Virus record (IMG/VR): IMGVR_UViG_2690316210_000007
Location: 1-35,809 of that record
DNA from: a virus
Taxonomy: Duplodnaviria; Heunggongvirae; Uroviricota; Caudoviricetes
Length of the DNA stretch: 35,809 nt
Direction: 5' to 3' (one strand)
Part shown: positions 1 to 35,809 of the stretch, piece by piece
Numbering within the stretch: the stretch's first letter is position 1
Layout of the letters: each line of letters begins with the position of its first letter
Made by a program: the position numbers and the translations under genes
The notes under the pieces: model-generated
Told to the model about the DNA's origin: nothing
Databases searched by the model: none
What the model saw: the letters and a program-made list of their open reading frames with translations, nothing else

Positions 1-210
1 CCTGTTATCAGAGACTGCCAGCGTTGTGGTGGTCGTGGCTGTGAAAGACTACCATCAACGGAGGCATTTAATGCCATATGCAAAGTGACGAGTGCTATCA
101 CGCTTGATACGTGGAAAAAATCAGTGAAACGCTTTTACGATACGTTGGTGGTTCGGTTTGACATTGAAGAGGCATGGGCGGAGCGGCAGTTAAAGAGGGT
201 AACGCGATAG
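1..210 (+). CDS. Q: Late antiterminator Q (lambda Q family), C-terminal fragment; 5' end lies outside the window
   Basis: Frame-1 translation ...CQRCGGRGCERLPSTEAFNAICKVTSAITLDTWKKSVKRFYDTLVVRFDIEEAWAERQLKRVTR* (stop TAG 208-210) aligns by eye with the Cys-containing C-terminal region and tail of lambda Q (recalled ...CGRCKGVGYSRMPASAAYRAVTMLIPNLTQPTWSRTVKPLYDALVV...AVTR). A pR'-like sequence follows immediately. Confidence 0.7.
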   Translation, partial: PVIRDCQRCGGRGCERLPSTEAFNAICKVTSAITLDTWKKSVKRFYDTLVVRFDIEEAWAERQLKRVTR

Positions 211-211
211 T

Positions 212-250
212 GTTGTTGATTTTTCCCGAATCTGTGGTAAATTTGCTCTA
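212..250 (+). promoter_or_regulatory. Candidate late promoter pR' with Q-utilisation (qut) region
   Basis: Sequence tgttgttgatttttcccgaatctgtggtaaatttgctctaacgatggg resembles the recalled lambda pR' region (GGGTAAATTTGACTCAACGATGGGTTAAT). Candidate -10 TAAATT at 238-243 with a TTGA-type -35 about 17 bp upstream. Position directly after Q. Confidence 0.45.
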
Positions 251-290
251 ACGATGGGCGTTTTATGCCTGACGTTAGAAGATTTTTTAC

Positions 291-314
291 ACCCCGCCGC
301 CTGGCGGGTTTTTT
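291..314 (+). terminator. Candidate tR'-like intrinsic terminator (end of short pR' transcript)
   Basis: GC-rich hairpin cccgccgcc/tggcggg followed by T6 (accccgccgcctggcgggtttttt). Confidence 0.5.
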
Positions 315-436
315 ATGACTGAAATCGCGTCAGTACAGTAAACGCGCTGGTGGCGGTGAATACCTGTCTTTCAGCTTGCTGGCTTTTTCGACAAGAGTTA
401 TTGGTGTGTCACGTTAACCGGAAAAGGGAAAAAGAC

Positions 437-634
437 ATGCTAAAACAGCAGGATATGACAGAAACCGCCAGAGTAGTGTTTAATGAATTAAGCGTTACCG
501 AACCGGCGACAGTCGGGGAGATTGCACAGAATACTTACCTTTCACGCGAACGCTGCCAGTTAATACTGACCCAGCTGGTTATGGCGGGTCTGGCAGACTA
601 TCAGTTCGGTTGTTACAGACGCCTTCCGCAGTGA
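437..634 (+). CDS. Small hypothetical protein (65 aa), possibly helix-turn-helix
   Basis: ATG at 437 preceded by a purine-rich RBS (aaagggaaaaagac). Translation MLKQQDMTETARVVFNELSVTEPATVGEIAQNTYLSRERCQLILTQLVMAGLADYQFGCYRRLPQ; the segment TVGEIAQNTYLSRERCQLIL looks like an HTH. The ORF-track start at 350 is an upstream extension. Confidence 0.4.
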   Translation: MLKQQDMTETARVVFNELSVTEPATVGEIAQNTYLSRERCQLILTQLVMAGLADYQFGCYRRLPQ

Positions 635-784
635 AGGCTTTTTTATTTGTGGTAAATGGGCGGCTGGTGGGTGTTAGGGGCACCCACCAGCCATCTGCTC
701 ATGCGTTGGGTTCACAAGCAAACCTCAGGCCCACTGCTTTGCGCAAAAGCAGAATGAGCCTATCAGAGACAGGCTTAATGATCC

Positions 785-1834
785 ATGCTTAATACTGTAA
801 AAATATCCAGTTGTGAGTTAATCAACGCCGACTGCCTGGAATTTATCCGGTCGTTACCCGAAAATTCTGTTGACCTGATAGTCACGGACCCGCCGTACTT
901 TAAAGTGAAGCCTGAGGGCTGGGATAACCAGTGGAAGGGCGACGATGATTACCTGAAGTGGCTGGACCAGTGTCTGGCGCAGTTCTGGCGGGTGCTGAAA
1001 CCTGCCGGAAGTCTTTACCTGTTCTGTGGTCATCGCCTGGCATCTGATATCGAAATCATGATGCGTGAACGCTTCAGTGTGCTGAACCATATTATCTGGG
1101 CGAAGCCGTCCGGACGCTGGAACGGATGCAACAAGGAAAGCCTGCGGGCGTATTTCCCCGCCACAGAGCGCATTCTGTTCGCGGAACATTATCAGGGGCC
1201 GTATCGTCCGAAAGATGCCGGGTATGCGGCGAAGGGCAGTGCACTGAAACAGCATGTGATGGCCCCGCTGATTTCTTACTTTCGTGATGCGCGCGCGGCC
1301 CTGGGGATAACGGCAAAACAGATTGCAGATGCCACAGGAAAGAAAAACATGGTGTCGCACTGGTTCAGTGCCAGTCAGTGGCAGCTACCGAATGAAAGCG
1401 ATTATCTGAAATTACAGGCGCTGTTTGCCCGGGTGGCAGAAGAGAAGCATCGGCGTGGTGAACTGGAAAAGCTCCACCACCAGCTGGTGGATACGTATAC
1501 CTCACTGAACCGGCAGTATGCGGAGCTGCTGAGTGAATATAAACATCTGCGGCGGTATTTTGGCGTGACGGTGCAGGTGCCGTATACCGATGTGTGGACG
1601 CATAAACCGGTGCAGTTCTATCCCGGGAAACATCCGTGCGAAAAACCGGCAGAAATGCTGCAGCAGATAATCAGCGCAAGTAGCCGTCCTGGTGATCTGG
1701 TTGCGGATTTTTTCATGGGGTCGGGTTCAACGGTAAAAGCGGCGATGGCACTGGGGCGTCGTGCGATTGGTGTTGAGCTGGAGACCGGACGTTTTGAGCA
1801 GACAGTCAGGGAAGTTCAGGATTTAATCGTTTGA
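785..1834 (+). CDS. DNA amino-methyltransferase (N6-adenine or N4-cytosine), encoded in the late operon
   Basis: 349-aa ORF with DPPY motif IV near the N-terminus (DLIVTDPPYF) and an FxGxG AdoMet motif I near the C-terminus (DLVADFFMGSGST), i.e. beta-class motif order. Confidence 0.85.
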   Translation: MLNTVKISSCELINADCLEFIRSLPENSVDLIVTDPPYFKVKPEGWDNQWKGDDDYLKWLDQCLAQFWRVLKPAGSLYLFCGHRLASDIEIMMRERFSVLNHIIWAKPSGRWNGCNKESLRAYFPATERILFAEHYQGPYRPKDAGYAAKGSALKQHVMAPLISYFRDARAALGITAKQIADATGKKNMVSHWFSASQWQLPNESDYLKLQALFARVAEEKHRRGELEKLHHQLVDTYTSLNRQYAELLSEYKHLRRYFGVTVQVPYTDVWTHKPVQFYPGKHPCEKPAEMLQQIISASSRPGDLVADFFMGSGSTVKAAMALGRRAIGVELETGRFEQTVREVQDLIV

Positions 1835-1883
1835 AACGGATGAGATTGCAGAATTAATTACGCACCATTATTATTCTGCTCCC

Positions 1884-1959
1884 GGCCCTTTAGCTCAGTG
1901 GTGAGAGCGAGCGACTCATAATCGCCAGGTCGCTGGTTCAAATCCAGCAAGGGCCACCA
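1884..1959 (+). tRNA. ileZ: tRNA with CAT anticodon (tRNA-Ile2 lysidine type or tRNA-Met), 76 nt with encoded CCA
   Basis: Cloverleaf read by hand: acceptor GGCCCTT/AAGGGCC, D-stem GCTC/GAGC, anticodon loop CTCATAA (CAT), T-arm GCTGG-TTCAAAT-CCAGC, discriminator A plus CCA. Stx-type lambdoid phages carry ileZ-argN-argO here; the ileZ symbol is by analogy only. Confidence 0.85.
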
Positions 1960-2059
1960 TCACAAACCGCCATTAGCTTATCAGGAAGAGCAGACGACAC
2001 GATAACAGGGTTGTTGGTGCGGGGGCGGGTCCCCGATGGCGGTCCATTATCGGTATTCA

Positions 2060-2136
2060 GCGTTGTTAGCTCAGCCGGACAGAGCAATTGCCTTCTAAGC
2101 AATCGGTCACTGGTTCGAATCCAGTACAACGCGCCA
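2060..2136 (+). tRNA. tRNA-Arg (anticodon TCT), 77 nt with encoded CCA
   Basis: Acceptor GCGTTGT/ACAACGC, D-stem GCTC/GAGC, anticodon stem ATTGC/GCAAT with loop CTTCTAA (TCT), T-arm ACTGG-TTCGAAT-CCAGT, discriminator G plus CCA. Confidence 0.85.
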
Positions 2137-2150
2137 CACTTATTTTCCCT

Positions 2151-2177
2151 GGCTCGCTTTTGCGGGCTTTTTTTTAA
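2151..2177 (+). terminator. Intrinsic terminator downstream of the tRNA genes
   Basis: Hairpin gctcgc-tttt-gcgggc followed by a T8 run. Confidence 0.5.
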
Positions 2178-2181
2178 ATGT

Positions 2182-2398
2182 CTCACAATTCAGGCGGTTG
2201 ACTGTTGTCTGGTTTGCGGGGAGTTTGTTAAAAGAAACTGGCATGGTGAATCCCCCTGTGCGGAGGGGCAATCAGCGAGTAGGTATATGGGATAATCGCG
2301 GATTCAGGTGCTGGTACTGAATTCACCGGGAGGCACCCGGCACCATGCAATGGCACATAGCGCCACTCTCCAGCCCCTCTCCGGAGGGGCTTTTCTGT
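2182..2398 (+). repeat. Copy 1 of a ~220-bp hairpin-rich unit; candidate structured ncRNA/sRNA locus
   Basis: Begins CTCACAATTCAGG..TTGAC; contains gcatggtgaatccccctgtgcggaggggc, caccgggaggcacccggcaccatgc and a terminal hairpin cccctctccggagggg followed by CTTTTCT. The same architecture recurs at 2650-2886. Confidence 0.4.
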
Positions 2399-2585
2399 GC
2401 CGGATACATCACAGTTTCTGGAACCTTAGGTACTACAGTATCAGTCAGGGTGCTATATTTTCAGATGTGATGAAAGCCTGTCAGCAGGCAGGGCGTATCG
2501 GAAATGACCCAGTAGAGAAAACGTTGACTCAGATACCGGTGCTGAGTTACCGGGAAACCGGCATCACATGACCGCTATCCTTCCA

Positions 2586-2612
2586 GGCCCATCCGCTCCG
2601 GTGGGCCTTTTT
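2586..2612 (+). terminator. Intrinsic terminator-like hairpin between the two repeat units
   Basis: ggccca-tccgctccgg-tgggcc followed by TTTTT. Confidence 0.45.
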
Positions 2613-2649
2613 ACTGCAGAAAACAGGTTCCCCGTTAAATGCTATGTTG

Positions 2650-2886
2650 CTCACAATTCAGTAAGTTGACAGTTGCCTGTCAGACTGGGCATTTGTTAAA
2701 AAAATTTCGCATGGTGAATCCCCCTGAGCGGAGGGGCGACTGGTGACGGTATAATCTCTGATTATCAAAACGAGAATGACGCGGGTTTAGTGGCACCGGG
2801 CTGAACTCACCGGGAGGCACCCGGCACCATGTGCATGATGATACAGATACGCGGCTTTAGCCCCTCTCCGGAGGGGTTTTCTTGTG
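2650..2886 (+). repeat. Copy 2 of the hairpin-rich unit; candidate structured ncRNA/sRNA locus
   Basis: Begins CTCACAATTCAG..TTGACA; shares the 5' block (gcatggtgaatccccctgagcggaggggc) and 3' block (tcaccgggaggcacccggcaccatg ... cccctctccggagggg + TTTTCTT) with copy 1, with a different central segment that includes TATAAT. Confidence 0.4.
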
Positions 2887-3111
2887 GGCAAAAAAAGCCC
2901 GCGCTGGGAGACGCGGGCGGCAAGGAATAAACAATAAAACGTGAAGTAATATTTCAGCTGGCGAATAATACCCCATAGTAATCACTCTGCGCAACTGCGC
3001 GGTCTTTTTCGAATTGCGGGCTGTCGTCTCTCTTCTGCCATTGTCCTGTAACTTCCGGACTTCAGCCCGCTCCTTATTTTACTCACAATATTATCCCGGC
3101 CGGGAGGATTC

Positions 3112-4968
3112 ATGGCATTTAAACACTATGACGTGGTCAGGGCGGTATCGCCGTCAGACCTTGCGAAACGACTGACACAAAAACTGAAGGAGGGCTGGCA
3201 GCCGTTTGGTAGTCCGGTGGCCATAACCCCTTATACCCTGATGCAGGCGATTGCAGCAGAAGGTGATGTGGTGGTCAGTGGTGCAACTGAGCCGGATTGG
3301 TACTACGTCATCGTACTGGCCGGGCAGTCCAATGCCATGGCTTACGGTGAAGGGCTTCCGCTGCCGGATTCATACGATGCGCCCCATCCGCGCATTAAGC
3401 AACTGGCCCGTCGTAACACAGTGACTCCCGGTGGTGAAGTATGCGTATTTAACGACATCATTCCTGCTGACCATTGTCTGCATGATGTTCAGGATATGAG
3501 TACGATTAACCATCCCCGGGCTGACCTGAGCAAAGGGCAGTACGGCTGTGTCGGACAGGGCTTACATATTGCCAAAAAACTGCTTCCGTATATCCCTAAT
3601 AACGCGGGGATCCTGCTGGTACCATGCTGTCGTGGTGGTTCGGCATTCACCCAGGGCACGGAGGGGACATTCAGCGAGTCCACGGGGGCCAGTCAGGATT
3701 CGGCTCGCTGGGGAGTGGGTAAGCCGTTATATCAGGATCTGCTTTTCCGCACGAAGGCAGCATTGCAGAAAAACCCGAAAAACGTTTTGCTGGCGATATG
3801 CTGGATGCAGGGGGAATTCGATATGACGAATGCCAGTTACGCCCAGCAGCCAGCAGCATTTCTTGCAATGGTACAGCAGTTCCGTGCTGACCTTGCCGGG
3901 CTGGCGGCGCAGTGTCACGGTGGAAGTCCGGCATCAGTCCCCTGGATTTGTGGCGACACGACATACGCGTGGAAACAAGAACACGGTACGCAATATGAAG
4001 TGGTATATGGTGCATATAAAGGTAAAGAATCCCAGCAGATTTATTTTGTTCCCTTTATGACCGATGGTAGCGGAGTTAATACACCGACAAACAACCCGTC
4101 AGAAGATCCTGATATTGCCGGGTCTGGTTATTACGGTTCGGCATCCCGAACGAACAAAAACTGGGTATCATCAAATCGCCCGACGCATTTCAGCTCATGG
4201 GCGCGTCGTGGCATTATTCCCGATCGTATGGCAACTGCTATTCTGAACGTAGCCGGTCGCACCTTAGCCTTCATTAGTGGTAAGGCACCGGAAATCAAAC
4301 CCTCGCCCGGCGGCGACACTCCATCGGGGCCGTCTGATGGTGACACATCCGTTCGTACAGTCTCCCTGCTGCCGACAGCCGGAGAGGCTGCTGCGCAGGG
4401 CTGGACCATCACCGGCGGCAGTGTTGCGCTGGAAGATGGTGTGTTTAAGGTTACCAAGCAGAGCAATAAAACCTGGTCCCTGATGCATCCGGTGGATGAC
4501 GCAGTCTCCCTGCTGACACGGGGTGGCAGACTGAGCTGTAAGTTTCGACTGTCAGGCGCACTGACCAACAACCAGTTCGGTCTGGGAATTTATCTGTATA
4601 CCGATGTAGCGTTACCTGACGTCGTGGCGATGACCGGGACTGGTAACCCGTTCCTGATGTCGTTCTTCACCCAGACCACAGACGGCAAACTGAATCTGAT
4701 GCATCACAGGAAAGCAGGAAACACAAAGTTGGGCGAGTTCGGGAATTACAGTAACGACTGGCAGACGCTGGAGCTGGTGTTCACCGCCGGCAGTGCCACG
4801 GTTACTCCGAAACTGAATGGAGTGGCTGGCCCGGCATTCCAGGTCATAAAAGACAGTCTGACACTGGGGCTGAATGCGCTGACGCTGACGGATATTACCA
4901 AAAATGCAGCGTATGGCGTTGAGATAGAAAGTCTGGTGCTGGAGATAAATGCACCAGCATCATCATAA
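3112..4968 (+). CDS. nanS-p: Prophage sialate O-acetylesterase (nanS-p-like; SGNH/SASA-type esterase with C-terminal extension)
   Basis: 618-aa ORF with RBS ggagga before ATG 3112. Contains the GQSN esterase motif (VIVLAGQSNAMAYGEG). It sits between the tRNA/stx-equivalent region and the lysis cassette, as nanS-p homologues do in Stx and Stx-like prophages. Confidence 0.7.
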   Translation: MAFKHYDVVRAVSPSDLAKRLTQKLKEGWQPFGSPVAITPYTLMQAIAAEGDVVVSGATEPDWYYVIVLAGQSNAMAYGEGLPLPDSYDAPHPRIKQLARRNTVTPGGEVCVFNDIIPADHCLHDVQDMSTINHPRADLSKGQYGCVGQGLHIAKKLLPYIPNNAGILLVPCCRGGSAFTQGTEGTFSESTGASQDSARWGVGKPLYQDLLFRTKAALQKNPKNVLLAICWMQGEFDMTNASYAQQPAAFLAMVQQFRADLAGLAAQCHGGSPASVPWICGDTTYAWKQEHGTQYEVVYGAYKGKESQQIYFVPFMTDGSGVNTPTNNPSEDPDIAGSGYYGSASRTNKNWVSSNRPTHFSSWARRGIIPDRMATAILNVAGRTLAFISGKAPEIKPSPGGDTPSGPSDGDTSVRTVSLLPTAGEAAAQGWTITGGSVALEDGVFKVTKQSNKTWSLMHPVDDAVSLLTRGGRLSCKFRLSGALTNNQFGLGIYLYTDVALPDVVAMTGTGNPFLMSFFTQTTDGKLNLMHHRKAGNTKLGEFGNYSNDWQTLELVFTAGSATVTPKLNGVAGPAFQVIKDSLTLGLNALTLTDITKNAAYGVEIESLVLEINAPASS

Positions 4969-5118
4969 AAAGTGAGCCAGTCAAATGGAAGGTATCGTTA
5001 AACTCACCGGTAGTGTCAGTGGGTCGTCTGAGATGCCTGCATGAGTTATCAGAGCCATCAGTACTTAACTGGTGGCTTTTTTTATTGTTGTCAGCTTCCG
5101 GATAACGGGAGACGGGGT

Positions 5119-5334
5119 ATGTACCAGATGGAAAAAATCACAACAGGTGTGTCATACACCACGTCAGCGGTGGGAACGGGCTACTGGTTCCTGCAGTTGC
5201 TGGACAGGGTTTCCCCGTCTCAGTGGGCGGCAATAGGCGTGCTGGGGAGTCTGCTGTTTGGGCTGCTGACATATCTGACTAACCTGTATTTCAAAATCAG
5301 AGAGGACCGTCGTAAGGCTGCACGGGGAGAGTAA
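5119..5334 (+). CDS. S: Class II holin / pinholin, phage-21 S family (71 aa) with dual-start motif
   Basis: [71 protein letters not shown] closely resembles recalled S21 (..[59 protein letters not shown]). Met1 and Met4 give the antiholin/holin dual start. RBS gggagacgggg. The ORF-track start at 5041 is an upstream extension. Confidence 0.85.
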
Positions 5335-5338
5335 TTCA

Positions 5339-5653
5339 ATGACTCAAAACTATGAACTGATTGTGAAAGGGATCCGCAATTTTGAGAATAAAGTTACGGT
5401 AACTTTAGCGTTACGGGACAAAAAACGCTTTGACGGTGAAATTTTTGACCTGGACATCTCGCTGGACCGTGTTGAAGGTGCCGCGCTGGAGTTTTATGAG
5501 GCAGCAGCCAGAAGGAGCATCAGACAGGTCTTCCTGGATGTTGCTGCCGGGTTATGTGAAGGGGACGAGCTGTTGCCAGAAACGCGCCCCTGTTCAGAGG
5601 CGCGGTATACCATAAAAATTAACAGTTCTGATAACTCGATTACGGGTTGTTAG
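5339..5653 (+). CDS. Hypothetical protein (104 aa) inserted between holin and endolysin
   Basis: Intact ORF with RBS (ggggagagtaattcaATG), tightly packed between S (ends 5334) and R (starts 5709). No lysis-protein motifs recognised; no TM segment or signal peptide seen. Confidence 0.5.
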   Translation: MTQNYELIVKGIRNFENKVTVTLALRDKKRFDGEIFDLDISLDRVEGAALEFYEAAARRSIRQVFLDVAAGLCEGDELLPETRPCSEARYTIKINSSDNSITGC

Positions 5654-5708
5654 CTTTTTGCAGTTGGCTTTCCAGTATCTTTCATTGGTAGCATCCTGAT
5701 AAATATCC

Positions 5709-6242
5709 ATGAGCGCAAAAATCAAATACGGCCTGTCAGCTGCTGTTCTGGCGCTGATTGCTGCAGGCGCGTCTGCTCCTCAAATACTTGACCAGTTTCT
5801 GGATGAAAAAGAGGGTAACCACACTACGGCATACCGCGATGGTTCCGGTATATGGACCATCTGTCGTGGTGCCACAATGGTGGATGGTAAGCCCGTCATA
5901 CCGGGAATGAAGCTGTCGAAGGAAAAATGCGACCAGGTTAACGCTATTGAACGTGATAAGGCGCTGGCATGGGTGGAGCGCAATATTAAAGTACCACTGA
6001 CCGAACCACAGAAAGCGGGTATAGCGTCATTATGTCCCTATAACATTGGCCCCGGTAAGTGTTTCCCGTCGACGTTTTATAAGCGGCTGAATGCCGGTGA
6101 TCGTAAGGGCGCATGCGAGGCGATTCGCTGGTGGATAAAAGATGGTGGGCGCGATTGCCGCATACGTTCAAATAACTGCTATGGACAGGTTATTCGTCGT
6201 GACCAGGAAAGCGCATTAGCCTGTTGGGGGATAGATCAGTGA
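5709..6242 (+). CDS. R: SAR endolysin (T4-lysozyme-type muramidase, phage-21 R-like)
   Basis: N-terminal signal-anchor-release segment ([17 protein letters not shown]) followed by a catalytic E...D...T arrangement ([22 protein letters not shown]). Paired with a pinholin upstream, the canonical pinholin/SAR-endolysin system. Confidence 0.85.
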
Positions 6243-6697
6243 GCAGAGTCGCAGCGATTATTTATACTCTGGTTATCTGCACCATCGTCTGCCTGTCATG
6301 GGCTGTTAATCATTACCGCGATAACGCCATTACCTACAAAGCCCAGCGCGACAAAAATGCCAGAGAACTGAAGCTGGCGAACGTGGCAATTACTGACATG
6401 CAGATGCGTCAGCGTGATGTAGCAGAACTCGACGCCAGATACACAAAGGAGCTTGCTGATGCTAACGCGACTATCGAAAGTCTTCGTGCTGATGTTTCTG
6501 CTGGGCGTAAGCGCCTGCAAGTCGCCGCCACCTGTGCAAAGTCAACGACCGGAGCCAGCGGCATGGGCGATGGAGAAAGCCCAGGACTTACAGCAGATGC
6601 TGAACTCAATTATTACCGTCTCCGAAGTGGAATCGACAAGTTAACCGCTCAGGTCAACTACCTGCAGGAGTACATCAGGACGCAGTGCTTAAAATAA
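6239..6697 (+). CDS. Rz: Rz i-spanin
   Basis: GTG start overlapping the R stop (caGTGAgc). [61 protein letters not shown]... is near-identical to recalled lambda Rz ([61 protein letters not shown]...). Confidence 0.85.
6453..6644 (+). CDS. Rz1: Rz1 o-spanin lipoprotein, embedded in the +1 frame of Rz
   Basis: 63-aa ORF inside Rz with lipobox LLGVSAC and a proline-rich mature region ([16 protein letters not shown]), as in lambda Rz1. Confidence 0.75.
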
Positions 6698-6737
6698 TTT
6701 TAATTTCACTGAAATTTAATACGTGACTTTCAGGAAA

Positions 6738-6764
6738 ATGCCTCGCAGATGCGGGGCATTTTTG
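6738..6764 (+). terminator. Intrinsic terminator downstream of Rz/Rz1
   Basis: 9-bp stem atgcctcgc/gcggggcat (one G-U pair), loop agat, followed by TTTTT. Confidence 0.45.
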
Positions 6765-7113
6765 TACAGGTATTTCACCGCGCACCGCAGCGCACTCAAC
6801 CACGTCGAACCAAACCCTTTGGAATGAGCCTTTGAGTAGTCAGTTAGTGCTGGTGAGCCTTGACGGGCTGATCTCCTATGCAGCAAAGGTTCATCTCAAA
6901 GTAAGACGAACGCTATGACAAACCAAGATTCTATAGACCTATCTGATCTTCGTGGAATGGTCATTTTTCCAGACAAAAGGTAATCACCATAGTCGTATGG
7001 CTATGAATCTTGTTGCTGCAGATAAGCATTTTGTGATTGAAGTGGTCAAATCTCTCAAATGCAGTAAAATGCAGTGCGCTATAATTCAATAACGGAGGGA
7101 GTAAGGAGAAGTC

Positions 7114-7734
7114 ATGAAAGATCAAGATGTTAGGTTCGCGGTGCATCATAAGCTTTTGAAAGAATCGCATTTAGATCCAGACTGCCTTGTGGTCGATGAA
7201 TTTTCCATATCCCTTGGCGCCAGTAGAGCAGACATTGCTGTAATAAATGGTGTTATACACGGGTACGAGCTCAAAAGTGAATATGACTCTTTGGAGCGTT
7301 TGCCTCTTCAAATCAAGCATTATTCTTCTGTAATGGACAAGGTTACTCTTGTCGTAGCTGAGAAACACCTTGAGGGAGCATTAAAGTTAATCCCAGGTTG
7401 GTGGGGCGTTAAAACGGTTTCTGTTGGGCCAAAAGGCGCCATTCTTATAAAGCACATGCGTGGAGAAAAGCTTAATCGAAACCATGACACATTGATGCTC
7501 GCTCAATTGCTTTGGAAAGATGAATGTATCGACGTACTTGAACGATGGGGCTATTCCAAAGGAATCAAAAGCAAGCCCCGATTTGAGTTATGGAATATTA
7601 TTGCGGAAAATATTCCAATAGCGAATCTCAGGCCTGAAGTCAGAACAGCCTTAAAGAAACGCGTAGGCTGGAAAGTTAAGGCTTGGCAGGCTGAGTCTGC
7701 GCCAACCAATAAAGCTGTCTCACGACTAACGTAA
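7114..7734 (+). CDS. Hypothetical protein (206 aa) of the AT-rich cargo island; candidate PD-(D/E)xK-type nuclease
   Basis: RBS aaggag 6 nt before ATG 7114; TATAAT at 7080-7085 upstream. Translation shows an ordered E...hhhhD...hhh(E)hK pattern (LLKESHL..CLVVDEF..ADIAVINGVIHGYELKSE). No similarity to lambda late proteins. Visibly lower GC than the flanking phage backbone. Confidence 0.55.
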   Translation: MKDQDVRFAVHHKLLKESHLDPDCLVVDEFSISLGASRADIAVINGVIHGYELKSEYDSLERLPLQIKHYSSVMDKVTLVVAEKHLEGALKLIPGWWGVKTVSVGPKGAILIKHMRGEKLNRNHDTLMLAQLLWKDECIDVLERWGYSKGIKSKPRFELWNIIAENIPIANLRPEVRTALKKRVGWKVKAWQAESAPTNKAVSRLT

Positions 7735-8743
7735 TATGGTGCGTATGTGCAACTTTACGCCATTCTTTAGAGCCGCCAGATTTGTTAGCGCCTAATGATC
7801 TTTGGTAAATGTAATCATCCCCCCAACTAAATTTGGAGCCAAAGACTTGATACTCTGGCGAACTAACAAGGGTAGTACATAAGTTTTTAGTTTGGCCCCA
7901 TCCATTTCCTTTAACTGCGGTACCTTTTACAAAGATCCATGAGGTATCGTTCGAATATCTCACTGAGACATACTGAGACATGAAGCGTGGGTCTACGCTC
8001 GTAATGGTAGAGCTAGCGGTGGGATAATCACTAAAACTTGGCGTTCTTCCATTGCTAAAATTCTGTACTACGTACATCCAAAGATCGTATTCATGGCGCG
8101 GAATATGATGAACTTGATGTTGCGGTATCCCTGCCTGTGATGCCGGGTATGCGGTTGAAGATAAAATCAAGTTTCTCCACGGAGCTTGGCCTGATAATGT
8201 GTTGACCATGCTTAATGCTTGTTGTTTTAAACTATCAGTTGCGTTTTGAATATCTCCAAAATCAATGATTACATCAATTAAACTAGGATGAATATTTAAG
8301 TGGTTAACCAGACTTGTGAATTGGTGCCATGTCTGGGGGGTGATAGATATAGCGAGCCCATTGATTAAGTTGCGTTGAACAGCATGTATATAGTTTGTTG
8401 AATATGCGGGAGAAACAACAGGGATAATTTCCTTACCATTTACTCTAGCATCTTGGATACACATATCTAGAGGATGATGGCGGCTCGAACCATGTTTATC
8501 TAAATATTTAACATCCAGCAAAACAGGACGATTGGCTTTCCAGGATGCCGCAAGGTTAATACCGAAGTCAGATAAGTAAGAACTCAAATTCTTCTTGTAG
8601 CATTCGTTTTCATAATCCCAGTCTATGTCTGGAATGGTAATGATCGGAGTAAAACCAGAGAGCGTAGTTTGATCTAAAAGCATCAGAGATTCATATTCAG
8701 CAGGCTTCCATTTCAGCTGTGGATAATATTGATGTTGACTCAT
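7676..8743 (-). CDS. Hypothetical protein (355 aa) of the AT-rich cargo island, convergent with the 206-aa ORF
   Basis: Minus-strand ORF with RBS AAGGAG 5 nt before its ATG (8741-8743). Alternating short hydrophobic strands (VLLDVKYL, IIPVVSP, GLAISIT, IDVIIDFGDI, NLILSST) suggest an alpha/beta fold. No recognised catalytic motif and no match to lambda proteins. Its 3' end overlaps the 3' end of the + ORF by 59 bp. Confidence 0.55.
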   Translation of the reverse strand: MSQHQYYPQLKWKPAEYESLMLLDQTTLSGFTPIITIPDIDWDYENECYKKNLSSYLSDFGINLAASWKANRPVLLDVKYLDKHGSSRHHPLDMCIQDARVNGKEIIPVVSPAYSTNYIHAVQRNLINGLAISITPQTWHQFTSLVNHLNIHPSLIDVIIDFGDIQNATDSLKQQALSMVNTLSGQAPWRNLILSSTAYPASQAGIPQHQVHHIPRHEYDLWMYVVQNFSNGRTPSFSDYPTASSTITSVDPRFMSQYVSVRYSNDTSWIFVKGTAVKGNGWGQTKNLCTTLVSSPEYQVFGSKFSWGDDYIYQRSLGANKSGGSKEWRKVAHTHHITLVVRQLYWLAQTQPAKP

Positions 8744-8966
8744 TAAAACTCCTTAAAATCTTTACTTATCCTAAGTATAGTGTTATGGCGTAACGCCAAT
8801 TGTTTTTATACACTTGAAAACATTGGGAAAAGTTGAGCTATATCTAAATTTACAAAATTGGATGTTATAGAAATCGAGGTTTCAACTAGGCATGGAACTG
8901 CAAAATTTTTAATGCCTGCACGCGAAAGTCGTTGGCGGGTCCTTTCCGGTGATCCAGATCGTTACG

Positions 8967-8978
8967 GGGCGGCGACCT
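8967..8978 (+). other. cos: cos site: cosN 12-nt cohesive-end sequence (cosB region extends rightwards to roughly 9100)
   Basis: GGGCGGCGACCT followed by CGCGGTTTTTCACTATTTATGAAAATTTT, matching the recalled lambda left end GGGCGGCGACCTCGCGGGTTTTCGCTATTTATGAAAATTTTCC; Nu1 follows about 180 bp downstream. Confidence 0.85.
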
Positions 8979-9153
8979 CGCGGTTTTTCACTATTTATGA
9001 AAATTTTTCAGGGAAAATCGTGTCGGTACTTCTCGAATATAACTTTTTGTTTTTTTTAATATTGCATTCATAAATGTCCGACATGAAAGTGTCCGAAAAT
9101 GCCTTTTTCTGGCGTTTTCATGTCGGGCCTTGTATTTGATAATGGGTTGTTCT

Positions 9154-9702
9154 ATGAAGGTTAATAAAAAGAGGCTTGCCGAAATTTTTAACGTGGACCC
9201 GCGGACGATTGAACGCTGGCAGTCTCAGGGGCTCCCTTGCGTCTCCAAAGGCAGTAAGGGCATTGAATCTGTATTTGATACTGCCATGGCAATTCAGTGG
9301 TATGCGCAGAGGGAAACTGATATCGAAAACGAAAAGCTCCGCAAAGAACTGGCCGATTTGCGTGCGGCAGCGGAGTCAGATTTACAACCCGGCACCATTG
9401 ACTATGAACGCTACCGGCTCACAAAAGCGCAGGCAGATGCGCAGGAACTGAAAAATGCCCGTGAAGACGGAGTGGTGCTGGAAACTGAACTGTTTACCTT
9501 CATTCTGCAACGTGTGGCACAGGAGATTTCGGGGATACTTGTGCGTGTGCCGTTGACATTACAGCGTAAATATCCGGACATTTCACCATCACACCTTGAT
9601 GTGGTGAAAACTGAAATCGCGAAAGCCTCCAATGTTGCAGCTAAGGCCGGTGAAAACGTGGGCGGGTGGATCGATGATTTCAGACGCACAGAAGGCAGCT
9701 AA
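9154..9702 (+). CDS. nu1: Terminase small subunit Nu1
   Basis: [28 protein letters not shown]... versus recalled lambda Nu1 MEVNKKQLADIFGASIRTIQNWQEQGMP...; conserved ..[33 protein letters not shown].. throughout. The ORF-track start at 9130 is a TTG upstream extension. Confidence 0.9.
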
Positions 9703-11602
9703 TGCAGCCGGTGCGATAGCTACAGGGCTTTTATCTCTCATTATTCCTGTTCCACTGACGACAGTTCAGTGGGCCAATAAACATTATTACCTTCCTAAAG
9801 AGTCGTCTTATACCCCGGGGCGGTGGGAAACACTGCCGTTTCAGGTTGGCATCATGAACTGTATGGGCAACGATTTGATTCGCACTGTTAACCTGATTAA
9901 ATCTGCCCGTGTTGGTTATACAAAGATGTTGCTGGGAGTGGAGGCTTATTTTATTGAGCATAAATCACGCAACAGCCTTCTTTTTCAGCCCACGGACTCA
10001 GCTGCTGAAGATTTTATGAAATCTCATGTTGAGCCAACGATAAGGGATGTTCCTGCATTGCTGGAGCTGGCTCCATGGTTCGGAAGAAAACACCGCGATA
10101 ATACGCTCACCCTGAAGCGTTTTTCCTCCGGTGTGGGTTTCTGGTGTCTGGGGGGAGCGGCAGCAAAAAACTACCGTGAAAAATCCGTGGATGTGGTTTG
10201 TTATGACGAGCTTTCCTCGTTCGAACCGGATGTTGAAAAAGAGGGTTCGCCAACCCTGCTGGGGGATAAACGTATTGAGGGCTCTGTATGGCCAAAATCC
10301 ATTCGCGGCTCGACGCCTAAAATCAAAGGCTCCTGCCAGATCGAAAAAGCCGCTAACGAGTCGGCACATTTCATGCGTTTTTATGTGCCCTGTCCGCACT
10401 GTGGGGAGGAGCAGTATCTGAAATTTGGCGATGATGCCTCGCCTTTCGGTCTTAAGTGGGAGAAGAATAAGCCAGAAAGTGTTTTCTACCTTTGTGAGCA
10501 TCATGGCTGTGTGATCCATCAGTCTGAGCTTGACCAGAGTAACGGGCGGTGGATCTGTGAAAACACGGGCATGTGGACTCGTGACGGTCTGACATTTTTC
10601 AGCGCCGCGGATAATGAAATTCCGCCGCCGCGCTCCATCACATTCCATATCTGGACGGCGTACAGTCCGTTCACCACCTGGGTACAGATTGTCTATGACT
10701 GGCTGGATGCACTGAAAGATCCCAACGGCCTGAAAACCTTTGTGAACACCACGCTGGGCGAGACCTGGGAAGAGGCCGTGGGCGAAAAACTCGATCACCA
10801 GGTGCTGATGGATAAGGTTGTGCGTTACACGGCTGCGGTGCCTTCCCGGGTGGTTTATCTGACGGCGGGCATTGACTCGCAGCGAAACCGTTTTGAGATG
10901 TATGTCTGGGGATGGGCTCCGGGAGAGGAAGCCTTTCTGGTGGATAAAATCATCATTATGGGGCGTCCCGATGAGGAAGAGACGCTGTTACGTGTGGATG
11001 TGGCGATCAACAAAAAATACCGCCATGCAGACGGAACCGAAATGACCATTTCCCGTGTCTGCTGGGACACCGGGGGGATCGATGGCGAAATTGTCTATCA
11101 GAGGTCAAAAAAACACGGTGTTTTCCGGGTGCTGCCGGTAAAAGGTGCATCTGTTTATGGCAAGCCGGTGATCACCATGCCAAAAACCCGCAATCAGCGG
11201 GGCGTGTATCTGTGCGAAGTGGGGACGGACACCGCAAAAGAAATTCTCTATGCCCGTATGAAAGCCGATCCCACGCCTGCGGATGAAGCCACGTCGTATG
11301 CCATCCGTTTTCCTGATGATCCGGAGATTTTTTCGCAGACAGAGGCGCAGCAACTGGTGGCGGAAGAGCTTGTGGAGAAGTGGGAAAAAGGAAAGATGCG
11401 TCTGCTGTGGGATAACAAAAAGCGGCGTAACGAAGCGCTGGACTGCCTGGTGTATGCCTACGCGGCATTACGTGTGTCCGTGCAACGCTGGCAGCTTGAT
11501 CTGGCTGTACTGGCAAAATCCCGGGAAGAAGAGACGACCCGGCCAACCCTTAAAGAACTGGCAGCGAAGCTGTCCGGAGGAGTGAATGGTTACAGTCGCT
11601 GA
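9674..11602 (+). CDS. A: Terminase large subunit gpA
   Basis: Strong similarity along the whole length to recalled lambda gpA (..[24 protein letters not shown].., ..[14 protein letters not shown].., ..[16 protein letters not shown].., ..[10 protein letters not shown]..). ATG 9674 overlaps the end of nu1; the ORF-track start at 9632 is an alternative. Confidence 0.9.
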
Positions 11603-11792
11603 ACTGCAGGCGCTGCGTCAGGCGCGCCTTGATTTATTAACCGGTAAACGGGTGGTGTCTGTCCAGAAAGATGGTCGCAGAATTGAATATACGGCAGCTT
11701 CTCTGGATGAGCTTAACCGGGCGATCAATGATGCGGAGTCGGTACTGGGGACAACCCGCCGTCGCCGTCGTCCGCTGGGAGTGAGGTTATGA
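11586..11792 (+). CDS. W: Head-tail joining protein gpW
   Basis: 68 aa; ..LLTGKRVVSVQKDGRRIEYTAAS.. versus recalled lambda W ..[23 protein letters not shown].. Confidence 0.85.
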   Translation: MVTVAELQALRQARLDLLTGKRVVSVQKDGRRIEYTAASLDELNRAINDAESVLGTTRRRRRPLGVRL

Positions 11793-13381
11793 AACGAACG
11801 CCTGTCCTGATTGATGTGAACGGCGTTCCGCTTCGGGAGAGCCTCAGCTACACCGGTGGCGGTGCAGGATTTGGCGGGCAAATGGCAGAGTGGTTGCCAC
11901 CCTCGCAGAGTGCCGATGCGGCCCTGCTGCCCGCGTTGCGTCTGGGGAATGCCCGTGCAGATGATCTGGTGCGCAATAACGGAATAGCGGCCAATGCGGT
12001 GGCCCTGCATAAGGATCACATTGTCGGGCATATGTTTCTGATTAGCTACCGTCCGAACTGGCGCTGGCTGGGGATGCGGGAGACCGCGGCAAAAAGTTTT
12101 GTCGATGAGGTGGAGGCGGCCTGGTCAGAATACGCAGAAGGGATGTTTGGTGAGATCGACGTGGAAGGGAAACGCACGTTTACGGAATTTATCCGTGAAG
12201 GTGTGGGCGTTCATGCGTTTAACGGCGAAATCTTTGTGCAGCCGGTCTGGGATACGGAGAGTACGCAACTGTTTCGTACGCGTTTTAAAGCCGTGAGTCC
12301 GAAACGGGTGGACACGCCAGGACACGGTATCGGGAACCGTTTTCTGCGGGCCGGTGTGGAGGTTGATCGATATGGCCGTGCCGTTGCGTACCATATCTGT
12401 GAGGATGATTTTCCTCGCTCCGGGAGTGGACGATGGGAACGGATCCCGCGTGAACTACCCACCGGGCGTCCGGCCATGCTGCATATTTTCGAGCCGGTGG
12501 AGGACGGGCAGACCCGTGGAGCCAATCAGTTTTACAGCGTTATGGAACGGCTGAAGATGCTGGATTCCCTGCAGGCAACACAGCTTCAGTCGGCCATAGT
12601 GAAGGCGATGTATGCAGCGACGATTGAAAGTGACCTTGATACCGAAAAGGCCTTTGAATATATCGCCGGTGCGCCGCAGGGGCAGAAGGATAATCCGCTT
12701 ATTAATATTCTGGATAAGTTCTCCACCTGGTATGACACGAATAGCGTGACGCTGGGCGGTGTCAAAATTCCGCACCTTTTCCCCGGTGATGATCTGAAAC
12801 TTCAGACCGCGCAGGATTCAGACAATGGATTTTCGGCGCTTGAACAGGCGCTGCTGCGGTATATCGCCGCCGGTCTTGGCGTTTCCTACGAACAGTTGTC
12901 CCGTGATTACTCGAAGGTCAGTTACTCAAGTGCCCGCGCATCCGCCAATGAGTCGTGGCGCTATTTTATGGGGCGGCGAAAATTTATTGCGTCCCGGCTG
13001 GCCACGCAGATGTTTTCCTGCTGGCTGGAAGAGGCACTTCTTCGGGGGATTATTCGTCCGCCACGGGCACGGTTTGATTTTTATCAGGCGCGATCAGCCT
13101 GGTCACGGGCTGAGTGGATTGGAGCCGGAAGAATGGCCATTGACGGGCTCAAGGAGGTTCAGGAATCAGTGATGCGCATTGAGGCCGGACTGAGCACGTA
13201 TGAGAAAGAGCTGGCGCTGATGGGCGAGGATTATCAGGACATTTTCCGCCAGCAGGTCAGGGAATCTGCAGAGCGGGAAAAAGCCGGACTCTCACGTCCG
13301 GTGTGGATAGCGCAGGCGTATCAGCAGCAGATAGCGGAGAGTCGCAGGCCGGAAGAGGAGACAACACCACGTGAGACGTAA
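11789..13381 (+). CDS. B: Portal protein gpB
   Basis: 530-aa ORF in the canonical position after W, overlapping both neighbours; length matches lambda B (~533 aa). Confidence 0.85.
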   Translation: MKRTPVLIDVNGVPLRESLSYTGGGAGFGGQMAEWLPPSQSADAALLPALRLGNARADDLVRNNGIAANAVALHKDHIVGHMFLISYRPNWRWLGMRETAAKSFVDEVEAAWSEYAEGMFGEIDVEGKRTFTEFIREGVGVHAFNGEIFVQPVWDTESTQLFRTRFKAVSPKRVDTPGHGIGNRFLRAGVEVDRYGRAVAYHICEDDFPRSGSGRWERIPRELPTGRPAMLHIFEPVEDGQTRGANQFYSVMERLKMLDSLQATQLQSAIVKAMYAATIESDLDTEKAFEYIAGAPQGQKDNPLINILDKFSTWYDTNSVTLGGVKIPHLFPGDDLKLQTAQDSDNGFSALEQALLRYIAAGLGVSYEQLSRDYSKVSYSSARASANESWRYFMGRRKFIASRLATQMFSCWLEEALLRGIIRPPRARFDFYQARSAWSRAEWIGAGRMAIDGLKEVQESVMRIEAGLSTYEKELALMGEDYQDIFRQQVRESAEREKAGLSRPVWIAQAYQQQIAESRRPEEETTPRET

Positions 13382-14876
13382 TCTTTCACACATTATTGCA
13401 GCAGCATTCAATGAACCGCTGCTTCTGGAGCCCGCCTATGCGCGGGTTTTCTTTTGCGCGCTGGGGCGCGAGATGGGGGCAGCAAGTCTTTCGGTACCGC
13501 AACAGCAGGTACAGCTTGATGCTCCCGGGATGCTGGCTGAAACGGACGAGTACATGGCCGGAGGTAAACGACCGGCCCGTGTTTACCGGGTGGTGAACGG
13601 TATTGCGGTACTGCCGGTGACCGGCACGCTGGTGCACCGGCTGGGGGGGATGCGGCCATTTTCCGGAATGACTGGCTATGACGGCATTGTCGCCTGTCTT
13701 CAGCAGGCAATGGCAGATAGCCAGGTGCGGGGCATACTGCTGGACATTGACAGTCCGGGCGGGCAGGCCGCCGGCGCGTTTGACTGCGCTGACATGATTT
13801 ACCGCCTCCGGCAGCAGAAGCCGGTCTGGGCACTGTGTAATGACACGGCCTGTTCTGCGGCCATGCTGCTGGCGTCGGCCTGCTCCCGACGGCTGGTTAC
13901 CCAGACATCCCGTATCGGTTCCATTGGCGTGATGATGAGCCATGTCAGCTATGCCGGTCATCTGGCGCAGGCCGGTGTGGATATCACGCTGATTTACTCA
14001 GGGGCGCACAAGGTGGATGGCAATCAGTTTGAAGCGTTGCCGGCAGAGGTTCGCCAGGACATGCAGCAGCGGATTGATGCGGCGCGCCGGATGTTTGCCG
14101 AAAAAGTGGCGATGTTTACCGGTCTGTCTGTTGATGCAGTCACGGGAACAGAGGCCGCTGTTTTTGAAGGTCAGTCCGGCATTGAGGCCGGGCTGGCGGA
14201 TGAATTAATCAATGCGTCGGATGCCATCAGTGTGATGGCCACGGCGCTGAACAGTAATGTCAGAGGAGGCACTATGCCGCAATTAACTGCAACGGAAGCC
14301 GCCGTGCAGGAGAACCAGCGAGTGATGGGGATCCTGACATGCCAGGAAGCGAAAGGACGTGAACAGCTTGCCACGATGCTGGCAGGGCAACAGGGCATGA
14401 GCGTTGAACAGGCCCGGGCGATTCTGGCCGCGGCGGCACCGCAGCAGCCGGTGGCATCCGCGCAGAGTGAAGCCGATCGCATTATGGCGTGTGAAGAAGC
14501 GAACGGTCGTGAACAACTGGCGGCAACGCTGGCGGCGATGCCGGAGATGACGGTGGAAAAAGCCCGCCCGATCCTGGCGGCTGCACCACTGGCGGATGCC
14601 GGGCCCTCGCTTCGTGATCAGATCATGGCCCTGGATGAGGCAAAAGGGGCAGAAGCGCAGGCTGAAAAACTGGCGGCCTGCCCGGGAATGACCGTGGAGA
14701 ACGCCCGGGCTGTGCTGGCTGCGGGATCAGGTAAGGCCGAACCGGTCTCTGCATCCACAACCGCCCTGTTTGAACATTTCATGGCGAATCATTCACCGGC
14801 AGCGGTGCGGGGTGGCGTGTCACAGACGTCAGCAGACGGTGATGCGGACGTGAAAATGCTCATGGCCATGCCATGA
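13371..14876 (+). CDS. C: Head maturation protease / scaffold gpC (S49 family), with the Nu3-like scaffold region in its C-terminal part
   Basis: ..AFNEPLLLEPAYARVFFCALG.., ..GIAVLPVTGTLV..YSGMTGY.., ..LLDIDSPGG..AGAFDCAD.., ..VWALCNDTACSAA..LASACSRRLVTQTSRIGSIGVMMSH.. match recalled lambda C. The C-terminal region carries three diverged ~40-aa repeats. Confidence 0.85.
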   Translation: MRRNLSHIIAAAFNEPLLLEPAYARVFFCALGREMGAASLSVPQQQVQLDAPGMLAETDEYMAGGKRPARVYRVVNGIAVLPVTGTLVHRLGGMRPFSGMTGYDGIVACLQQAMADSQVRGILLDIDSPGGQAAGAFDCADMIYRLRQQKPVWALCNDTACSAAMLLASACSRRLVTQTSRIGSIGVMMSHVSYAGHLAQAGVDITLIYSGAHKVDGNQFEALPAEVRQDMQQRIDAARRMFAEKVAMFTGLSVDAVTGTEAAVFEGQSGIEAGLADELINASDAISVMATALNSNVRGGTMPQLTATEAAVQENQRVMGILTCQEAKGREQLATMLAGQQGMSVEQARAILAAAAPQQPVASAQSEADRIMACEEANGREQLAATLAAMPEMTVEKARPILAAAPLADAGPSLRDQIMALDEAKGAEAQAEKLAACPGMTVENARAVLAAGSGKAEPVSASTTALFEHFMANHSPAAVRGGVSQTSADGDADVKMLMAMP

Positions 14877-14912
14877 AGTCAGTGCTGACCATCAATATGA
14901 GGTTTTAACAAA

Positions 14913-15260
14913 ATGGTGACGAAAACCATCACTGAACAGCGTGCGGAAGTACGTATTTTTGCCGGTAATGATCCGGCTCATACCGCCACAGGCAGCAGCG
15001 GGATTTCTTCTGCAACACCGGCTCTGACGCCCCTGATGCTGGATGAAGCCACCGGGAAACTGGTGGTCTGGGATGGACAGAAAGCCGGTAGTGCGGTTGG
15101 CATACTGGTACTGCCGCTTGAAGGCACAGAGACGGTGCTGACCTATTACAAGTCGGGGACCTTTGCGACGGAGGCAATCCGCTGGCCTGACAGTGTGGAT
15201 GAACACAAAAAGGCAAATGCCTTTGCCGGCACAGCCCTGAGTCACGCGGCTCTGCCGTAA
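14913..15260 (+). CDS. D: Head decoration protein gpD
   Basis: 115 aa; ..GNDPAHTATGSSG..TPLMLDEATGKLVVWDG..VGILVLPLEGTETVLTYYKSGTF.. versus recalled lambda D. Confidence 0.85.
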   Translation: MVTKTITEQRAEVRIFAGNDPAHTATGSSGISSATPALTPLMLDEATGKLVVWDGQKAGSAVGILVLPLEGTETVLTYYKSGTFATEAIRWPDSVDEHKKANAFAGTALSHAALP

Positions 15261-15317
15261 CACGTTATCAGGCCACCATGGTGACCTGACTGATTTCTGA
15301 ATGAAAGGAACTGATTT

Positions 15318-16346
15318 ATGGGATTGTTTACGACCCGCCAGTTACTCGGTTATACCGAACAAAAAGTGAAATTCCGTGCGCTGTTTCTGGAGCTGTTTTT
15401 CCGCCGTACGGTGAATTTCCACACCGAAGAGGTGATGCTGGACAAAATTACCGGAAAAACGCCGGTGGCGGCCTATGTCTCCCCGATCGTTGAAGGAAAA
15501 GTGCTTCGCCATCGCGGTGGTGAAACCCGCGTGTTACGTCCGGGCTACGTCAAGCCGAAACACGAATTTAATTACCAGCAGGCGGTTGAGCGCCTTCCTG
15601 GTGAAGATCCGGCTCAGCTGAACGACCCGGCCTACCGTCGTCTGCGTATCATTACCGATAACCTCAAACAGGAAGAGCACGCCATTGTCCAGGTGGAAGA
15701 AATGCAGGCGGTGAATGCCGTGCTGTATGGCAAATACACCATGGAAGGGGATCAGTTTGATACTGTCGAGGTGGATTTCGGGCGCTCTGAAGGAAATAAC
15801 ATTGAGCAGGCTGACGGTAAAAAATGGTCTGAGCAGGACCGTGATACGTTTGATCCGACGCATGATATTGACCTCTACTGCGATCAGGCCAGCGGCCTTG
15901 TGAATATCGCCATTATGGACGGTACGGTCTGGCGTCTGCTGAATGGCTTTAAGCTGTTCCGCGAAAAACTGGATACCCGTCGCGGCTCAAATTCACAACT
16001 CGAAACGGCAGTGAAAGATCTGGGCGCAGTGGTGTCCTTCAAGGGGTATTACGGCGATCTGGCCATTGTGGTGGCGAAAACGTCTTATGTGGCAGAGGAC
16101 GGTACCGAAAAACGTTATCTGCCGGAGGGCATGCTGGTGTTGGGGAATACGGCGGCAGAGGGGATTCGTTGCTATGGTGCCATTAAGGATGCACAGGCGT
16201 TGTCTGAAGGAGTGGTGGCTTCTTCCCGTTACCCGAAACACTGGCTGACCGTGGGCGATCCGTCCTGTGAATTCACCATGACGCAGTCCGCTCCGCTGAT
16301 GGTGCTGCCGGATCCGGATGAGTTTGTGGTGGTACAGGTGAAATAA
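15318..16346 (+). CDS. E: Major capsid protein gpE
   Basis: 342 aa; ..VSPIVEGKVLRHRGGETRVLRPGYVKPKHE.., ..VEEMQAVNAVLYGKYTM.., ..LDTRRGSNSQLETAVKDLG.., ..MTQSAPLMVLPDPDEF.. versus recalled lambda E. Confidence 0.9.
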   Translation: MGLFTTRQLLGYTEQKVKFRALFLELFFRRTVNFHTEEVMLDKITGKTPVAAYVSPIVEGKVLRHRGGETRVLRPGYVKPKHEFNYQQAVERLPGEDPAQLNDPAYRRLRIITDNLKQEEHAIVQVEEMQAVNAVLYGKYTMEGDQFDTVEVDFGRSEGNNIEQADGKKWSEQDRDTFDPTHDIDLYCDQASGLVNIAIMDGTVWRLLNGFKLFREKLDTRRGSNSQLETAVKDLGAVVSFKGYYGDLAIVVAKTSYVAEDGTEKRYLPEGMLVLGNTAAEGIRCYGAIKDAQALSEGVVASSRYPKHWLTVGDPSCEFTMTQSAPLMVLPDPDEFVVVQVK

Positions 16347-16397
16347 TCCGTGAGCGGGGGCGAAATGCCCCCGTGTCTTTTTTCACAGGAGGCTGAG

Positions 16398-16781
16398 ATG
16401 GCAACAAAAGAAGAAAATCTGAATCGTCTTCGTCAACTGGCTGACCTGCTGGGGCGCGAGGCGGATATGTCGGGGAGTGCTGCGGATATTGCTCAACGTG
16501 TGTCTGAGTGGGAAGAGGAGCTTGCTGTTTCCCCGGAGGGCATTATGCACTCTGATGAGAGCGGGGCTGATCAAAATCACACAGACGATGGTGAGCAGTT
16601 GAACAACACGGATGCTCCGGATGATGTTAAAGCCGTCCGGGTACGGAAGTGCCTGCAAGTAATGGGGTATTGCCCGGAGACAGGTCGTCCCGTTGAGCTG
16701 GCGTTACGGGGTATGCGTGTTCTGGTGCCATCATCACTGGCAACGGCCATGATACAGCACGGAACGGCTGAATATGCGTGA
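16398..16781 (+). CDS. FI: DNA packaging / head assembly protein gpFI
   Basis: RBS aggagg then ATG 16398 (MATKEENLNRLRQLADLLG...); acidic central region; position between E and FII. The ORF-track start at 16350 is an upstream extension. Confidence 0.65.
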   Translation: MATKEENLNRLRQLADLLGREADMSGSAADIAQRVSEWEEELAVSPEGIMHSDESGADQNHTDDGEQLNNTDAPDDVKAVRVRKCLQVMGYCPETGRPVELALRGMRVLVPSSLATAMIQHGTAEYA

Positions 16782-17127
16782 TTTTCAGAATGCCTTTGAT
16801 GCTGCCCTCGCCGGGGTAGACAGTACGATCGTTGAAGTGATGGGGCTCTGTGCGCAGTTCACCTCGGGGGCACAGTGTGGCAGCGAAGTTCAGGGGGTTT
16901 TTGATGATCCGGAGTCGCTGGGGTTTGCCGGTGGCGGGGTCCGTATTGAAGGAAGCAGCCCGTCATTATTTGTGCGGACGGATACGGTTCGTGCCGTGCG
17001 GCGTGGTGACACGCTGACCATTAATGGTGAGATATTCTGGGTGGATCGTGTTTCTCCGGATGACGGGGGCAGCTGTTATCTCTGGCTCAACCGTGGTCAA
17101 CCACCCGCAGTTAACCGGCGACGATAA
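16774..17127 (+). CDS. FII: Head completion protein gpFII
   Basis: 117 aa; ..GVRIEGSSPSLFVRTDTVRAVRRGDTLTINGEIFWVDRVSPDDGGSCYLWLNRGQPPAVNRRR versus recalled lambda FII ..GVRVEGSSPSLFVRTDEVRQLRRGDTLTIGEENFWVDRVSPDDGGSCHLWLGRGVPPAVNRRR. Confidence 0.85.
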   Translation: MRDFQNAFDAALAGVDSTIVEVMGLCAQFTSGAQCGSEVQGVFDDPESLGFAGGGVRIEGSSPSLFVRTDTVRAVRRGDTLTINGEIFWVDRVSPDDGGSCYLWLNRGQPPAVNRRR

Positions 17128-17142
17128 ACGCAGGGTGAAATT

Positions 17143-17676
17143 ATGGCGATAAAAGGGCTTGATCAGGCGATTGACAATCTGAGCCGGGTTCGTAAAAACG
17201 CCATTCCGGCGGCTTCAGCAATGGCCATTAACCGCGTGGCCACAACGGCGATTAATCAGTCTTCATCACAGGTTGCCCGGGAGACAAAGGTTCGCCGGAA
17301 ACTGGTTAAGGAACGGTCCAGACTGAAACGGGCGACGGTCAGAAATCCGAATGCCAGAATTATCGTTAACCGCGGTGATCTCCCTGTGATTAAGCTGGGG
17401 ATCAGGATGCTGGGGCGTCGCCCGAACAGCATACTTAAAGCCGGTCAGCATCGGTATCAGCGGGCATTTATTCAGCGATTAAAAAATGGTCGCTGGCATG
17501 TCATGCAGCGTGTGGCCGGGAAAAACCGTTACCCCATTGATGTGGTGAAAATCCCGATGGCGGCCCCACTGAAACAGGCATTTGATGAGAATGTTGACCG
17601 TATCCGGCGTGAACGCCTGCCTAAAGAACTGGCATACGCGCTGAAACAACAACTGAGGATTGCAATAAAACGATGA
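17143..17676 (+). CDS. Z: Tail completion protein gpZ
   Basis: MAIKGLDQAIDNLSRV... and ..LKNGRWHVMQRVAGKNRYPIDVVKIPMA..RIRRERLPKEL.. versus recalled lambda Z. Confidence 0.8.
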   Translation: MAIKGLDQAIDNLSRVRKNAIPAASAMAINRVATTAINQSSSQVARETKVRRKLVKERSRLKRATVRNPNARIIVNRGDLPVIKLGIRMLGRRPNSILKAGQHRYQRAFIQRLKNGRWHVMQRVAGKNRYPIDVVKIPMAAPLKQAFDENVDRIRRERLPKELAYALKQQLRIAIKR

Positions 17677-18068
17677 AACACACTGACATTCGTGCCGCAG
17701 TGCTGGATGCACTCGAGCAGCATGAACACGGGGCGACGCTGTTTGATGGTCGCCCCGTTGTTTTTGACGAAGAGGATTTTCCTGCGATCGCGGTTTATCT
17801 GACGGATGCAGAGTATACCGGTGAAGAGCTGGATGCAGATACCTGGCGGGCCACGCTGCATATTGAGGTGTTTTTACCGGCACAGGTACCGGATTCAGAG
17901 CTTGATCAGTGGATGGAAAGCCGGATTTACCCGGCGATGACCGCGATCCCGGCACTGGCAGGACTGATTACCACGATGGTTACGCAGGGCTATGAGTATC
18001 GTCGTGATGACGATATGGCGTTATGGAGTTCTGCAGATCTGACTTATTCCATTACATACGAGATGTGA
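17673..18068 (+). CDS. U: Tail terminator protein gpU
   Basis: 131 aa, near-collinear with recalled lambda U ([48 protein letters not shown]...[25 protein letters not shown]...). Confidence 0.85.
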
Positions 18069-18075
18069 GGACGAT

Positions 18076-18828
18076 ATGGCAACACCAAATCCCCTTGAGC
18101 CGGTAAAAGGTGCCGGTACCACTCTGTGGGTTTACAACGGCAAGGGTGATGCTTATGCAAACCCGTTGTCAGACGATGACTGGCAGCGACTGGCTAAGGT
18201 GAAGGATCTGACGCCGGGCGAGATGACGGCAGAATCCTACGATGATAACTACCTGGATGATGAAGACGCGGACTGGACCGCGACCGGGCAGGGGCAGAAA
18301 TCTGCAGGTGATACCAGTTTTACGCTGGCCTGGAAACCGGGAGAGGAAGGCCAGAAAGGGCTTATAGGCTGGTTTGAAAGCGGCGATGTCCGGGCCTATA
18401 AAATCCGTTTTCCGAATGGCACGGTGGATGTGTTTCGTGGCTGGGTCAGCAGTATCGGTAAGGCCGTGACGGCGAAAGAAGTGATCACCCGCACGGTGAA
18501 AGTCACTAACGTGGGTAAACCTTCTGTAGCGGAAGAACGCAGCAAAATTACGCCGGTCAGTGCGATTAAGGTGACGCCGACATCCGGTACGGTGGCAAAA
18601 GGGAAAACAACCACCCTGACGGTTTCTTTTGAGCCGGAAAGTGCAACCGACAAGACGTTCAGAGCGGTTTCCGCCGATCCGTCGAAAGCCACCATTAGTG
18701 TGAAAGATATGACAATTACGGTAAACGGCGTGGCGACAGGTAAGGTGCAGATCCCTGTGGTGAGCGGAAATGGTCAGTTCGCCGCAGTGGCTGAAGTCAC
18801 CGTTACTGAAGCGGGCGCTGCAGGGTAA
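18076..18828 (+). CDS. V: Major tail protein gpV (with C-terminal Ig-like domain)
   Basis: 250 aa; ..[73 protein letters not shown].. versus recalled lambda V. Confidence 0.9.
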
Positions 18829-18841
18829 ACGGAGGTAATAC

Positions 18842-19273
18842 ATGTTTCTGAAAACAGAACAATTTGAATATAACGGTGTGTCTGTCACGCTTTCCGAATT
18901 GTCTGCGCTGCAGCGTATCGAGCATCTTGCCCTCCTGAAACGGCGTGCAGAACAGGCAGAATCCTGCGGCAACCTGCAGGTAAGCGTGGAAGATCTCGTC
19001 AGAACCGGCGCGTTTCTGGTGGCGATGTCCCTGTGGCATAACCATCCACAGAAAACGCAGTCACCGTCAATGAATGAGGCCGTGATGAAGATAGAGCAGG
19101 AAGTGCTCACCACCTGGCCTGCCGATGCCATTGCCCGGGCGGAAGACGTGGTGTTGTGCCTGTCCGGGATGATCGAAGCTGTTCGTCCGGATACTGATAT
19201 TACTGAAGTGGCGAAAAATAACACGCTGACTGATGATGATTTTTCTGCGGGAAAGTCTTCGACGGCGAGCTGA
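18842..19273 (+). CDS. G: Tail assembly chaperone gpG
   Basis: 143-aa ORF directly after V; it ends at the slippery heptamer G GGA AAG (19249-19255), in the zero frame. Confidence 0.8.
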   Translation: MFLKTEQFEYNGVSVTLSELSALQRIEHLALLKRRAEQAESCGNLQVSVEDLVRTGAFLVAMSLWHNHPQKTQSPSMNEAVMKIEQEVLTTWPADAIARAEDVVLCLSGMIEAVRPDTDITEVAKNNTLTDDDFSAGKSSTAS

Positions 19274-19713
19274 ACTTTGCCCTCAGACTGGCGCGTGAGA
19301 TGGGGAGACCCGACTGGCGCGCCATGCTTGCCGGGATGACATCCACCGAATATGCCGACTGGCACCGTTTTTACCGCACGCATTATTTTCAGGATACCCA
19401 GCTGGATATGCATTTTTCCGGGCTGACGTACGCTGTACTCAGCCTGTTTTTTTGCGATCCGGATATGCATCCCTCTGATTTCAGTCTGCTTGTCCCCCGG
19501 CATGAGGAAGAGCAGGTGGAGAGGCCGGATGAGGACAAAATGCTGATGCAGAAAGCGGCAGGACTTGCCGGAGGCGTCCGGTTCGGTGGGGACGGAGGGC
19601 GCGATATTTTATCGTCTGCGGATGTGGCGGATGTCATGGTGGATGATGCCGCATTAATGATGGCTTCAGCGGGGATTCCGGGAGGTGTGAGATATGTCCC
19701 AGCCGGTTGGTGA
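18842..19713 (+). CDS. T: gpG-T fusion produced by programmed -1 ribosomal frameshift (T segment about 19255-19713)
   Basis: Canonical lambda-type slippery site GGGAAAG at 19249-19255 in the correct codon phase; the downstream ORF (19300-19713) is open in the -1 frame and runs into the start of H. Confidence 0.7.
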
Positions 19714-22267
19714 TCTTGTTATTGACCTGAGTCTGGATGCTGTCCGTTTCGATGAGCAGATGAGCCGGGTAAGGCGTCATTTTTCAGGTCTGGATACCGA
19801 CGCCAGAAAAACCGCCAGTGCTGTTGAACAGGGCCTGAGCCGCCAGGCGCTGGCTGCACAAAAAGCCGGGATTTCCGTCGGGCAGTATAAAGCGGCCATG
19901 CGAACCCTGCCCGCACAGTTTACGGATATCGCCACGCAGCTTGCCGGTGGTCAGAATCCCTGGTTGATCCTGCTGCAACAGGGCGGTCAGGTGAAGGACT
20001 CCTTCGGCGGGATGATCCCCATGTTCAGGGGGCTTGCCGGTGCGATCACCCTGCCGATGGTCGGGGTCACCTCGCTGGCGGTGGCGACAGGTGCGCTGGC
20101 GTACGCCTGGTACCAGGGCGACGCCACGCTTTCAGAATTTAATAAAACGCTGGTCCTTTCCGGCAATCAGGCCGGACTGACTGCCGATCGTATGCTGACG
20201 CTCTCAAGAGCCGGGCAGGCAGCAGGGCTGACGTTTAACCAGGCGAGAGAGTCACTGGCAGCCCTGGTGAATGCCGGTGTGCGTGGTGGTGAACAGTTTG
20301 ATGCCATCAACCAGAGTGTCGCGCGTTTTGCGTCTGCATCCGGTGTGGAGGTGGATAAAGTCGCTGAAGCCTTCGGGAAGCTGACCACTGACCCGACGTC
20401 GGGACTGATGGCGATGGCGCGCCAGTTCCGTAACGTGACGGCAGAGCAGATTGCGTATGTTGCACAGCTGCAGCGTTCCGGAGACGAGGCCGGGGCATTG
20501 CAGGCGGCGAACGATATCGCCACGAAAGGCTTTGATGAGCAGACCCGTCGCCTGAAAGAAAACATGGGAACACTGGAGACCTGGGCGGATAAAACAGGGA
20601 AGGCATTCAAATCGATGTGGGATGCCATTCTGGATATCGGTCGTCCGGAATCCTCAGCGGATATGCTCGCCAGTGCGCAGAAGGCATTTGATGAGGCGGA
20701 TAAAAAATGGCAGTGGTACCAGAGCCGGAGCCAGCGCCGGGGAAAGACCTCCTCTTTTCGTGCGAACCTTCAGGGGGCATGGGATGACCGGGAAAATGCC
20801 CGTCTGGGTCTGGCAGCGGCCACGCTGCAGTCGGATATGGAAAAAGCCGGTGAACTGGCGGCAAGGGACAGGGCTGAGCGTGAGTCGTCACAGCTGAAGT
20901 ATACCGGAGAGGCGCAGAAGGCGTATGAGCGCCTGCAGACGCCGCTGGATAAATATACCGCCCGTCAGAAAGAGCTGAATAAGGCCCTGAAAGACGGAAA
21001 AATCCTGCAGGCGGATTACAACACGCTGATGGCGTCGGCAAAAAAGGATTATGAATCGACGCTGAAAAAGCCGTCAGGTGTGAAGGTGTCTGCCGGTGAG
21101 CGCCAGGAAGACCGGGCGCATGCAGCCCTGCTGGCGCTTGAAACCGAGCTCAGGACGCTGGAAAAACACAGCGGTGTGAATGAGAAAATCAGCCAGCAGC
21201 GCCGGGATTTATGGGAAGCGGAAAGTCAGTATGTGGTCCTGAAAGAGGCCGCCACGAAACGGCAGTTATCTGAGCAGGAAAAATCCCTGCTGGCTCATGA
21301 GAAAGAGACGCTGGAGTACAAACGCCAGCTGGCTGAGCTGGGAGACAAGATTGAACACCAGAAGCGGCTGAATGAGCTGGCACAGCAGGCGGCGCGGTTT
21401 GAACAGCAGCAAAGCGCGAAGCAGGCGGCAATCAGCGCAAAAGCCCGCGGCCTCACCGACCGTCAGGCGCAGCGGGAGTCGGAAGAGCAGCGCCTTCGTG
21501 AGGTGTACGGTGATAATCCGGCTGCGCTGGCGAAGGCCACATCGGCACTGAAGAACACCTGGTCTGCGGAGGAGCAGCTTCGTGGAAGCTGGATGGCCGG
21601 GATGAAGTCCGGCTGGAGTGAGTGGGAAGAGAGCGCCACGGACAGTATGTCACAGGTTAAAAGTGCAGCCACGCAGACCTTTGATGGTATTGCACAGAAT
21701 ATGGCGGCGATGCTGACCGGCAGTGAACAGAACTGGCGCAGCTTCACCCGCTCCGTGCTGTCCATGATGACAGAAATTCTGCTTAAGCAGGCAATGGTGG
21801 GGATTGTCGGGAGTATCGGCAGCGCCATTGGCGGGGCTGTTGGTGGCGGCGCATCCGCGTCAGGCGGTACAGCCATTCAGGCCGCTGCGGCGAAATTCCA
21901 TTTTGCAACCGGGGGATTTACGGGAACCGGCGGCAAATATGAGCCAGCGGGGATTGTTCACCGTGGTGAATTTGTCTTCACAAAGGAGGCAACCAGCCGG
22001 ATTGGCGTGGGGAATCTCTACCGGCTGATGCGCGGCTATGCCACCGGTGGTTATGTCGGTACACCGGGCAGTCTGGCTGACAGCCGGTCGCAGGCGTCCG
22101 GGACGTTTGAGCAGAATAACCATGTGGTGATTAACAACGACGGCACGAACGGGCAGATAGGTCCGGCTGCTCTGAAGGCGGTGTATGACATGGCCCGCAA
22201 GGGTGCCCGTGATGAAATTCAGACACAGATGCGTGATGGTGGCCTGTTCTCCGGAGGTGGACGATGA
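19694..22267 (+). CDS. H: Tail tape measure protein gpH
   Basis: 857 aa (lambda H is about 853), long alpha-helical/coiled-coil central region, Gly-rich C-terminal region, canonical position between G-T and M. Confidence 0.9.
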   Translation: MSQPVGDLVIDLSLDAVRFDEQMSRVRRHFSGLDTDARKTASAVEQGLSRQALAAQKAGISVGQYKAAMRTLPAQFTDIATQLAGGQNPWLILLQQGGQVKDSFGGMIPMFRGLAGAITLPMVGVTSLAVATGALAYAWYQGDATLSEFNKTLVLSGNQAGLTADRMLTLSRAGQAAGLTFNQARESLAALVNAGVRGGEQFDAINQSVARFASASGVEVDKVAEAFGKLTTDPTSGLMAMARQFRNVTAEQIAYVAQLQRSGDEAGALQAANDIATKGFDEQTRRLKENMGTLETWADKTGKAFKSMWDAILDIGRPESSADMLASAQKAFDEADKKWQWYQSRSQRRGKTSSFRANLQGAWDDRENARLGLAAATLQSDMEKAGELAARDRAERESSQLKYTGEAQKAYERLQTPLDKYTARQKELNKALKDGKILQADYNTLMASAKKDYESTLKKPSGVKVSAGERQEDRAHAALLALETELRTLEKHSGVNEKISQQRRDLWEAESQYVVLKEAATKRQLSEQEKSLLAHEKETLEYKRQLAELGDKIEHQKRLNELAQQAARFEQQQSAKQAAISAKARGLTDRQAQRESEEQRLREVYGDNPAALAKATSALKNTWSAEEQLRGSWMAGMKSGWSEWEESATDSMSQVKSAATQTFDGIAQNMAAMLTGSEQNWRSFTRSVLSMMTEILLKQAMVGIVGSIGSAIGGAVGGGASASGGTAIQAAAAKFHFATGGFTGTGGKYEPAGIVHRGEFVFTKEATSRIGVGNLYRLMRGYATGGYVGTPGSLADSRSQASGTFEQNNHVVINNDGTNGQIGPAALKAVYDMARKGARDEIQTQMRDGGLFSGGGR

Positions 22268-22593
22268 AAACCTTCCGCTGGAAAGTGAAACCCGGGATGG
22301 ATGTGACATCGGCTCCTTCCGTCAGGGAGGTGCGCTTTGGTGATGGCTATTCCCAGCGTGCGCCTGCCGGGCTGAACGCTGACCTGAAAACGTACAGCGT
22401 GACGCTGTCTGTCTCCCGTGAGGAGGCCACGGCGCTGGAGTCGTTTCTGGCTGAGCACGGGGGCTGGAAGGCCTTTCTGTGGACGCCGCCTTATGGTTAC
22501 AGGCAGATAAAGGTGACCTGCGCAAAATGGTCGTCGCAGGTCAGTATGTTGCGTGTTGGGTTCAGCGCAGAGTTTAAACAGGTGGTGAACTGA
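22264..22593 (+). CDS. M: Tail tip assembly protein gpM (copy 1)
   Basis: 109 aa, same length as lambda M; starts by ATGA overlap with the H stop. Confidence 0.85.
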   Translation: MKTFRWKVKPGMDVTSAPSVREVRFGDGYSQRAPAGLNADLKTYSVTLSVSREEATALESFLAEHGGWKAFLWTPPYGYRQIKVTCAKWSSQVSMLRVGFSAEFKQVVN

Positions 22594-23618
22594 TGCAGGA
22601 TATCCGGCAGGAAACACTGAATGAATGCACCCGTGCGGAGCAGTCGGCCAGCGTGGTGCTCTGGGAAATCGATCTGACAGAGGTCGGTGGAGAACGTTAT
22701 TTTTTCTGTAATGAGCAGAACGAAAAAGGTGAGCCGGTCACCTGGCAGGGGAGGCAGTATCAGGCGTATCCCATTCAGGGGAGCGGTTTTGAACTGAATG
22801 GCAAAGGCACCAGTACGCGGCCAACGCTGGCAGTCTCTAACCTGTACGGCATGGTCACCGGTATGGTGGAAGATATGCAGAGTCTGGTCGGCGGAACGGT
22901 GGTCCGGCGTAAGGTTTACGCCCGTTTTCTGGATGCGGTGAACTTCGTCAACGGAAACAGCGACGCCGATCCGGAACAGGAGGTGATCAGCCGCTGGCGC
23001 ATTGAGCAGTGCAGCGAACTGAGCGCGGTGAGTGCCTCTTTTGTACTGTCCACGCCGACGGAAACAGATGGCGCTGTTTTTCCGGGACGTATCATGCTGG
23101 CCAACACCTGCACCTGGACCTATCGCGGACTGCTTAAGCAGGCAATGGTGGGGATTGTCGGGAGTATCGGCAGCGCCATTGGCGGGGCTGTTGGTGGCGG
23201 CGCATCCGCGTCAGGTGGTACAGCCATTCAGGCCGCTGCGGCGAAATTCCATTTTGCAACCGGGGGATTTACGGGAACCGGCGGCAAATATGAGCCAGCG
23301 GGGATTGTTCACCGTGGTGAATTTGTCTTCACGAAGGAGGCAACCAGCCGGATTGGCGTGGGGAATCTCTACCGGCTGATGCGCGGCTATGCGGAAGGTG
23401 GTTATGTGGGCGGTGCCGGAAGTCCGGCGCAGATGCGGCGGGCTGAAGGCATTAATTTTAATCAGAACAATCACGTGGTGATTCAGAACGACGGTACGAA
23501 TGGTCTGCCAGGTCCACAGATGATGAAGGCCGTGTATGACATGGCCCGCAAGGGTGCCCGTGATGAAATTCAGACACAGATGCGTGATGGTGGCCTGTTC
23601 TCCGGAGGTGGACGATGA
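22593..23618 (+). CDS. Chimeric ORF: gpL N-terminal ~179 aa fused in frame to the C-terminal ~163 aa of gpH (duplication junction product)
   Basis: Residues 1-179 (MQDIRQETLNECTRAEQSASVVLWEIDL...LANTCTWTYRG) are lambda L-like. From LLKQAMVGIVGSIGSAIGG onward the sequence repeats the H C-terminus of 21778-22267, partly identical at nucleotide level. Confidence 0.7.
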   Translation: MQDIRQETLNECTRAEQSASVVLWEIDLTEVGGERYFFCNEQNEKGEPVTWQGRQYQAYPIQGSGFELNGKGTSTRPTLAVSNLYGMVTGMVEDMQSLVGGTVVRRKVYARFLDAVNFVNGNSDADPEQEVISRWRIEQCSELSAVSASFVLSTPTETDGAVFPGRIMLANTCTWTYRGLLKQAMVGIVGSIGSAIGGAVGGGASASGGTAIQAAAAKFHFATGGFTGTGGKYEPAGIVHRGEFVFTKEATSRIGVGNLYRLMRGYAEGGYVGGAGSPAQMRRAEGINFNQNNHVVIQNDGTNGLPGPQMMKAVYDMARKGARDEIQTQMRDGGLFSGGGR

Positions 23619-23944
23619 AAACCTTCCGCTGGAAAGTGAAACCCGGTATGGATGTGGCTTCGGCCCCTTCTGTAAGAAAGGTGCGCTTTGGTGATGGCTA
23701 TTCCCAGCGAGCGCCTGCCGGGCTGAATGCCAACCTGAAAACGTACAGCGTGACGCTTTCTGTCCCCCGTGAGGAGGCCATGGTACTGGAGTCGTTTCTG
23801 GAAGAGCACGGGGGCTGGAAAGCCTTTCTGTGGACGCCGCCTTATGAGTGGCGGCAGATAAAGGTGACCTGCGCAAAATGGTCGTCGCGGGTCAGTATGC
23901 TGCGTGTTGAGTTCAGCGCAGAGTTTGAACAGGTGGTGAACTGA
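23615..23944 (+). CDS. M: Tail tip assembly protein gpM (copy 2, on the duplicated segment)
   Basis: 109 aa, near-identical to copy 1 with scattered substitutions. Confidence 0.85.
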   Translation: MKTFRWKVKPGMDVASAPSVRKVRFGDGYSQRAPAGLNANLKTYSVTLSVPREEAMVLESFLEEHGGWKAFLWTPPYEWRQIKVTCAKWSSRVSMLRVEFSAEFEQVVN

Positions 23945-24813
23945 TGCAGGATATCCGGCAGGAAACACTGAATGAATGCACCCGTGCGGAGCAGTCGGCC
24001 AGCGTGGTGCTCTGGGAAATCGATCTGACAGAGGTCGGTGGAGAACGTTATTTTTTCTGTAATGAGCAGAACGAAAAAGGTGAGCCGGTCACCTGGCAGG
24101 GGCGACAGTATCAGCCGTATCCCATTCAGGGGAGTGGTTTTGAACTGAATGGCAAAGGCACCAGTACGCGCCCCACGCTGATGGTTTCTAACCTGTACGG
24201 TATGGTCACCGGGATGGCGGAAGATCTACAGAGTCTGGTCGGCGGAACGGTGGTCCGGCGTAAGGTTTACGCCCGTTTTCTGGATGCGGTGAACTTCGTC
24301 AACGGAAACAGTGACGCCGATCCGGAGCAGGAGGTGATCAGCCGCTGGCGCATTGAGCAGTGCAGCGAACTGAGCGCGGTGAGTGCCTCTTTTGTACTGT
24401 CCACGCCGACGGAAACAGATGGCGCTGTTTTTCCGGGACGTATCATGCTGGCCAACACCTGCACCTGGACCTATCGCGGCGATGAGTGCGGTTATCACGG
24501 TCCGGCGGTCGCGGATGAATATGACCAGCCAACGTCCGACATCACGAAGGATAAATGCAGCAAATGCCTGAGTGGCTGTAAGTTTCGAGATGGCGCTGTT
24601 TTTCCGGGGCGTATCATGCTGGCCAACACCTGCACCTGGACCTATCGCGGTGATGAGTGCGGTTATCACGGTCCGGCAGTCGCGGATGAATATGACCAGC
24701 CGACGTCCGATATCACGAAGGATAAATGCAGCAAATGCCTGAGCGGCTGTAAGTTTCGCAATAACGTCGGCAACTTTGGCGGCTTCCTTTCCATTAACAA
24801 ACTTTCGCAGTAA
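23944..24813 (+). CDS. L: Tail tip protein gpL carrying an in-frame 57-codon tandem duplication
   Basis: 289 aa versus 232 for lambda L. The block DGAVFPGRIMLANTCTWTYRGDECGYHGPAVADEYDQPTSDITKDKCSKCLSGCKFR occurs twice in tandem (24418-24588 and 24589-24759). Confidence 0.8.
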   Translation: MQDIRQETLNECTRAEQSASVVLWEIDLTEVGGERYFFCNEQNEKGEPVTWQGRQYQPYPIQGSGFELNGKGTSTRPTLMVSNLYGMVTGMAEDLQSLVGGTVVRRKVYARFLDAVNFVNGNSDADPEQEVISRWRIEQCSELSAVSASFVLSTPTETDGAVFPGRIMLANTCTWTYRGDECGYHGPAVADEYDQPTSDITKDKCSKCLSGCKFRDGAVFPGRIMLANTCTWTYRGDECGYHGPAVADEYDQPTSDITKDKCSKCLSGCKFRNNVGNFGGFLSINKLSQ

Positions 24814-24818
24814 ATCCC

Positions 24819-25562
24819 ATGACAGAGACAGAATCAGCGATTCTGGCGCACGCCCGGCGATGTGCTCCAGCGGAGTCGTGCGGCTTCGTGGTAAGAACGC
24901 CGGAGGGGGAAAGATATTTCCCCTGCGTGAATATCTCCGGTGAGCCGGAGGCGTATTTCCGTATGTCGCCGGAAGACTGGCTGCAGGCAGAGATGCAGGG
25001 TGAGATTGTGGCACTGGTCCACAGCCACCCCGGTGGTCTGCCCTGGCTGAGTGAGGCCGACCGGCGGCTGCAGGTGCAGAGTGATTTGCCGTGGTGGCTG
25101 GTCTGCCGGGGGGCGATTCACAAGTTCCGCTGTGTGCCGCATCTCACCGGGCGGCGCTTTGAGTACGGGGTGACGGACTGTTACACACTGTTCCGGGATG
25201 CTTACCATCTGGCGGGGATTGAGATGCCGGATTTTCATCGTGAGGATGACTGGTGGCGTCACGGTCAGAATCTCTATCTGGATAATCTGGAGGCCACAGG
25301 GCTGTATCAGGTGCCGTTGTCAGCGGCGCAGCCGGGCGATGTGCTGCTGTGCTGTTTTGGTTCATCGGTGCCGAATCATGCCGCCATTTACTGTGGTGAC
25401 GGCGAGCTGCTGCACCATATTCCTGAACAACTGAGCAAACGAGAGAGGTACACCGACAAATGGCAGCGACGCACACACTCCCTCTGGCGTCACCGGGCAT
25501 GGCACGCATCTGCCTTTACGGGGATTTGCAACGATTTGGCCGCCGCATCGACCTTCGTGTGA
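24819..25562 (+). CDS. K: Tail tip assembly protein gpK (MPN/JAB plus NlpC/P60-like)
   Basis: MTETESAILAHARRCAPAESCGFVVRTPEGERYF...HSHPGG...; near-identical to recalled lambda K. Confidence 0.85.
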   Translation: MTETESAILAHARRCAPAESCGFVVRTPEGERYFPCVNISGEPEAYFRMSPEDWLQAEMQGEIVALVHSHPGGLPWLSEADRRLQVQSDLPWWLVCRGAIHKFRCVPHLTGRRFEYGVTDCYTLFRDAYHLAGIEMPDFHREDDWWRHGQNLYLDNLEATGLYQVPLSAAQPGDVLLCCFGSSVPNHAAIYCGDGELLHHIPEQLSKRERYTDKWQRRTHSLWRHRAWHASAFTGICNDLAAASTFV

Positions 25563-26131
25563 AAACGGGTGCCGAAGCCATCCGGGCGATGGCCACACAG
25601 CTCCCTGCGTTTCGTCAGAAGCTGAGCGACGGCTGGTATCAGGTGCGTATTGCCGGGCAGGATGTTAGCACGTCCGGATTAACGGCGCAGTTACATGAGG
25701 CTCTGCCTGACGGCGCTGTGATTCATATTGTTCCCAGAGTCGCCGGGGCCAAGTCAGGTGGTGTATTCCAGATTGTCCTGGGAGCAGCCGCCATTGCCGG
25801 ATCATTCTTTACCGCCGGAGCCACCCTTGCAGCATGGGGGGCTGCCATTGGTGCCGGTGGTATGACCGGCATTCTGTTTTCTCTCGGTGCCAGTATGGTG
25901 CTCGGCGGTGTGGCTCAGATGCTGGCACCGAAAGCCAGAACTCCCCGCACACAGACAACGGATAACGGTAAGCAGAACACCTATTTCTCCTCACTGGATA
26001 ACATGGTTGCCCAGGGCAATGTTATGCCTGTTCTGTATGGTGAAATGCGCGTGGGGTCACGTGTGGTATCTCAGGAGATCAGCACGGCAGACGAAGGGGA
26101 CGGTGGTCAGGTTGTGGTGATTGGTCGCTGA
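25460..26131 (+). CDS. I: Tail tip assembly protein gpI
   Basis: 223 aa, MAATHTLPLASPGMARICLYGDLQRFGRRIDLRVKTGAEAIRA..., near-identical to recalled lambda I; overlaps the 3' end of K. Confidence 0.85.
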   Translation: MAATHTLPLASPGMARICLYGDLQRFGRRIDLRVKTGAEAIRAMATQLPAFRQKLSDGWYQVRIAGQDVSTSGLTAQLHEALPDGAVIHIVPRVAGAKSGGVFQIVLGAAAIAGSFFTAGATLAAWGAAIGAGGMTGILFSLGASMVLGGVAQMLAPKARTPRTQTTDNGKQNTYFSSLDNMVAQGNVMPVLYGEMRVGSRVVSQEISTADEGDGGQVVVIGR

Positions 26132-26191
26132 TGCAAAATGTTTTATGTGAAATCGCCTCCGGGCGGTTTTATCGTTTATGGAGCATGACGA

Positions 26192-26462
26192 ATGGGTAAA
26201 GGCAGCAGTAAGGGGCATACCCCGCGCGAAGCGAAGGACAACCTGAAGTCCACGCAGCTGCTGAGTGTGATCGATGCCATCAGCGAAGGGCCGGTTGAAG
26301 GTCCGGTGGACGGATTAAAAAGCGTGCTGCTGAACAGTACGCCGGTGCTGGACAGTGAGGGGAATACCAACATCTCCGGCGTCACGGTGGTGTTCCGGGC
26401 AGGTGAGCAGGAGCAGACACCGCCGGAGGGTTTTGAATCCTCCGGCTCCGAGACGGTGCTGA
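26192..26462 (+). pseudogene. J: gpJ (central tail fibre / host specificity) N-terminal fragment, truncated by IS insertion or deletion
   Basis: MGKGSSKGHTPREAKDNLKSTQLLSVIDAISEGPVEGPVDGLKSVLLNSTPVLDSEGNTNISGVTVVFRAGEQEQTPPEGFESSGSETVL matches the N-terminus of the full J at 33724. Homology stops at 26462, where IS3-family sequence begins. Confidence 0.8.
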
Positions 26463-27600
26463 TGAAAATCAACTTTCGATCAGTGAAGGCGCTTCCCGAT
26501 TATCTCTTCCTGAAGGCACTTTAGGACAATGGGTTACCGCCGCCAGAAAAGGGCTCGGTACTCCTGGTTCCCGCACGGTGGCTGAACTGGAATCTGAAAT
26601 TCTGCAACTGCGTAAGGCGTTAAATGAAGCTCGCCTTGAGCGAGATATATTAAAAAAAGCAACAGCGTATTTTGCACAGGAGTCGCTGAAAAATACGCGT
26701 TAATCGAACAATGGCGACAACAATTTCCCATTGAAGCGATGTGTCAGGTATTTGGTGTATCCAGGAGCGGTTATTACAACTGGGTACAGCATGAACCCTC
26801 AGACAGAAAACAAAGTGATGAGCGGCTAAAACTGGAGATTAAGGTGGCACATATCCGCACTCGCGAAACATATGGAACCCGGCGGCTCCAGACGGAGCTG
26901 GCAGAGAATGGCATCATCGTTGGTCGTGACCGACTGGCACGTCTTCGTAAGGAGCTAAGGCTACGCTGTAAGCAGAAACGCAAGTTCAGAGCGACTACGA
27001 ACTCGAACCACAATCTGCCAGTTGCGCCAAATCTGCTGAACCAGACGTTCGCTCCTACAGCACCAAATCAGGTCTGGGTGGCGGACCTGACGTATGTTGC
27101 CACACAGGAGGGATGGTTGTACCTCGCTGGCATCAAAGATGTTTATACGTGCGAAATTGTCGGCTACGCCATGGGAGAGCGCATGACAAAAGAGCTGACA
27201 GGTAAAGCCCTGTTTATGGCGCTCAGGAGCCAGCGCCCACCTGCCGGGCTAATCCACCACTCTGATCGAGGTTCACAGTACTGCGCATACGATTACCGGG
27301 TCATACAGGAGCAGTCTGGTCTGAAAACATCAATGTCGCGTAAAGGTAACTGTTACGACAACGCTCCGATGGAAAGCTTCTGGGGAACGCTGAAAAATGA
27401 GAGCCTGAGCCACTATCGTTTTAATAACCGGGATGAAGCCATCTCAGTAATACGGGAATACATTGAGATTTTCTACAATCGTCAGCGTCGTCACTCTCGT
27501 CTGGGGAATATCTCCCCGGCAGCCTTCAGGGAAAAATATCATCAGATGGCTGCTTAAAAAAAGAACAAATGGTAGTGTCCGCTATTGCCAGTACACCTCA
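26463..27600 (+). mobile_element. IS3-family insertion sequence, 5'-truncated (lacks left inverted repeat and the start of orfA)
   Basis: Partial orfA (..TVAELESEILQLRKALNEARLERDILKKATAYFAQESLKNTR*, stop 26701-26703); slippery A-run AAAAAAAG at 26652-26659; orfB in the -1 frame with DDE-type core (HHSDRGSQY, GNCYDNA). Right end TGAGGTGTACTGGCAATAGCGGACAC (reverse complement of ~27575-27600) resembles IS3-family terminal repeats. Confidence 0.8.
26739..27557 (+). CDS. IS3-family transposase orfB (DDE integrase core); normally expressed as an OrfAB frameshift fusion
   Basis: 272-aa ORF; ..QVWVADLTYV..GWLYLAGIKDVYTCEIVGYAMGERMT.., HHSDRGSQYCA, KGNCYDNAPMESFWGTLK, RRHSRLGNISPAAF are typical of IS3-family OrfB. 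Confidence 0.85.
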   Translation: MCQVFGVSRSGYYNWVQHEPSDRKQSDERLKLEIKVAHIRTRETYGTRRLQTELAENGIIVGRDRLARLRKELRLRCKQKRKFRATTNSNHNLPVAPNLLNQTFAPTAPNQVWVADLTYVATQEGWLYLAGIKDVYTCEIVGYAMGERMTKELTGKALFMALRSQRPPAGLIHHSDRGSQYCAYDYRVIQEQSGLKTSMSRKGNCYDNAPMESFWGTLKNESLSHYRFNNRDEAISVIREYIEIFYNRQRRHSRLGNISPAAFREKYHQMAA

Positions 27601-27652
27601 CTCTGACGGAGAGTTTGTGGCAGTGGCTGCGGTGACCGTCAGCGCACCATAA
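27601..27652 (+). pseudogene. V: Remnant of a second major tail protein gene (V), last ~17 codons only
   Basis: ..GEFVAVAAVTVSAP* immediately after the IS right end parallels the C-terminus of V copy 1 (..[18 protein letters not shown]). Confidence 0.55.
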
Positions 27653-27672
27653 CAGGACGATACTCATCATTG

Positions 27673-27697
27673 CCCCGGTTATCCGGGGCTTTTTGCA
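27673..27697 (+). terminator. Intrinsic terminator-like hairpin between the V remnant and G copy 2
   Basis: ccccgg-ttat-ccgggg followed by CTTTTTG. Confidence 0.4.
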
Positions 27698-27710
27698 TCC
27701 GGAGAACATG

Positions 27711-28097
27711 ATGTTTCTGAAACAGGATACGTTTAATTATGAAAAACAGTCCGTGGTGCTCAGTGAGCTGTCCGGGCTGCAGAGAATTGAATATCTGACG
27801 TTTGTTCAGCAGCGAACGGCAAAGTTTGATGCACAGGAGGGAGAACTGCCGGAGGCTGAACGACAGATTGCTTTTCTGCGTATGGGAATGGATATCAATG
27901 CCTGGCTGGTTTCCCGCTCACTGTGGAATGCTGAGCAGTCTCAGGATGTTGAGACGCTTTGCGCATCCATTATGACAACATGGTCGTATGATGCGCTGGG
28001 CGCGGGGGCGGAGAGGGTTCTGTCGCTGAGCGGTATGGGGACCATTGAGAATGCCGGGGATGATGATCATGAGGCGCTGACGCCGGAAAAGTCCTGA
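27711..28097 (+). CDS. G: Tail assembly chaperone gpG (copy 2, divergent)
   Basis: MFLKQDTFNYEKQSVVLSELSGLQRIEYL... parallels G copy 1 (MFLKTEQFEYNGVSVTLSELSALQRIEHL...). RBS ggaga 5 nt before ATG 27711; the ORF-track start at 27693 is a TTG extension. Confidence 0.8.
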   Translation: MFLKQDTFNYEKQSVVLSELSGLQRIEYLTFVQQRTAKFDAQEGELPEAERQIAFLRMGMDINAWLVSRSLWNAEQSQDVETLCASIMTTWSYDALGAGAERVLSLSGMGTIENAGDDDHEALTPEKS

Positions 28098-28435
28098 CGC
28101 GGGAAATGCAGTTTGTCATGCGGCTTGCCCGGGAGTTCCGGCGGGCAGACTGGCGGCGGATGCTGTCGGATATGTCGGCCACTGAGCTTGGTGAGTGGGG
28201 CGATTATTTCCGGATGCAGAGCTTCAGTGATGTGTGGATGGATGCGCAGTTTGCCTCGCTGAAGGCATTGATCGTGAGAATGGTGTCCGGCAGCAGCGAT
28301 GCTGCGGTGGCTGATTTCAGCCTTTTACCGGAAGAGAACGGGATACCGGAGCGAACGGACGAAGAACTGATGCATCTTGGGGAAGGTATTTCCGGAGGTG
28401 TGCGTTATGGACCAGATAGCCAACCTGGTCATTGA
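27711..28435 (+). CDS. T: gpG-T fusion (copy 2) by presumed -1 frameshift near the end of G
   Basis: The downstream ORF 28106-28435 is in the -1 frame relative to G and runs into the H copy 2 start. The probable slip region CCGGAAAAGTCC (28086-28097) is not the canonical GGGAAAG. Confidence 0.55.
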
Positions 28436-30242
28436 TTTGGGGATTGATGCGGCAGAGTTTAAAAATGAAATTCCCCGTATCAAAAACCTTCTGAATGGTG
28501 CAGCCAGCGATGCAGAACGGTCTTCTGCCCGTATGCAGCGTTTTATGGAGCGTCAGACTCAGGCGGCCCGGCAGACAATGCAGGCGGCTTCTTCGGCTGC
28601 AACAGCAGCATCAGCCCATGCGCAGACGGTGGAAAAGAACGCACGGGCTCATGAACGCATGGCCCGTGAGGTGGAACAAACCCGTCTGCGCGTGGATGCC
28701 CTGAATCAGAAAATGCTCGAGGAACAGGCGCAGGCCAGGGCACTGGCGGAGGCGCAGGATAAAGCGGCTGCCGCCTTTTATCGCCAGATTGACAGTGTGA
28801 AACAGGCCGGTGCGGGGCTTCAGGAATTACAGCGTATTCAGCAGCAGATCCGACAGGCCAGAAACAGTGGCGGGGTTGGTCAGCAGGATTATCTGGCGCT
28901 GATTTCGGAGATCACGGCGAAAACCCGTGCCCTGACGCAGGCAGAGGAACAGGCCACCCGGCAGAAAGCGGCGTTTATCCGCCAGCTTAAAGAGCAGGCA
29001 ACCCGCCAGAATCTGTCGTCTTCTGAGTTGCTTCGCGCCAGGGCGGCTCAGCTGGGGGTAAGCAGTGCTGCAGAAGTGTATATCCGCAAAATGGAGCGGG
29101 CAGGAAAAGCCACACATTCGCTGGGGCTGAAAAGTGCGGCAGCCCGGCGGGAGCTGGGGGTGTTAATCAGTCAGATGGCGCGCGGCAATTTTGGTGCGCT
29201 GAGGGGATCCGGGATAACGCTGGCTAACCGTGCCGGATGGACAGGCGCACTGATGTCGCCGAAAGGCATGATGACTGGCGGCGTTATTGGCGGACTTGTC
29301 GCGGCGGTCCTGGGTCTGGGTAAAGCCTGGCATGACGGCCGGAAGGAGGGCGAGGAATTTAACCGTCAGCTGGCGCTGACGGGACATTATGCCGGTGTCA
29401 CTGTCGGGCAGTTGTGGAAACTCAGCCGGGCCATATCCGGGAATGGTATCACGCAACATGCGGCAGCCGGTGCGCTGGCACAGGTGGTGGGCAGTGGGGC
29501 ATTTCATGGAAACGATATTGGTATGGTGGCGAAAGCTGCCGCACAGATGGAGCGATCGGTTGGCCAGTCGGTCAGCGATACCATAAATCAGTTTAAGCGG
29601 CTGAAGGATGATCCTGTAAATGCCGCGAAGGCGCTGGACAATGCGCTGCATTTTTTGACTGCCACTCAGCTTGAGCAGATACGCGTCCTTGGGGAGCAGG
29701 GGCGGTCCAGTGATGCGGCCCGGATCGCCATGTCTGCGCTGGCAGAGGAAACCGGTAAACGCACATCTGATATTGATAATAATCTCAATGCGCTGGGTAG
29801 TACGCTGCAAACCTTGTCTGACTGGTGGAAGCAGTTCTGGGATGCGGCCATGAATATTGGTCGTGAAGACTCGCTGGATGCGCAGATTGATGCGTTACAG
29901 GAAAAAATTCAGCGCGCGAAAAAATATCCGTGGACAAACGCCTCCACACAGGTGGAGTACGATCAGCAGCGTCTTAACGATCTTCAGGAGAAAAAACGCC
30001 GGAAGGATTTGCAGGATGCAAAAGCGCAGGCAGAACGGAATTACCAGGAGCAACAGAAACGCCGGAATGCTGAAAATGCCGCGCTGAACCGGATGAATGA
30101 AACGGAAGCTGCACGACATCAGCGTGAAAATGAACGTTACGAAAAAGCCATTAAGAAAAATACACGGGCAACCCGTAATGATGAGGCCACCCGGTTATTG
30201 CTGCTGCCAGACAGTCAGCAGGCATTGCCACTGAAAGGATGA
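28407..30242 (+). CDS. H: Tail tape measure protein gpH copy 2, N-terminal ORF
   Basis: RBS ggaggtg before ATG 28407; MDQIANLVIDLGIDAAEF... parallels the H copy 1 start MSQPVGDLVIDLSLDAVRF...; coiled-coil-like composition. Ends at TGA 30240-30242, overlapping the ATG of the next ORF. Confidence 0.75.
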   Translation: MDQIANLVIDLGIDAAEFKNEIPRIKNLLNGAASDAERSSARMQRFMERQTQAARQTMQAASSAATAASAHAQTVEKNARAHERMAREVEQTRLRVDALNQKMLEEQAQARALAEAQDKAAAAFYRQIDSVKQAGAGLQELQRIQQQIRQARNSGGVGQQDYLALISEITAKTRALTQAEEQATRQKAAFIRQLKEQATRQNLSSSELLRARAAQLGVSSAAEVYIRKMERAGKATHSLGLKSAAARRELGVLISQMARGNFGALRGSGITLANRAGWTGALMSPKGMMTGGVIGGLVAAVLGLGKAWHDGRKEGEEFNRQLALTGHYAGVTVGQLWKLSRAISGNGITQHAAAGALAQVVGSGAFHGNDIGMVAKAAAQMERSVGQSVSDTINQFKRLKDDPVNAAKALDNALHFLTATQLEQIRVLGEQGRSSDAARIAMSALAEETGKRTSDIDNNLNALGSTLQTLSDWWKQFWDAAMNIGREDSLDAQIDALQEKIQRAKKYPWTNASTQVEYDQQRLNDLQEKKRRKDLQDAKAQAERNYQEQQKRRNAENAALNRMNETEAARHQRENERYEKAIKKNTRATRNDEATRLLLLPDSQQALPLKG

Positions 30243-31339
30243 CTGAAGCGCATAAACAGCTTCTGGCCCTGCAGCAGCGCATCAGCGACCTGGACGGGAA
30301 AAAGCTGACGGCAGATGAAAAGAGTGTGCTGACCCGTAAGAATGAGCTGATTCAGGCGCTGACGCTGCTGGATGTGAAACAGCAGGAGCTGCAGAAACAG
30401 ACAGCGCTTAACGACCTGAGAAAAAAAACGGTTCAGCTGACCAGCCAGCTGGCAGACAAAGAACGTGCACTGCGTGAGCAGCACAATCTGGATATTGCCA
30501 CTGCAGGTATGGGGGATAAGCAGCGGCAGCGCTACCAGGCACAGTTGCGCATCCGGCAGGAATACCGGCAACAGTTGCAACAGCTTGAGAATGACAGTCG
30601 CCAGAAAGGCACTTACGGGACGGAGGACTACCGGAGGGCTGAGGAGGTGCTGAAGGGGAGCCTGAAGCGACAACTGAATGAAAACAAACGCTACTGGCAG
30701 GAACTGGAAGTGGCGCAGGGCGACTGGAAAAACGGTGCCATGCGGGCGTTTCAGCATTTTACGGCGGATGCGGATAATGCGGCGGGAACGGCAGAACAGA
30801 TGTTTACAGTGGCATTCAGCAGTGCCGGTAATGCACTGGCGACATTCTGTACCACCGGTAAGCTGAATTTTAAATCCTTCACCTCTTCCCTGTTGTCAGA
30901 TATGGCCAGAATTATGGCACAGATGGCCATGATGCAGGCGGTAAAGGGCGTCGGTTCTTTATTCGGCTTCACGACTAATGCTGATGGCGGTGTTTACCAG
31001 TCTGCTGATTTGAGTCGCTACAGTGGCACGGTGGTTAACCGTCCGACGTTTTTTGCTTTTGCAAAAGGCGCGGGTGTGATGGGGGAAGCGGGACCTGAAG
31101 CCATTCTGCCACTGCGTCGCGGTGCTGATGGTAAGCTGGGGGGTGTGGCGGATACTGGTGGTTCAGGCATGGTGATGTTTGCCCCGCAGTACAACATTGA
31201 GATCAATAACGATGGCACGAACGGGCAGATAGGTCCGGCTGCCCTGAAGGTGGTTTATGACCTCGGGAAAAAAGCGGCCGCGGACTTTATGCAACAGCAG
31301 GCCCGTGATGGTGGCCGGTTAAGTGGAGCATACCGGTAA
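30239..31339 (+). CDS. H: Tail tape measure protein gpH copy 2, C-terminal ORF in a different frame
   Basis: 366 aa ending ...FAPQYNIEINNDGTNGQIGPAALKVVYDLGKKAAADFMQQQARDGGRLSGAYR, homologous to the H copy 1 C-terminus (..NNDGTNGQIGPAALKAVYDMARKGARDEIQTQMRDGGLFSGGGR). Confidence 0.75.
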   Translation: MTEAHKQLLALQQRISDLDGKKLTADEKSVLTRKNELIQALTLLDVKQQELQKQTALNDLRKKTVQLTSQLADKERALREQHNLDIATAGMGDKQRQRYQAQLRIRQEYRQQLQQLENDSRQKGTYGTEDYRRAEEVLKGSLKRQLNENKRYWQELEVAQGDWKNGAMRAFQHFTADADNAAGTAEQMFTVAFSSAGNALATFCTTGKLNFKSFTSSLLSDMARIMAQMAMMQAVKGVGSLFGFTTNADGGVYQSADLSRYSGTVVNRPTFFAFAKGAGVMGEAGPEAILPLRRGADGKLGGVADTGGSGMVMFAPQYNIEINNDGTNGQIGPAALKVVYDLGKKAAADFMQQQARDGGRLSGAYR

Positions 31340-31668
31340 TGGAGACGTTTCACTGGAAAGTGCGCCCGGATATGAATGTGGTATCAGAGCCGAAAGTGGT
31401 GACAGTGAAGCTGGGCGATGGTTATGAACAGCGTCGTGCGGCGGGACTGAATAACCAGTTGTCGACTTACAGCGTGACGATACGTGTTCGTAAAGGTGAA
31501 CACCCATTTTTAAAAGCCTTTCTGGAACGGCACGGTGGCGTCCGCGCATTTCAGTGGACGCCACCTTATGACTGGAAGCCGATCAGGGTGGTTTGTCGTA
31601 AATGGTCGGCAAGCGTGGGGGCGTTGTGGGTAACCATAACGGCAGATTTTGAACAGGTCGTGGCATAG
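31339..31668 (+). CDS. M: Tail tip assembly protein gpM (copy 3, divergent)
   Basis: 109 aa, METFHWKVRPDMNVVSEPKVVTVKLGDGYEQRRAAGLN..., collinear with the other M copies. Confidence 0.85.
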   Translation: METFHWKVRPDMNVVSEPKVVTVKLGDGYEQRRAAGLNNQLSTYSVTIRVRKGEHPFLKAFLERHGGVRAFQWTPPYDWKPIRVVCRKWSASVGALWVTITADFEQVVA

Positions 31669-31677
31669 GAGGCTCTG

Positions 31678-32376
31678 ATGCAGGATATTCCACAGGAAAC
31701 ACATCATGAGACGACACGCCTCACTCAGTCAGCCCAGGTGGTGCTCTGGGAAATCGATCTGACAGAGGTCGGTGGTGAACGTTATTTTTTCTGTAATGAG
31801 CAGAACGAAAAAGGTGAGCCGGTTACCTGGCAGGGGCGGCAGTATCAGGCATACCCCATTCAGGGGACGGGATTTGAACTGAACGGCAAGGGCAGTGCTG
31901 CCCGTCCGACACTGACGGTTTCTAACCTGCACGGAATGGTCACCGGGATGGCGGAAGACCTGCAGAGTCTGGTCGGCGGAACGGTGGTCAGGCGTAAGGT
32001 TTACGCCCGTTTTCTGGATGCGGTGAACTTCGTCAACGGAAACAGCGACGCCGATCCGGAACAGGAGGTGATCAGCCGCTGGCGCATCGAGCAGTGCAGC
32101 GAACTGAGCGCGGTCAGTGCCTCTTTTGTGCTGGCCACACCAACGGAGACGGATGGCGCGGTTTTCCCGGGGCGTATCATGCTGGCGAATACCTGTATGT
32201 GGACTTACCGTTCTGATGAGTGTGGTTACACGGGCAGGGCAGTGGCTGACGAGTTCGACAAACCAACGACGGATATCCGGAAGGACAAATGCAGCAAGTG
32301 TATGCGCGGGTGTGAGTTGCGCAACAATACCGGTAATTTCGGCGGTTTCCTTTCCATCAATAAACTTTCTCAGTAA
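31678..32376 (+). CDS. L: Tail tip protein gpL (copy 3, 232 aa, no internal duplication)
   Basis: Lambda-length L with C-terminal Cys cluster (DECGYTG...CSKCMRGC) and ..NFGGFLSINKLSQ* end. Confidence 0.85.
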   Translation: MQDIPQETHHETTRLTQSAQVVLWEIDLTEVGGERYFFCNEQNEKGEPVTWQGRQYQAYPIQGTGFELNGKGSAARPTLTVSNLHGMVTGMAEDLQSLVGGTVVRRKVYARFLDAVNFVNGNSDADPEQEVISRWRIEQCSELSAVSASFVLATPTETDGAVFPGRIMLANTCMWTYRSDECGYTGRAVADEFDKPTTDIRKDKCSKCMRGCELRNNTGNFGGFLSINKLSQ

Positions 32377-32380
32377 ATCC

Positions 32381-33124
32381 ATGACACAGACAGAATCAGC
32401 GATTCTGGCGCACGCCCGGCGATGTGCTCCAGCGGAGTCGTGTGGCTTCGTGGTGAGAACGCCGGAGGGAGACAGGTATCTTCCCAGCGAGAATATCTCC
32501 GGTGAGCCGGAGGAACGGTTCCGGATGGCTCCGGAGGACTGGCTGCGGGCACAAATGCAGGGTGAGATTGTGGCGCTGGTCCACAGTCATCCCGGTGGTC
32601 TGCCCTGGCTGAGTGAGGCTGACCGGCGGCTGCAGGTGCAGAGTGATTTGCCGTGGTGGCTGGTCTGCCGGGGGGCGATTCACAAGTTCCGCTGTGTGCC
32701 GCATCTCACCGGGCGGCGCTTTGAGCACGGGGTGACGGACTGTTACACGCTGTTCCGGGATGCTTATCATCTGGCAGGGATTGAGATGCCGGATTTTCAT
32801 CGCGGGGATGACTGGTGGCGTAACGGTCAGAATCTCTATCTTGACAATATGGAGGTGACGGGTTTTTACCGTGTCGCACTGACAGAGGCACAGCCGGGCG
32901 ATGTGCTGCTGTGCTGTTTTGGTTCATCGGTGCCGAATCATGCCGCCATTTACTGTGGTGACGGCGAGCTGCTGCACCATATTCCTGAACAACTGAGCAA
33001 ACGAGAGAGGTACACCGACAAATGGCAGCGACGCACACACTCCCTCTGGCGTCACCGGGCATGGCGCGCATCTGCCTTTACGGGGATTTACAACGATTTG
33101 GTCGCCGCATCGACCTTCGTGTGA
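32381..33124 (+). CDS. K: Tail tip assembly protein gpK (copy 2)
   Basis: MTQTESAILAHARRCAPAESCGFVVRTPEGDRY...HSHPGG...; the ORF-track start at 32117 is an upstream extension overlapping L. Confidence 0.85.
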   Translation: MTQTESAILAHARRCAPAESCGFVVRTPEGDRYLPSENISGEPEERFRMAPEDWLRAQMQGEIVALVHSHPGGLPWLSEADRRLQVQSDLPWWLVCRGAIHKFRCVPHLTGRRFEHGVTDCYTLFRDAYHLAGIEMPDFHRGDDWWRNGQNLYLDNMEVTGFYRVALTEAQPGDVLLCCFGSSVPNHAAIYCGDGELLHHIPEQLSKRERYTDKWQRRTHSLWRHRAWRASAFTGIYNDLVAASTFV

Positions 33125-33663
33125 AAACGGGGGCTGAAGCCATCCGGGCACTGGCCACACAGCTCCCGGCGTTTCGTCAGAAACTGAGTGACGGCTGGTA
33201 TCAGGTGCGCATTGCCGGGCGTGATGCAGGTGAAACCGAATTGTCTGCCCGTCTTAATGAGCCGCTGGCAAATGGTGCAGTGATCCACATAGTACCGCGT
33301 CTGGTGGGAGCTAAAAGTGGCGGTGTGTTTCAGGCGGTGCTGGGGGCGGCTGTTATGGCGGTTGCTATATGGATGCCGGGGGTAGGAATTATGGCGAGTA
33401 ATCTGCTGTTTTCTCTCGGTGCCAGTATGACGCTTGGCGGTGTTGCACAGATGCTGGCACCGAAAGCCAGAACTCCCCGTACACAGACAACGGATAACGG
33501 TAAGCAGAACACGTATTTCTCGTCACTGGATAACATGGTTGCCCAGGGCAATGTTCTGCCCGTTCTGTACGGTGAAATGCGCGTGGGGTCACGTGTGGTT
33601 TCTCAGGAGATCAGCACGGCAGACGAAGGGGATGGTGGTCAGGTTGTGGTGATTGGTCGCTGA
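33022..33663 (+). CDS. I: Tail tip assembly protein gpI (copy 2)
   Basis: 213 aa, MAATHTLPLASPGMARICLYGDLQRFGRRIDLRVKTGAEAIRALATQLPAFRQ... Confidence 0.85.
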   Translation: MAATHTLPLASPGMARICLYGDLQRFGRRIDLRVKTGAEAIRALATQLPAFRQKLSDGWYQVRIAGRDAGETELSARLNEPLANGAVIHIVPRLVGAKSGGVFQAVLGAAVMAVAIWMPGVGIMASNLLFSLGASMTLGGVAQMLAPKARTPRTQTTDNGKQNTYFSSLDNMVAQGNVLPVLYGEMRVGSRVVSQEISTADEGDGGQVVVIGR

Positions 33664-33723
33664 TGCAAAATGTTTTATGTGAAACCGCCTGCGGGCGGTT
33701 TTGTCGTTTATGGAGCGTGAGGA

Positions 33724-35809
33724 ATGGGTAAAGGCAGCAGTAAGGGGCATACCCCGCGCGAAGCGAAGGACAACCTGAAATCCACGCAGTTGCTGAGTGT
33801 GATTGATGCCATCAGCGAAGGGCCGGTTGACGGTCCGGTGGATGGATTAAAAAGCGTGCTGCTGAACGGTACGCCGGTCCTGGACAGCGAGGGGAAGACA
33901 AACTTTTCCGGTGTTACGGTGGTGTTCCGTGCAGGTGAGCAGGAGCAGACACCGCCGGAGGGTTTTGAATCCTCCGGCTCCGAGACGGTGCTGGGTACGG
34001 AAGTGAAATATGACACGCCGATCACCCGGACCATCACGTCGGCAAACATCGACCGTCTGCGCTTTACCTTCGGTGTGCAGGCACTGGTGGAAACCACCTC
34101 AAAGGGTGACCGGAATCCGTCGGAAGTCCGCCTGCTGGTTCAGATACAGCGTAACGGTGGCTGGGTGACGGAAAAAGACATCACCATTAAGGGCAAAACC
34201 ACTTCGCAGTATCTGGCCTCGGTGGTGGTGGGTAACCTGCCGCCGCGCCCGTTTAATATCCGGATGCGCAGGATGACACCGGACAGCACCACAGACCAGC
34301 TGCAGAACAAAACGCTCTGGTCGTCATACACCGAAATCATCGATGTGAAACAGTGCTACCCGAACACGGCGCTGGTCGGCGTGCAGGTGGATTCAGAGCA
34401 GTTCGGTAACCAGCAGGTGAGTCGCAATTATCATCTTCGCGGGCGCATTCTGCAGGTGCCGTCGAACTATAACCCGCAGACGCGGCAATACAGCGGTATC
34501 TGGGACGGAACGCTTAAGCCAGCATACAGCAACAACATGGCCTGGTGTCTGTGGGACATGCTCACTCATCCGCGCTACGGCATGGGGAAACGTCTTGGTG
34601 CGGCAGATGTGGACAAATGGGCGCTGTATGTCATCGGCCAGTACTGCGACCAGTCAGTGACGGACGGATTTGGCGGCACGGAGCCGCGCATCACCTGTAA
34701 CTCTTACCTGACCACACAGCGTAAGGCGTGGGATGTTCTCAGTGATTTCTGCTCGGCGATGCGCTGTATGCCGGTATGGAACGGACAGATGCTGACGTTC
34801 GTGCAGGACCGACCGTCGGATAAGGTGTGGGCCTATAACCGCAGTAATGTGGTGATGCCGGACGATGGCGCGCCGTTCCGCTACAGCTTCAGCGCCCTGA
34901 AGGACCGCCATAATGCCGTTGAGGTGAACTGGATTGACCCAGATAACGGCTGGGAGACGGCGACAGAGCTTGTGGAGGATACGCAGGCCATTGTCCGTTA
35001 CGGTCGTAACGTCACGAAGATGGATGCCTTTGGCTGTACCAGCCGGGGGCAGGCACACCGCGCCGGGCTGTGGCTGATTAAAACGGAACTGCTGGAAACG
35101 CAGACCGTGGACTTCAGCGTGGGCGCAGAAGGGCTTCGCCATGTACCGGGTGATGTCATTGAAATCTGCGATGATGATTATGCCGGTATCAGCACCGGTG
35201 GTCGCGTACTGGCGGTGAACAGCCAGACCCGGACGCTGACGCTCGACCGTGAAATCACGCTGCCGTCCTCCGGTACCACGCTGATAAGCCTGGTTGACGG
35301 AAGTGGCAATCCGGTCAGCGTGGAGGTCCAGTCCGTCACCGACGGCGTGAAGGTGAAAGTGAGCCGTGTTCCTGACGGCGTTGCAGAATACAGCGTGTGG
35401 GGGCTGAAGCTGCCGACGCTGCGCCAGCGTCTGTTCCGCTGCGTGAGTATCCGTGAGAACGACGACGGCACGTATGCCATCACCGCCGTGCAGCATGTGC
35501 CGGAAAAAGAGGCCATCGTGGATAACGGGGCACACTTTGACGGTGACCGGCGCGGCACGGTGAATGGTGTCACGCCGCCAGCGGTGCAGCATCTGACCGC
35601 CGAAGTCACCGCAGACAGCGGGGAATATCAGGTGCTGGCGCGCTGGGACACGCCGAAGGTGGTGAAGGGTGTGAGCTTCCTGCTTCGCCTGACCGTGGCA
35701 GCGGACGACGGCAGTGAGCGGCTGGTCAGCACAGCCAGGACGACGGAAACCACATACCGCTTCAGGCAGCTGGCGCTGGGGAACTACAGGCTGACAGTCC
35801 GGGCAGTAA
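33724..35809 (+). CDS. J: Central tail fibre / host specificity protein gpJ (copy 2), 5' portion; continues past the window end
   Basis: ATG 33724 (MGKGSSKGHTPREAKDNLKSTQLL...). The frame was spot-checked as open at 34081 and at the window end (..FRQLALGNYRLTVRAV); the ORF track omits it because it is unterminated in the window. Confidence 0.85.
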   Translation, partial: MGKGSSKGHTPREAKDNLKSTQLLSVIDAISEGPVDGPVDGLKSVLLNGTPVLDSEGKTNFSGVTVVFRAGEQEQTPPEGFESSGSETVLGTEVKYDTPITRTITSANIDRLRFTFGVQALVETTSKGDRNPSEVRLLVQIQRNGGWVTEKDITIKGKTTSQYLASVVVGNLPPRPFNIRMRRMTPDSTTDQLQNKTLWSSYTEIIDVKQCYPNTALVGVQVDSEQFGNQQVSRNYHLRGRILQVPSNYNPQTRQYSGIWDGTLKPAYSNNMAWCLWDMLTHPRYGMGKRLGAADVDKWALYVIGQYCDQSVTDGFGGTEPRITCNSYLTTQRKAWDVLSDFCSAMRCMPVWNGQMLTFVQDRPSDKVWAYNRSNVVMPDDGAPFRYSFSALKDRHNAVEVNWIDPDNGWETATELVEDTQAIVRYGRNVTKMDAFGCTSRGQAHRAGLWLIKTELLETQTVDFSVGAEGLRHVPGDVIEICDDDYAGISTGGRVLAVNSQTRTLTLDREITLPSSGTTLISLVDGSGNPVSVEVQSVTDGVKVKVSRVPDGVAEYSVWGLKLPTLRQRLFRCVSIRENDDGTYAITAVQHVPEKEAIVDNGAHFDGDRRGTVNGVTPPAVQHLTAEVTADSGEYQVLARWDTPKVVKGVSFLLRLTVAADDGSERLVSTARTTETTYRFRQLALGNYRLTVRAV

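What the first reader, a model, noticed from the sequence alone, without database searches (positions are those of the whole stretch)
7676..7734. Convergent 3'-end overlap (59 bp) between the two cargo genes
The + ORF stop (7732-7734) lies 59 bp inside the 3' end of the - ORF. Convergent overlapping transcription would yield complementary 3' UTR and coding RNA, allowing mutual antisense regulation or transcriptional interference between a candidate effector and its partner.
Basis: seen in the sequence. Interest (0 to 1): 0.4.

Follow-up and report, generated by a model that had tools for sequence, protein, structure and literature searches.

The report
Ancient tail-to-tail overlap, recently lengthened
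Two prophage cargo genes, a P4 beta-type protein and a P4 cII/sce7726-type predicted nuclease, really do overlap by 59 bp at their ends. Such an end-to-end overlap marks this gene pair across many bacterial phyla, but its length here comes from one recent stop-codon mutation, and any regulatory role is untested.

Summary
The + ORF 7114-7734 (sce7726 / P4-cII family, 206 aa) and the - ORF 7676-8743 (Pfam Beta_protein, 355 aa) overlap by 59 bp. RefSeq annotates the same coordinates, and 127 complete E. coli genomes carry the region.

The 59 bp is derived. Close relatives (Klebsiella, Edwardsiella, Pantoea, Pectobacterium) have TAG where E. coli has TGG (7684-7686). The A-to-G change at 7685 is synonymous in beta. 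It extends sce7726 by 16 unconserved codons that are predicted to be disordered, taking the overlap from 11 to 59 bp.

The unexpected result is at family level. In 72 species-representative loci from more than ten phyla, all 67 with a beta gene next door are convergent. Of 59 full-length pairs, 57 overlap (10-158 bp, median 50), and 52 of those 57 share one reading phase. In 47 of 60 loci exactly 34 nt separate an invariant sce7726 Arg codon from an invariant beta His codon, so conserved C-terminal motifs of both proteins share the same DNA.

I found no terminator and no conserved RNA structure. Lineages without overlap exist, including P4. The best reading is an inherited dual-coding lock plus a neutral stop loss. 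Antisense regulation remains possible but has no direct support.

The parts
7114..7734 (+). sce7726 / P4-cII-family gene, 206 aa. Predicted PD-(D/E)xK-fold protein and candidate nuclease effector.
   Evidence: NCBIfam sce7726_fam 2e-54 over aa 1-183. PADLOC 'cll' 4e-31. 27% identical to P4 cII, E 3e-19. AF2 pLDDT 88.9. Foldseek top hits are 3dnx, SfsA, splicing endonuclease and Can2.
7676..8743 (-). Beta_protein (P4 beta / PD-lambda-2C family) gene, 355 aa. Predicted TIM-barrel-like fold with a long C-terminal helix.
   Evidence: Pfam PF14350 7e-56. PADLOC PD-Lambda-2_C 6e-32 and 'beta' 7e-10. AF2 pLDDT 94.8 with helix 325-350. Weak TIM-barrel matches, TM about 0.4-0.5.
7676..7734 (.). The 59-bp tail-to-tail overlap. 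It encodes beta residues 337-355 plus stop, and sce7726 residues 188-206 plus stop.
   Evidence: Phase is codon position 1 opposite 1, 2 opposite 3, 3 opposite 2, written (123:132) in the notation of PMC2174442.
7684..7686 (+). TGG (Trp191), the former stop codon of sce7726. The relatives have TAG here.
   Evidence: DNA alignment A2. G7685 is the third position of beta Ala353 (GCC versus GCT), so the change is silent in beta.
7684..7731 (+). 16-codon lineage-specific extension of sce7726 (WQAESAPTNKAVSRLT).
   Evidence: Absent from homologues, which end at about aa 188-193. pLDDT is below 50 for residues 189-206.
7660..7671 (+). Conserved C-terminal motif of sce7726, from Arg183 (7660-7662) to Trp186 (7669-7671).
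   Evidence: R183 is invariant and W186 nearly invariant.
7703..7741 (-). Conserved C-terminal segment of beta: His335-His336 (7736-7741) through Gln343-Leu344 to Leu347.
   Evidence: Lies within the confident helix 325-350.
7231..7275 (+). Candidate PD-(D/E)xK catalytic motif: Asp40 (7231-7233), Glu52 (7267-7269), Lys54 (7273-7275).
   Evidence: All three residues are invariant in 37 homologues. Fold matches are to PD-(D/E)xK proteins. Catalysis is inferred, not shown.
7043..7070 (+). Sigma-70-like promoter candidate upstream of sce7726, with the Shine-Dalgarno AAGGAG at 7103-7108.
   Evidence: Consensus scan, 9 of 12 matches, no more sites than in shuffled sequence. Sequence read. Weak evidence.
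8749..8754 (-). Shine-Dalgarno AAGGAG of beta. The promoter was not identified.
   Evidence: Sequence read. No - strand promoter-like site upstream of 8743.

Best explanation
The window is a phage-21-like lambdoid prophage of E. coli. Between the lysis genes and cos it carries a two-gene cargo module: a Beta_protein gene and a P4-cII/sce7726-family gene. This is the core shared by the P4 gop-beta-cII and PD-lambda-2 anti-phage systems, here without gop and without the HigB/Xre-peptidase genes.

The two genes converge and overlap at their 3' ends. That architecture is inherited. In most members the last conserved motif of sce7726 (R-x-x-W-R) and the last conserved helix of beta (Q-[IL]-[AS]-N-L) are written on the same roughly 20 nt in a fixed phase. 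Each gene's stop often sits inside an invariant codon of the other. Such a dual-coding segment tolerates few substitutions and no frame-shifting indels, so the genes stay locked together.

In the enterobacterial/vibrio subclade that includes this window, 39 extra nt separated the two cores and reduced the overlap to 11 bp or to none. In the E. coli / E. albertii lineage a single A-to-G change at 7685, silent in beta, turned the sce7726 stop TAG into TGG. The ORF then ran 16 codons further to the next stop, giving 59 bp.

What is shown: the coordinates, the mutation, the conservation statistics and the absence of a terminator or conserved structure. What is inferred: that the extension is neutral, that the overlap persists through a coding lock rather than through selection for regulation, and that the pair is a defence module with sce7726 as nuclease. 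One consequence is unavoidable. With no terminator between them, the two mRNAs are complementary at their 3' ends, and each is probably ended by Rho or by polymerase collision inside the partner gene.
For: Identity of the genes. Prophage context.

Stop loss: relatives L003-L006 have TAG at 7684-7686 and an 11-bp overlap. Homologues typically end at 186-193 aa. The tail 189-206 is predicted disordered, whereas beta residues 325-350 form a confident helix.

Family-wide pattern: all 67 loci with a neighbouring beta are convergent. Of 59 full-length pairs, 57 overlap, and 52 of those 57 share one phase. Against the 49% background frequency of that phase, the binomial P is 1e-11. Exactly 34 nt lie between the R183 and His336 codons in 47 of 60 loci. 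The co-encoded conserved residues are listed. The same holds in 78 of 80 viral contigs, in gene calls made by other pipelines, and when starting from beta instead of sce7726.

Reciprocal constraint: beta positions +9/+10 are [AS][NS] where they lie opposite Trp186, but variable in the clade where they no longer do.

No selection for length: observed tails average 8.6 codons against 11.1 expected.

No terminator or structure.
Against: The loci are related by descent and by horizontal transfer, so the counts are not independent events, and the binomial P reflects shared ancestry more than repeated selection.

Overlap persists in three Firmicutes loci and in L061 despite a different phase and spacing. 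A pure frozen-lock model does not require that.

The universal convergent orientation, kept even where the overlap is lost, could reflect selection for convergent transcription.

Neutrality of the 16-codon extension is assumed from its lack of conservation and predicted disorder, not measured. The 39-nt insertion being a duplication is only weakly supported.

No expression or defence data exist for this module.
Confidence: 0.72

Rival explanations
1. The tail-to-tail overlap is a selected regulatory device. Convergent transcription without a terminator makes 3'-complementary mRNAs and head-on polymerase traffic. This couples the levels of the nuclease-like protein and its partner, through RNase III cleavage or transcriptional interference, and could make the module respond to phage-induced changes in transcription.
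For: Convergent orientation is kept in every locus found. Overlap occurs in 57 of 59 full-length pairs across more than ten phyla. Overlap is retained in lineages with altered phase (L061, L065, L067, L068). No intrinsic terminator lies near the stops, so the RNAs must be complementary. Convergent 3'-overlap crosstalk has precedent in E. coli mscL/arfA (abstract of PMC10070815).
Against: Overlap length is very variable and no longer than chance given the beta sequence. P4, L008 and L011 have gaps, and P4 has a terminator hairpin. The window's close relatives manage with 11 bp. There is no conserved RNA structure. The fixed 34-nt geometry and the co-encoded motifs already explain the conservation. 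There are no transcript data.
Confidence: 0.2
2. The 16-residue extension of sce7726 is an adaptive new C-terminal tail, for example a degron or interaction peptide, and the longer overlap is its by-product.
For: The allele is fixed in the E. coli / E. albertii prophage lineage: 127 genomes and 28 viral contigs. It is kept in variant alleles.
Against: It is absent from all other homologues. It is predicted disordered. It was created by one transition that is silent in beta. Its sequence is dictated by beta's conserved helix on the other strand. Lineage diversity is too low to show purifying selection, with 7 differences in 1630 nt.
Confidence: 0.05
3. The overlap is an artefact: a sequencing error, a frameshift, or a wrongly called ORF end.
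For: In one survey, long convergent overlaps were often 3'-end extensions classed as misannotations: 124 of 178 overlaps longer than 60 bp (PMC2478687).
Against: The same sequence and ends appear in 127 complete genomes and in independent assemblies. 3' ends are set by stop codons, not by gene-caller choice. Both ORFs match their families end to end.
Confidence: 0.01

Closest known systems
gop-beta-cII of satellite phage P4 (DefenseFinder/PADLOC 'Rst_gop_beta_cll'; Ghisotti 1990 as cited in, and Rousset 2022 = PMC9122126)
   Same: It has homologous beta (21% identity, the same 355 aa length) and cII/sce7726 proteins (27% identity). The two genes converge. It is carried as non-essential cargo next to cos on a mobile element. 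It is reported to protect against lambda and P1.
   Different: The window has no gop gene. P4 cII is 264 aa, with a long extra C-terminal region. In P4 the genes do not overlap: there is a 27-bp gap holding a terminator hairpin. The window's pair sits in a lambdoid prophage, not a P4-like satellite.
PD-lambda-2 (Vassallo 2022, PMC9519451)
   Same: The third component is a Beta_protein homologue; the window's beta hits PD-Lambda-2_C at 6e-32. In 24-26 natural PD-lambda-2-like loci found here, C overlaps a convergent sce7726 gene in exactly the family manner.
   Different: The window lacks the HigB-like A gene and the Xre-M78 peptidase B gene. The published system is defined as three genes with no sce7726 partner. 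The cloned ECOR42 fragment extends only 396 bp beyond C, so any convergent sce7726 there would have been truncated. That last point is an inference; the ECOR42 sequence was not examined.
Conserved convergent gene overlaps in prokaryotes (PMC2174442; PMC2478687)
   Same: The origin by stop-codon mutation is the mechanism those surveys favour. The phase (123:132) is the commonest one for convergent overlaps. [quoted passage not shown]
   Different: Those surveys found that the few credible long convergent overlaps were mostly conserved only among very close species. This pair keeps its overlap and phase across more than ten phyla, with conserved residues of both proteins co-encoded.
3'-overlapping convergent sense/antisense pairs, such as E. 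coli mscL/arfA (PMC10070815), and type I toxin-antitoxin pairs such as B. subtilis txpA/RatA and bsrG/SR4 (the latter recalled from memory, not checked here)
   Same: Convergent transcription gives RNAs complementary at their 3' ends.
   Different: In those systems regulation was demonstrated, and in type I TA systems one partner is a non-coding RNA. Here both partners are protein-coding and no RNA data exist.

Membership tests
P4 gop-beta-cII system | Beta_protein (PF14350) homologue | tested here: met
   Pfam 7e-56, full-length match. PADLOC 'beta' 7e-10. BLASTP to P4 beta 3e-07.
P4 gop-beta-cII system | cII (sce7726 / PF26915 Phage_P4_cII) homologue | tested here: met
   NCBIfam sce7726_fam 184 bits against a cut-off of 70. 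PADLOC 'cll' 4e-31. BLASTP to P4 cII 3e-19.
P4 gop-beta-cII system | gop gene immediately upstream of, and co-directional with, beta | tested here: not met
   No ORF lies between the beta start (8743) and the cos/terminase region. RefSeq annotates nothing there.
P4 gop-beta-cII system | Anti-phage activity / gop toxicity suppressed by beta | not testable with these tools
   Known only from the literature for P4.
PD-lambda-2 | HigB-like toxin (A) | tested here: not met
   Absent from the window. Present in 23 related loci.
PD-lambda-2 | Xre HTH plus M78 peptidase (B) | tested here: not met
   Absent from the window. Present in 24 related loci.
PD-lambda-2 | Beta-like component C | tested here: met
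   PADLOC PD-Lambda-2_C 6e-32 and 2e-25.
Bare beta/sce7726 convergent two-gene module (the class defined by this analysis) | Adjacent, convergent Beta_protein and sce7726 genes | tested here: met
   The same arrangement is seen in all 67 loci with a neighbouring beta.
Bare beta/sce7726 convergent two-gene module (the class defined by this analysis) | 3' overlap in phase (123:132) | tested here: met
   59 bp, and 59 mod 3 = 2, as in 52 of 57 overlapping pairs.
Bare beta/sce7726 convergent two-gene module (the class defined by this analysis) | Ancestral 34-nt spacing, with the conserved C-terminal motifs co-encoded | tested here: not met
   The spacing is 73 nt in the window and its four closest relatives. 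The conserved cores are separated, and only unconserved or less conserved tails overlap.
PD-(D/E)xK nuclease superfamily (for sce7726) | Restriction-endonuclease-like fold with a D...(D/E)xK motif | tested here: inconclusive
   D40, E52 and K54 are invariant. Foldseek hits to 3dnx and SfsA at E about 5e-4, prob 1.0, but TM only 0.34-0.51. No sequence match to solved structures.

The most novel reading that the evidence does not exclude
The tail-to-tail overlap of beta and sce7726 is an ancient, selected coupling device. Obligate 3' sense-antisense pairing and polymerase collision would set the ratio of a nuclease effector to its TIM-barrel partner, and would help trigger the system when a phage perturbs transcription. 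It would be conserved across more than ten phyla and shared by the P4 gop-beta-cII, PD-lambda-2 and bare two-gene modules. On this reading sce7726 is an overlooked fourth component of PD-lambda-2.
Probability: 0.2. Interest if true: 0.75.

Novelty: new variant of a known kind. Interest (0 to 1): 0.55.

Why it matters
For this prophage, the 59-bp overlap is the trace of one silent-in-beta point mutation.

The wider result is more useful. A convergent gene pair with separate promoters keeps its orientation, overlap and reading phase from Enterobacterales to Patescibacteria, Bacteroidota, Acidobacteriota and Firmicutes. Conserved residues of both proteins, and even their stop codons, are written on the same nucleotides. 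Earlier surveys found credible long convergent overlaps to be few and mostly confined to close relatives (PMC2478687).

This gives three things:
- A natural test case for how dual coding constrains protein evolution. The relaxation of beta positions +9/+10 after the cores separated is an example.
- A reason to treat beta and sce7726 as one unit when annotating gop-beta-cII and PD-lambda-2, whose published three-gene definition omits the convergent gene.
- A simple genetic handle, G7685A, for asking whether overlap length matters.

I found no paper in the searchable library that mentions this overlap.

Tried and rejected
- Intrinsic terminators: none within or near the overlap. None in the gaps of L008 or L011. 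Only P4 has a hairpin.
- RNA structure in the window: z = +1.3 on the + strand and -1.2 on the - strand.
- RNA structure across 47 aligned loci: RNAalifold gives no consensus structure on either strand. A conserved embedded terminator or riboregulator is rejected.
- Selection for long sce7726 tails: rejected by synonymous resampling.
- Sequence search of the PDB: nothing for either protein.
- NCBIfam: no model hits any beta protein, so the recalled 'sce7725' partner family could not be tested.
- The local Pfam copy lacks PF26915, so sce7726 had no Pfam hit, although the source databases list it.
- Looking for PD-lambda-2 on plasmids found HigB plus ImmA/IrrE pairs without beta/sce7726. The ECOR42 locus itself could not be fetched.
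- A first literature search with generic terms returned only noise.
- The idea that the 39 extra nt in the window's clade are a tandem duplication is compatible with the geometry but not demonstrable.

Full report
**Observation.**
The window carries a + ORF at 7114-7734 (206 aa, TAA at 7732-7734) and a - ORF at 7676-8743 (355 aa; its stop reads TTA on the + strand at 7676-7678). They share 7676-7734, which is 59 bp. RefSeq annotates exactly these coordinates in NZ_CP084096 and in variant alleles. The whole pair is present in 126 complete E. coli genomes. The 161 nt around the overlap are present in 127 genomes at >=95% identity, and 28 IMG/VR contigs show the same 59-bp overlap. Each gene has an AAGGAG ribosome-binding site.

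**What the genes are.**
The surroundings are a phage-21-like lambdoid prophage. Holin, lysozyme and Rz lie upstream. The cos site and terminase of phage 21 lie downstream. The pair is therefore cargo between the lysis genes and cos.

- The + gene belongs to the sce7726 family (NCBIfam 184 bits against a cut-off of 70). It matches PADLOC 'cll' at 4e-31 and is 27% identical to P4 cII. Source databases list the family as PF26915 Phage_P4_cII.
- The - gene is a full-length Beta_protein (PF14350, 7e-56). It matches PADLOC PD-Lambda-2_C at 6e-32 and 'beta' at 7e-10, and is 21% identical to P4 beta, which has the same length.
[quoted passage not shown] In PD-lambda-2 the beta-like component C is required for defence (PMC9519451).
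- The window has neither gop nor the HigB-like and Xre-peptidase genes. It is a bare two-gene form.

**Structure predictions.**
- sce7726 has pLDDT 88.9. Its best PDB matches are SPO1766 (3dnx), SfsA, splicing endonucleases and Can2. Asp40, Glu52 and Lys54 are invariant. Together these suggest a PD-(D/E)xK nuclease-like effector. This is an inference.
- beta has pLDDT 94.8 and weak TIM-barrel matches. It ends in a confident helix at residues 325-350.

**Origin of the 59 bp.**
Homologues of the + protein usually end at 186-193 aa. The family core ends at ...LKxRxxW(R/K). The window's protein carries 16 extra residues, WQAESAPTNKAVSRLT.

A DNA alignment with the closest relatives from other genera (Edwardsiella, Klebsiella, Pantoea, Pectobacterium; 77-85% protein identity) shows TAG at 7684-7686 where E. 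coli and E. albertii have TGG. The changed base, 7685, is the third position of beta's Ala353 codon (GCT to GCC), so the change is silent in beta. The relatives overlap by 11 bp.

One transition thus removed the stop, and the ORF ran on to the next in-frame stop. That stop sits on beta's Ile337/Thr338 codons, just after its His-His motif. The extension is predicted to be disordered (pLDDT below 50 for 189-206). The same DNA encodes the confident C-terminal helix of beta. [quoted passage not shown]

**The family-wide pattern.**
I searched one genome per species with a profile of sce7726 alone, so there was no selection on the neighbouring gene. This gave 72 loci. They come from Enterobacterales, Vibrionaceae, Aeromonas, Xanthomonas, Burkholderiales, Alphaproteobacteria, Myxococcota, Desulfovibrionaceae, Acidobacteriota, Patescibacteria, Bacteroidota, Ignavibacteriota, Armatimonadota, Omnitrophota, Dormiibacterota and Firmicutes.

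- A Beta_protein ORF lies next door in 67 of the 72, and it is convergent in all 67.
- 63 of the 67 overlap.
- Of 59 pairs with both genes full length, 57 overlap. The range is 10-158 bp and the median is 50.
- 52 of those 57 have a length of 2 modulo 3, meaning one reading phase: codon position 1 opposite 1, 2 opposite 3, 3 opposite 2.
- That phase, (123:132), accounts for 49% of convergent overlaps of 5 nt or more in a survey of 58 genomes (PMC2174442). The binomial tail is 1e-11. The loci are related, so this number shows inheritance rather than repeated events.
- Viral contigs agree: 79 of 80 are convergent, 78 overlap, and all overlap lengths are 2 modulo 3.
- Independent gene callers report the same pattern.
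- Starting from beta instead gives the same result: a 23-bp overlap in Elizabethkingia and 119 bp in a metagenomic contig.

**Why the overlap is conserved.**
I mapped two invariant residues onto the DNA. In 47 of 60 loci, exactly 34 nt lie between the codon of sce7726 Arg183 and the codon of the second His of beta's NHH motif.

In that geometry, sce7726 R183-x-x-W186-R187 and beta's Q-[IL]-[AS]-[NS]-L are encoded by the same roughly 20 nt. R183 is present in 47 of 47, W186 in 43 of 47, and R187 in 38 of 45.

In the commonest form, with a 50-bp overlap, beta's stop overlaps the first base of the AGG codon for R183. The sce7726 stop TAA lies inside beta's I-N codons. No member terminates before these motifs, so an overlap of about 20 nt is obligatory.

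Beyond that core, the position of the sce7726 stop is what chance gives. Resampling synonymous beta codons predicts a mean tail of 11.1 codons, against 8.6 observed.

There is no consensus RNA structure on either strand, no unusual folding in the window, and no terminator-like site near the stops.

The window's subclade (window plus L003-L006) has 73 nt between the landmarks, which is 34 + 39. This keeps the phase but separates the two cores. Its next relatives have 74 and 75 nt and no overlap (L008, L011). P4 has 345 nt, a 27-bp gap and a terminator hairpin.

Where the cores are separated, beta positions +9/+10 become variable: YW, TL, NL, TQ, TR. Elsewhere these positions are [AS][NS] and lie opposite Trp186. 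This is direct evidence of reciprocal constraint in the overlapped state.

**Interpretation.**
The simplest account has three layers:
- An old dual-coding lock that is hard to undo.
- A rare 39-nt insertion that largely undid it in one gammaproteobacterial subclade.
- A recent, probably neutral, stop loss that lengthened the overlap again in E. coli.

With no terminator, and with both stops inside the partner gene, the two mRNAs must be complementary over at least 59 nt, and polymerases must meet head-on. But nothing shows that this is used for control. The specific 59 bp is not conserved. Lineages with gaps, and one with a terminator, exist.

Some points keep the regulatory reading alive at about 0.2. 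Orientation is universally convergent. Overlap is also retained in lineages where phase and spacing changed (L061 and the Firmicutes loci).

**Side results.**
- In 24-26 loci, beta is preceded by HigB-like and Xre-M78 peptidase genes that match PD-Lambda-2_A and PD-Lambda-2_B (E 4e-34 and 3e-140). Natural PD-lambda-2-type loci therefore carry a convergent, overlapping sce7726 gene that the three-gene definition omits.
- The published ECOR42 clone extends only 396 bp beyond C. It would therefore truncate such a gene, if one is present there. I did not check this.
- HigB plus ImmA/IrrE pairs also occur alone on plasmids.
- A second, divergent beta/sce7726 pair with a 41-bp overlap sits at another cargo site, near hokD, in 93 E. 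coli genomes.

**Novelty.**
The genes and both named defence systems are known, and stop-loss overlaps are a known phenomenon. I did not find the phylum-spanning, phase-locked tail-to-tail overlap with co-encoded conserved motifs described in the searchable literature. Earlier surveys found credible long convergent overlaps to be few and mostly limited to close relatives. I rate the window-specific feature as ordinary and the family-level feature as a new variant of a known kind, with overall interest 0.55.

Noticed in passing
L028 3043-6291; also L025, L030, L031, L036, L041-L047, L051-L056, L058, L060, L064, L066, L069, L071: PD-lambda-2-type loci (HigB-like, Xre-M78 peptidase, beta) in Patescibacteria, Bacteroidota, Acidobacteriota and others all carry a convergent sce7726 gene overlapping component C. 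The published three-gene definition does not include it.
   Followed up: partly
L155 (NZ_AP045177) 4302-5937: A second, divergent beta/sce7726 pair (sce7726 54% identical to the window's) with a 41-bp overlap. It sits at a different cargo site of E. coli lambdoid prophages, between replication/nin genes and hokD, and is present in 93 complete genomes.
   Followed up: partly
L156-L161, 4001-5639: The same module with a 44-bp overlap in integrative elements that carry a Toprim/DUF927 primase and AlpA (P4-like satellites), found in several Enterobacteriaceae.
   Followed up: no
L164 2501-6071 (Elizabethkingia anophelis): A beta/cII pair with a 23-bp overlap lies directly beside a GmrSD-family gene, which suggests a defence-island context.
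   Followed up: no
window 7676-7678 and 7715-7717: Beta's stop lies exactly 13 codons after Gln343. Relative to sce7726 Trp186, this is where the ancestral Gln codon sits in the 34-nt geometry. That is compatible with a 39-nt tandem duplication followed by CAA-to-TAA, but it is not demonstrable.
   Followed up: partly
window 3112-4968: A 618-aa ORF annotated in RefSeq as a DUF6645 domain protein, just upstream of the holin. It is possibly another late-region cargo gene.
   Followed up: no
window about 6737-6765: A GC-rich hairpin followed by a T run (gcctcgcagatgcggggcattttt) lies right after the Rz-like lysis gene. It was seen by eye and was not reported by the scan.
   Followed up: no
L168 (Paraburkholderia plasmid) and L169 (Acinetobacter plasmid): HigB plus ImmA/IrrE metallopeptidase pairs homologous to PD-lambda-2 A/B occur without beta or sce7726. 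The toxin-antitoxin part and the beta/sce7726 part are therefore separable modules.
   Followed up: partly
window 7114-7734: The local Pfam-A copy gives no hit for this protein, although source databases list PF26915 (Phage_P4_cII) for its homologues. This is a library-version gap, not a biological result.
   Followed up: yes

Follow-up and report, generated by a model that had tools for sequence, protein, structure and literature searches.

Three diverged copies of a scaffold module in a phage 21-type head protease gene and its nested scaffold gene

The window, by which we mean the whole stretch of 35,809 nt of viral DNA that was analysed (IMG/VR record IMGVR_UViG_2690316210_000007), carries a head-maturation protease gene whose C-terminal part also contains a nested scaffold gene (Table 1). 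The gene lies between the portal gene and the genes for the decoration and capsid proteins, which is the position of C/Nu3 in lambda. Its 501-aa product was assigned over its full length to PHROG 53, head maturation protease (E 6e-229), and Pfam Peptidase_S49 was matched at aa 146-293 (E 1.5e-34; 119.6 bits, cutoff 24.9). The counterparts of Ser166 and Lys218 of lambda gpC are Ser162 and Lys214, within conserved CSA and HKVDG motifs, and on the basis of the lambda gpC literature we take these two to be the probable catalytic residues. The nested, in-frame gene is predicted to start at the ATG at 14274 and to encode a scaffold protein of 200 aa and 20.5 kDa. This ATG is preceded by GAGGAGG and four intervening bases, the same arrangement as the ribosome-binding site and start of phage 21 gene 6, and the corresponding methionine is kept in the Gifsy-1, Trabulsiella and Providencia homologues. 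An earlier in-frame ATG at 14091, which corresponds to an old annotation of the Nu3 start at lambda 5132, was considered and rejected, as it has no Shine-Dalgarno sequence upstream. Three antisense open reading frames over the repeat (14171-14482, 14272-14457 and 14283-14516) were likewise unsupported, with the plus-strand frame under purifying selection.

Table 1. Positions in the window of the head genes and of the features within the protease/scaffold gene
Feature	Position	Strand	Basis or remarks
Portal protein gene	11789..13381	+	PHROG 21, E 3e-190
S49 head-maturation protease gene, C-terminal scaffold part	13371..14876	+	ORF, 501 aa; phage 21 gp5 / lambda gpC homologue
S49 peptidase domain, aa 146-293	13806..14249	+	Pfam
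Shine-Dalgarno GAGGAGG for nested scaffold gene	14263..14269	+	Sequence; M81255 RBS 5464-5468 maps to 14263-14267
Nested in-frame scaffold gene, phage 21 gene 6 / lambda Nu3 analogue	14274..14876	+	Matches M81255 CDS 5475-6077
Unit 1, aa 316-356	14316..14438	+	M81255 Tri1 box maps to 14341-14444
Unit 2, aa 366-406	14466..14588	+	M81255 'Tri box' maps to 14481-14591
Unit 3, aa 413-453	14607..14729	+	M81255 Tri3 box maps to 14622-14735
C-terminal tail, aa 454-501	14730..14873	+	Alignable with lambda gpC/Nu3 C-terminus
Head decoration protein gene, shp / lambda D type	14913..15260	+	PHROG 49, E 3e-30; shp in M81255
Major capsid protein gene, gp7 / lambda E type	15318..16346	+	PHROG 2353 and PHROG 29 major head protein; gene 7 in M81255

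A tblastn search of phage genomes with the scaffold part led to GenBank M81255, 'Bacteriophage 21 head gene operon', the paper for which we take to be Smith & Feiss 1993 (Gene 126:1-7). This record annotates gene 5 at 4572-6077, the nested gene 6 at 5475-6077 with its ribosome-binding site at 5464-5468, and three repeat_region features, the Tri1 box (5542-5645), the Tri box (5682-5792) and the Tri3 box (5823-5936), each of which bears the note 'function unknown; putative'. M81255 maps onto the window with a fixed offset of 8799, and the Tri boxes then fall on the three units that had been found independently. Phage 21 gene 5 and the window gene both encode 501 aa and are colinear without indels, with 97.4% amino acid identity; 13 of the 501 residues and 45 of 1506 nucleotides differ, and four of the 13 substitutions are inside the units (A373V, A405S, K433Q and N444S, relative to phage 21). 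The nested start, its ribosome-binding site, the three units and the neighbouring genes (portal, shp and gp7) are all shared with phage 21 and, apart from the setting of the window copy in a rearranged prophage, the two differ only as alleles. The comparison shows that the window gene pair is a phage 21-type gp5 with nested gp6 and that its repeats are the annotated Tri boxes. The triplication is already known, having been marked on the phage 21 sequence for decades. A search of the accessible literature on phage 21 and the Tri box returned nothing on the repeats and only general data on lambda Nu3 interactions.

A preceding sequence-only reading of the window had described a triplicated repeat of ~40 aa in the Nu3-like part of a gpC homologue and had placed it at 14320-14730. 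The three peptides that it quoted are all present, and its span fits the in-register units at 14316-14729. Each unit is ~41 aa long, with start-to-start distances of 50 and 47 aa. Tandem Repeats Finder detected no period of ~140-150 nt, only micro-repeats of 18 nt and 10 nt, and self-BLASTP of the 501-aa protein returned the diagonal only; the units were compared instead by in-register ungapped identity, by local alignment against 2,000 composition-preserving shuffles and with a unit HMM. Ungapped identities between the units were 54%, 46% and 56% for amino acids and 62%, 54% and 59% for nucleotides. Local alignment scores of 103, 85 and 97 stood against 25-27 +/- 5 for the shuffles, the highest of which reached 53 (z = 11.5-14.6), and the three-unit profile scored 82-84 bits on each unit of the 501-aa protein. 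Third codon positions agreed between units in only 14-16 of 41 codons (34-39%). The triplication is confirmed as a diverged one that is present at the protein level only. In the tail that follows unit 3, two short helices are predicted, TTALFEHFMANH and DVKMLMA (gp6 residues 160-173 and 190-196).

The 615-nt scaffold region was found in 1,865 of 5,426 complete E. coli genomes (at least 90% nucleotide identity over at least 80% coverage), with up to five copies per genome, and in some complete E. coli chromosomes it is 100% identical. E. coli genomes label the gene simply as 'S49 family peptidase'. The window gene is an ordinary, widespread allele of the phage 21 type and is among the commonest prophage alleles in E. 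coli. In phage genome records, tblastn detected 20 with the full three-unit region and ~80 of lambda type that match one unit only, and three-unit genes are also carried by the GTDB species representatives of E. albertii, E. coli, Shigella flexneri, Trabulsiella guamensis and Providencia alcalifaciens. It had been suggested from the sequence that the repeat expansion could alter head assembly; this was unsupported, three units being what is usual in a large lineage to which the isolated phage 21 also belongs.

Across these hosts the units cluster by position (U1 with U1, U2 with U2 and U3 with U3), and the single lambda unit falls in the U1 class. Comparison of the window with Gifsy-1, Trabulsiella or Providencia shows synonymous sites at or close to saturation, and dN/dS values were 0.11-0.16 for the units, 0.11-0.15 for the protease domain and mostly 0.28-0.48 for the linkers and tail, with the tail itself (0.29-0.48) evolving faster than the units. 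Selection on the protein has kept all three copies. The positional grouping and the saturated synonymous sites show that the triplication predates the split of the prophage lineages, and it is an old expansion that is specific to an enterobacterial clade, neither new nor local.

Copy number also varies among natural alleles. Unit 2 has been lost precisely in allele P0019 and partly in allele P0013, and a four-unit E. coli allele has an exact period of 46 aa with units 2-4 mutually 80-85% identical, which points to an independent expansion. The word-index homologue search gave mostly gene fragments, and it suits the detection of variants rather than an unbiased census of copy number. Natural variants with one, two, three and four units provide a ready series on scaffold valency and length in lambda-type prohead assembly.

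The module reaches well beyond this clade. A profile of 28 units, searched against 1.84 billion representative proteins, matched 1,550 protein clusters at E<=0.001 with between one and four copies, usually one. Among the best 150 of the 1,550, ranked by summed score and so enriched for multi-copy proteins, one copy (at least 20 bits per unit) was present in 130, two in 11 and three in 4. In the best-scoring set, single-unit proteins of at least 380 aa almost always had the end of the unit 40-70 aa before the C-terminus. All ten representatives tested (10/10) belong to head protease/scaffold PHROGs, and conservation of the module extends from enterobacterial proteins to those of alphaproteobacteria and cyanophages. 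Eleven of the 41 columns are invariant or nearly so across the 28 units; these are mostly small or hydrophobic (Ile6, Ala12, Ala19, Leu22, Ala23, Ala33, Leu37 and Ala39), together with a Gly-Arg-Glu turn. Unit 3 of the window protein is without the near-invariant Arg of this turn and reads KGAEAQ, a departure that counts against reading the units as contact modules. Pfam at E<=1 matched the protease part only, with none of its families over aa 316-453, and NCBIfam gave 0 families for gp6; only PHROG phage clusters cover the unit.

In genome loci the unit is found either fused to a protease, of the S49 or the ClpP type (ClpP in L021 and L027), or as a standalone small protein (L017 and L036), whose gene directly follows that of the protease or precedes the capsid genes. 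The loci were collected with the gp6 alignment, which biases them toward QENQRVMGI and EAKGRE patterns, and in 31 of 35 an E-type major capsid gene lies just downstream, accompanied in 29 of these 31 by a detected D-type decoration gene. The other four comprise one locus at a contig edge and three from Bradyrhizobium with a different layout. Capsid, portal and decoration genes all travel together, and co-occurrence with the E-type capsid cannot separate the product of the first of these from those of the other two as the partner of the unit. The module is present across many bacterial phyla in lambda-type head clusters (portal, protease, scaffold, D-type decoration and E-type capsid), where two protease families carry it. 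The nested arrangement places it in both protease and scaffold, and it is tied to D/E head modules whatever the protease family.

Structures were predicted from shallow alignments (19 and 28 sequences). In the AlphaFold2 model of gp6, three separate helical mini-domains are predicted (pLDDT ~80) between low-confidence linkers (pTM 0.27), with no fixed mutual arrangement of the three units and no contact between them. For one unit alone, modelling from the alignment of 28 units predicts a three-helix fold (pLDDT 89.7). The unit is predicted to be an independently folding three-helix mini-domain carried on short, flexible linkers rich in Pro, Ala, Gln and Ser. Sequence searches of the PDB gave only chance matches to LacI (E 0.24-0.31), and no PDB structure reached E <= 0.001 in Foldseek searches with the whole of gp6 or with one unit. 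The only good structural matches in BFVD were S49 prohead proteases of unrelated phages, namely Salmonella phage 37, Synechococcus virus S-ESS1 and an uncultured siphovirus (TMq 0.83-0.88, rmsd ~1 A); their E-values were weak because the domain is short.

We consider it likely that the Tri-box modules of this phage 21-type gene pair are contact modules of the prohead scaffold. The unit region is common to gp5 and gp6, and the module would therefore most probably be a protein-protein contact that brings both scaffold and protease into the shell. Lambda Nu3 is needed for portal incorporation and has been reported to interact with C, with B and with itself, and by two-hybrid assay with E (PMC3224144); in general, a portal is incorporated only if it makes contact with the scaffold (PMC10275583). 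We propose that the units would make weak contacts that recruit scaffold and protease into the growing shell, where they would bind the E-type capsid protein on its inner face and/or the portal and further scaffold molecules. A scaffold with three copies would be multivalent and longer than that of lambda, with its single copy and disordered spacer, and the S49 protease would remove the whole region after shell assembly. As to the main partner of the units, the capsid protein may well fill this role, although we would not put it at even chances; self-association could do so with a lower probability, and the portal would be a rather improbable choice.

As a finding about the window the triplication matters little, as it is annotated on phage 21 and common in E. 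coli. What remains of interest is the role of a widespread scaffold module of ~41 aa for which no curated domain model or solved structure was found. A broader proposal, which we offer tentatively, is that the unit represents an unrecognised family of autonomous domains that serves scaffolds and proteases as a common docking element for lambda E-type (PF03864) capsids, whichever type of protease is present, with one to four copies tuning valency. If true, such a family would give a handle on the poorly understood initiation complex of scaffold, capsid and portal in lambda-type phages.

In P22 and 80alpha it is the extreme C-terminus of the scaffold that binds coat protein, which would make the tail a candidate for the capsid contact in place of the units and leave self-association or spacing to the latter. 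In its fullest form, this explanation makes the units scaffold self-association modules and has the tail alone dock on the capsid, so that triplication alters the geometry of the oligomer and not its valency for capsid. We regard this as possible but somewhat doubtful. The reported Nu3-Nu3 interaction in lambda (PMC3224144) is in its favour, as are the conserved position of the tail 40-70 aa after the last unit across the family and its faster evolution, which would be expected if it were tracking the capsid protein. Bradyrhizobium locus L020, where the protease ORF has a weak unit match (23.7 bits) and a small ORF nearby has a clear unit (60.1 bits), points the same way. However, the monomer model of gp6 (pTM 0.27) predicts no contact between the three units, and the unit tightly co-occurs with E-type capsid genes whichever protease accompanies it.

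That the units might be mainly inert spacers, a space-filling mass in the prohead with no specific binding role and interchangeable with the disordered spacer of lambda, is improbable. The 50-aa low-complexity segment that lambda has where phage 21 has extra units would suit such a role, and so would the variation from one to four copies between close relatives whose capsid gene type shows no obvious change; but the constraint on each unit matches that on the protease domain (dN/dS 0.11-0.16), and neither the (near-)invariance of 11 of 41 columns nor conservation from enterobacterial to alphaproteobacterial and cyanophage proteins is expected of a spacer. It is far less probable still that the repeats act at the level of DNA or RNA, for example as protein-binding sites, recombination sites or translational signals. 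M81255 does list the Tri boxes as repeat_region features on the DNA, and the in-frame deletions and expansions show that units can recombine. Against this, nucleotide identity between units is only 54-62% (34-39% at third positions), no DNA tandem repeat was detected, and in orthologous units the protein sequence is retained despite saturation at synonymous sites. Recent slippage, misassembly or pseudogene formation in a decayed prophage, for which the visibly rearranged tail region of the window with its duplications and IS element might speak, can be dismissed, since the ORF is intact and equal in length to phage 21 gene 5, the scaffold region recurs at 100% identity in complete E. coli chromosomes and at 90% or more in 1,865 genomes, and the units are diverged and orthologous across genera.

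Apart from phage 21 itself, the gene pair can be compared with other known systems, among them lambda. Lambda gpC shares architecture and gene order with the window, and the protease parts are ~54% identical. The nested start of lambda, Met309 after GGAGG, is at the equivalent position and yields a Nu3 of 131 aa and 13.4 kDa; the C-terminal tails of ~45 aa align. Lambda gpC has exactly one unit (aa 359-399, 57.7 bits with the three-unit profile), which bears out the statement in the sequence-only reading that lambda has the motif once. The same reading had the window protein ~60 aa longer than the 439-aa lambda C; the difference is 62 aa, and the repeat explains most of it, because lambda has a 50-aa low-complexity spacer rich in Ser, Thr, Ala, Gln and Asp before its unit, where the further units are missing. 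The window gene has the phage 21 arrangement and not that of lambda, a single unit after a low-complexity spacer. The unit profile found no further unit remnants in the lambda spacer, even with filters off. We also considered the lambda unit as a U1/U3 recombinant left by collapse from three copies, and rejected this, as its identities to the three units are even (24, 24 and 20 of 41) and it clusters with U1. Lambda functions with one unit and a disordered spacer, from which it follows that a T=7 head of lambda type does not depend on additional copies.

Other relatives resemble phage 21 in this respect. The implied contrast between three copies in the window and fewer in lambda and its relatives held for lambda and failed for many relatives, for example Gifsy-1, Trabulsiella and Providencia. 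Gifsy-1 STM2605 and related proteases from Salmonella, Trabulsiella and Providencia prophages carry three units in the same order, orthologous one-to-one with those of the window, and the Gifsy-1-type scaffold part is 57-72% identical to that of the window. The Gifsy-1-type unit 3 keeps the KGRE turn, whereas in the phage 21 type it has changed to KGAE.

More distant systems offer a comparison of function. The helix-turn-helix of P22 gp8 and the C-terminal helices of the 80alpha scaffold are helical, capsid-binding C-terminal domains. The unit was compared with the PDB for a P22 gp8-like domain, and similarity of sequence or fold was not detected there. The window module is internal and repeated, whereas the P22 and 80alpha domains are at the extreme C-terminus. 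In all three cases, however, small helical modules would be part of an acidic, mostly flexible scaffold that is cleared once the shell has assembled, and the P22 and 80alpha scaffold domains provide a plausible functional analogy for the unit.

The tail region of the prophage is irregular at several points (see table of features). Past an insertion sequence lies a second, partial lambdoid tail module, in which the tape-measure gene is divided between two ORFs and is followed by M-, L-, K- and I-like genes. The nucleotide identity of these genes with the first module is 77-95% (31726-33705 against 23992-26173). This two-module arrangement is absent as a contiguous structure from complete E. coli genomes, the best match among them having 82% coverage at 92.5% identity in 7 pieces. 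The prophage is thus either a composite that has decayed or recombined, or a misassembly.

The first tail module contains a tandem duplication that covers the M-like gene, together with the end of the tape-measure gene before it and the first part of the L-like gene after it. The duplication accounts for the two M-like ORFs and also for a chimeric ORF, which matches minor tail protein L over its first 180 aa and the C-terminus of the tape measure over its last 160 aa. An additional internal repeat is present in the L-like ORF that follows. The insertion sequence, of the IS3 family, lies 3' of the ORF resembling tail assembly gene I, at the position that is occupied in a related intact prophage (L004) by the tail tip gene J. 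A matching element in one complete E. coli genome is annotated as IS600. Elsewhere in the window, 1884-2737 holds two tRNA genes and then two copies of an 88-nt repeat; in L004, tRNA genes are found directly 3' of the antiterminator gene.

Features of the prophage outside the protease/scaffold gene
Feature	Position	Details
ORF, 349 aa	785-1834	upstream of both tRNA genes
tRNA-Met(CAT)	1884-1959	
tRNA-Arg(TCT)	2060-2136	
88-nt repeat, two copies	2182-2269; 2650-2737	80% identity
ORF, 618 aa	3112-4968	downstream of 88-nt repeats
Tandem duplication	21779-24480	1351-nt period, 93-95% identity
M-like ORFs	22264; 23615	109 aa each
Chimeric L/tape-measure ORF	22593-23618	matches at both ends
L-like ORF	23944-24813	289 aa, 171-nt repeat at 24418 / 24589
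IS3-family insertion sequence	26192-27557	ORFs of 110 and 272 aa (PHROG 157 transposase)
Second tail module, partial	28106-33705	
Split tape-measure gene	28377-30242; 30239-31339	two ORFs

In some database ORFs the Tri-unit scaffold region is joined to unrelated N-termini. In P0043 the N-terminus is a methyltransferase-like start with a DPPY motif, in the 844-aa P0142 it is a fragment of a tape measure, and in P0032 a fragment of a portal. These fusions appear to have arisen by rearrangement of prophages or by frameshift, and not to be true domain architectures. Three Bradyrhizobium loci (L018, L020 and L024) are a different context for the module. The small proteins that they encode carry one or two units and repeated C-terminal 'W(D/G)xxLxSRGM' motifs, and no D/E-type capsid gene was detectable nearby; at L020 there is also a weak unit match in a separate S49 ORF upstream.

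Of the three units, unit 3 had the highest dN/dS (0.23-0.27). In unit 3 of the phage 21-type allele (14622-14735) the 'KGRExLA' turn/helix reads 'KGAEAQA', both the near-invariant Arg and the next Leu being substituted, whereas unit 3 of Gifsy-1, Trabulsiella and Providencia retains KGRE.

Follow-up and report, generated by a model that had tools for sequence, protein, structure and literature searches.

A conserved hairpin and T-tract between tail genes I and J of lambdoid phages: a probable intrinsic terminator within the late operon

The late operon of phage lambda is usually drawn as an uninterrupted 26-kb unit. Several described classes of RNA hairpin bear on this picture. Lambda terminators of the tR' type, which stand under Q, combine a GC stem-loop with an immediate U-tract and lie in the path of the Q-modified polymerase from the late promoter. 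Intercistronic stabilisers, including REP-type hairpins, are stable structures on the 3' side of a cistron in a polycistronic message; those of the REP type have no conserved U-tract and are members of dispersed repeat families. Termination and stabilisation usually go together in a terminator hairpin. The moron terminators of HK97/HK022-type phages were reportedly described by Juhala et al. 2000. These terminators have been reviewed, and morons by definition carry their own promoter and terminator (PMC3594210). In HK446, the annotated terminator of a moron inserted before tail gene I is an equivalent cassette. The closest described counterparts by gene position come from the T1-like phages KP36 (NC_029099, 25461-25488) and AHS24 (KF771238, 17530-17556), whose GenBank records place a rho-independent terminator between the I-like and J-like genes on the basis of ARNold and TransTermHP/WebGeSTer predictions.

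Here we describe a hairpin at the same gene boundary in a lambdoid prophage. The window, by which we mean the whole stretch of 35,809 nt that was analysed (IMG/VR record IMGVR_UViG_2690316210_000007), covers the late region of a prophage that is lambdoid and resembles Stx phages. First come a DNA methylase gene, two STnc100-type late-leader RNAs, and two tRNAs (1884-2889), the late leader with its two STnc100-type terminated leaders occupying 2212-2889. A nanS-p-like esterase gene and lysis genes lie between the late leader and nu1, and the stretch from nu1 to J' (9130-26524) shares 52-98% amino acid identity with phage lambda. The first copy of the tail tip assembly gene I (copy A; 25460..26131, plus strand) is 97.8% identical to lambda I at the amino acid level. 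Downstream lies a J' remnant (26192..26524, plus strand) that holds J residues 1-90 only and is then interrupted by an IS3-family element, in which the ORF at 26739-27557 encodes a transposase with matches to rve and HTH_21. From 27693 onward, the rest of the window is taken up by a second tail module, G-T-H-M-L-K-I-J, which is more diverged; its gene I (copy B; 33022..33663, plus strand) has 81.6% amino acid identity to lambda I, and its gene J, 97% identical to lambda J over residues 1-695, runs off the window.

Both tail modules separate I from J by a 60-nt gap of the same design: a GC stem and loop, a T-rich tract TTTT(A/G)TCGTTTAT, the motif GGAG, 8 nt, and the ATG. In copy A, the spacer occupies 26132..26191 on the plus strand, between the I stop codon (26129-26131) and the J' ATG at 26192. 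Its core hairpin (26153..26166, plus strand) pairs tCGCC (26153-26157) with GGCGg (26162-26166) around the loop TCCG (26158-26161), and A/U and G-U pairs extend the helix to 26147-26172 (26148-26171 as delimited by the hairpin detector). The T-rich tract TTTTATCGTTTAT follows at 26167..26179 (plus strand) and leads into the J' start region (26180..26194, plus strand), with the Shine-Dalgarno GGAG at 26180-26183, an 8-nt spacer, and the ATG at 26192-26194. In copy B, the plus-strand spacer (33664..33723) lies between the I stop codon (33661-33663) and the J ATG at 33724; the core hairpin (33685..33698, plus strand) pairs CCGCC (33685-33689) with GGCGG (33694-33698) around the loop TGCG (33690-33693), and the extended helix covers 33681-33702 on the same strand. 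Here the T-rich tract is TTTTGTCGTTTAT (33699..33711, plus strand), and the J start region (33712..33726, plus strand) has its Shine-Dalgarno GGAG at 33712-33715 and its ATG at 33724-33726. The copy B spacer equals lambda 15445-15504 but for one base. The GGAG homologous to the J' Shine-Dalgarno is annotated as a ribosome-binding site in the lambda imm434 record, and the lambda RefSeq and imm434 records carry no I-J spacer annotation besides it. The sequence-only reading of the window had placed a GC hairpin with a T-run ahead of each J start, at 26146-26170 and 33682-33705, and both intervals fall on the elements just described.

The GC stem measures 5 bp with a 4-nt loop, and grows to 9-11 bp once A-U and G-U pairs are added. 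Folded as 30-nt hairpins, copies A and B reach -14.8 and -15.2 kcal/mol (z = -4.3 and -3.8 against dinucleotide shuffles); the minus-strand fold is weak in copy A (z = +0.2) and moderate in copy B (z = -2.3). The U-tract begins at the base directly 3' of the stem and is interrupted, with 6 U in its first 9 positions. The element displays the hallmarks of an intrinsic terminator: a GC stem with a short loop (about 5-14 bp and 3-8 nt in this class), an adjoining U-rich tract, an orientation that follows transcription, and a maintained structure.

Set beside the described systems, the I-J hairpin shares with tR'-type terminators the stem-loop, the immediate U-tract, and the position in the path of Q-modified polymerase. 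It differs in its place, about 17 kb inside the operon and flanked by two essential tail genes, not at either end of a unit, and in its short GC stem (5 bp) and interrupted U-tract. The KP36 and AHS24 terminators have the same gene boundary, orientation, and hairpin-plus-T-run architecture; their sequence is unrelated, and their hairpins stand 1-19 nt from the I stop and 40-63 nt from J. HK022-type phages carry the same hairpin-T7 cassette behind genes inserted between I and J, whereas in the window and in lambda the I-J gap holds the hairpin alone, without an inserted gene or promoter. As in intercistronic stabilisers, the structure is stable and lies 3' of a cistron; unlike the REP type, it keeps its T-tract invariant and does not belong to a dispersed repeat family.

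Scans of the window returned little at the two spacers. A simple consensus terminator scan called neither I-J hairpin, probably because its greedy stem extension absorbs the first T's, as the A-run pairs with the T-run. Rfam gave no match at gathering thresholds to the I-J spacers in the window or in five related loci, and the best scores in 26050-26300 were noise (SAM-SAH, 15 bits against a cutoff of 40; STnc130, 14.6 against 55). A promoter scan of 26132-26191 and 33664-33723 found no promoter. Neither the searchable literature nor the lambda records yielded a description of the lambda I-J hairpin; tail genes are not discussed in an EHEC Term-seq paper (PMC7547250). Several readings of the spacer were discarded. 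A dispersed repeat of the REP/BIME type was rejected on two grounds: a repeat search of the window finds the spacers only within the duplicated tail modules, and the U-tract is conserved. A leader-peptide attenuator was rejected as well: the small ORFs that cross the spacer show no amino acid conservation, and the HK022 type lacks them. The same applies to ORFs that bridge the spacer, either from a TGATG start overlapping the I stop or from an ATG at 26139 to a TGA at 26187; their amino acid sequence is not conserved, 1-nt indels put variants in different frames, and other clades lack the ORFs. An open frame of 60 nt arises by chance in about 38% of cases per frame.

The two copies in the window differ at 5 of 60 spacer positions. 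Two of these differences touch the hairpin: position 26153 in the stem, T in copy A and C in copy B, which turns a C-G pair into U-G, and position 26159 in the loop, C in copy A and G in copy B. The statement that the stems differ while both are kept is thus weakly true: both stems do persist, and one wobble change, C to T, is all that separates them. The copies show no compensatory double change in the stem, and spacer identity is 92% against 95% in the flanks, so the spacer is conserved no better than its surroundings. Taken alone, the two window copies thus prove little, and the case beyond chance comes from wider comparisons with relatives.

These comparisons covered 335 loci with I homologues from IMG/VR, GTDB genomes, and GenBank phages, representing 178 distinct I-J junctions. 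A custom detector scored any single hairpin with a folding energy of -7 kcal/mol or below, followed by a stretch of 8 nt with 5 or more T. The rule is permissive: it is satisfied in 28% of shuffled spacers and, in coding DNA, 2.5 times per kb. A plus-strand hairpin with a T-run is present in 106 of the 107 distinct I-J spacers of 40-120 nt; the minus strand of the same spacers has one in 23, and dinucleotide shuffles in 590 of 2140 (28%). At a stricter cutoff of -10 kcal/mol, spacers have 12.9 sites per kb and the flanking coding DNA has 1.28 per kb. The annotated terminators of KP36 and AHS24 were recovered by the same detector.

Across phages, the I-J hairpins are not one sequence family. 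In HK022-type prophages, found in many Enterobacterales, the I protein is 27-36% identical and the spacer is non-homologous; the stems read GCCACC/GGTGGC, ACCGCC/GGCGGT, or ACCTCC/GGAGGT, followed by T7, or else ACCACC/GGTGGT or CCCGC/GCGGG, and the segment TTTTTTTATGGGCGCAAT-ATG is near-invariant. Stx-type spacers have the stem ACAGGCACCC/GGGTGCCTGT and then a T5-6 run; the stem also occurs in a compensatory form, ACAGGCATCC/GGATGCCTGT, and in a G-U intermediate between the two. Virulent T1-like phages display about 20 different strong stems, located 1-19 nt past the I stop. The distance from the hairpin to the J ATG is fixed at 16-23 nt in lambda-type and HK022-type spacers, and the distance to the J start is 40-104 nt in Stx-type and T1-like phages. 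Covariation was assessed in a fixed-register alignment of 33 distinct tetraloop hairpins, where 98.3% of cells are paired, a percentage biased by the choice of hairpins with the detector, and 0 of 500 shuffles reach the observed score; double changes occur in three pairs, for a total of 25 cells (A-U/G-C 21:10; G-C/A-U/U-A 19:13:1). RNAalifold, given a MAFFT alignment of HK022-type spacers, missed the obvious hairpin; the probable cause is that three of the aligned sequences are structurally out of register. In KLB29, jat, ZQG1, Mcat22, and a Plesiomonas prophage, the I-J junction overlaps or measures 4-12 nt and no hairpin is present, and these five lineages indicate that the element is not obligatory for I-J expression. 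Two hairpin copies have decayed, one of them in a Shigella module with a disrupted I gene.

Within the lambda type, every full-length spacer sampled contains the hairpin, and sequence diversity is distributed across it very unevenly. We measured nucleotide diversity in 60 distinct lambda-type haplotypes, with the 55 fourfold-degenerate sites of I and J (0.111) as the neutral benchmark and codon positions 1 and 2 (0.015) as the constrained one. The ten stem bases show a diversity of 0.013, about 8-fold below synonymous sites, with a wobble pair kept in both variable columns, and the seven-base A-side extension is invariant (0). Variation is free in the loop (0.160) and in the segment from the Shine-Dalgarno to the ATG (0.134), the latter at a neutral-like rate. 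The T-tract has a diversity of 0.064; all 9 of its 9 T's are invariant, and it is the purine positions next to them that vary. In 28 distinct lambda-type spacers, the core helix and the A/U extension are 100% paired; in the lambda type alone the stem shows wobble changes only. The stem and the T's of the lambda-type hairpin are under purifying selection. The sequence-only reading had staked its case on conservation of the structure in lambda-like phages; on examination the structure is conserved there, with a constrained stem and a free loop, and the same combination of hairpin and T-run extends beyond the lambda type to the non-homologous spacers of HK022-type, Stx-type, and T1-like phages.

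Many relatives have a longer gap between I and J. Among HK022-type phages, 13 of 38 distinct spacers are 344-822 nt long, and all Stx-type spacers measure 235-903 nt. In the HK022 type and in Citrobacter members of the lambda type, inserts always lie between the I stop and the hairpin, and the hairpin of these interrupted spacers is still 16-23 nt from the J ATG. In Citrobacter L111, homology of the spacer to lambda begins at the hairpin, and the part upstream of it is unrelated. The I-J gap is thus an insertion hot spot, and the hairpin may double as the terminator of the inserts, in agreement with the published definition of morons (PMC3594210). By the definition of a moron, relatives with spacers of 344-903 nt do hold an inserted gene, and the 60-nt spacers of the window hold none. 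As judged by eye, the HK022-type inserts comprise small ORFs and a 242-residue ORF that is lipoprotein-like, some Citrobacter and Stx-type inserts carry a minus-strand ORF resembling Cu,Zn superoxide dismutase (SodC), and T1-like spacers sometimes have ORFs resembling HNH endonucleases.

Similar hairpins are present elsewhere in the late operon. In lambda, each late-operon gap of at least 40 nt has a plus-strand GC hairpin with a T-run (D-E, E-FI, I-J, J-lom, and lom-stf), and the sequences of these hairpins differ. The 148-nt gap between L and K in RefSeq was counted as coding, since K has an open reading frame from 14133 onward and the window encodes the long form of K; the gap gave no hairpin at or beyond -10 kcal/mol. 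The lambda D-E element consists of a hairpin, T7, 6 nt, and a further T7, and its window counterpart after D is weak. Just past the stop of E, the major capsid gene, the window carries GCGGGGGC-GAAAT-GCCCCCGT then GTCTTTTTTC (16354..16374, plus strand), and the homologous E-FI gap of lambda has ATGGCCC-TTCG-GGGCCAT then TGTTTCTCTG. Another sister hairpin, GCCCCGG-TTAT-CCGGGGC then TTTTTG (27672..27689, plus strand), lies directly 5' of G in the second module and was found by both the terminator scan and the detector. The J-lom and lom-stf hairpins flank lom, a known lysogen-expressed moron. Given these sister hairpins in lambda and the window, the I-J hairpin is one of a class; the suggested tie to the long J gene does not hold, as the element is not specific to J.

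We consider it likely, from these patterns, that the hairpin and T-tract form an intrinsic (Rho-independent) terminator within the late operon, at the boundary of I and J. Structure, orientation, purifying selection on the stem and T's, and recurrence in unrelated sequences were computed directly. Three features favour an action on RNA polymerase, namely a T-tract without variation, the bias towards one strand, and the return of GC stems of whatever sequence with a T-run; a protein-binding sequence site or a bare stability hairpin fits them less well. The nascent RNA leaving I would fold the CCGCC/GGCGG stem, with its GAAA/UUUU extension, while UUUU(G/A)UCGUUU fills the RNA-DNA hybrid, and an ordinary elongation complex would be released at the U-tract with some probability. 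Termination may be weak, given the interrupted lambda-type U-tract (UUUUGUCGUUU) and a GC stem of only 5 bp.

During lytic growth, polymerase from the late promoter would carry the Q antiterminator and read through into J, as Q would physically prevent the terminator hairpin from forming at the RNA exit channel. Q-loaded polymerase is known to block terminator hairpin formation and to be processive over tens of kilobases (PMC9388147), which suggests lytic read-through and a stop for unmodified polymerase only. J and the distal genes would then rely on antiterminated transcription and be insulated from other transcription arriving from upstream, including, in relatives, that from morons inserted just upstream of the hairpin. 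Termination itself, its efficiency, and this physiological purpose are what we infer from the pattern. We know of no promoter upstream of I-J in lambda that would need insulation. T1-like phages are virulent and, to our knowledge, have no Q-type antitermination. The idea that the hairpin occurs only where Q antitermination exists was rejected, as virulent T1-like phages carry it too. An own promoter for J after the hairpin was likewise rejected for T1-like phages, where no usable sigma-70 promoter match was found between the hairpin and J. T1-like J would therefore need read-through, and the terminator would have to be leaky: without Q, J would be expressed only by leakage, with the hairpin acting as a step-down attenuator. 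In a secondary role, the transcribed hairpin may block 3'-to-5' exonucleases and protect the message of the upstream tail genes.

That protection could also be the whole of the function. On this account, which we regard as rather unlikely, the hairpin is an mRNA-stability or processing element only, a barrier to 3'-to-5' decay from the J message that saves the upstream tail message. [quoted passage not shown] Yet an exonuclease barrier needs no U-tract, and a T-run follows the stem in every independent lineage; in lambda-type spacers nine T's stay invariant beside variable purines. Taken by itself, the strand bias of 106 vs 23 of 107 fits termination and stability alike and separates neither. 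The sequence-only reading had left the choice at an attenuator or an mRNA-stability element, and the invariant T-tract together with the strand bias would favour its first half, an attenuator or terminator, over a pure stability element; a stability role is probably compatible with termination and additional to it. A meaningless chance inverted repeat is effectively refuted. The detector is permissive (28% of shuffles; 2.5 per kb of coding DNA) and the window copies are paralogous DNA of 92-95% identity, but 106 of 107 spacers score against 28% of shuffles, diversity is partitioned among stem, loop, and T-tract, and independent sequences recur at the same boundary.

The fixed distance between hairpin and J in lambda-type and HK022-type spacers, and the way the hairpin travels with J under insertion, would also fit a role in J translation or at the 5' end of the J message. 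It is quite improbable, in our judgment, that control of J translation is the explanation, whether through a Shine-Dalgarno hidden in a longer helix, insulation of the ribosome-binding site, or a U-rich landing site for ribosomal protein S1. The 64-nt spacer does fold as a long helix that pairs GGAG in its outer part (z = -2.9 and -2.6), RNAalifold adds an outer helix too, the hairpin keeps its 16-23 nt to the J ATG under insertion in the lambda and HK022 types, and the HK022-type segment up to the ATG is near-invariant. Against this, the outer helix shows no covariation, contains two pairs that each fail in 6 of the 28 distinct spacers, and takes different registers in single-sequence and alignment folds; on these grounds we rejected both a conserved Shine-Dalgarno-hiding helix and an alternative-structure attenuator, for which the outer helix is the sole extra pairing. 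Moreover, Stx-type and T1-like hairpins stand 40-104 nt from the J start, and the segment between Shine-Dalgarno and ATG evolves in a neutral-like manner (0.134). An evolutionary leftover is very improbable: the hairpin would be an old moron terminator or the junction of a recombination hot spot, functionless in insert-free spacers. Its attraction lies in the insertion-prone gap (long HK022-type and Stx-type spacers; ORFs in T1-like phages), in the Citrobacter L111 spacer that resembles lambda only from the hairpin on, and in the fact that morons bring their own promoter and terminator. However, purifying selection on the stem and T's, around a free loop, is strong in lambda-type spacers that lack an insert, the hairpin decays where the I gene is broken (Shigella module), and virulent T1-like phages retain it without lysogeny.

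Two extensions of the terminator reading go further. It is conceivable, though unlikely, that the site is a tuned and ancient control point common to temperate lambdoid and virulent T1-like phages, and no mere passive internal terminator, where the strength of a leaky terminator would set transcription of J and of the distal fibre and accessory genes against that of the remaining tail module, and which would serve as a preferred docking site for accessory genes with a ready-made terminator. A more speculative variant holds that some late-operon hairpins may behave differently with Q-loaded polymerase. It builds by analogy on an idea about hairpin, spacer, and U-tract raised in earlier work (PMC9388147; compare the lambda D-E element).

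The I-J hairpin is a real signal of a well-known and unsurprising kind; the element type is textbook, the equivalent site in T1-like phages is already annotated, and no established concept is changed. In practical terms, the hairpin merits annotation as a terminator or stem_loop in records of lambdoid phages. Mildly new are the maintenance of a terminator position at the I-J boundary across unrelated spacers, in temperate and virulent phages alike, and its link to the insertion of accessory genes. If the terminator reading is true, the lambda late operon would hold selectively maintained internal terminators, and a terminator ahead of J would be common to HK022-type, Stx-type, and T1-like phages by position, not by sequence. 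This would bear on the gene dosage of the tail fibre, and on sodC-type accessory genes that land at this site in the prophages of pathogens. It would also matter for the engineering of lambda and T1-like phages by exchange of J, where loss or duplication of the spacer may alter J expression.

Small ORFs span both of the window's I-J spacers (26136-26200 and 33668-33732), as direct reading of the sequence shows. One has its start at the ATG of a TGATG overlapping the I stop, and its TAA stop codon falls within J codons 2-3; another extends from an ATG at 26139 to a TGA at 26187-26189. These ORFs run across the hairpin, and in direct reading their amino-acid sequences are without conservation. 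Hairpins followed by T-runs are also found in other gaps of the late operon, all on the plus strand: a strong element directly 5' of the second-module G (27672-27689), a strong element 3' of the major capsid gene E (16354-16374), and a weak one 3' of D (15268-15289). In phage lambda (L335), the spacer between D and E (6080-6134) carries the hairpin GGCCGCC-TGTG-CGGC, then T7, ACGGGA, a second T7, and the E ATG; the hairpin has two U7 runs on its 3' side, with 6 nt between them. This arrangement resembles the hypothetical "hairpin-spacer-U-tract" terminators for which PMC9388147 suggests a possible action on Q-loaded polymerase.

The I-J gap also accommodates whole genes. In Citrobacter and Stx-type prophages the inserts include minus-strand ORFs that, judged by eye from their translations, are like periplasmic Cu,Zn superoxide dismutase (SodC); in T1-like phages they include ORFs that, by the same reading, are like HNH endonucleases. 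Among the loci with I homologues, such SodC-like or HNH-like inserts occupy L112 2149-2862; L176, L219, L243 2182-3084; L298 2104-2666; and L333 2083-2708.

The window's stretch 1884-2889, with tRNA genes at 1884-1956 and 2060-2133 and two copies of the Rfam family STnc100 (RF02076; 2212-2402 and 2680-2889), is the late-promoter leader region typical for lambdoid phages of the Stx type; the interval from there to a nanS-p-like esterase gene (3112-4968) contains no toxin genes. A tandem repeat with a period of 1351 bp and 93-95% identity (21779-24480) provides a second copy of the H 3' end, M, and the L 5' end, and generates an ORF (22593-23618) in which L residues 1-179 are joined to H residues 692-853; an additional internal repeat of 171 bp lies in L (24418-24817). 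The tandem repeat could be a true recombination product or an assembly artefact. In the region 26462-27700, an IS3-family element, whose transposase ORF (26739-27557) has rve and HTH_21 domains, cuts the first-module J after about 90 residues; IS600 is annotated at the corresponding region of the best-matching E. coli genome, and the diverged second tail module starts at 27693.

The I gene of copy A is about 98% identical to lambda I, and I genes 98% identical to the copy A gene occur on low-coverage contigs (L089-L103, L115, L116, L118, and L120) of many GTDB "species representative" assemblies from unrelated organisms, including Collinsella, Neobacillus, Pseudoxanthomonas, Bradyrhizobium, and Streptomyces, among others. 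This looks like contamination of sequencing libraries with lambda DNA.

The Stx-type I-J spacer (L083 1282-1480; L084 1249-1450; L086 1282-1520) begins with a minus-strand terminator (AAAAAATCCCGCAG...CTGCGGG) immediately 3' of the I stop and ends with a plus-strand terminator 5' of J; the two terminators enclose a conserved non-coding segment of about 170 nt, which has no Rfam match and may represent either a small RNA or the remnant of a gene. In HK022-type prophages (L128-L167), J is preceded by a nearly invariant cassette composed of a GC hairpin, T7, ATGGG(C/G)G, about 4 nt, and ATG. The GC hairpin-T7-ATGGG(C/G)G cassette is also present 5' of gene I where a moron, an accessory gene, has been inserted before I, as in HK446 and an Erwinia rhapontici prophage. 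The cassette, for which L087 557-591 and L163 about 1440-1480 are further positions, may represent a reusable junction module.

What the first reader, a model, noticed from the sequence alone, without database searches (positions are those of the whole stretch)
28407..31339. Tape measure gene of the second module is split into two overlapping ORFs in different frames
The N-terminal ORF (611 codons) stops at TGA 30240-30242, overlapping the ATG (30239) of a 366-codon ORF that carries the conserved H C-terminus. Together they would make about 977 aa, against about 855 aa for H copy 1. This is either a frameshift pseudogene, a sequencing error, or a genuinely split, translationally coupled tape measure.
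Basis: seen in the sequence. Interest (0 to 1): 0.4.

Follow-up and report, generated by a model that had tools for sequence, protein, structure and literature searches.

The report
Deletion-broken prophage tape measure gene
The "split" tail tape measure gene is real, but it is an ordinary pseudogene: a 43-base deletion between two short repeats broke the reading frame of a prophage gene in a lineage of Shigella sonnei.

Summary
ORF 28407-30242 (611 codons) and ORF 30239-31339 (366 codons) overlap in ATGA and carry the N-terminal (TMP_2) and C-terminal (TMP_4 / Tape_meas_lam_C) tape measure domains. The window is a Shigella sonnei draft scaffold (GCA_001261215.1, CXAQ01000042.1). Against a 99.4%-identical intact 1013-aa gene in E. 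coli CFSAN029787, and the 1021-aa gene of phage mEp460, the window lacks 66 nt (in frame) and 43 nt (out of frame). The 43-nt loss lies between two ATTGCTGC repeats. After it come 12 aberrant codons, then a TGA that already sits out of frame inside a native ...GGATGACT... Putting the 43 nt back gives one open 991-codon frame. All 80 IMG/VR relatives examined have a single 1013-1024-aa ORF. No complete E. coli genome (5,426) has this junction. The 611+366 pair recurs only in S. sonnei assemblies, made with different assemblers, so it is an inherited mutation and not a read error. No recoding signal is present. In the window, IS600 has replaced everything upstream of the last 52 nt of V. One E. 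coli O121 prophage remnant reached the same TGA/ATG split through a different 46-nt deletion. Verdict: a frameshift pseudogene in a decaying prophage. Low interest.

The parts
26463..27600 (+). IS600 (IS3 family) copy, incomplete at its left end, which is a scaffold join (N at 26462 in the public record). In the window it replaces everything upstream of the last 52 nt of gene V of the second tail module.
   Evidence: Matches at 99.4-99.7% to features annotated 'IS3-like element IS600 family transposase'. ORF 26739-27557 has rve/HTH_21 domains. Homology to the intact prophage starts at 27601. N at 26462.
27601..27652 (+). Remnant of the major tail gene V (last 52 nt, including the TAA stop).
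   Evidence: blastn of the window against the intact prophage L004 begins at L004 5502, inside V (4813-5553). Stop position.
27711..28097 (+). Tail assembly chaperone G (128 aa).
   Evidence: Pfam Phage_TAC_2, E=2.7e-40.
28106..28435 (+). Tail assembly protein T (109 aa).
   Evidence: Pfam Phage_tail_T, E=3.9e-15.
28407..30242 (+). 5' fragment of the tape measure pseudogene: 599 native codons, 12 out-of-frame codons (30204-30239, LPDSQQALPLKG), then TGA.
   Evidence: Pfam TMP_2, E=1.9e-46. Alignment to intact genes. Frame analysis.
30120..30124 (+). Junction of the in-frame 66-nt (22-codon) deletion. This is the retained copy of the CAGCG microhomology.
   Evidence: Alignments. The deletion is absent from S. 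sonnei contig L012, which still has the 43-nt deletion.
30197..30204 (+). Junction of the frame-breaking 43-nt deletion. This is the single retained copy of the 8-nt direct repeat ATTGCTGC, which occurs twice, 43 nt apart, in intact genes.
   Evidence: Alignments. 78 of 80 intact relatives keep both repeat copies and none has the junction. Restoring the 43 nt gives one open 991-codon frame.
30239..31339 (+). 3' fragment of the tape measure pseudogene (366 codons). It starts at a native internal Met codon (…TERMTEAH…) and is in the original frame.
   Evidence: Pfam Tape_meas_lam_C, E=5.4e-25, and a truncated TMP_4 match. The restored translation reads through this Met.
31339..31668 (+). Tail tip gene M (109 aa), apparently intact.
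   Evidence: Pfam Phage_min_tail on record for this gene. Annotated homologues.
31678..32376 (+). Tail tip gene L (232 aa), apparently intact.
   Evidence: Pfam Phage_tail_L on record.
32381..33124 (+). Tail gene K (247 aa, JAB/NlpC-P60).
   Evidence: Pfam Prok-JAB and NLPC_P60 on record. ATG start checked.
33022..33663 (+). Tail assembly gene I.
   Evidence: Pfam Lambda_tail_I on record. ORF.
33724..35809 (+). 5' part of tail tip gene J. It is open for 695 codons and runs off the end of the contig.

Best explanation
The two ORFs are the halves of one lambda-like (mEp460/cdtI-type) tail tape measure gene, inactivated by a 43-bp deletion in a prophage of a Shigella sonnei lineage.

In intact genes the 8-nt sequence ATTGCTGC occurs twice, 43 nt apart, in a CAG/CTG-rich stretch. 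One repeat copy and the sequence between the copies were lost. This is the footprint of replication slippage or microhomology-mediated deletion (the mechanism is inferred).

The loss shifts the frame. Twelve wrong codons follow, and translation then stops at a TGA that already lies out of frame inside the native sequence ...GGATGACT... The ATG of that same sequence is an ordinary internal Met codon. From it, the rest of the gene remains open in its original frame. That produces the 366-codon ORF and the ATGA overlap that looks like translational coupling.

The 611-aa product lacks the C-terminal domains, and the 366-aa product lacks the N-terminal part. A continuous ruler protein cannot be made, so the gene is a pseudogene (inferred from the established role of the protein).

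A second, in-frame 66-nt deletion between CAGCG microhomologies lies 74 nt upstream. In the window, an IS600 copy has removed everything upstream of the last 52 nt of V. Both fit ongoing prophage decay.
For: (1) An intact 3042-nt gene exists at 99.4% identity in E. coli CFSAN029787. Phage mEp460 has an intact 3066-nt gene.
(2) Alignment shows only four gaps relative to mEp460, of 66, 9, 43 and 15 nt. Only the 43-nt gap is out of frame. The 9- and 15-nt gaps are shared with the intact CFSAN029787-type allele.
(3) Re-inserting the 43 nt gives a single 991-codon ORF with no internal stop. It differs from the intact allele by 5 substitutions.
(4) The retained repeat ATTGCTGC is at 30197-30204, and 78 of 80 intact relatives have both copies.
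(5) All 80 IMG/VR relatives have one 1013-1024-aa ORF. Seventeen phage records cover at least 80% of the query, and those listed annotate a single TMP. The one exception is a partial record split at a different place.
(6) None of 5,426 complete E. coli genomes has the junction. A 30-mer across the junction hits only S. sonnei draft contigs in IMG/VR and nothing in the GTDB species representatives.
(7) The exact 611-aa and 366-aa products are each on 17 contigs named S. sonnei, including Logan assemblies of raw runs and a later NCBI assembly.
(8) The 58-nt zone where both frames are open (30185-30242) has no X_XXY_YYZ heptamer and no homopolymer run of 4 or more.
(9) The same gene type has decayed independently elsewhere. 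E. coli O121 201805972 has a 46-nt deletion between ACAGTCAGCAG repeats, and FDAARGOS_944 has a 1-nt deletion. RefSeq marks both 'frameshifted'.
(10) IS600 abuts the V remnant.
(11) Literature. Split TMP genes are read as marks of degenerate prophages (PMC8026635). Pseudogene and IS turnover is fastest in S. sonnei among the three Shigella species compared (PMC7373316). In lambda, the tail tube polymerises along the tape measure protein until that protein is covered (PMC8718954).
Against: Nothing shows directly that the two products are not made or cannot work; no expression or virion data exist. The ATGA overlap could allow termination-reinitiation, so the C-terminal fragment may be translated. 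M, L, K and I downstream look intact, and J is open as far as the contig goes. In one Logan assembly (ERR1009120, L013) the split gene is preceded by intact V and U, so the IS600 truncation is not universal, or the genome holds more than one copy. Draft S. sonnei scaffolds mix alleles of several related prophage copies (L005), so linkage beyond the gene itself is uncertain.
Confidence: 0.93

Rival explanations
1. The split is a sequencing or assembly artefact. The real genome has an intact gene, and the 43 nt were dropped by the assembler or by collapse of several prophage copies.
For: The record is a short-read scaffold with three N joins flanked by artefactual tandem duplications. Other S. 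sonnei scaffolds visibly mix an intact-type and a deleted allele (L005). Several related tape measure copies therefore exist per genome.
Against: The gene region 27601-35809 has no N. The same junction appears in assemblies of different isolates made by different pipelines, including two Logan assemblies and GCA_013849225.1. The flanking repeat is only 8 nt, far shorter than assembler k-mers, so repeat collapse cannot explain the loss. L012 carries the 43-nt deletion without the 66-nt one, as expected for real alleles.
Confidence: 0.03
2. The gene is genuinely split and functional. The 611-aa and 366-aa products are both made, through translational coupling at ATGA, and together act as a two-piece tape measure.
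For: The ATGA stop/start overlap is the classic arrangement for termination-reinitiation. The downstream tail genes appear intact. The same stop/start arose independently in an E. coli O121 prophage.
Against: The overlap pre-exists as an out-of-frame TGA inside a native Met codon context in intact genes, so it was not selected for. 0 of 80 diverged relatives are split. The allele is confined to a narrow S. sonnei lineage and differs from an intact gene by 5 substitutions. The split cuts through the TMP_4 domain. AGGA directly abuts the ATG, so there is no normal spacing for independent initiation. The O121 case sits in a remnant with an IS1-truncated head-tail gene and a J gene with an internal stop. 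A ruler protein has to be continuous from the tail tip to the top of the tube (established model, PMC8718954).
Confidence: 0.03
3. The frame is restored by programmed ribosomal frameshifting. A -1 shift before TGA 30240 would fuse the two ORFs into one roughly 975-aa protein.
For: The second frame is -1 relative to the first. Both frames are open over 30185-30242. Lambda-like tail operons use a -1 shift in G-T (established knowledge).
Against: That zone has no slippery heptamer and no homopolymer run. The arrangement is explained fully by a recent deletion. It is not conserved in any relative.
Confidence: 0.01

Closest known systems
Tail tape measure protein of lambdoid phages mEp460 / cdtI / Tritos / Ayreon (1021 aa), and the 1013-aa allele in prophages of E. 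coli CFSAN029787 and several Shigella species
   Same: Same gene and same operon order (G, T, TMP overlapping T by 29 nt, M, L, K, I, J). Nucleotide identity is 89% to the phages and 99.4% to the CFSAN029787 allele. Same Pfam domains: TMP_2, TMP_4 and Tape_meas_lam_C.
   Different: The window copy lacks 66 nt (in frame) and 43 nt (out of frame). It is therefore broken into 611- and 366-codon ORFs. In the window it sits in a remnant without V, U, Z or head genes directly upstream.
Frameshifted tape measure pseudogenes annotated by RefSeq in E. coli O121 201805972 (PWR57_RS13040) and FDAARGOS_944 (I6H01_RS24630)
   Same: Same gene at about 99% identity, also frame-broken, also in prophage remnants. 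The O121 copy ends its first ORF at the same TGA and restarts at the same ATG, giving 632+366 aa.
   Different: The mutations are different and independent. O121 has a 46-nt deletion between 11-nt repeats ACAGTCAGCAG. FDAARGOS_944 has a 1-nt deletion in a G run. Neither has the 66-nt deletion.
Phage lambda gpH (853 aa) and the window's own copy 1 (19694-22267, 857 aa)
   Same: Same role and overall domain layout: TMP_2 near the N-terminus and Tape_meas_lam_C near the C-terminus. There is a short 61-nt stretch of 90% identity in the C-terminal region.
   Different: A different, shorter subfamily with no nucleotide similarity elsewhere. It is not the right length standard for the split gene.
TMP genes split into two CDS in degenerate plasmid prophages of the Bacillus cereus group (PMC8026635)
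   Same: A tape measure gene appears as two adjacent CDS and is read as a sign that the prophage cannot make particles.
   Different: Unrelated phages and hosts. The causes of those splits were not resolved to a specific deletion.

Membership tests
Lambda-like tail tape measure protein, mEp460/cdtI subtype | Sequence homology over the whole length to intact members | tested here: met
   99.4% nucleotide identity to the intact 3042-nt gene of CFSAN029787 and about 89% to mEp460. The two ORFs together cover the homologue except for the 66- and 43-nt gaps.
Lambda-like tail tape measure protein, mEp460/cdtI subtype | Pfam domains TMP_2 (N-terminal part) and Tape_meas_lam_C (C-terminal part) | tested here: met
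   TMP_2 E=1.9e-46 in the first ORF. Tape_meas_lam_C E=5.4e-25 in the second. The TMP_4 match is cut at the start of the second ORF.
Lambda-like tail tape measure protein, mEp460/cdtI subtype | Position in the operon: after G and T, overlapping the end of T, before M-L-K-I-J | tested here: met
   G 27711-28097, T 28106-28435, TMP from 28407, M 31339, L 31678, K 32381, I 33022, J 33724. Same order as in mEp460.
Lambda-like tail tape measure protein, mEp460/cdtI subtype | One uninterrupted reading frame of about 1013-1024 codons (a functional gene) | tested here: not met
   The frame is broken by a 43-nt deletion and stops at 30240-30242. All 80 relatives examined are uninterrupted. The locus is therefore a pseudogene of this family and not a working member.
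Translationally coupled split gene (conserved two-cistron version of a protein) | The split is conserved among diverged homologues | tested here: not met
   0 of 80 IMG/VR relatives at 84-98% identity are split. The junction is absent from 5,426 complete E. coli genomes. It is found only in S. sonnei draft contigs.
Translationally coupled split gene (conserved two-cistron version of a protein) | Both products are made and needed | not testable with these tools
   This needs proteomics or genetics.
Programmed -1 ribosomal frameshift site | Slippery heptamer X_XXY_YYZ in the zone where both frames are open | tested here: not met
   None found in 30185-30242, and no homopolymer run of 4 or more.
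IS600 (IS3 family) bordering the module | Near-identity to annotated IS600 copies and an rve-type transposase | tested here: met
   99.4-99.7% identity over about 1150 nt to 'IS3-like element IS600 family transposase'. rve, rve_2, rve_3 and HTH_21 domains. The left end is cut by the scaffold join at 26462.

The most novel reading that the evidence does not exclude
The CAG/CTG-rich stretch of this tape measure gene is a deletion hotspot. It repeatedly yields the same TGA/ATG-coupled two-piece gene: a 43-nt deletion in S. sonnei and a 46-nt deletion in E. coli O121. The two pieces might still be co-translated and assemble into a working or altered tail, making this a naturally occurring two-piece tape measure.
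Probability: 0.03. Interest if true: 0.55.

Novelty: already known. Interest (0 to 1): 0.07.

Why it matters
It matters little beyond correct annotation. The two CDS deposited as separate 'tail length tape measure proteins' of S. sonnei should be one pseudogene. The apparent tandem pair of tail modules in this record is partly a scaffolding product.

The case is a clean, fully resolved example of prophage decay in Shigella by short-repeat deletion plus IS600 truncation. It also shows that an ATGA 'coupling' overlap can arise for free from a frameshift.

The 43-nt junction could serve as a lineage marker for the S. sonnei isolates that carry it.

Tried and rejected
- **Copy 1 (857 aa) as the length standard: rejected.** It is a different subfamily, sharing only a 61-nt similar stretch.
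- **A single-base indel as the cause: rejected.** The cause is a 43-nt deletion.
- **Search for a recoding signal: nothing found.** No slippery heptamer and no homopolymer run in 30185-30242.
- **Search for the same split in other genomes.** There was no match in the GTDB species representatives. The IMG/VR matches were only the same S. sonnei draft contigs. No complete E. coli genome has the junction.
- **Phage record vB_EcoS-606R10, which lists two TMP features.** It is split at a different place (after 327 codons, with a 107-nt gap) in a partial genome, so it is not the same arrangement.
- **Substitution pattern against the intact allele.** There is 1 synonymous and 4 non-synonymous change, too few to say anything about selection.
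- **Literature search for functional split tape measures.** It returned only degenerate-prophage cases.
Full report
**What is there**

A + strand ORF runs from ATG 28407 (an upstream TTG at 28377 is also open) to TGA 30240-30242, which is 611 codons from the ATG. A second + strand ORF runs from ATG 30239 to 31339, 366 codons. Stop and start overlap as ATGA, and the second frame is -1 relative to the first.

Both are genuine gene fragments. The first has Pfam TMP_2 (E=1.9e-46). The second has Tape_meas_lam_C (E=5.4e-25), and at its very first residues a TMP_4 match that starts only at profile position 29 of 77. The split therefore cuts through a domain.

The flanking genes are the usual lambda-type tail genes: G (27711-28097), T (28106-28435), then M, L, K, I and the start of J.

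**Where the window comes from**

An exact-sequence look-up identifies the window as the whole of contig CXAQ01000042.1 (35,809 bp) of Shigella sonnei assembly GCA_001261215.1.

The public record has single-N scaffold joins at 23129, 24588 and 26462. The window shows 'A' at those positions. The joins coincide with two tandem duplications: 21779-23128 / 23130-24479 at 92.9% identity, and 24417-24587 / 24588-24758 at 96.5%. They also coincide with the abrupt junction between a J fragment and an IS element.

The duplicated M/L genes of the first module, and the adjacency of the two tail modules, therefore rest on scaffolding of several related prophage copies. They are not shown by continuous sequence. 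The split gene itself lies in N-free sequence (26463-35809).

**What caused the split**

The gene is not of the lambda-H type represented by copy 1 (857 aa). It belongs to the mEp460/cdtI type.
- Phage mEp460 has an intact gene of 3066 nt (1021 aa) at about 89% identity.
- E. coli CFSAN029787 has an intact gene of 3042 nt (1013 aa) at 99.4% identity over the query region.

Alignment shows four gaps in the window relative to mEp460, of 66, 9, 43 and 15 nt. The 9- and 15-nt gaps are shared with the intact 1013-aa allele. Relative to its closest intact relative, the window has lost exactly 66 nt (22 codons, in frame) and 43 nt (out of frame).

The 43-nt loss lies between two copies of ATTGCTGC that are 43 nt apart in intact genes. 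One copy remains, at 30197-30204. The 66-nt loss lies between CAGCG microhomologies, with the retained copy at 30120-30124.

After the 43-nt junction, twelve wrong codons (LPDSQQALPLKG) lead to TGA 30240. That TGA and the overlapping ATG are already present, as ...GGATGAC..., in intact genes. There, the ATG is an ordinary internal Met codon (…TERMTEAH…) and the TGA is out of frame. The ATGA overlap is thus a by-product of the frameshift and not an evolved coupling signal.

Re-inserting the 43 nt restores a single open frame of 991 codons. It differs from the intact allele by 5 substitutions, 1 synonymous and 4 non-synonymous.

**Is the arrangement conserved?**

No.
- All 80 related loci fetched from IMG/VR (84-98% amino-acid identity) have one uninterrupted ORF of 1013-1024 codons. 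None has the junction. 78 of the 80 keep both ATTGCTGC copies.
- None of 5,426 complete E. coli genomes has the junction. Their best matches to 30100-30300 are all interrupted by the extra 43 nt, or in one case carry a different deletion.
- A 30-mer across the junction has no match in the GTDB species representatives. It has three matches in IMG/VR. Two of those contigs have the lengths of S. sonnei draft contigs already found here, and one (L097) was checked and is identical to L007.

**Is it a sequencing error?**

This is unlikely. The exact 611-aa and 366-aa proteins are each recorded on 17 contigs, named S. sonnei by their sources. The same junction is present in assemblies made by different pipelines, including Logan assemblies of runs ERR1009120 and ERR5975928 and the later assembly GCA_013849225.1. 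An 8-nt repeat is far too short to cause an assembler collapse.

One S. sonnei contig (L012) has the 43-nt deletion but not the 66-nt one. This suggests, by inference, that the frame-breaking deletion came first and the in-frame one followed as neutral decay.

Another scaffold (L005) joins an intact-type segment to the deleted allele across an N gap. At least some S. sonnei genomes therefore hold more than one copy of this gene type.

**Could it still work?**

The zone where both frames are open (30185-30242) has no -1 slippery heptamer and no homopolymer run of 4 or more. Nothing there suggests recoding. AGGA directly abuts the ATG, which is too close for normal independent initiation. Termination-reinitiation at ATGA cannot be excluded.

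In the established lambda model, the tail tube polymerises along the tape measure protein from the tip complex until the protein is covered (PMC8718954). Two separate pieces would not provide a continuous ruler. This step is inference, not a test.

The context also argues for decay.
- In the window, and in at least four other assemblies whose contigs begin at the same point, an IS600 copy lies directly upstream of the last 52 nt of V (27601-27652). V, U, Z and the head genes are therefore missing from this copy.
- One Logan assembly instead shows intact U and V upstream of the split gene. Either the deletion predates the IS600 event or there are two copies.

**Independent decay of the same gene**

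E. coli O121 strain 201805972 carries a 46-nt deletion at the same spot, between 11-nt repeats ACAGTCAGCAG. It gives a 632-codon ORF ending at the same TGA and the same 366-codon ORF from the same ATG. That copy sits in a remnant bounded by IS1, with a J gene that has an internal stop.

E. coli FDAARGOS_944 has a 1-nt deletion in a G run. RefSeq marks both as 'frameshifted'.

It is not met by conservation.

**Comparison with what is known**

This is a pseudogene of a well-known phage gene family, in a genus known for IS expansion and rapid pseudogene turnover. IS600 is one of five IS expanded in all Shigella species, and among the three species compared, diversification of IS and pseudogene profiles is fastest in S. 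sonnei (PMC7373316). Tape measure genes split into two CDS have been read as signs of degenerate prophages elsewhere (PMC8026635).

Nothing here departs from known biology. The most novel reading not excluded is that the hotspot repeatedly yields a co-translated, two-piece, still functional tape measure. I put that at about 3%.

**Verdict**

'Sequencing error' and 'genuinely split gene' are not supported. Interest is low.

Noticed in passing
window 23129, 24588, 26462; repeats 21779-23128 / 23130-24479 and 24417-24587 / 24588-24758: The public record has single-N scaffold joins at these three positions, shown as 'A' in the window. Each is flanked by a tandem duplication or an abrupt change of sequence. 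The doubled M gene, the odd 341-aa and 289-aa L-like ORFs and the side-by-side placement of two tail modules are most likely scaffolding products of several related prophage copies.
   Followed up: yes
window 26463-27600 and 27601-27652: An IS600 copy abuts the last 52 nt of the major tail gene V of the second module. Contigs of at least four other S. sonnei assemblies begin at this same point, but one Logan assembly (ERR1009120) has intact U and V there instead.
   Followed up: partly
window 26192-26461 versus 33724-33993: A 5' fragment of a J gene (94% identical to the J start of the second module) ends at the scaffold join before IS600. The 110-aa ORF 26192-26524 is this fragment read through the join.
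   Followed up: partly
L002 (E. coli O121 201805972) 5166-5204; L001 (FDAARGOS_944): The same short CAG/CTG-rich stretch of the tape measure gene has been hit by an independent 46-nt deletion between 11-nt repeats in E. coli O121, giving the same TGA/ATG split. This suggests a local deletion hotspot.
   Followed up: partly
window 785-6700: The left part looks like the late region of a Stx-type lambdoid phage but has no toxin genes. It holds a DNA methylase (785-1834), tRNA-Met (1884-1959), tRNA-Arg (2060-2136), about 1 kb without a convincing ORF, a 618-aa NanS-p-like esterase (3112-4968), then holin, DUF1327, lysozyme and Rz.
   Followed up: partly
window 7676-8743 (- strand): A 355-aa ORF on the opposite strand, between the lysis genes and Nu1, matches the whole Pfam 'Beta_protein' family (PF14350, E=7e-56). 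It looks like a moron-type insertion. Its function was not examined.
   Followed up: no
window 28085-28097: The end of G reads ...CCG GAA AAG TCC TGA. The lambda G-T slippery heptamer GGGAAAG is absent from 27601-28500. How or whether G-T fusion is made in this subtype was not examined.
   Followed up: no
window 18169-19503 (-) and 34654-35592 (-): Long antisense ORFs (444 and 312 codons) lie inside V-G-T and J. They had no Pfam hit on record where looked up and are probably chance ORFs of G+C-rich coding sequence.
   Followed up: no
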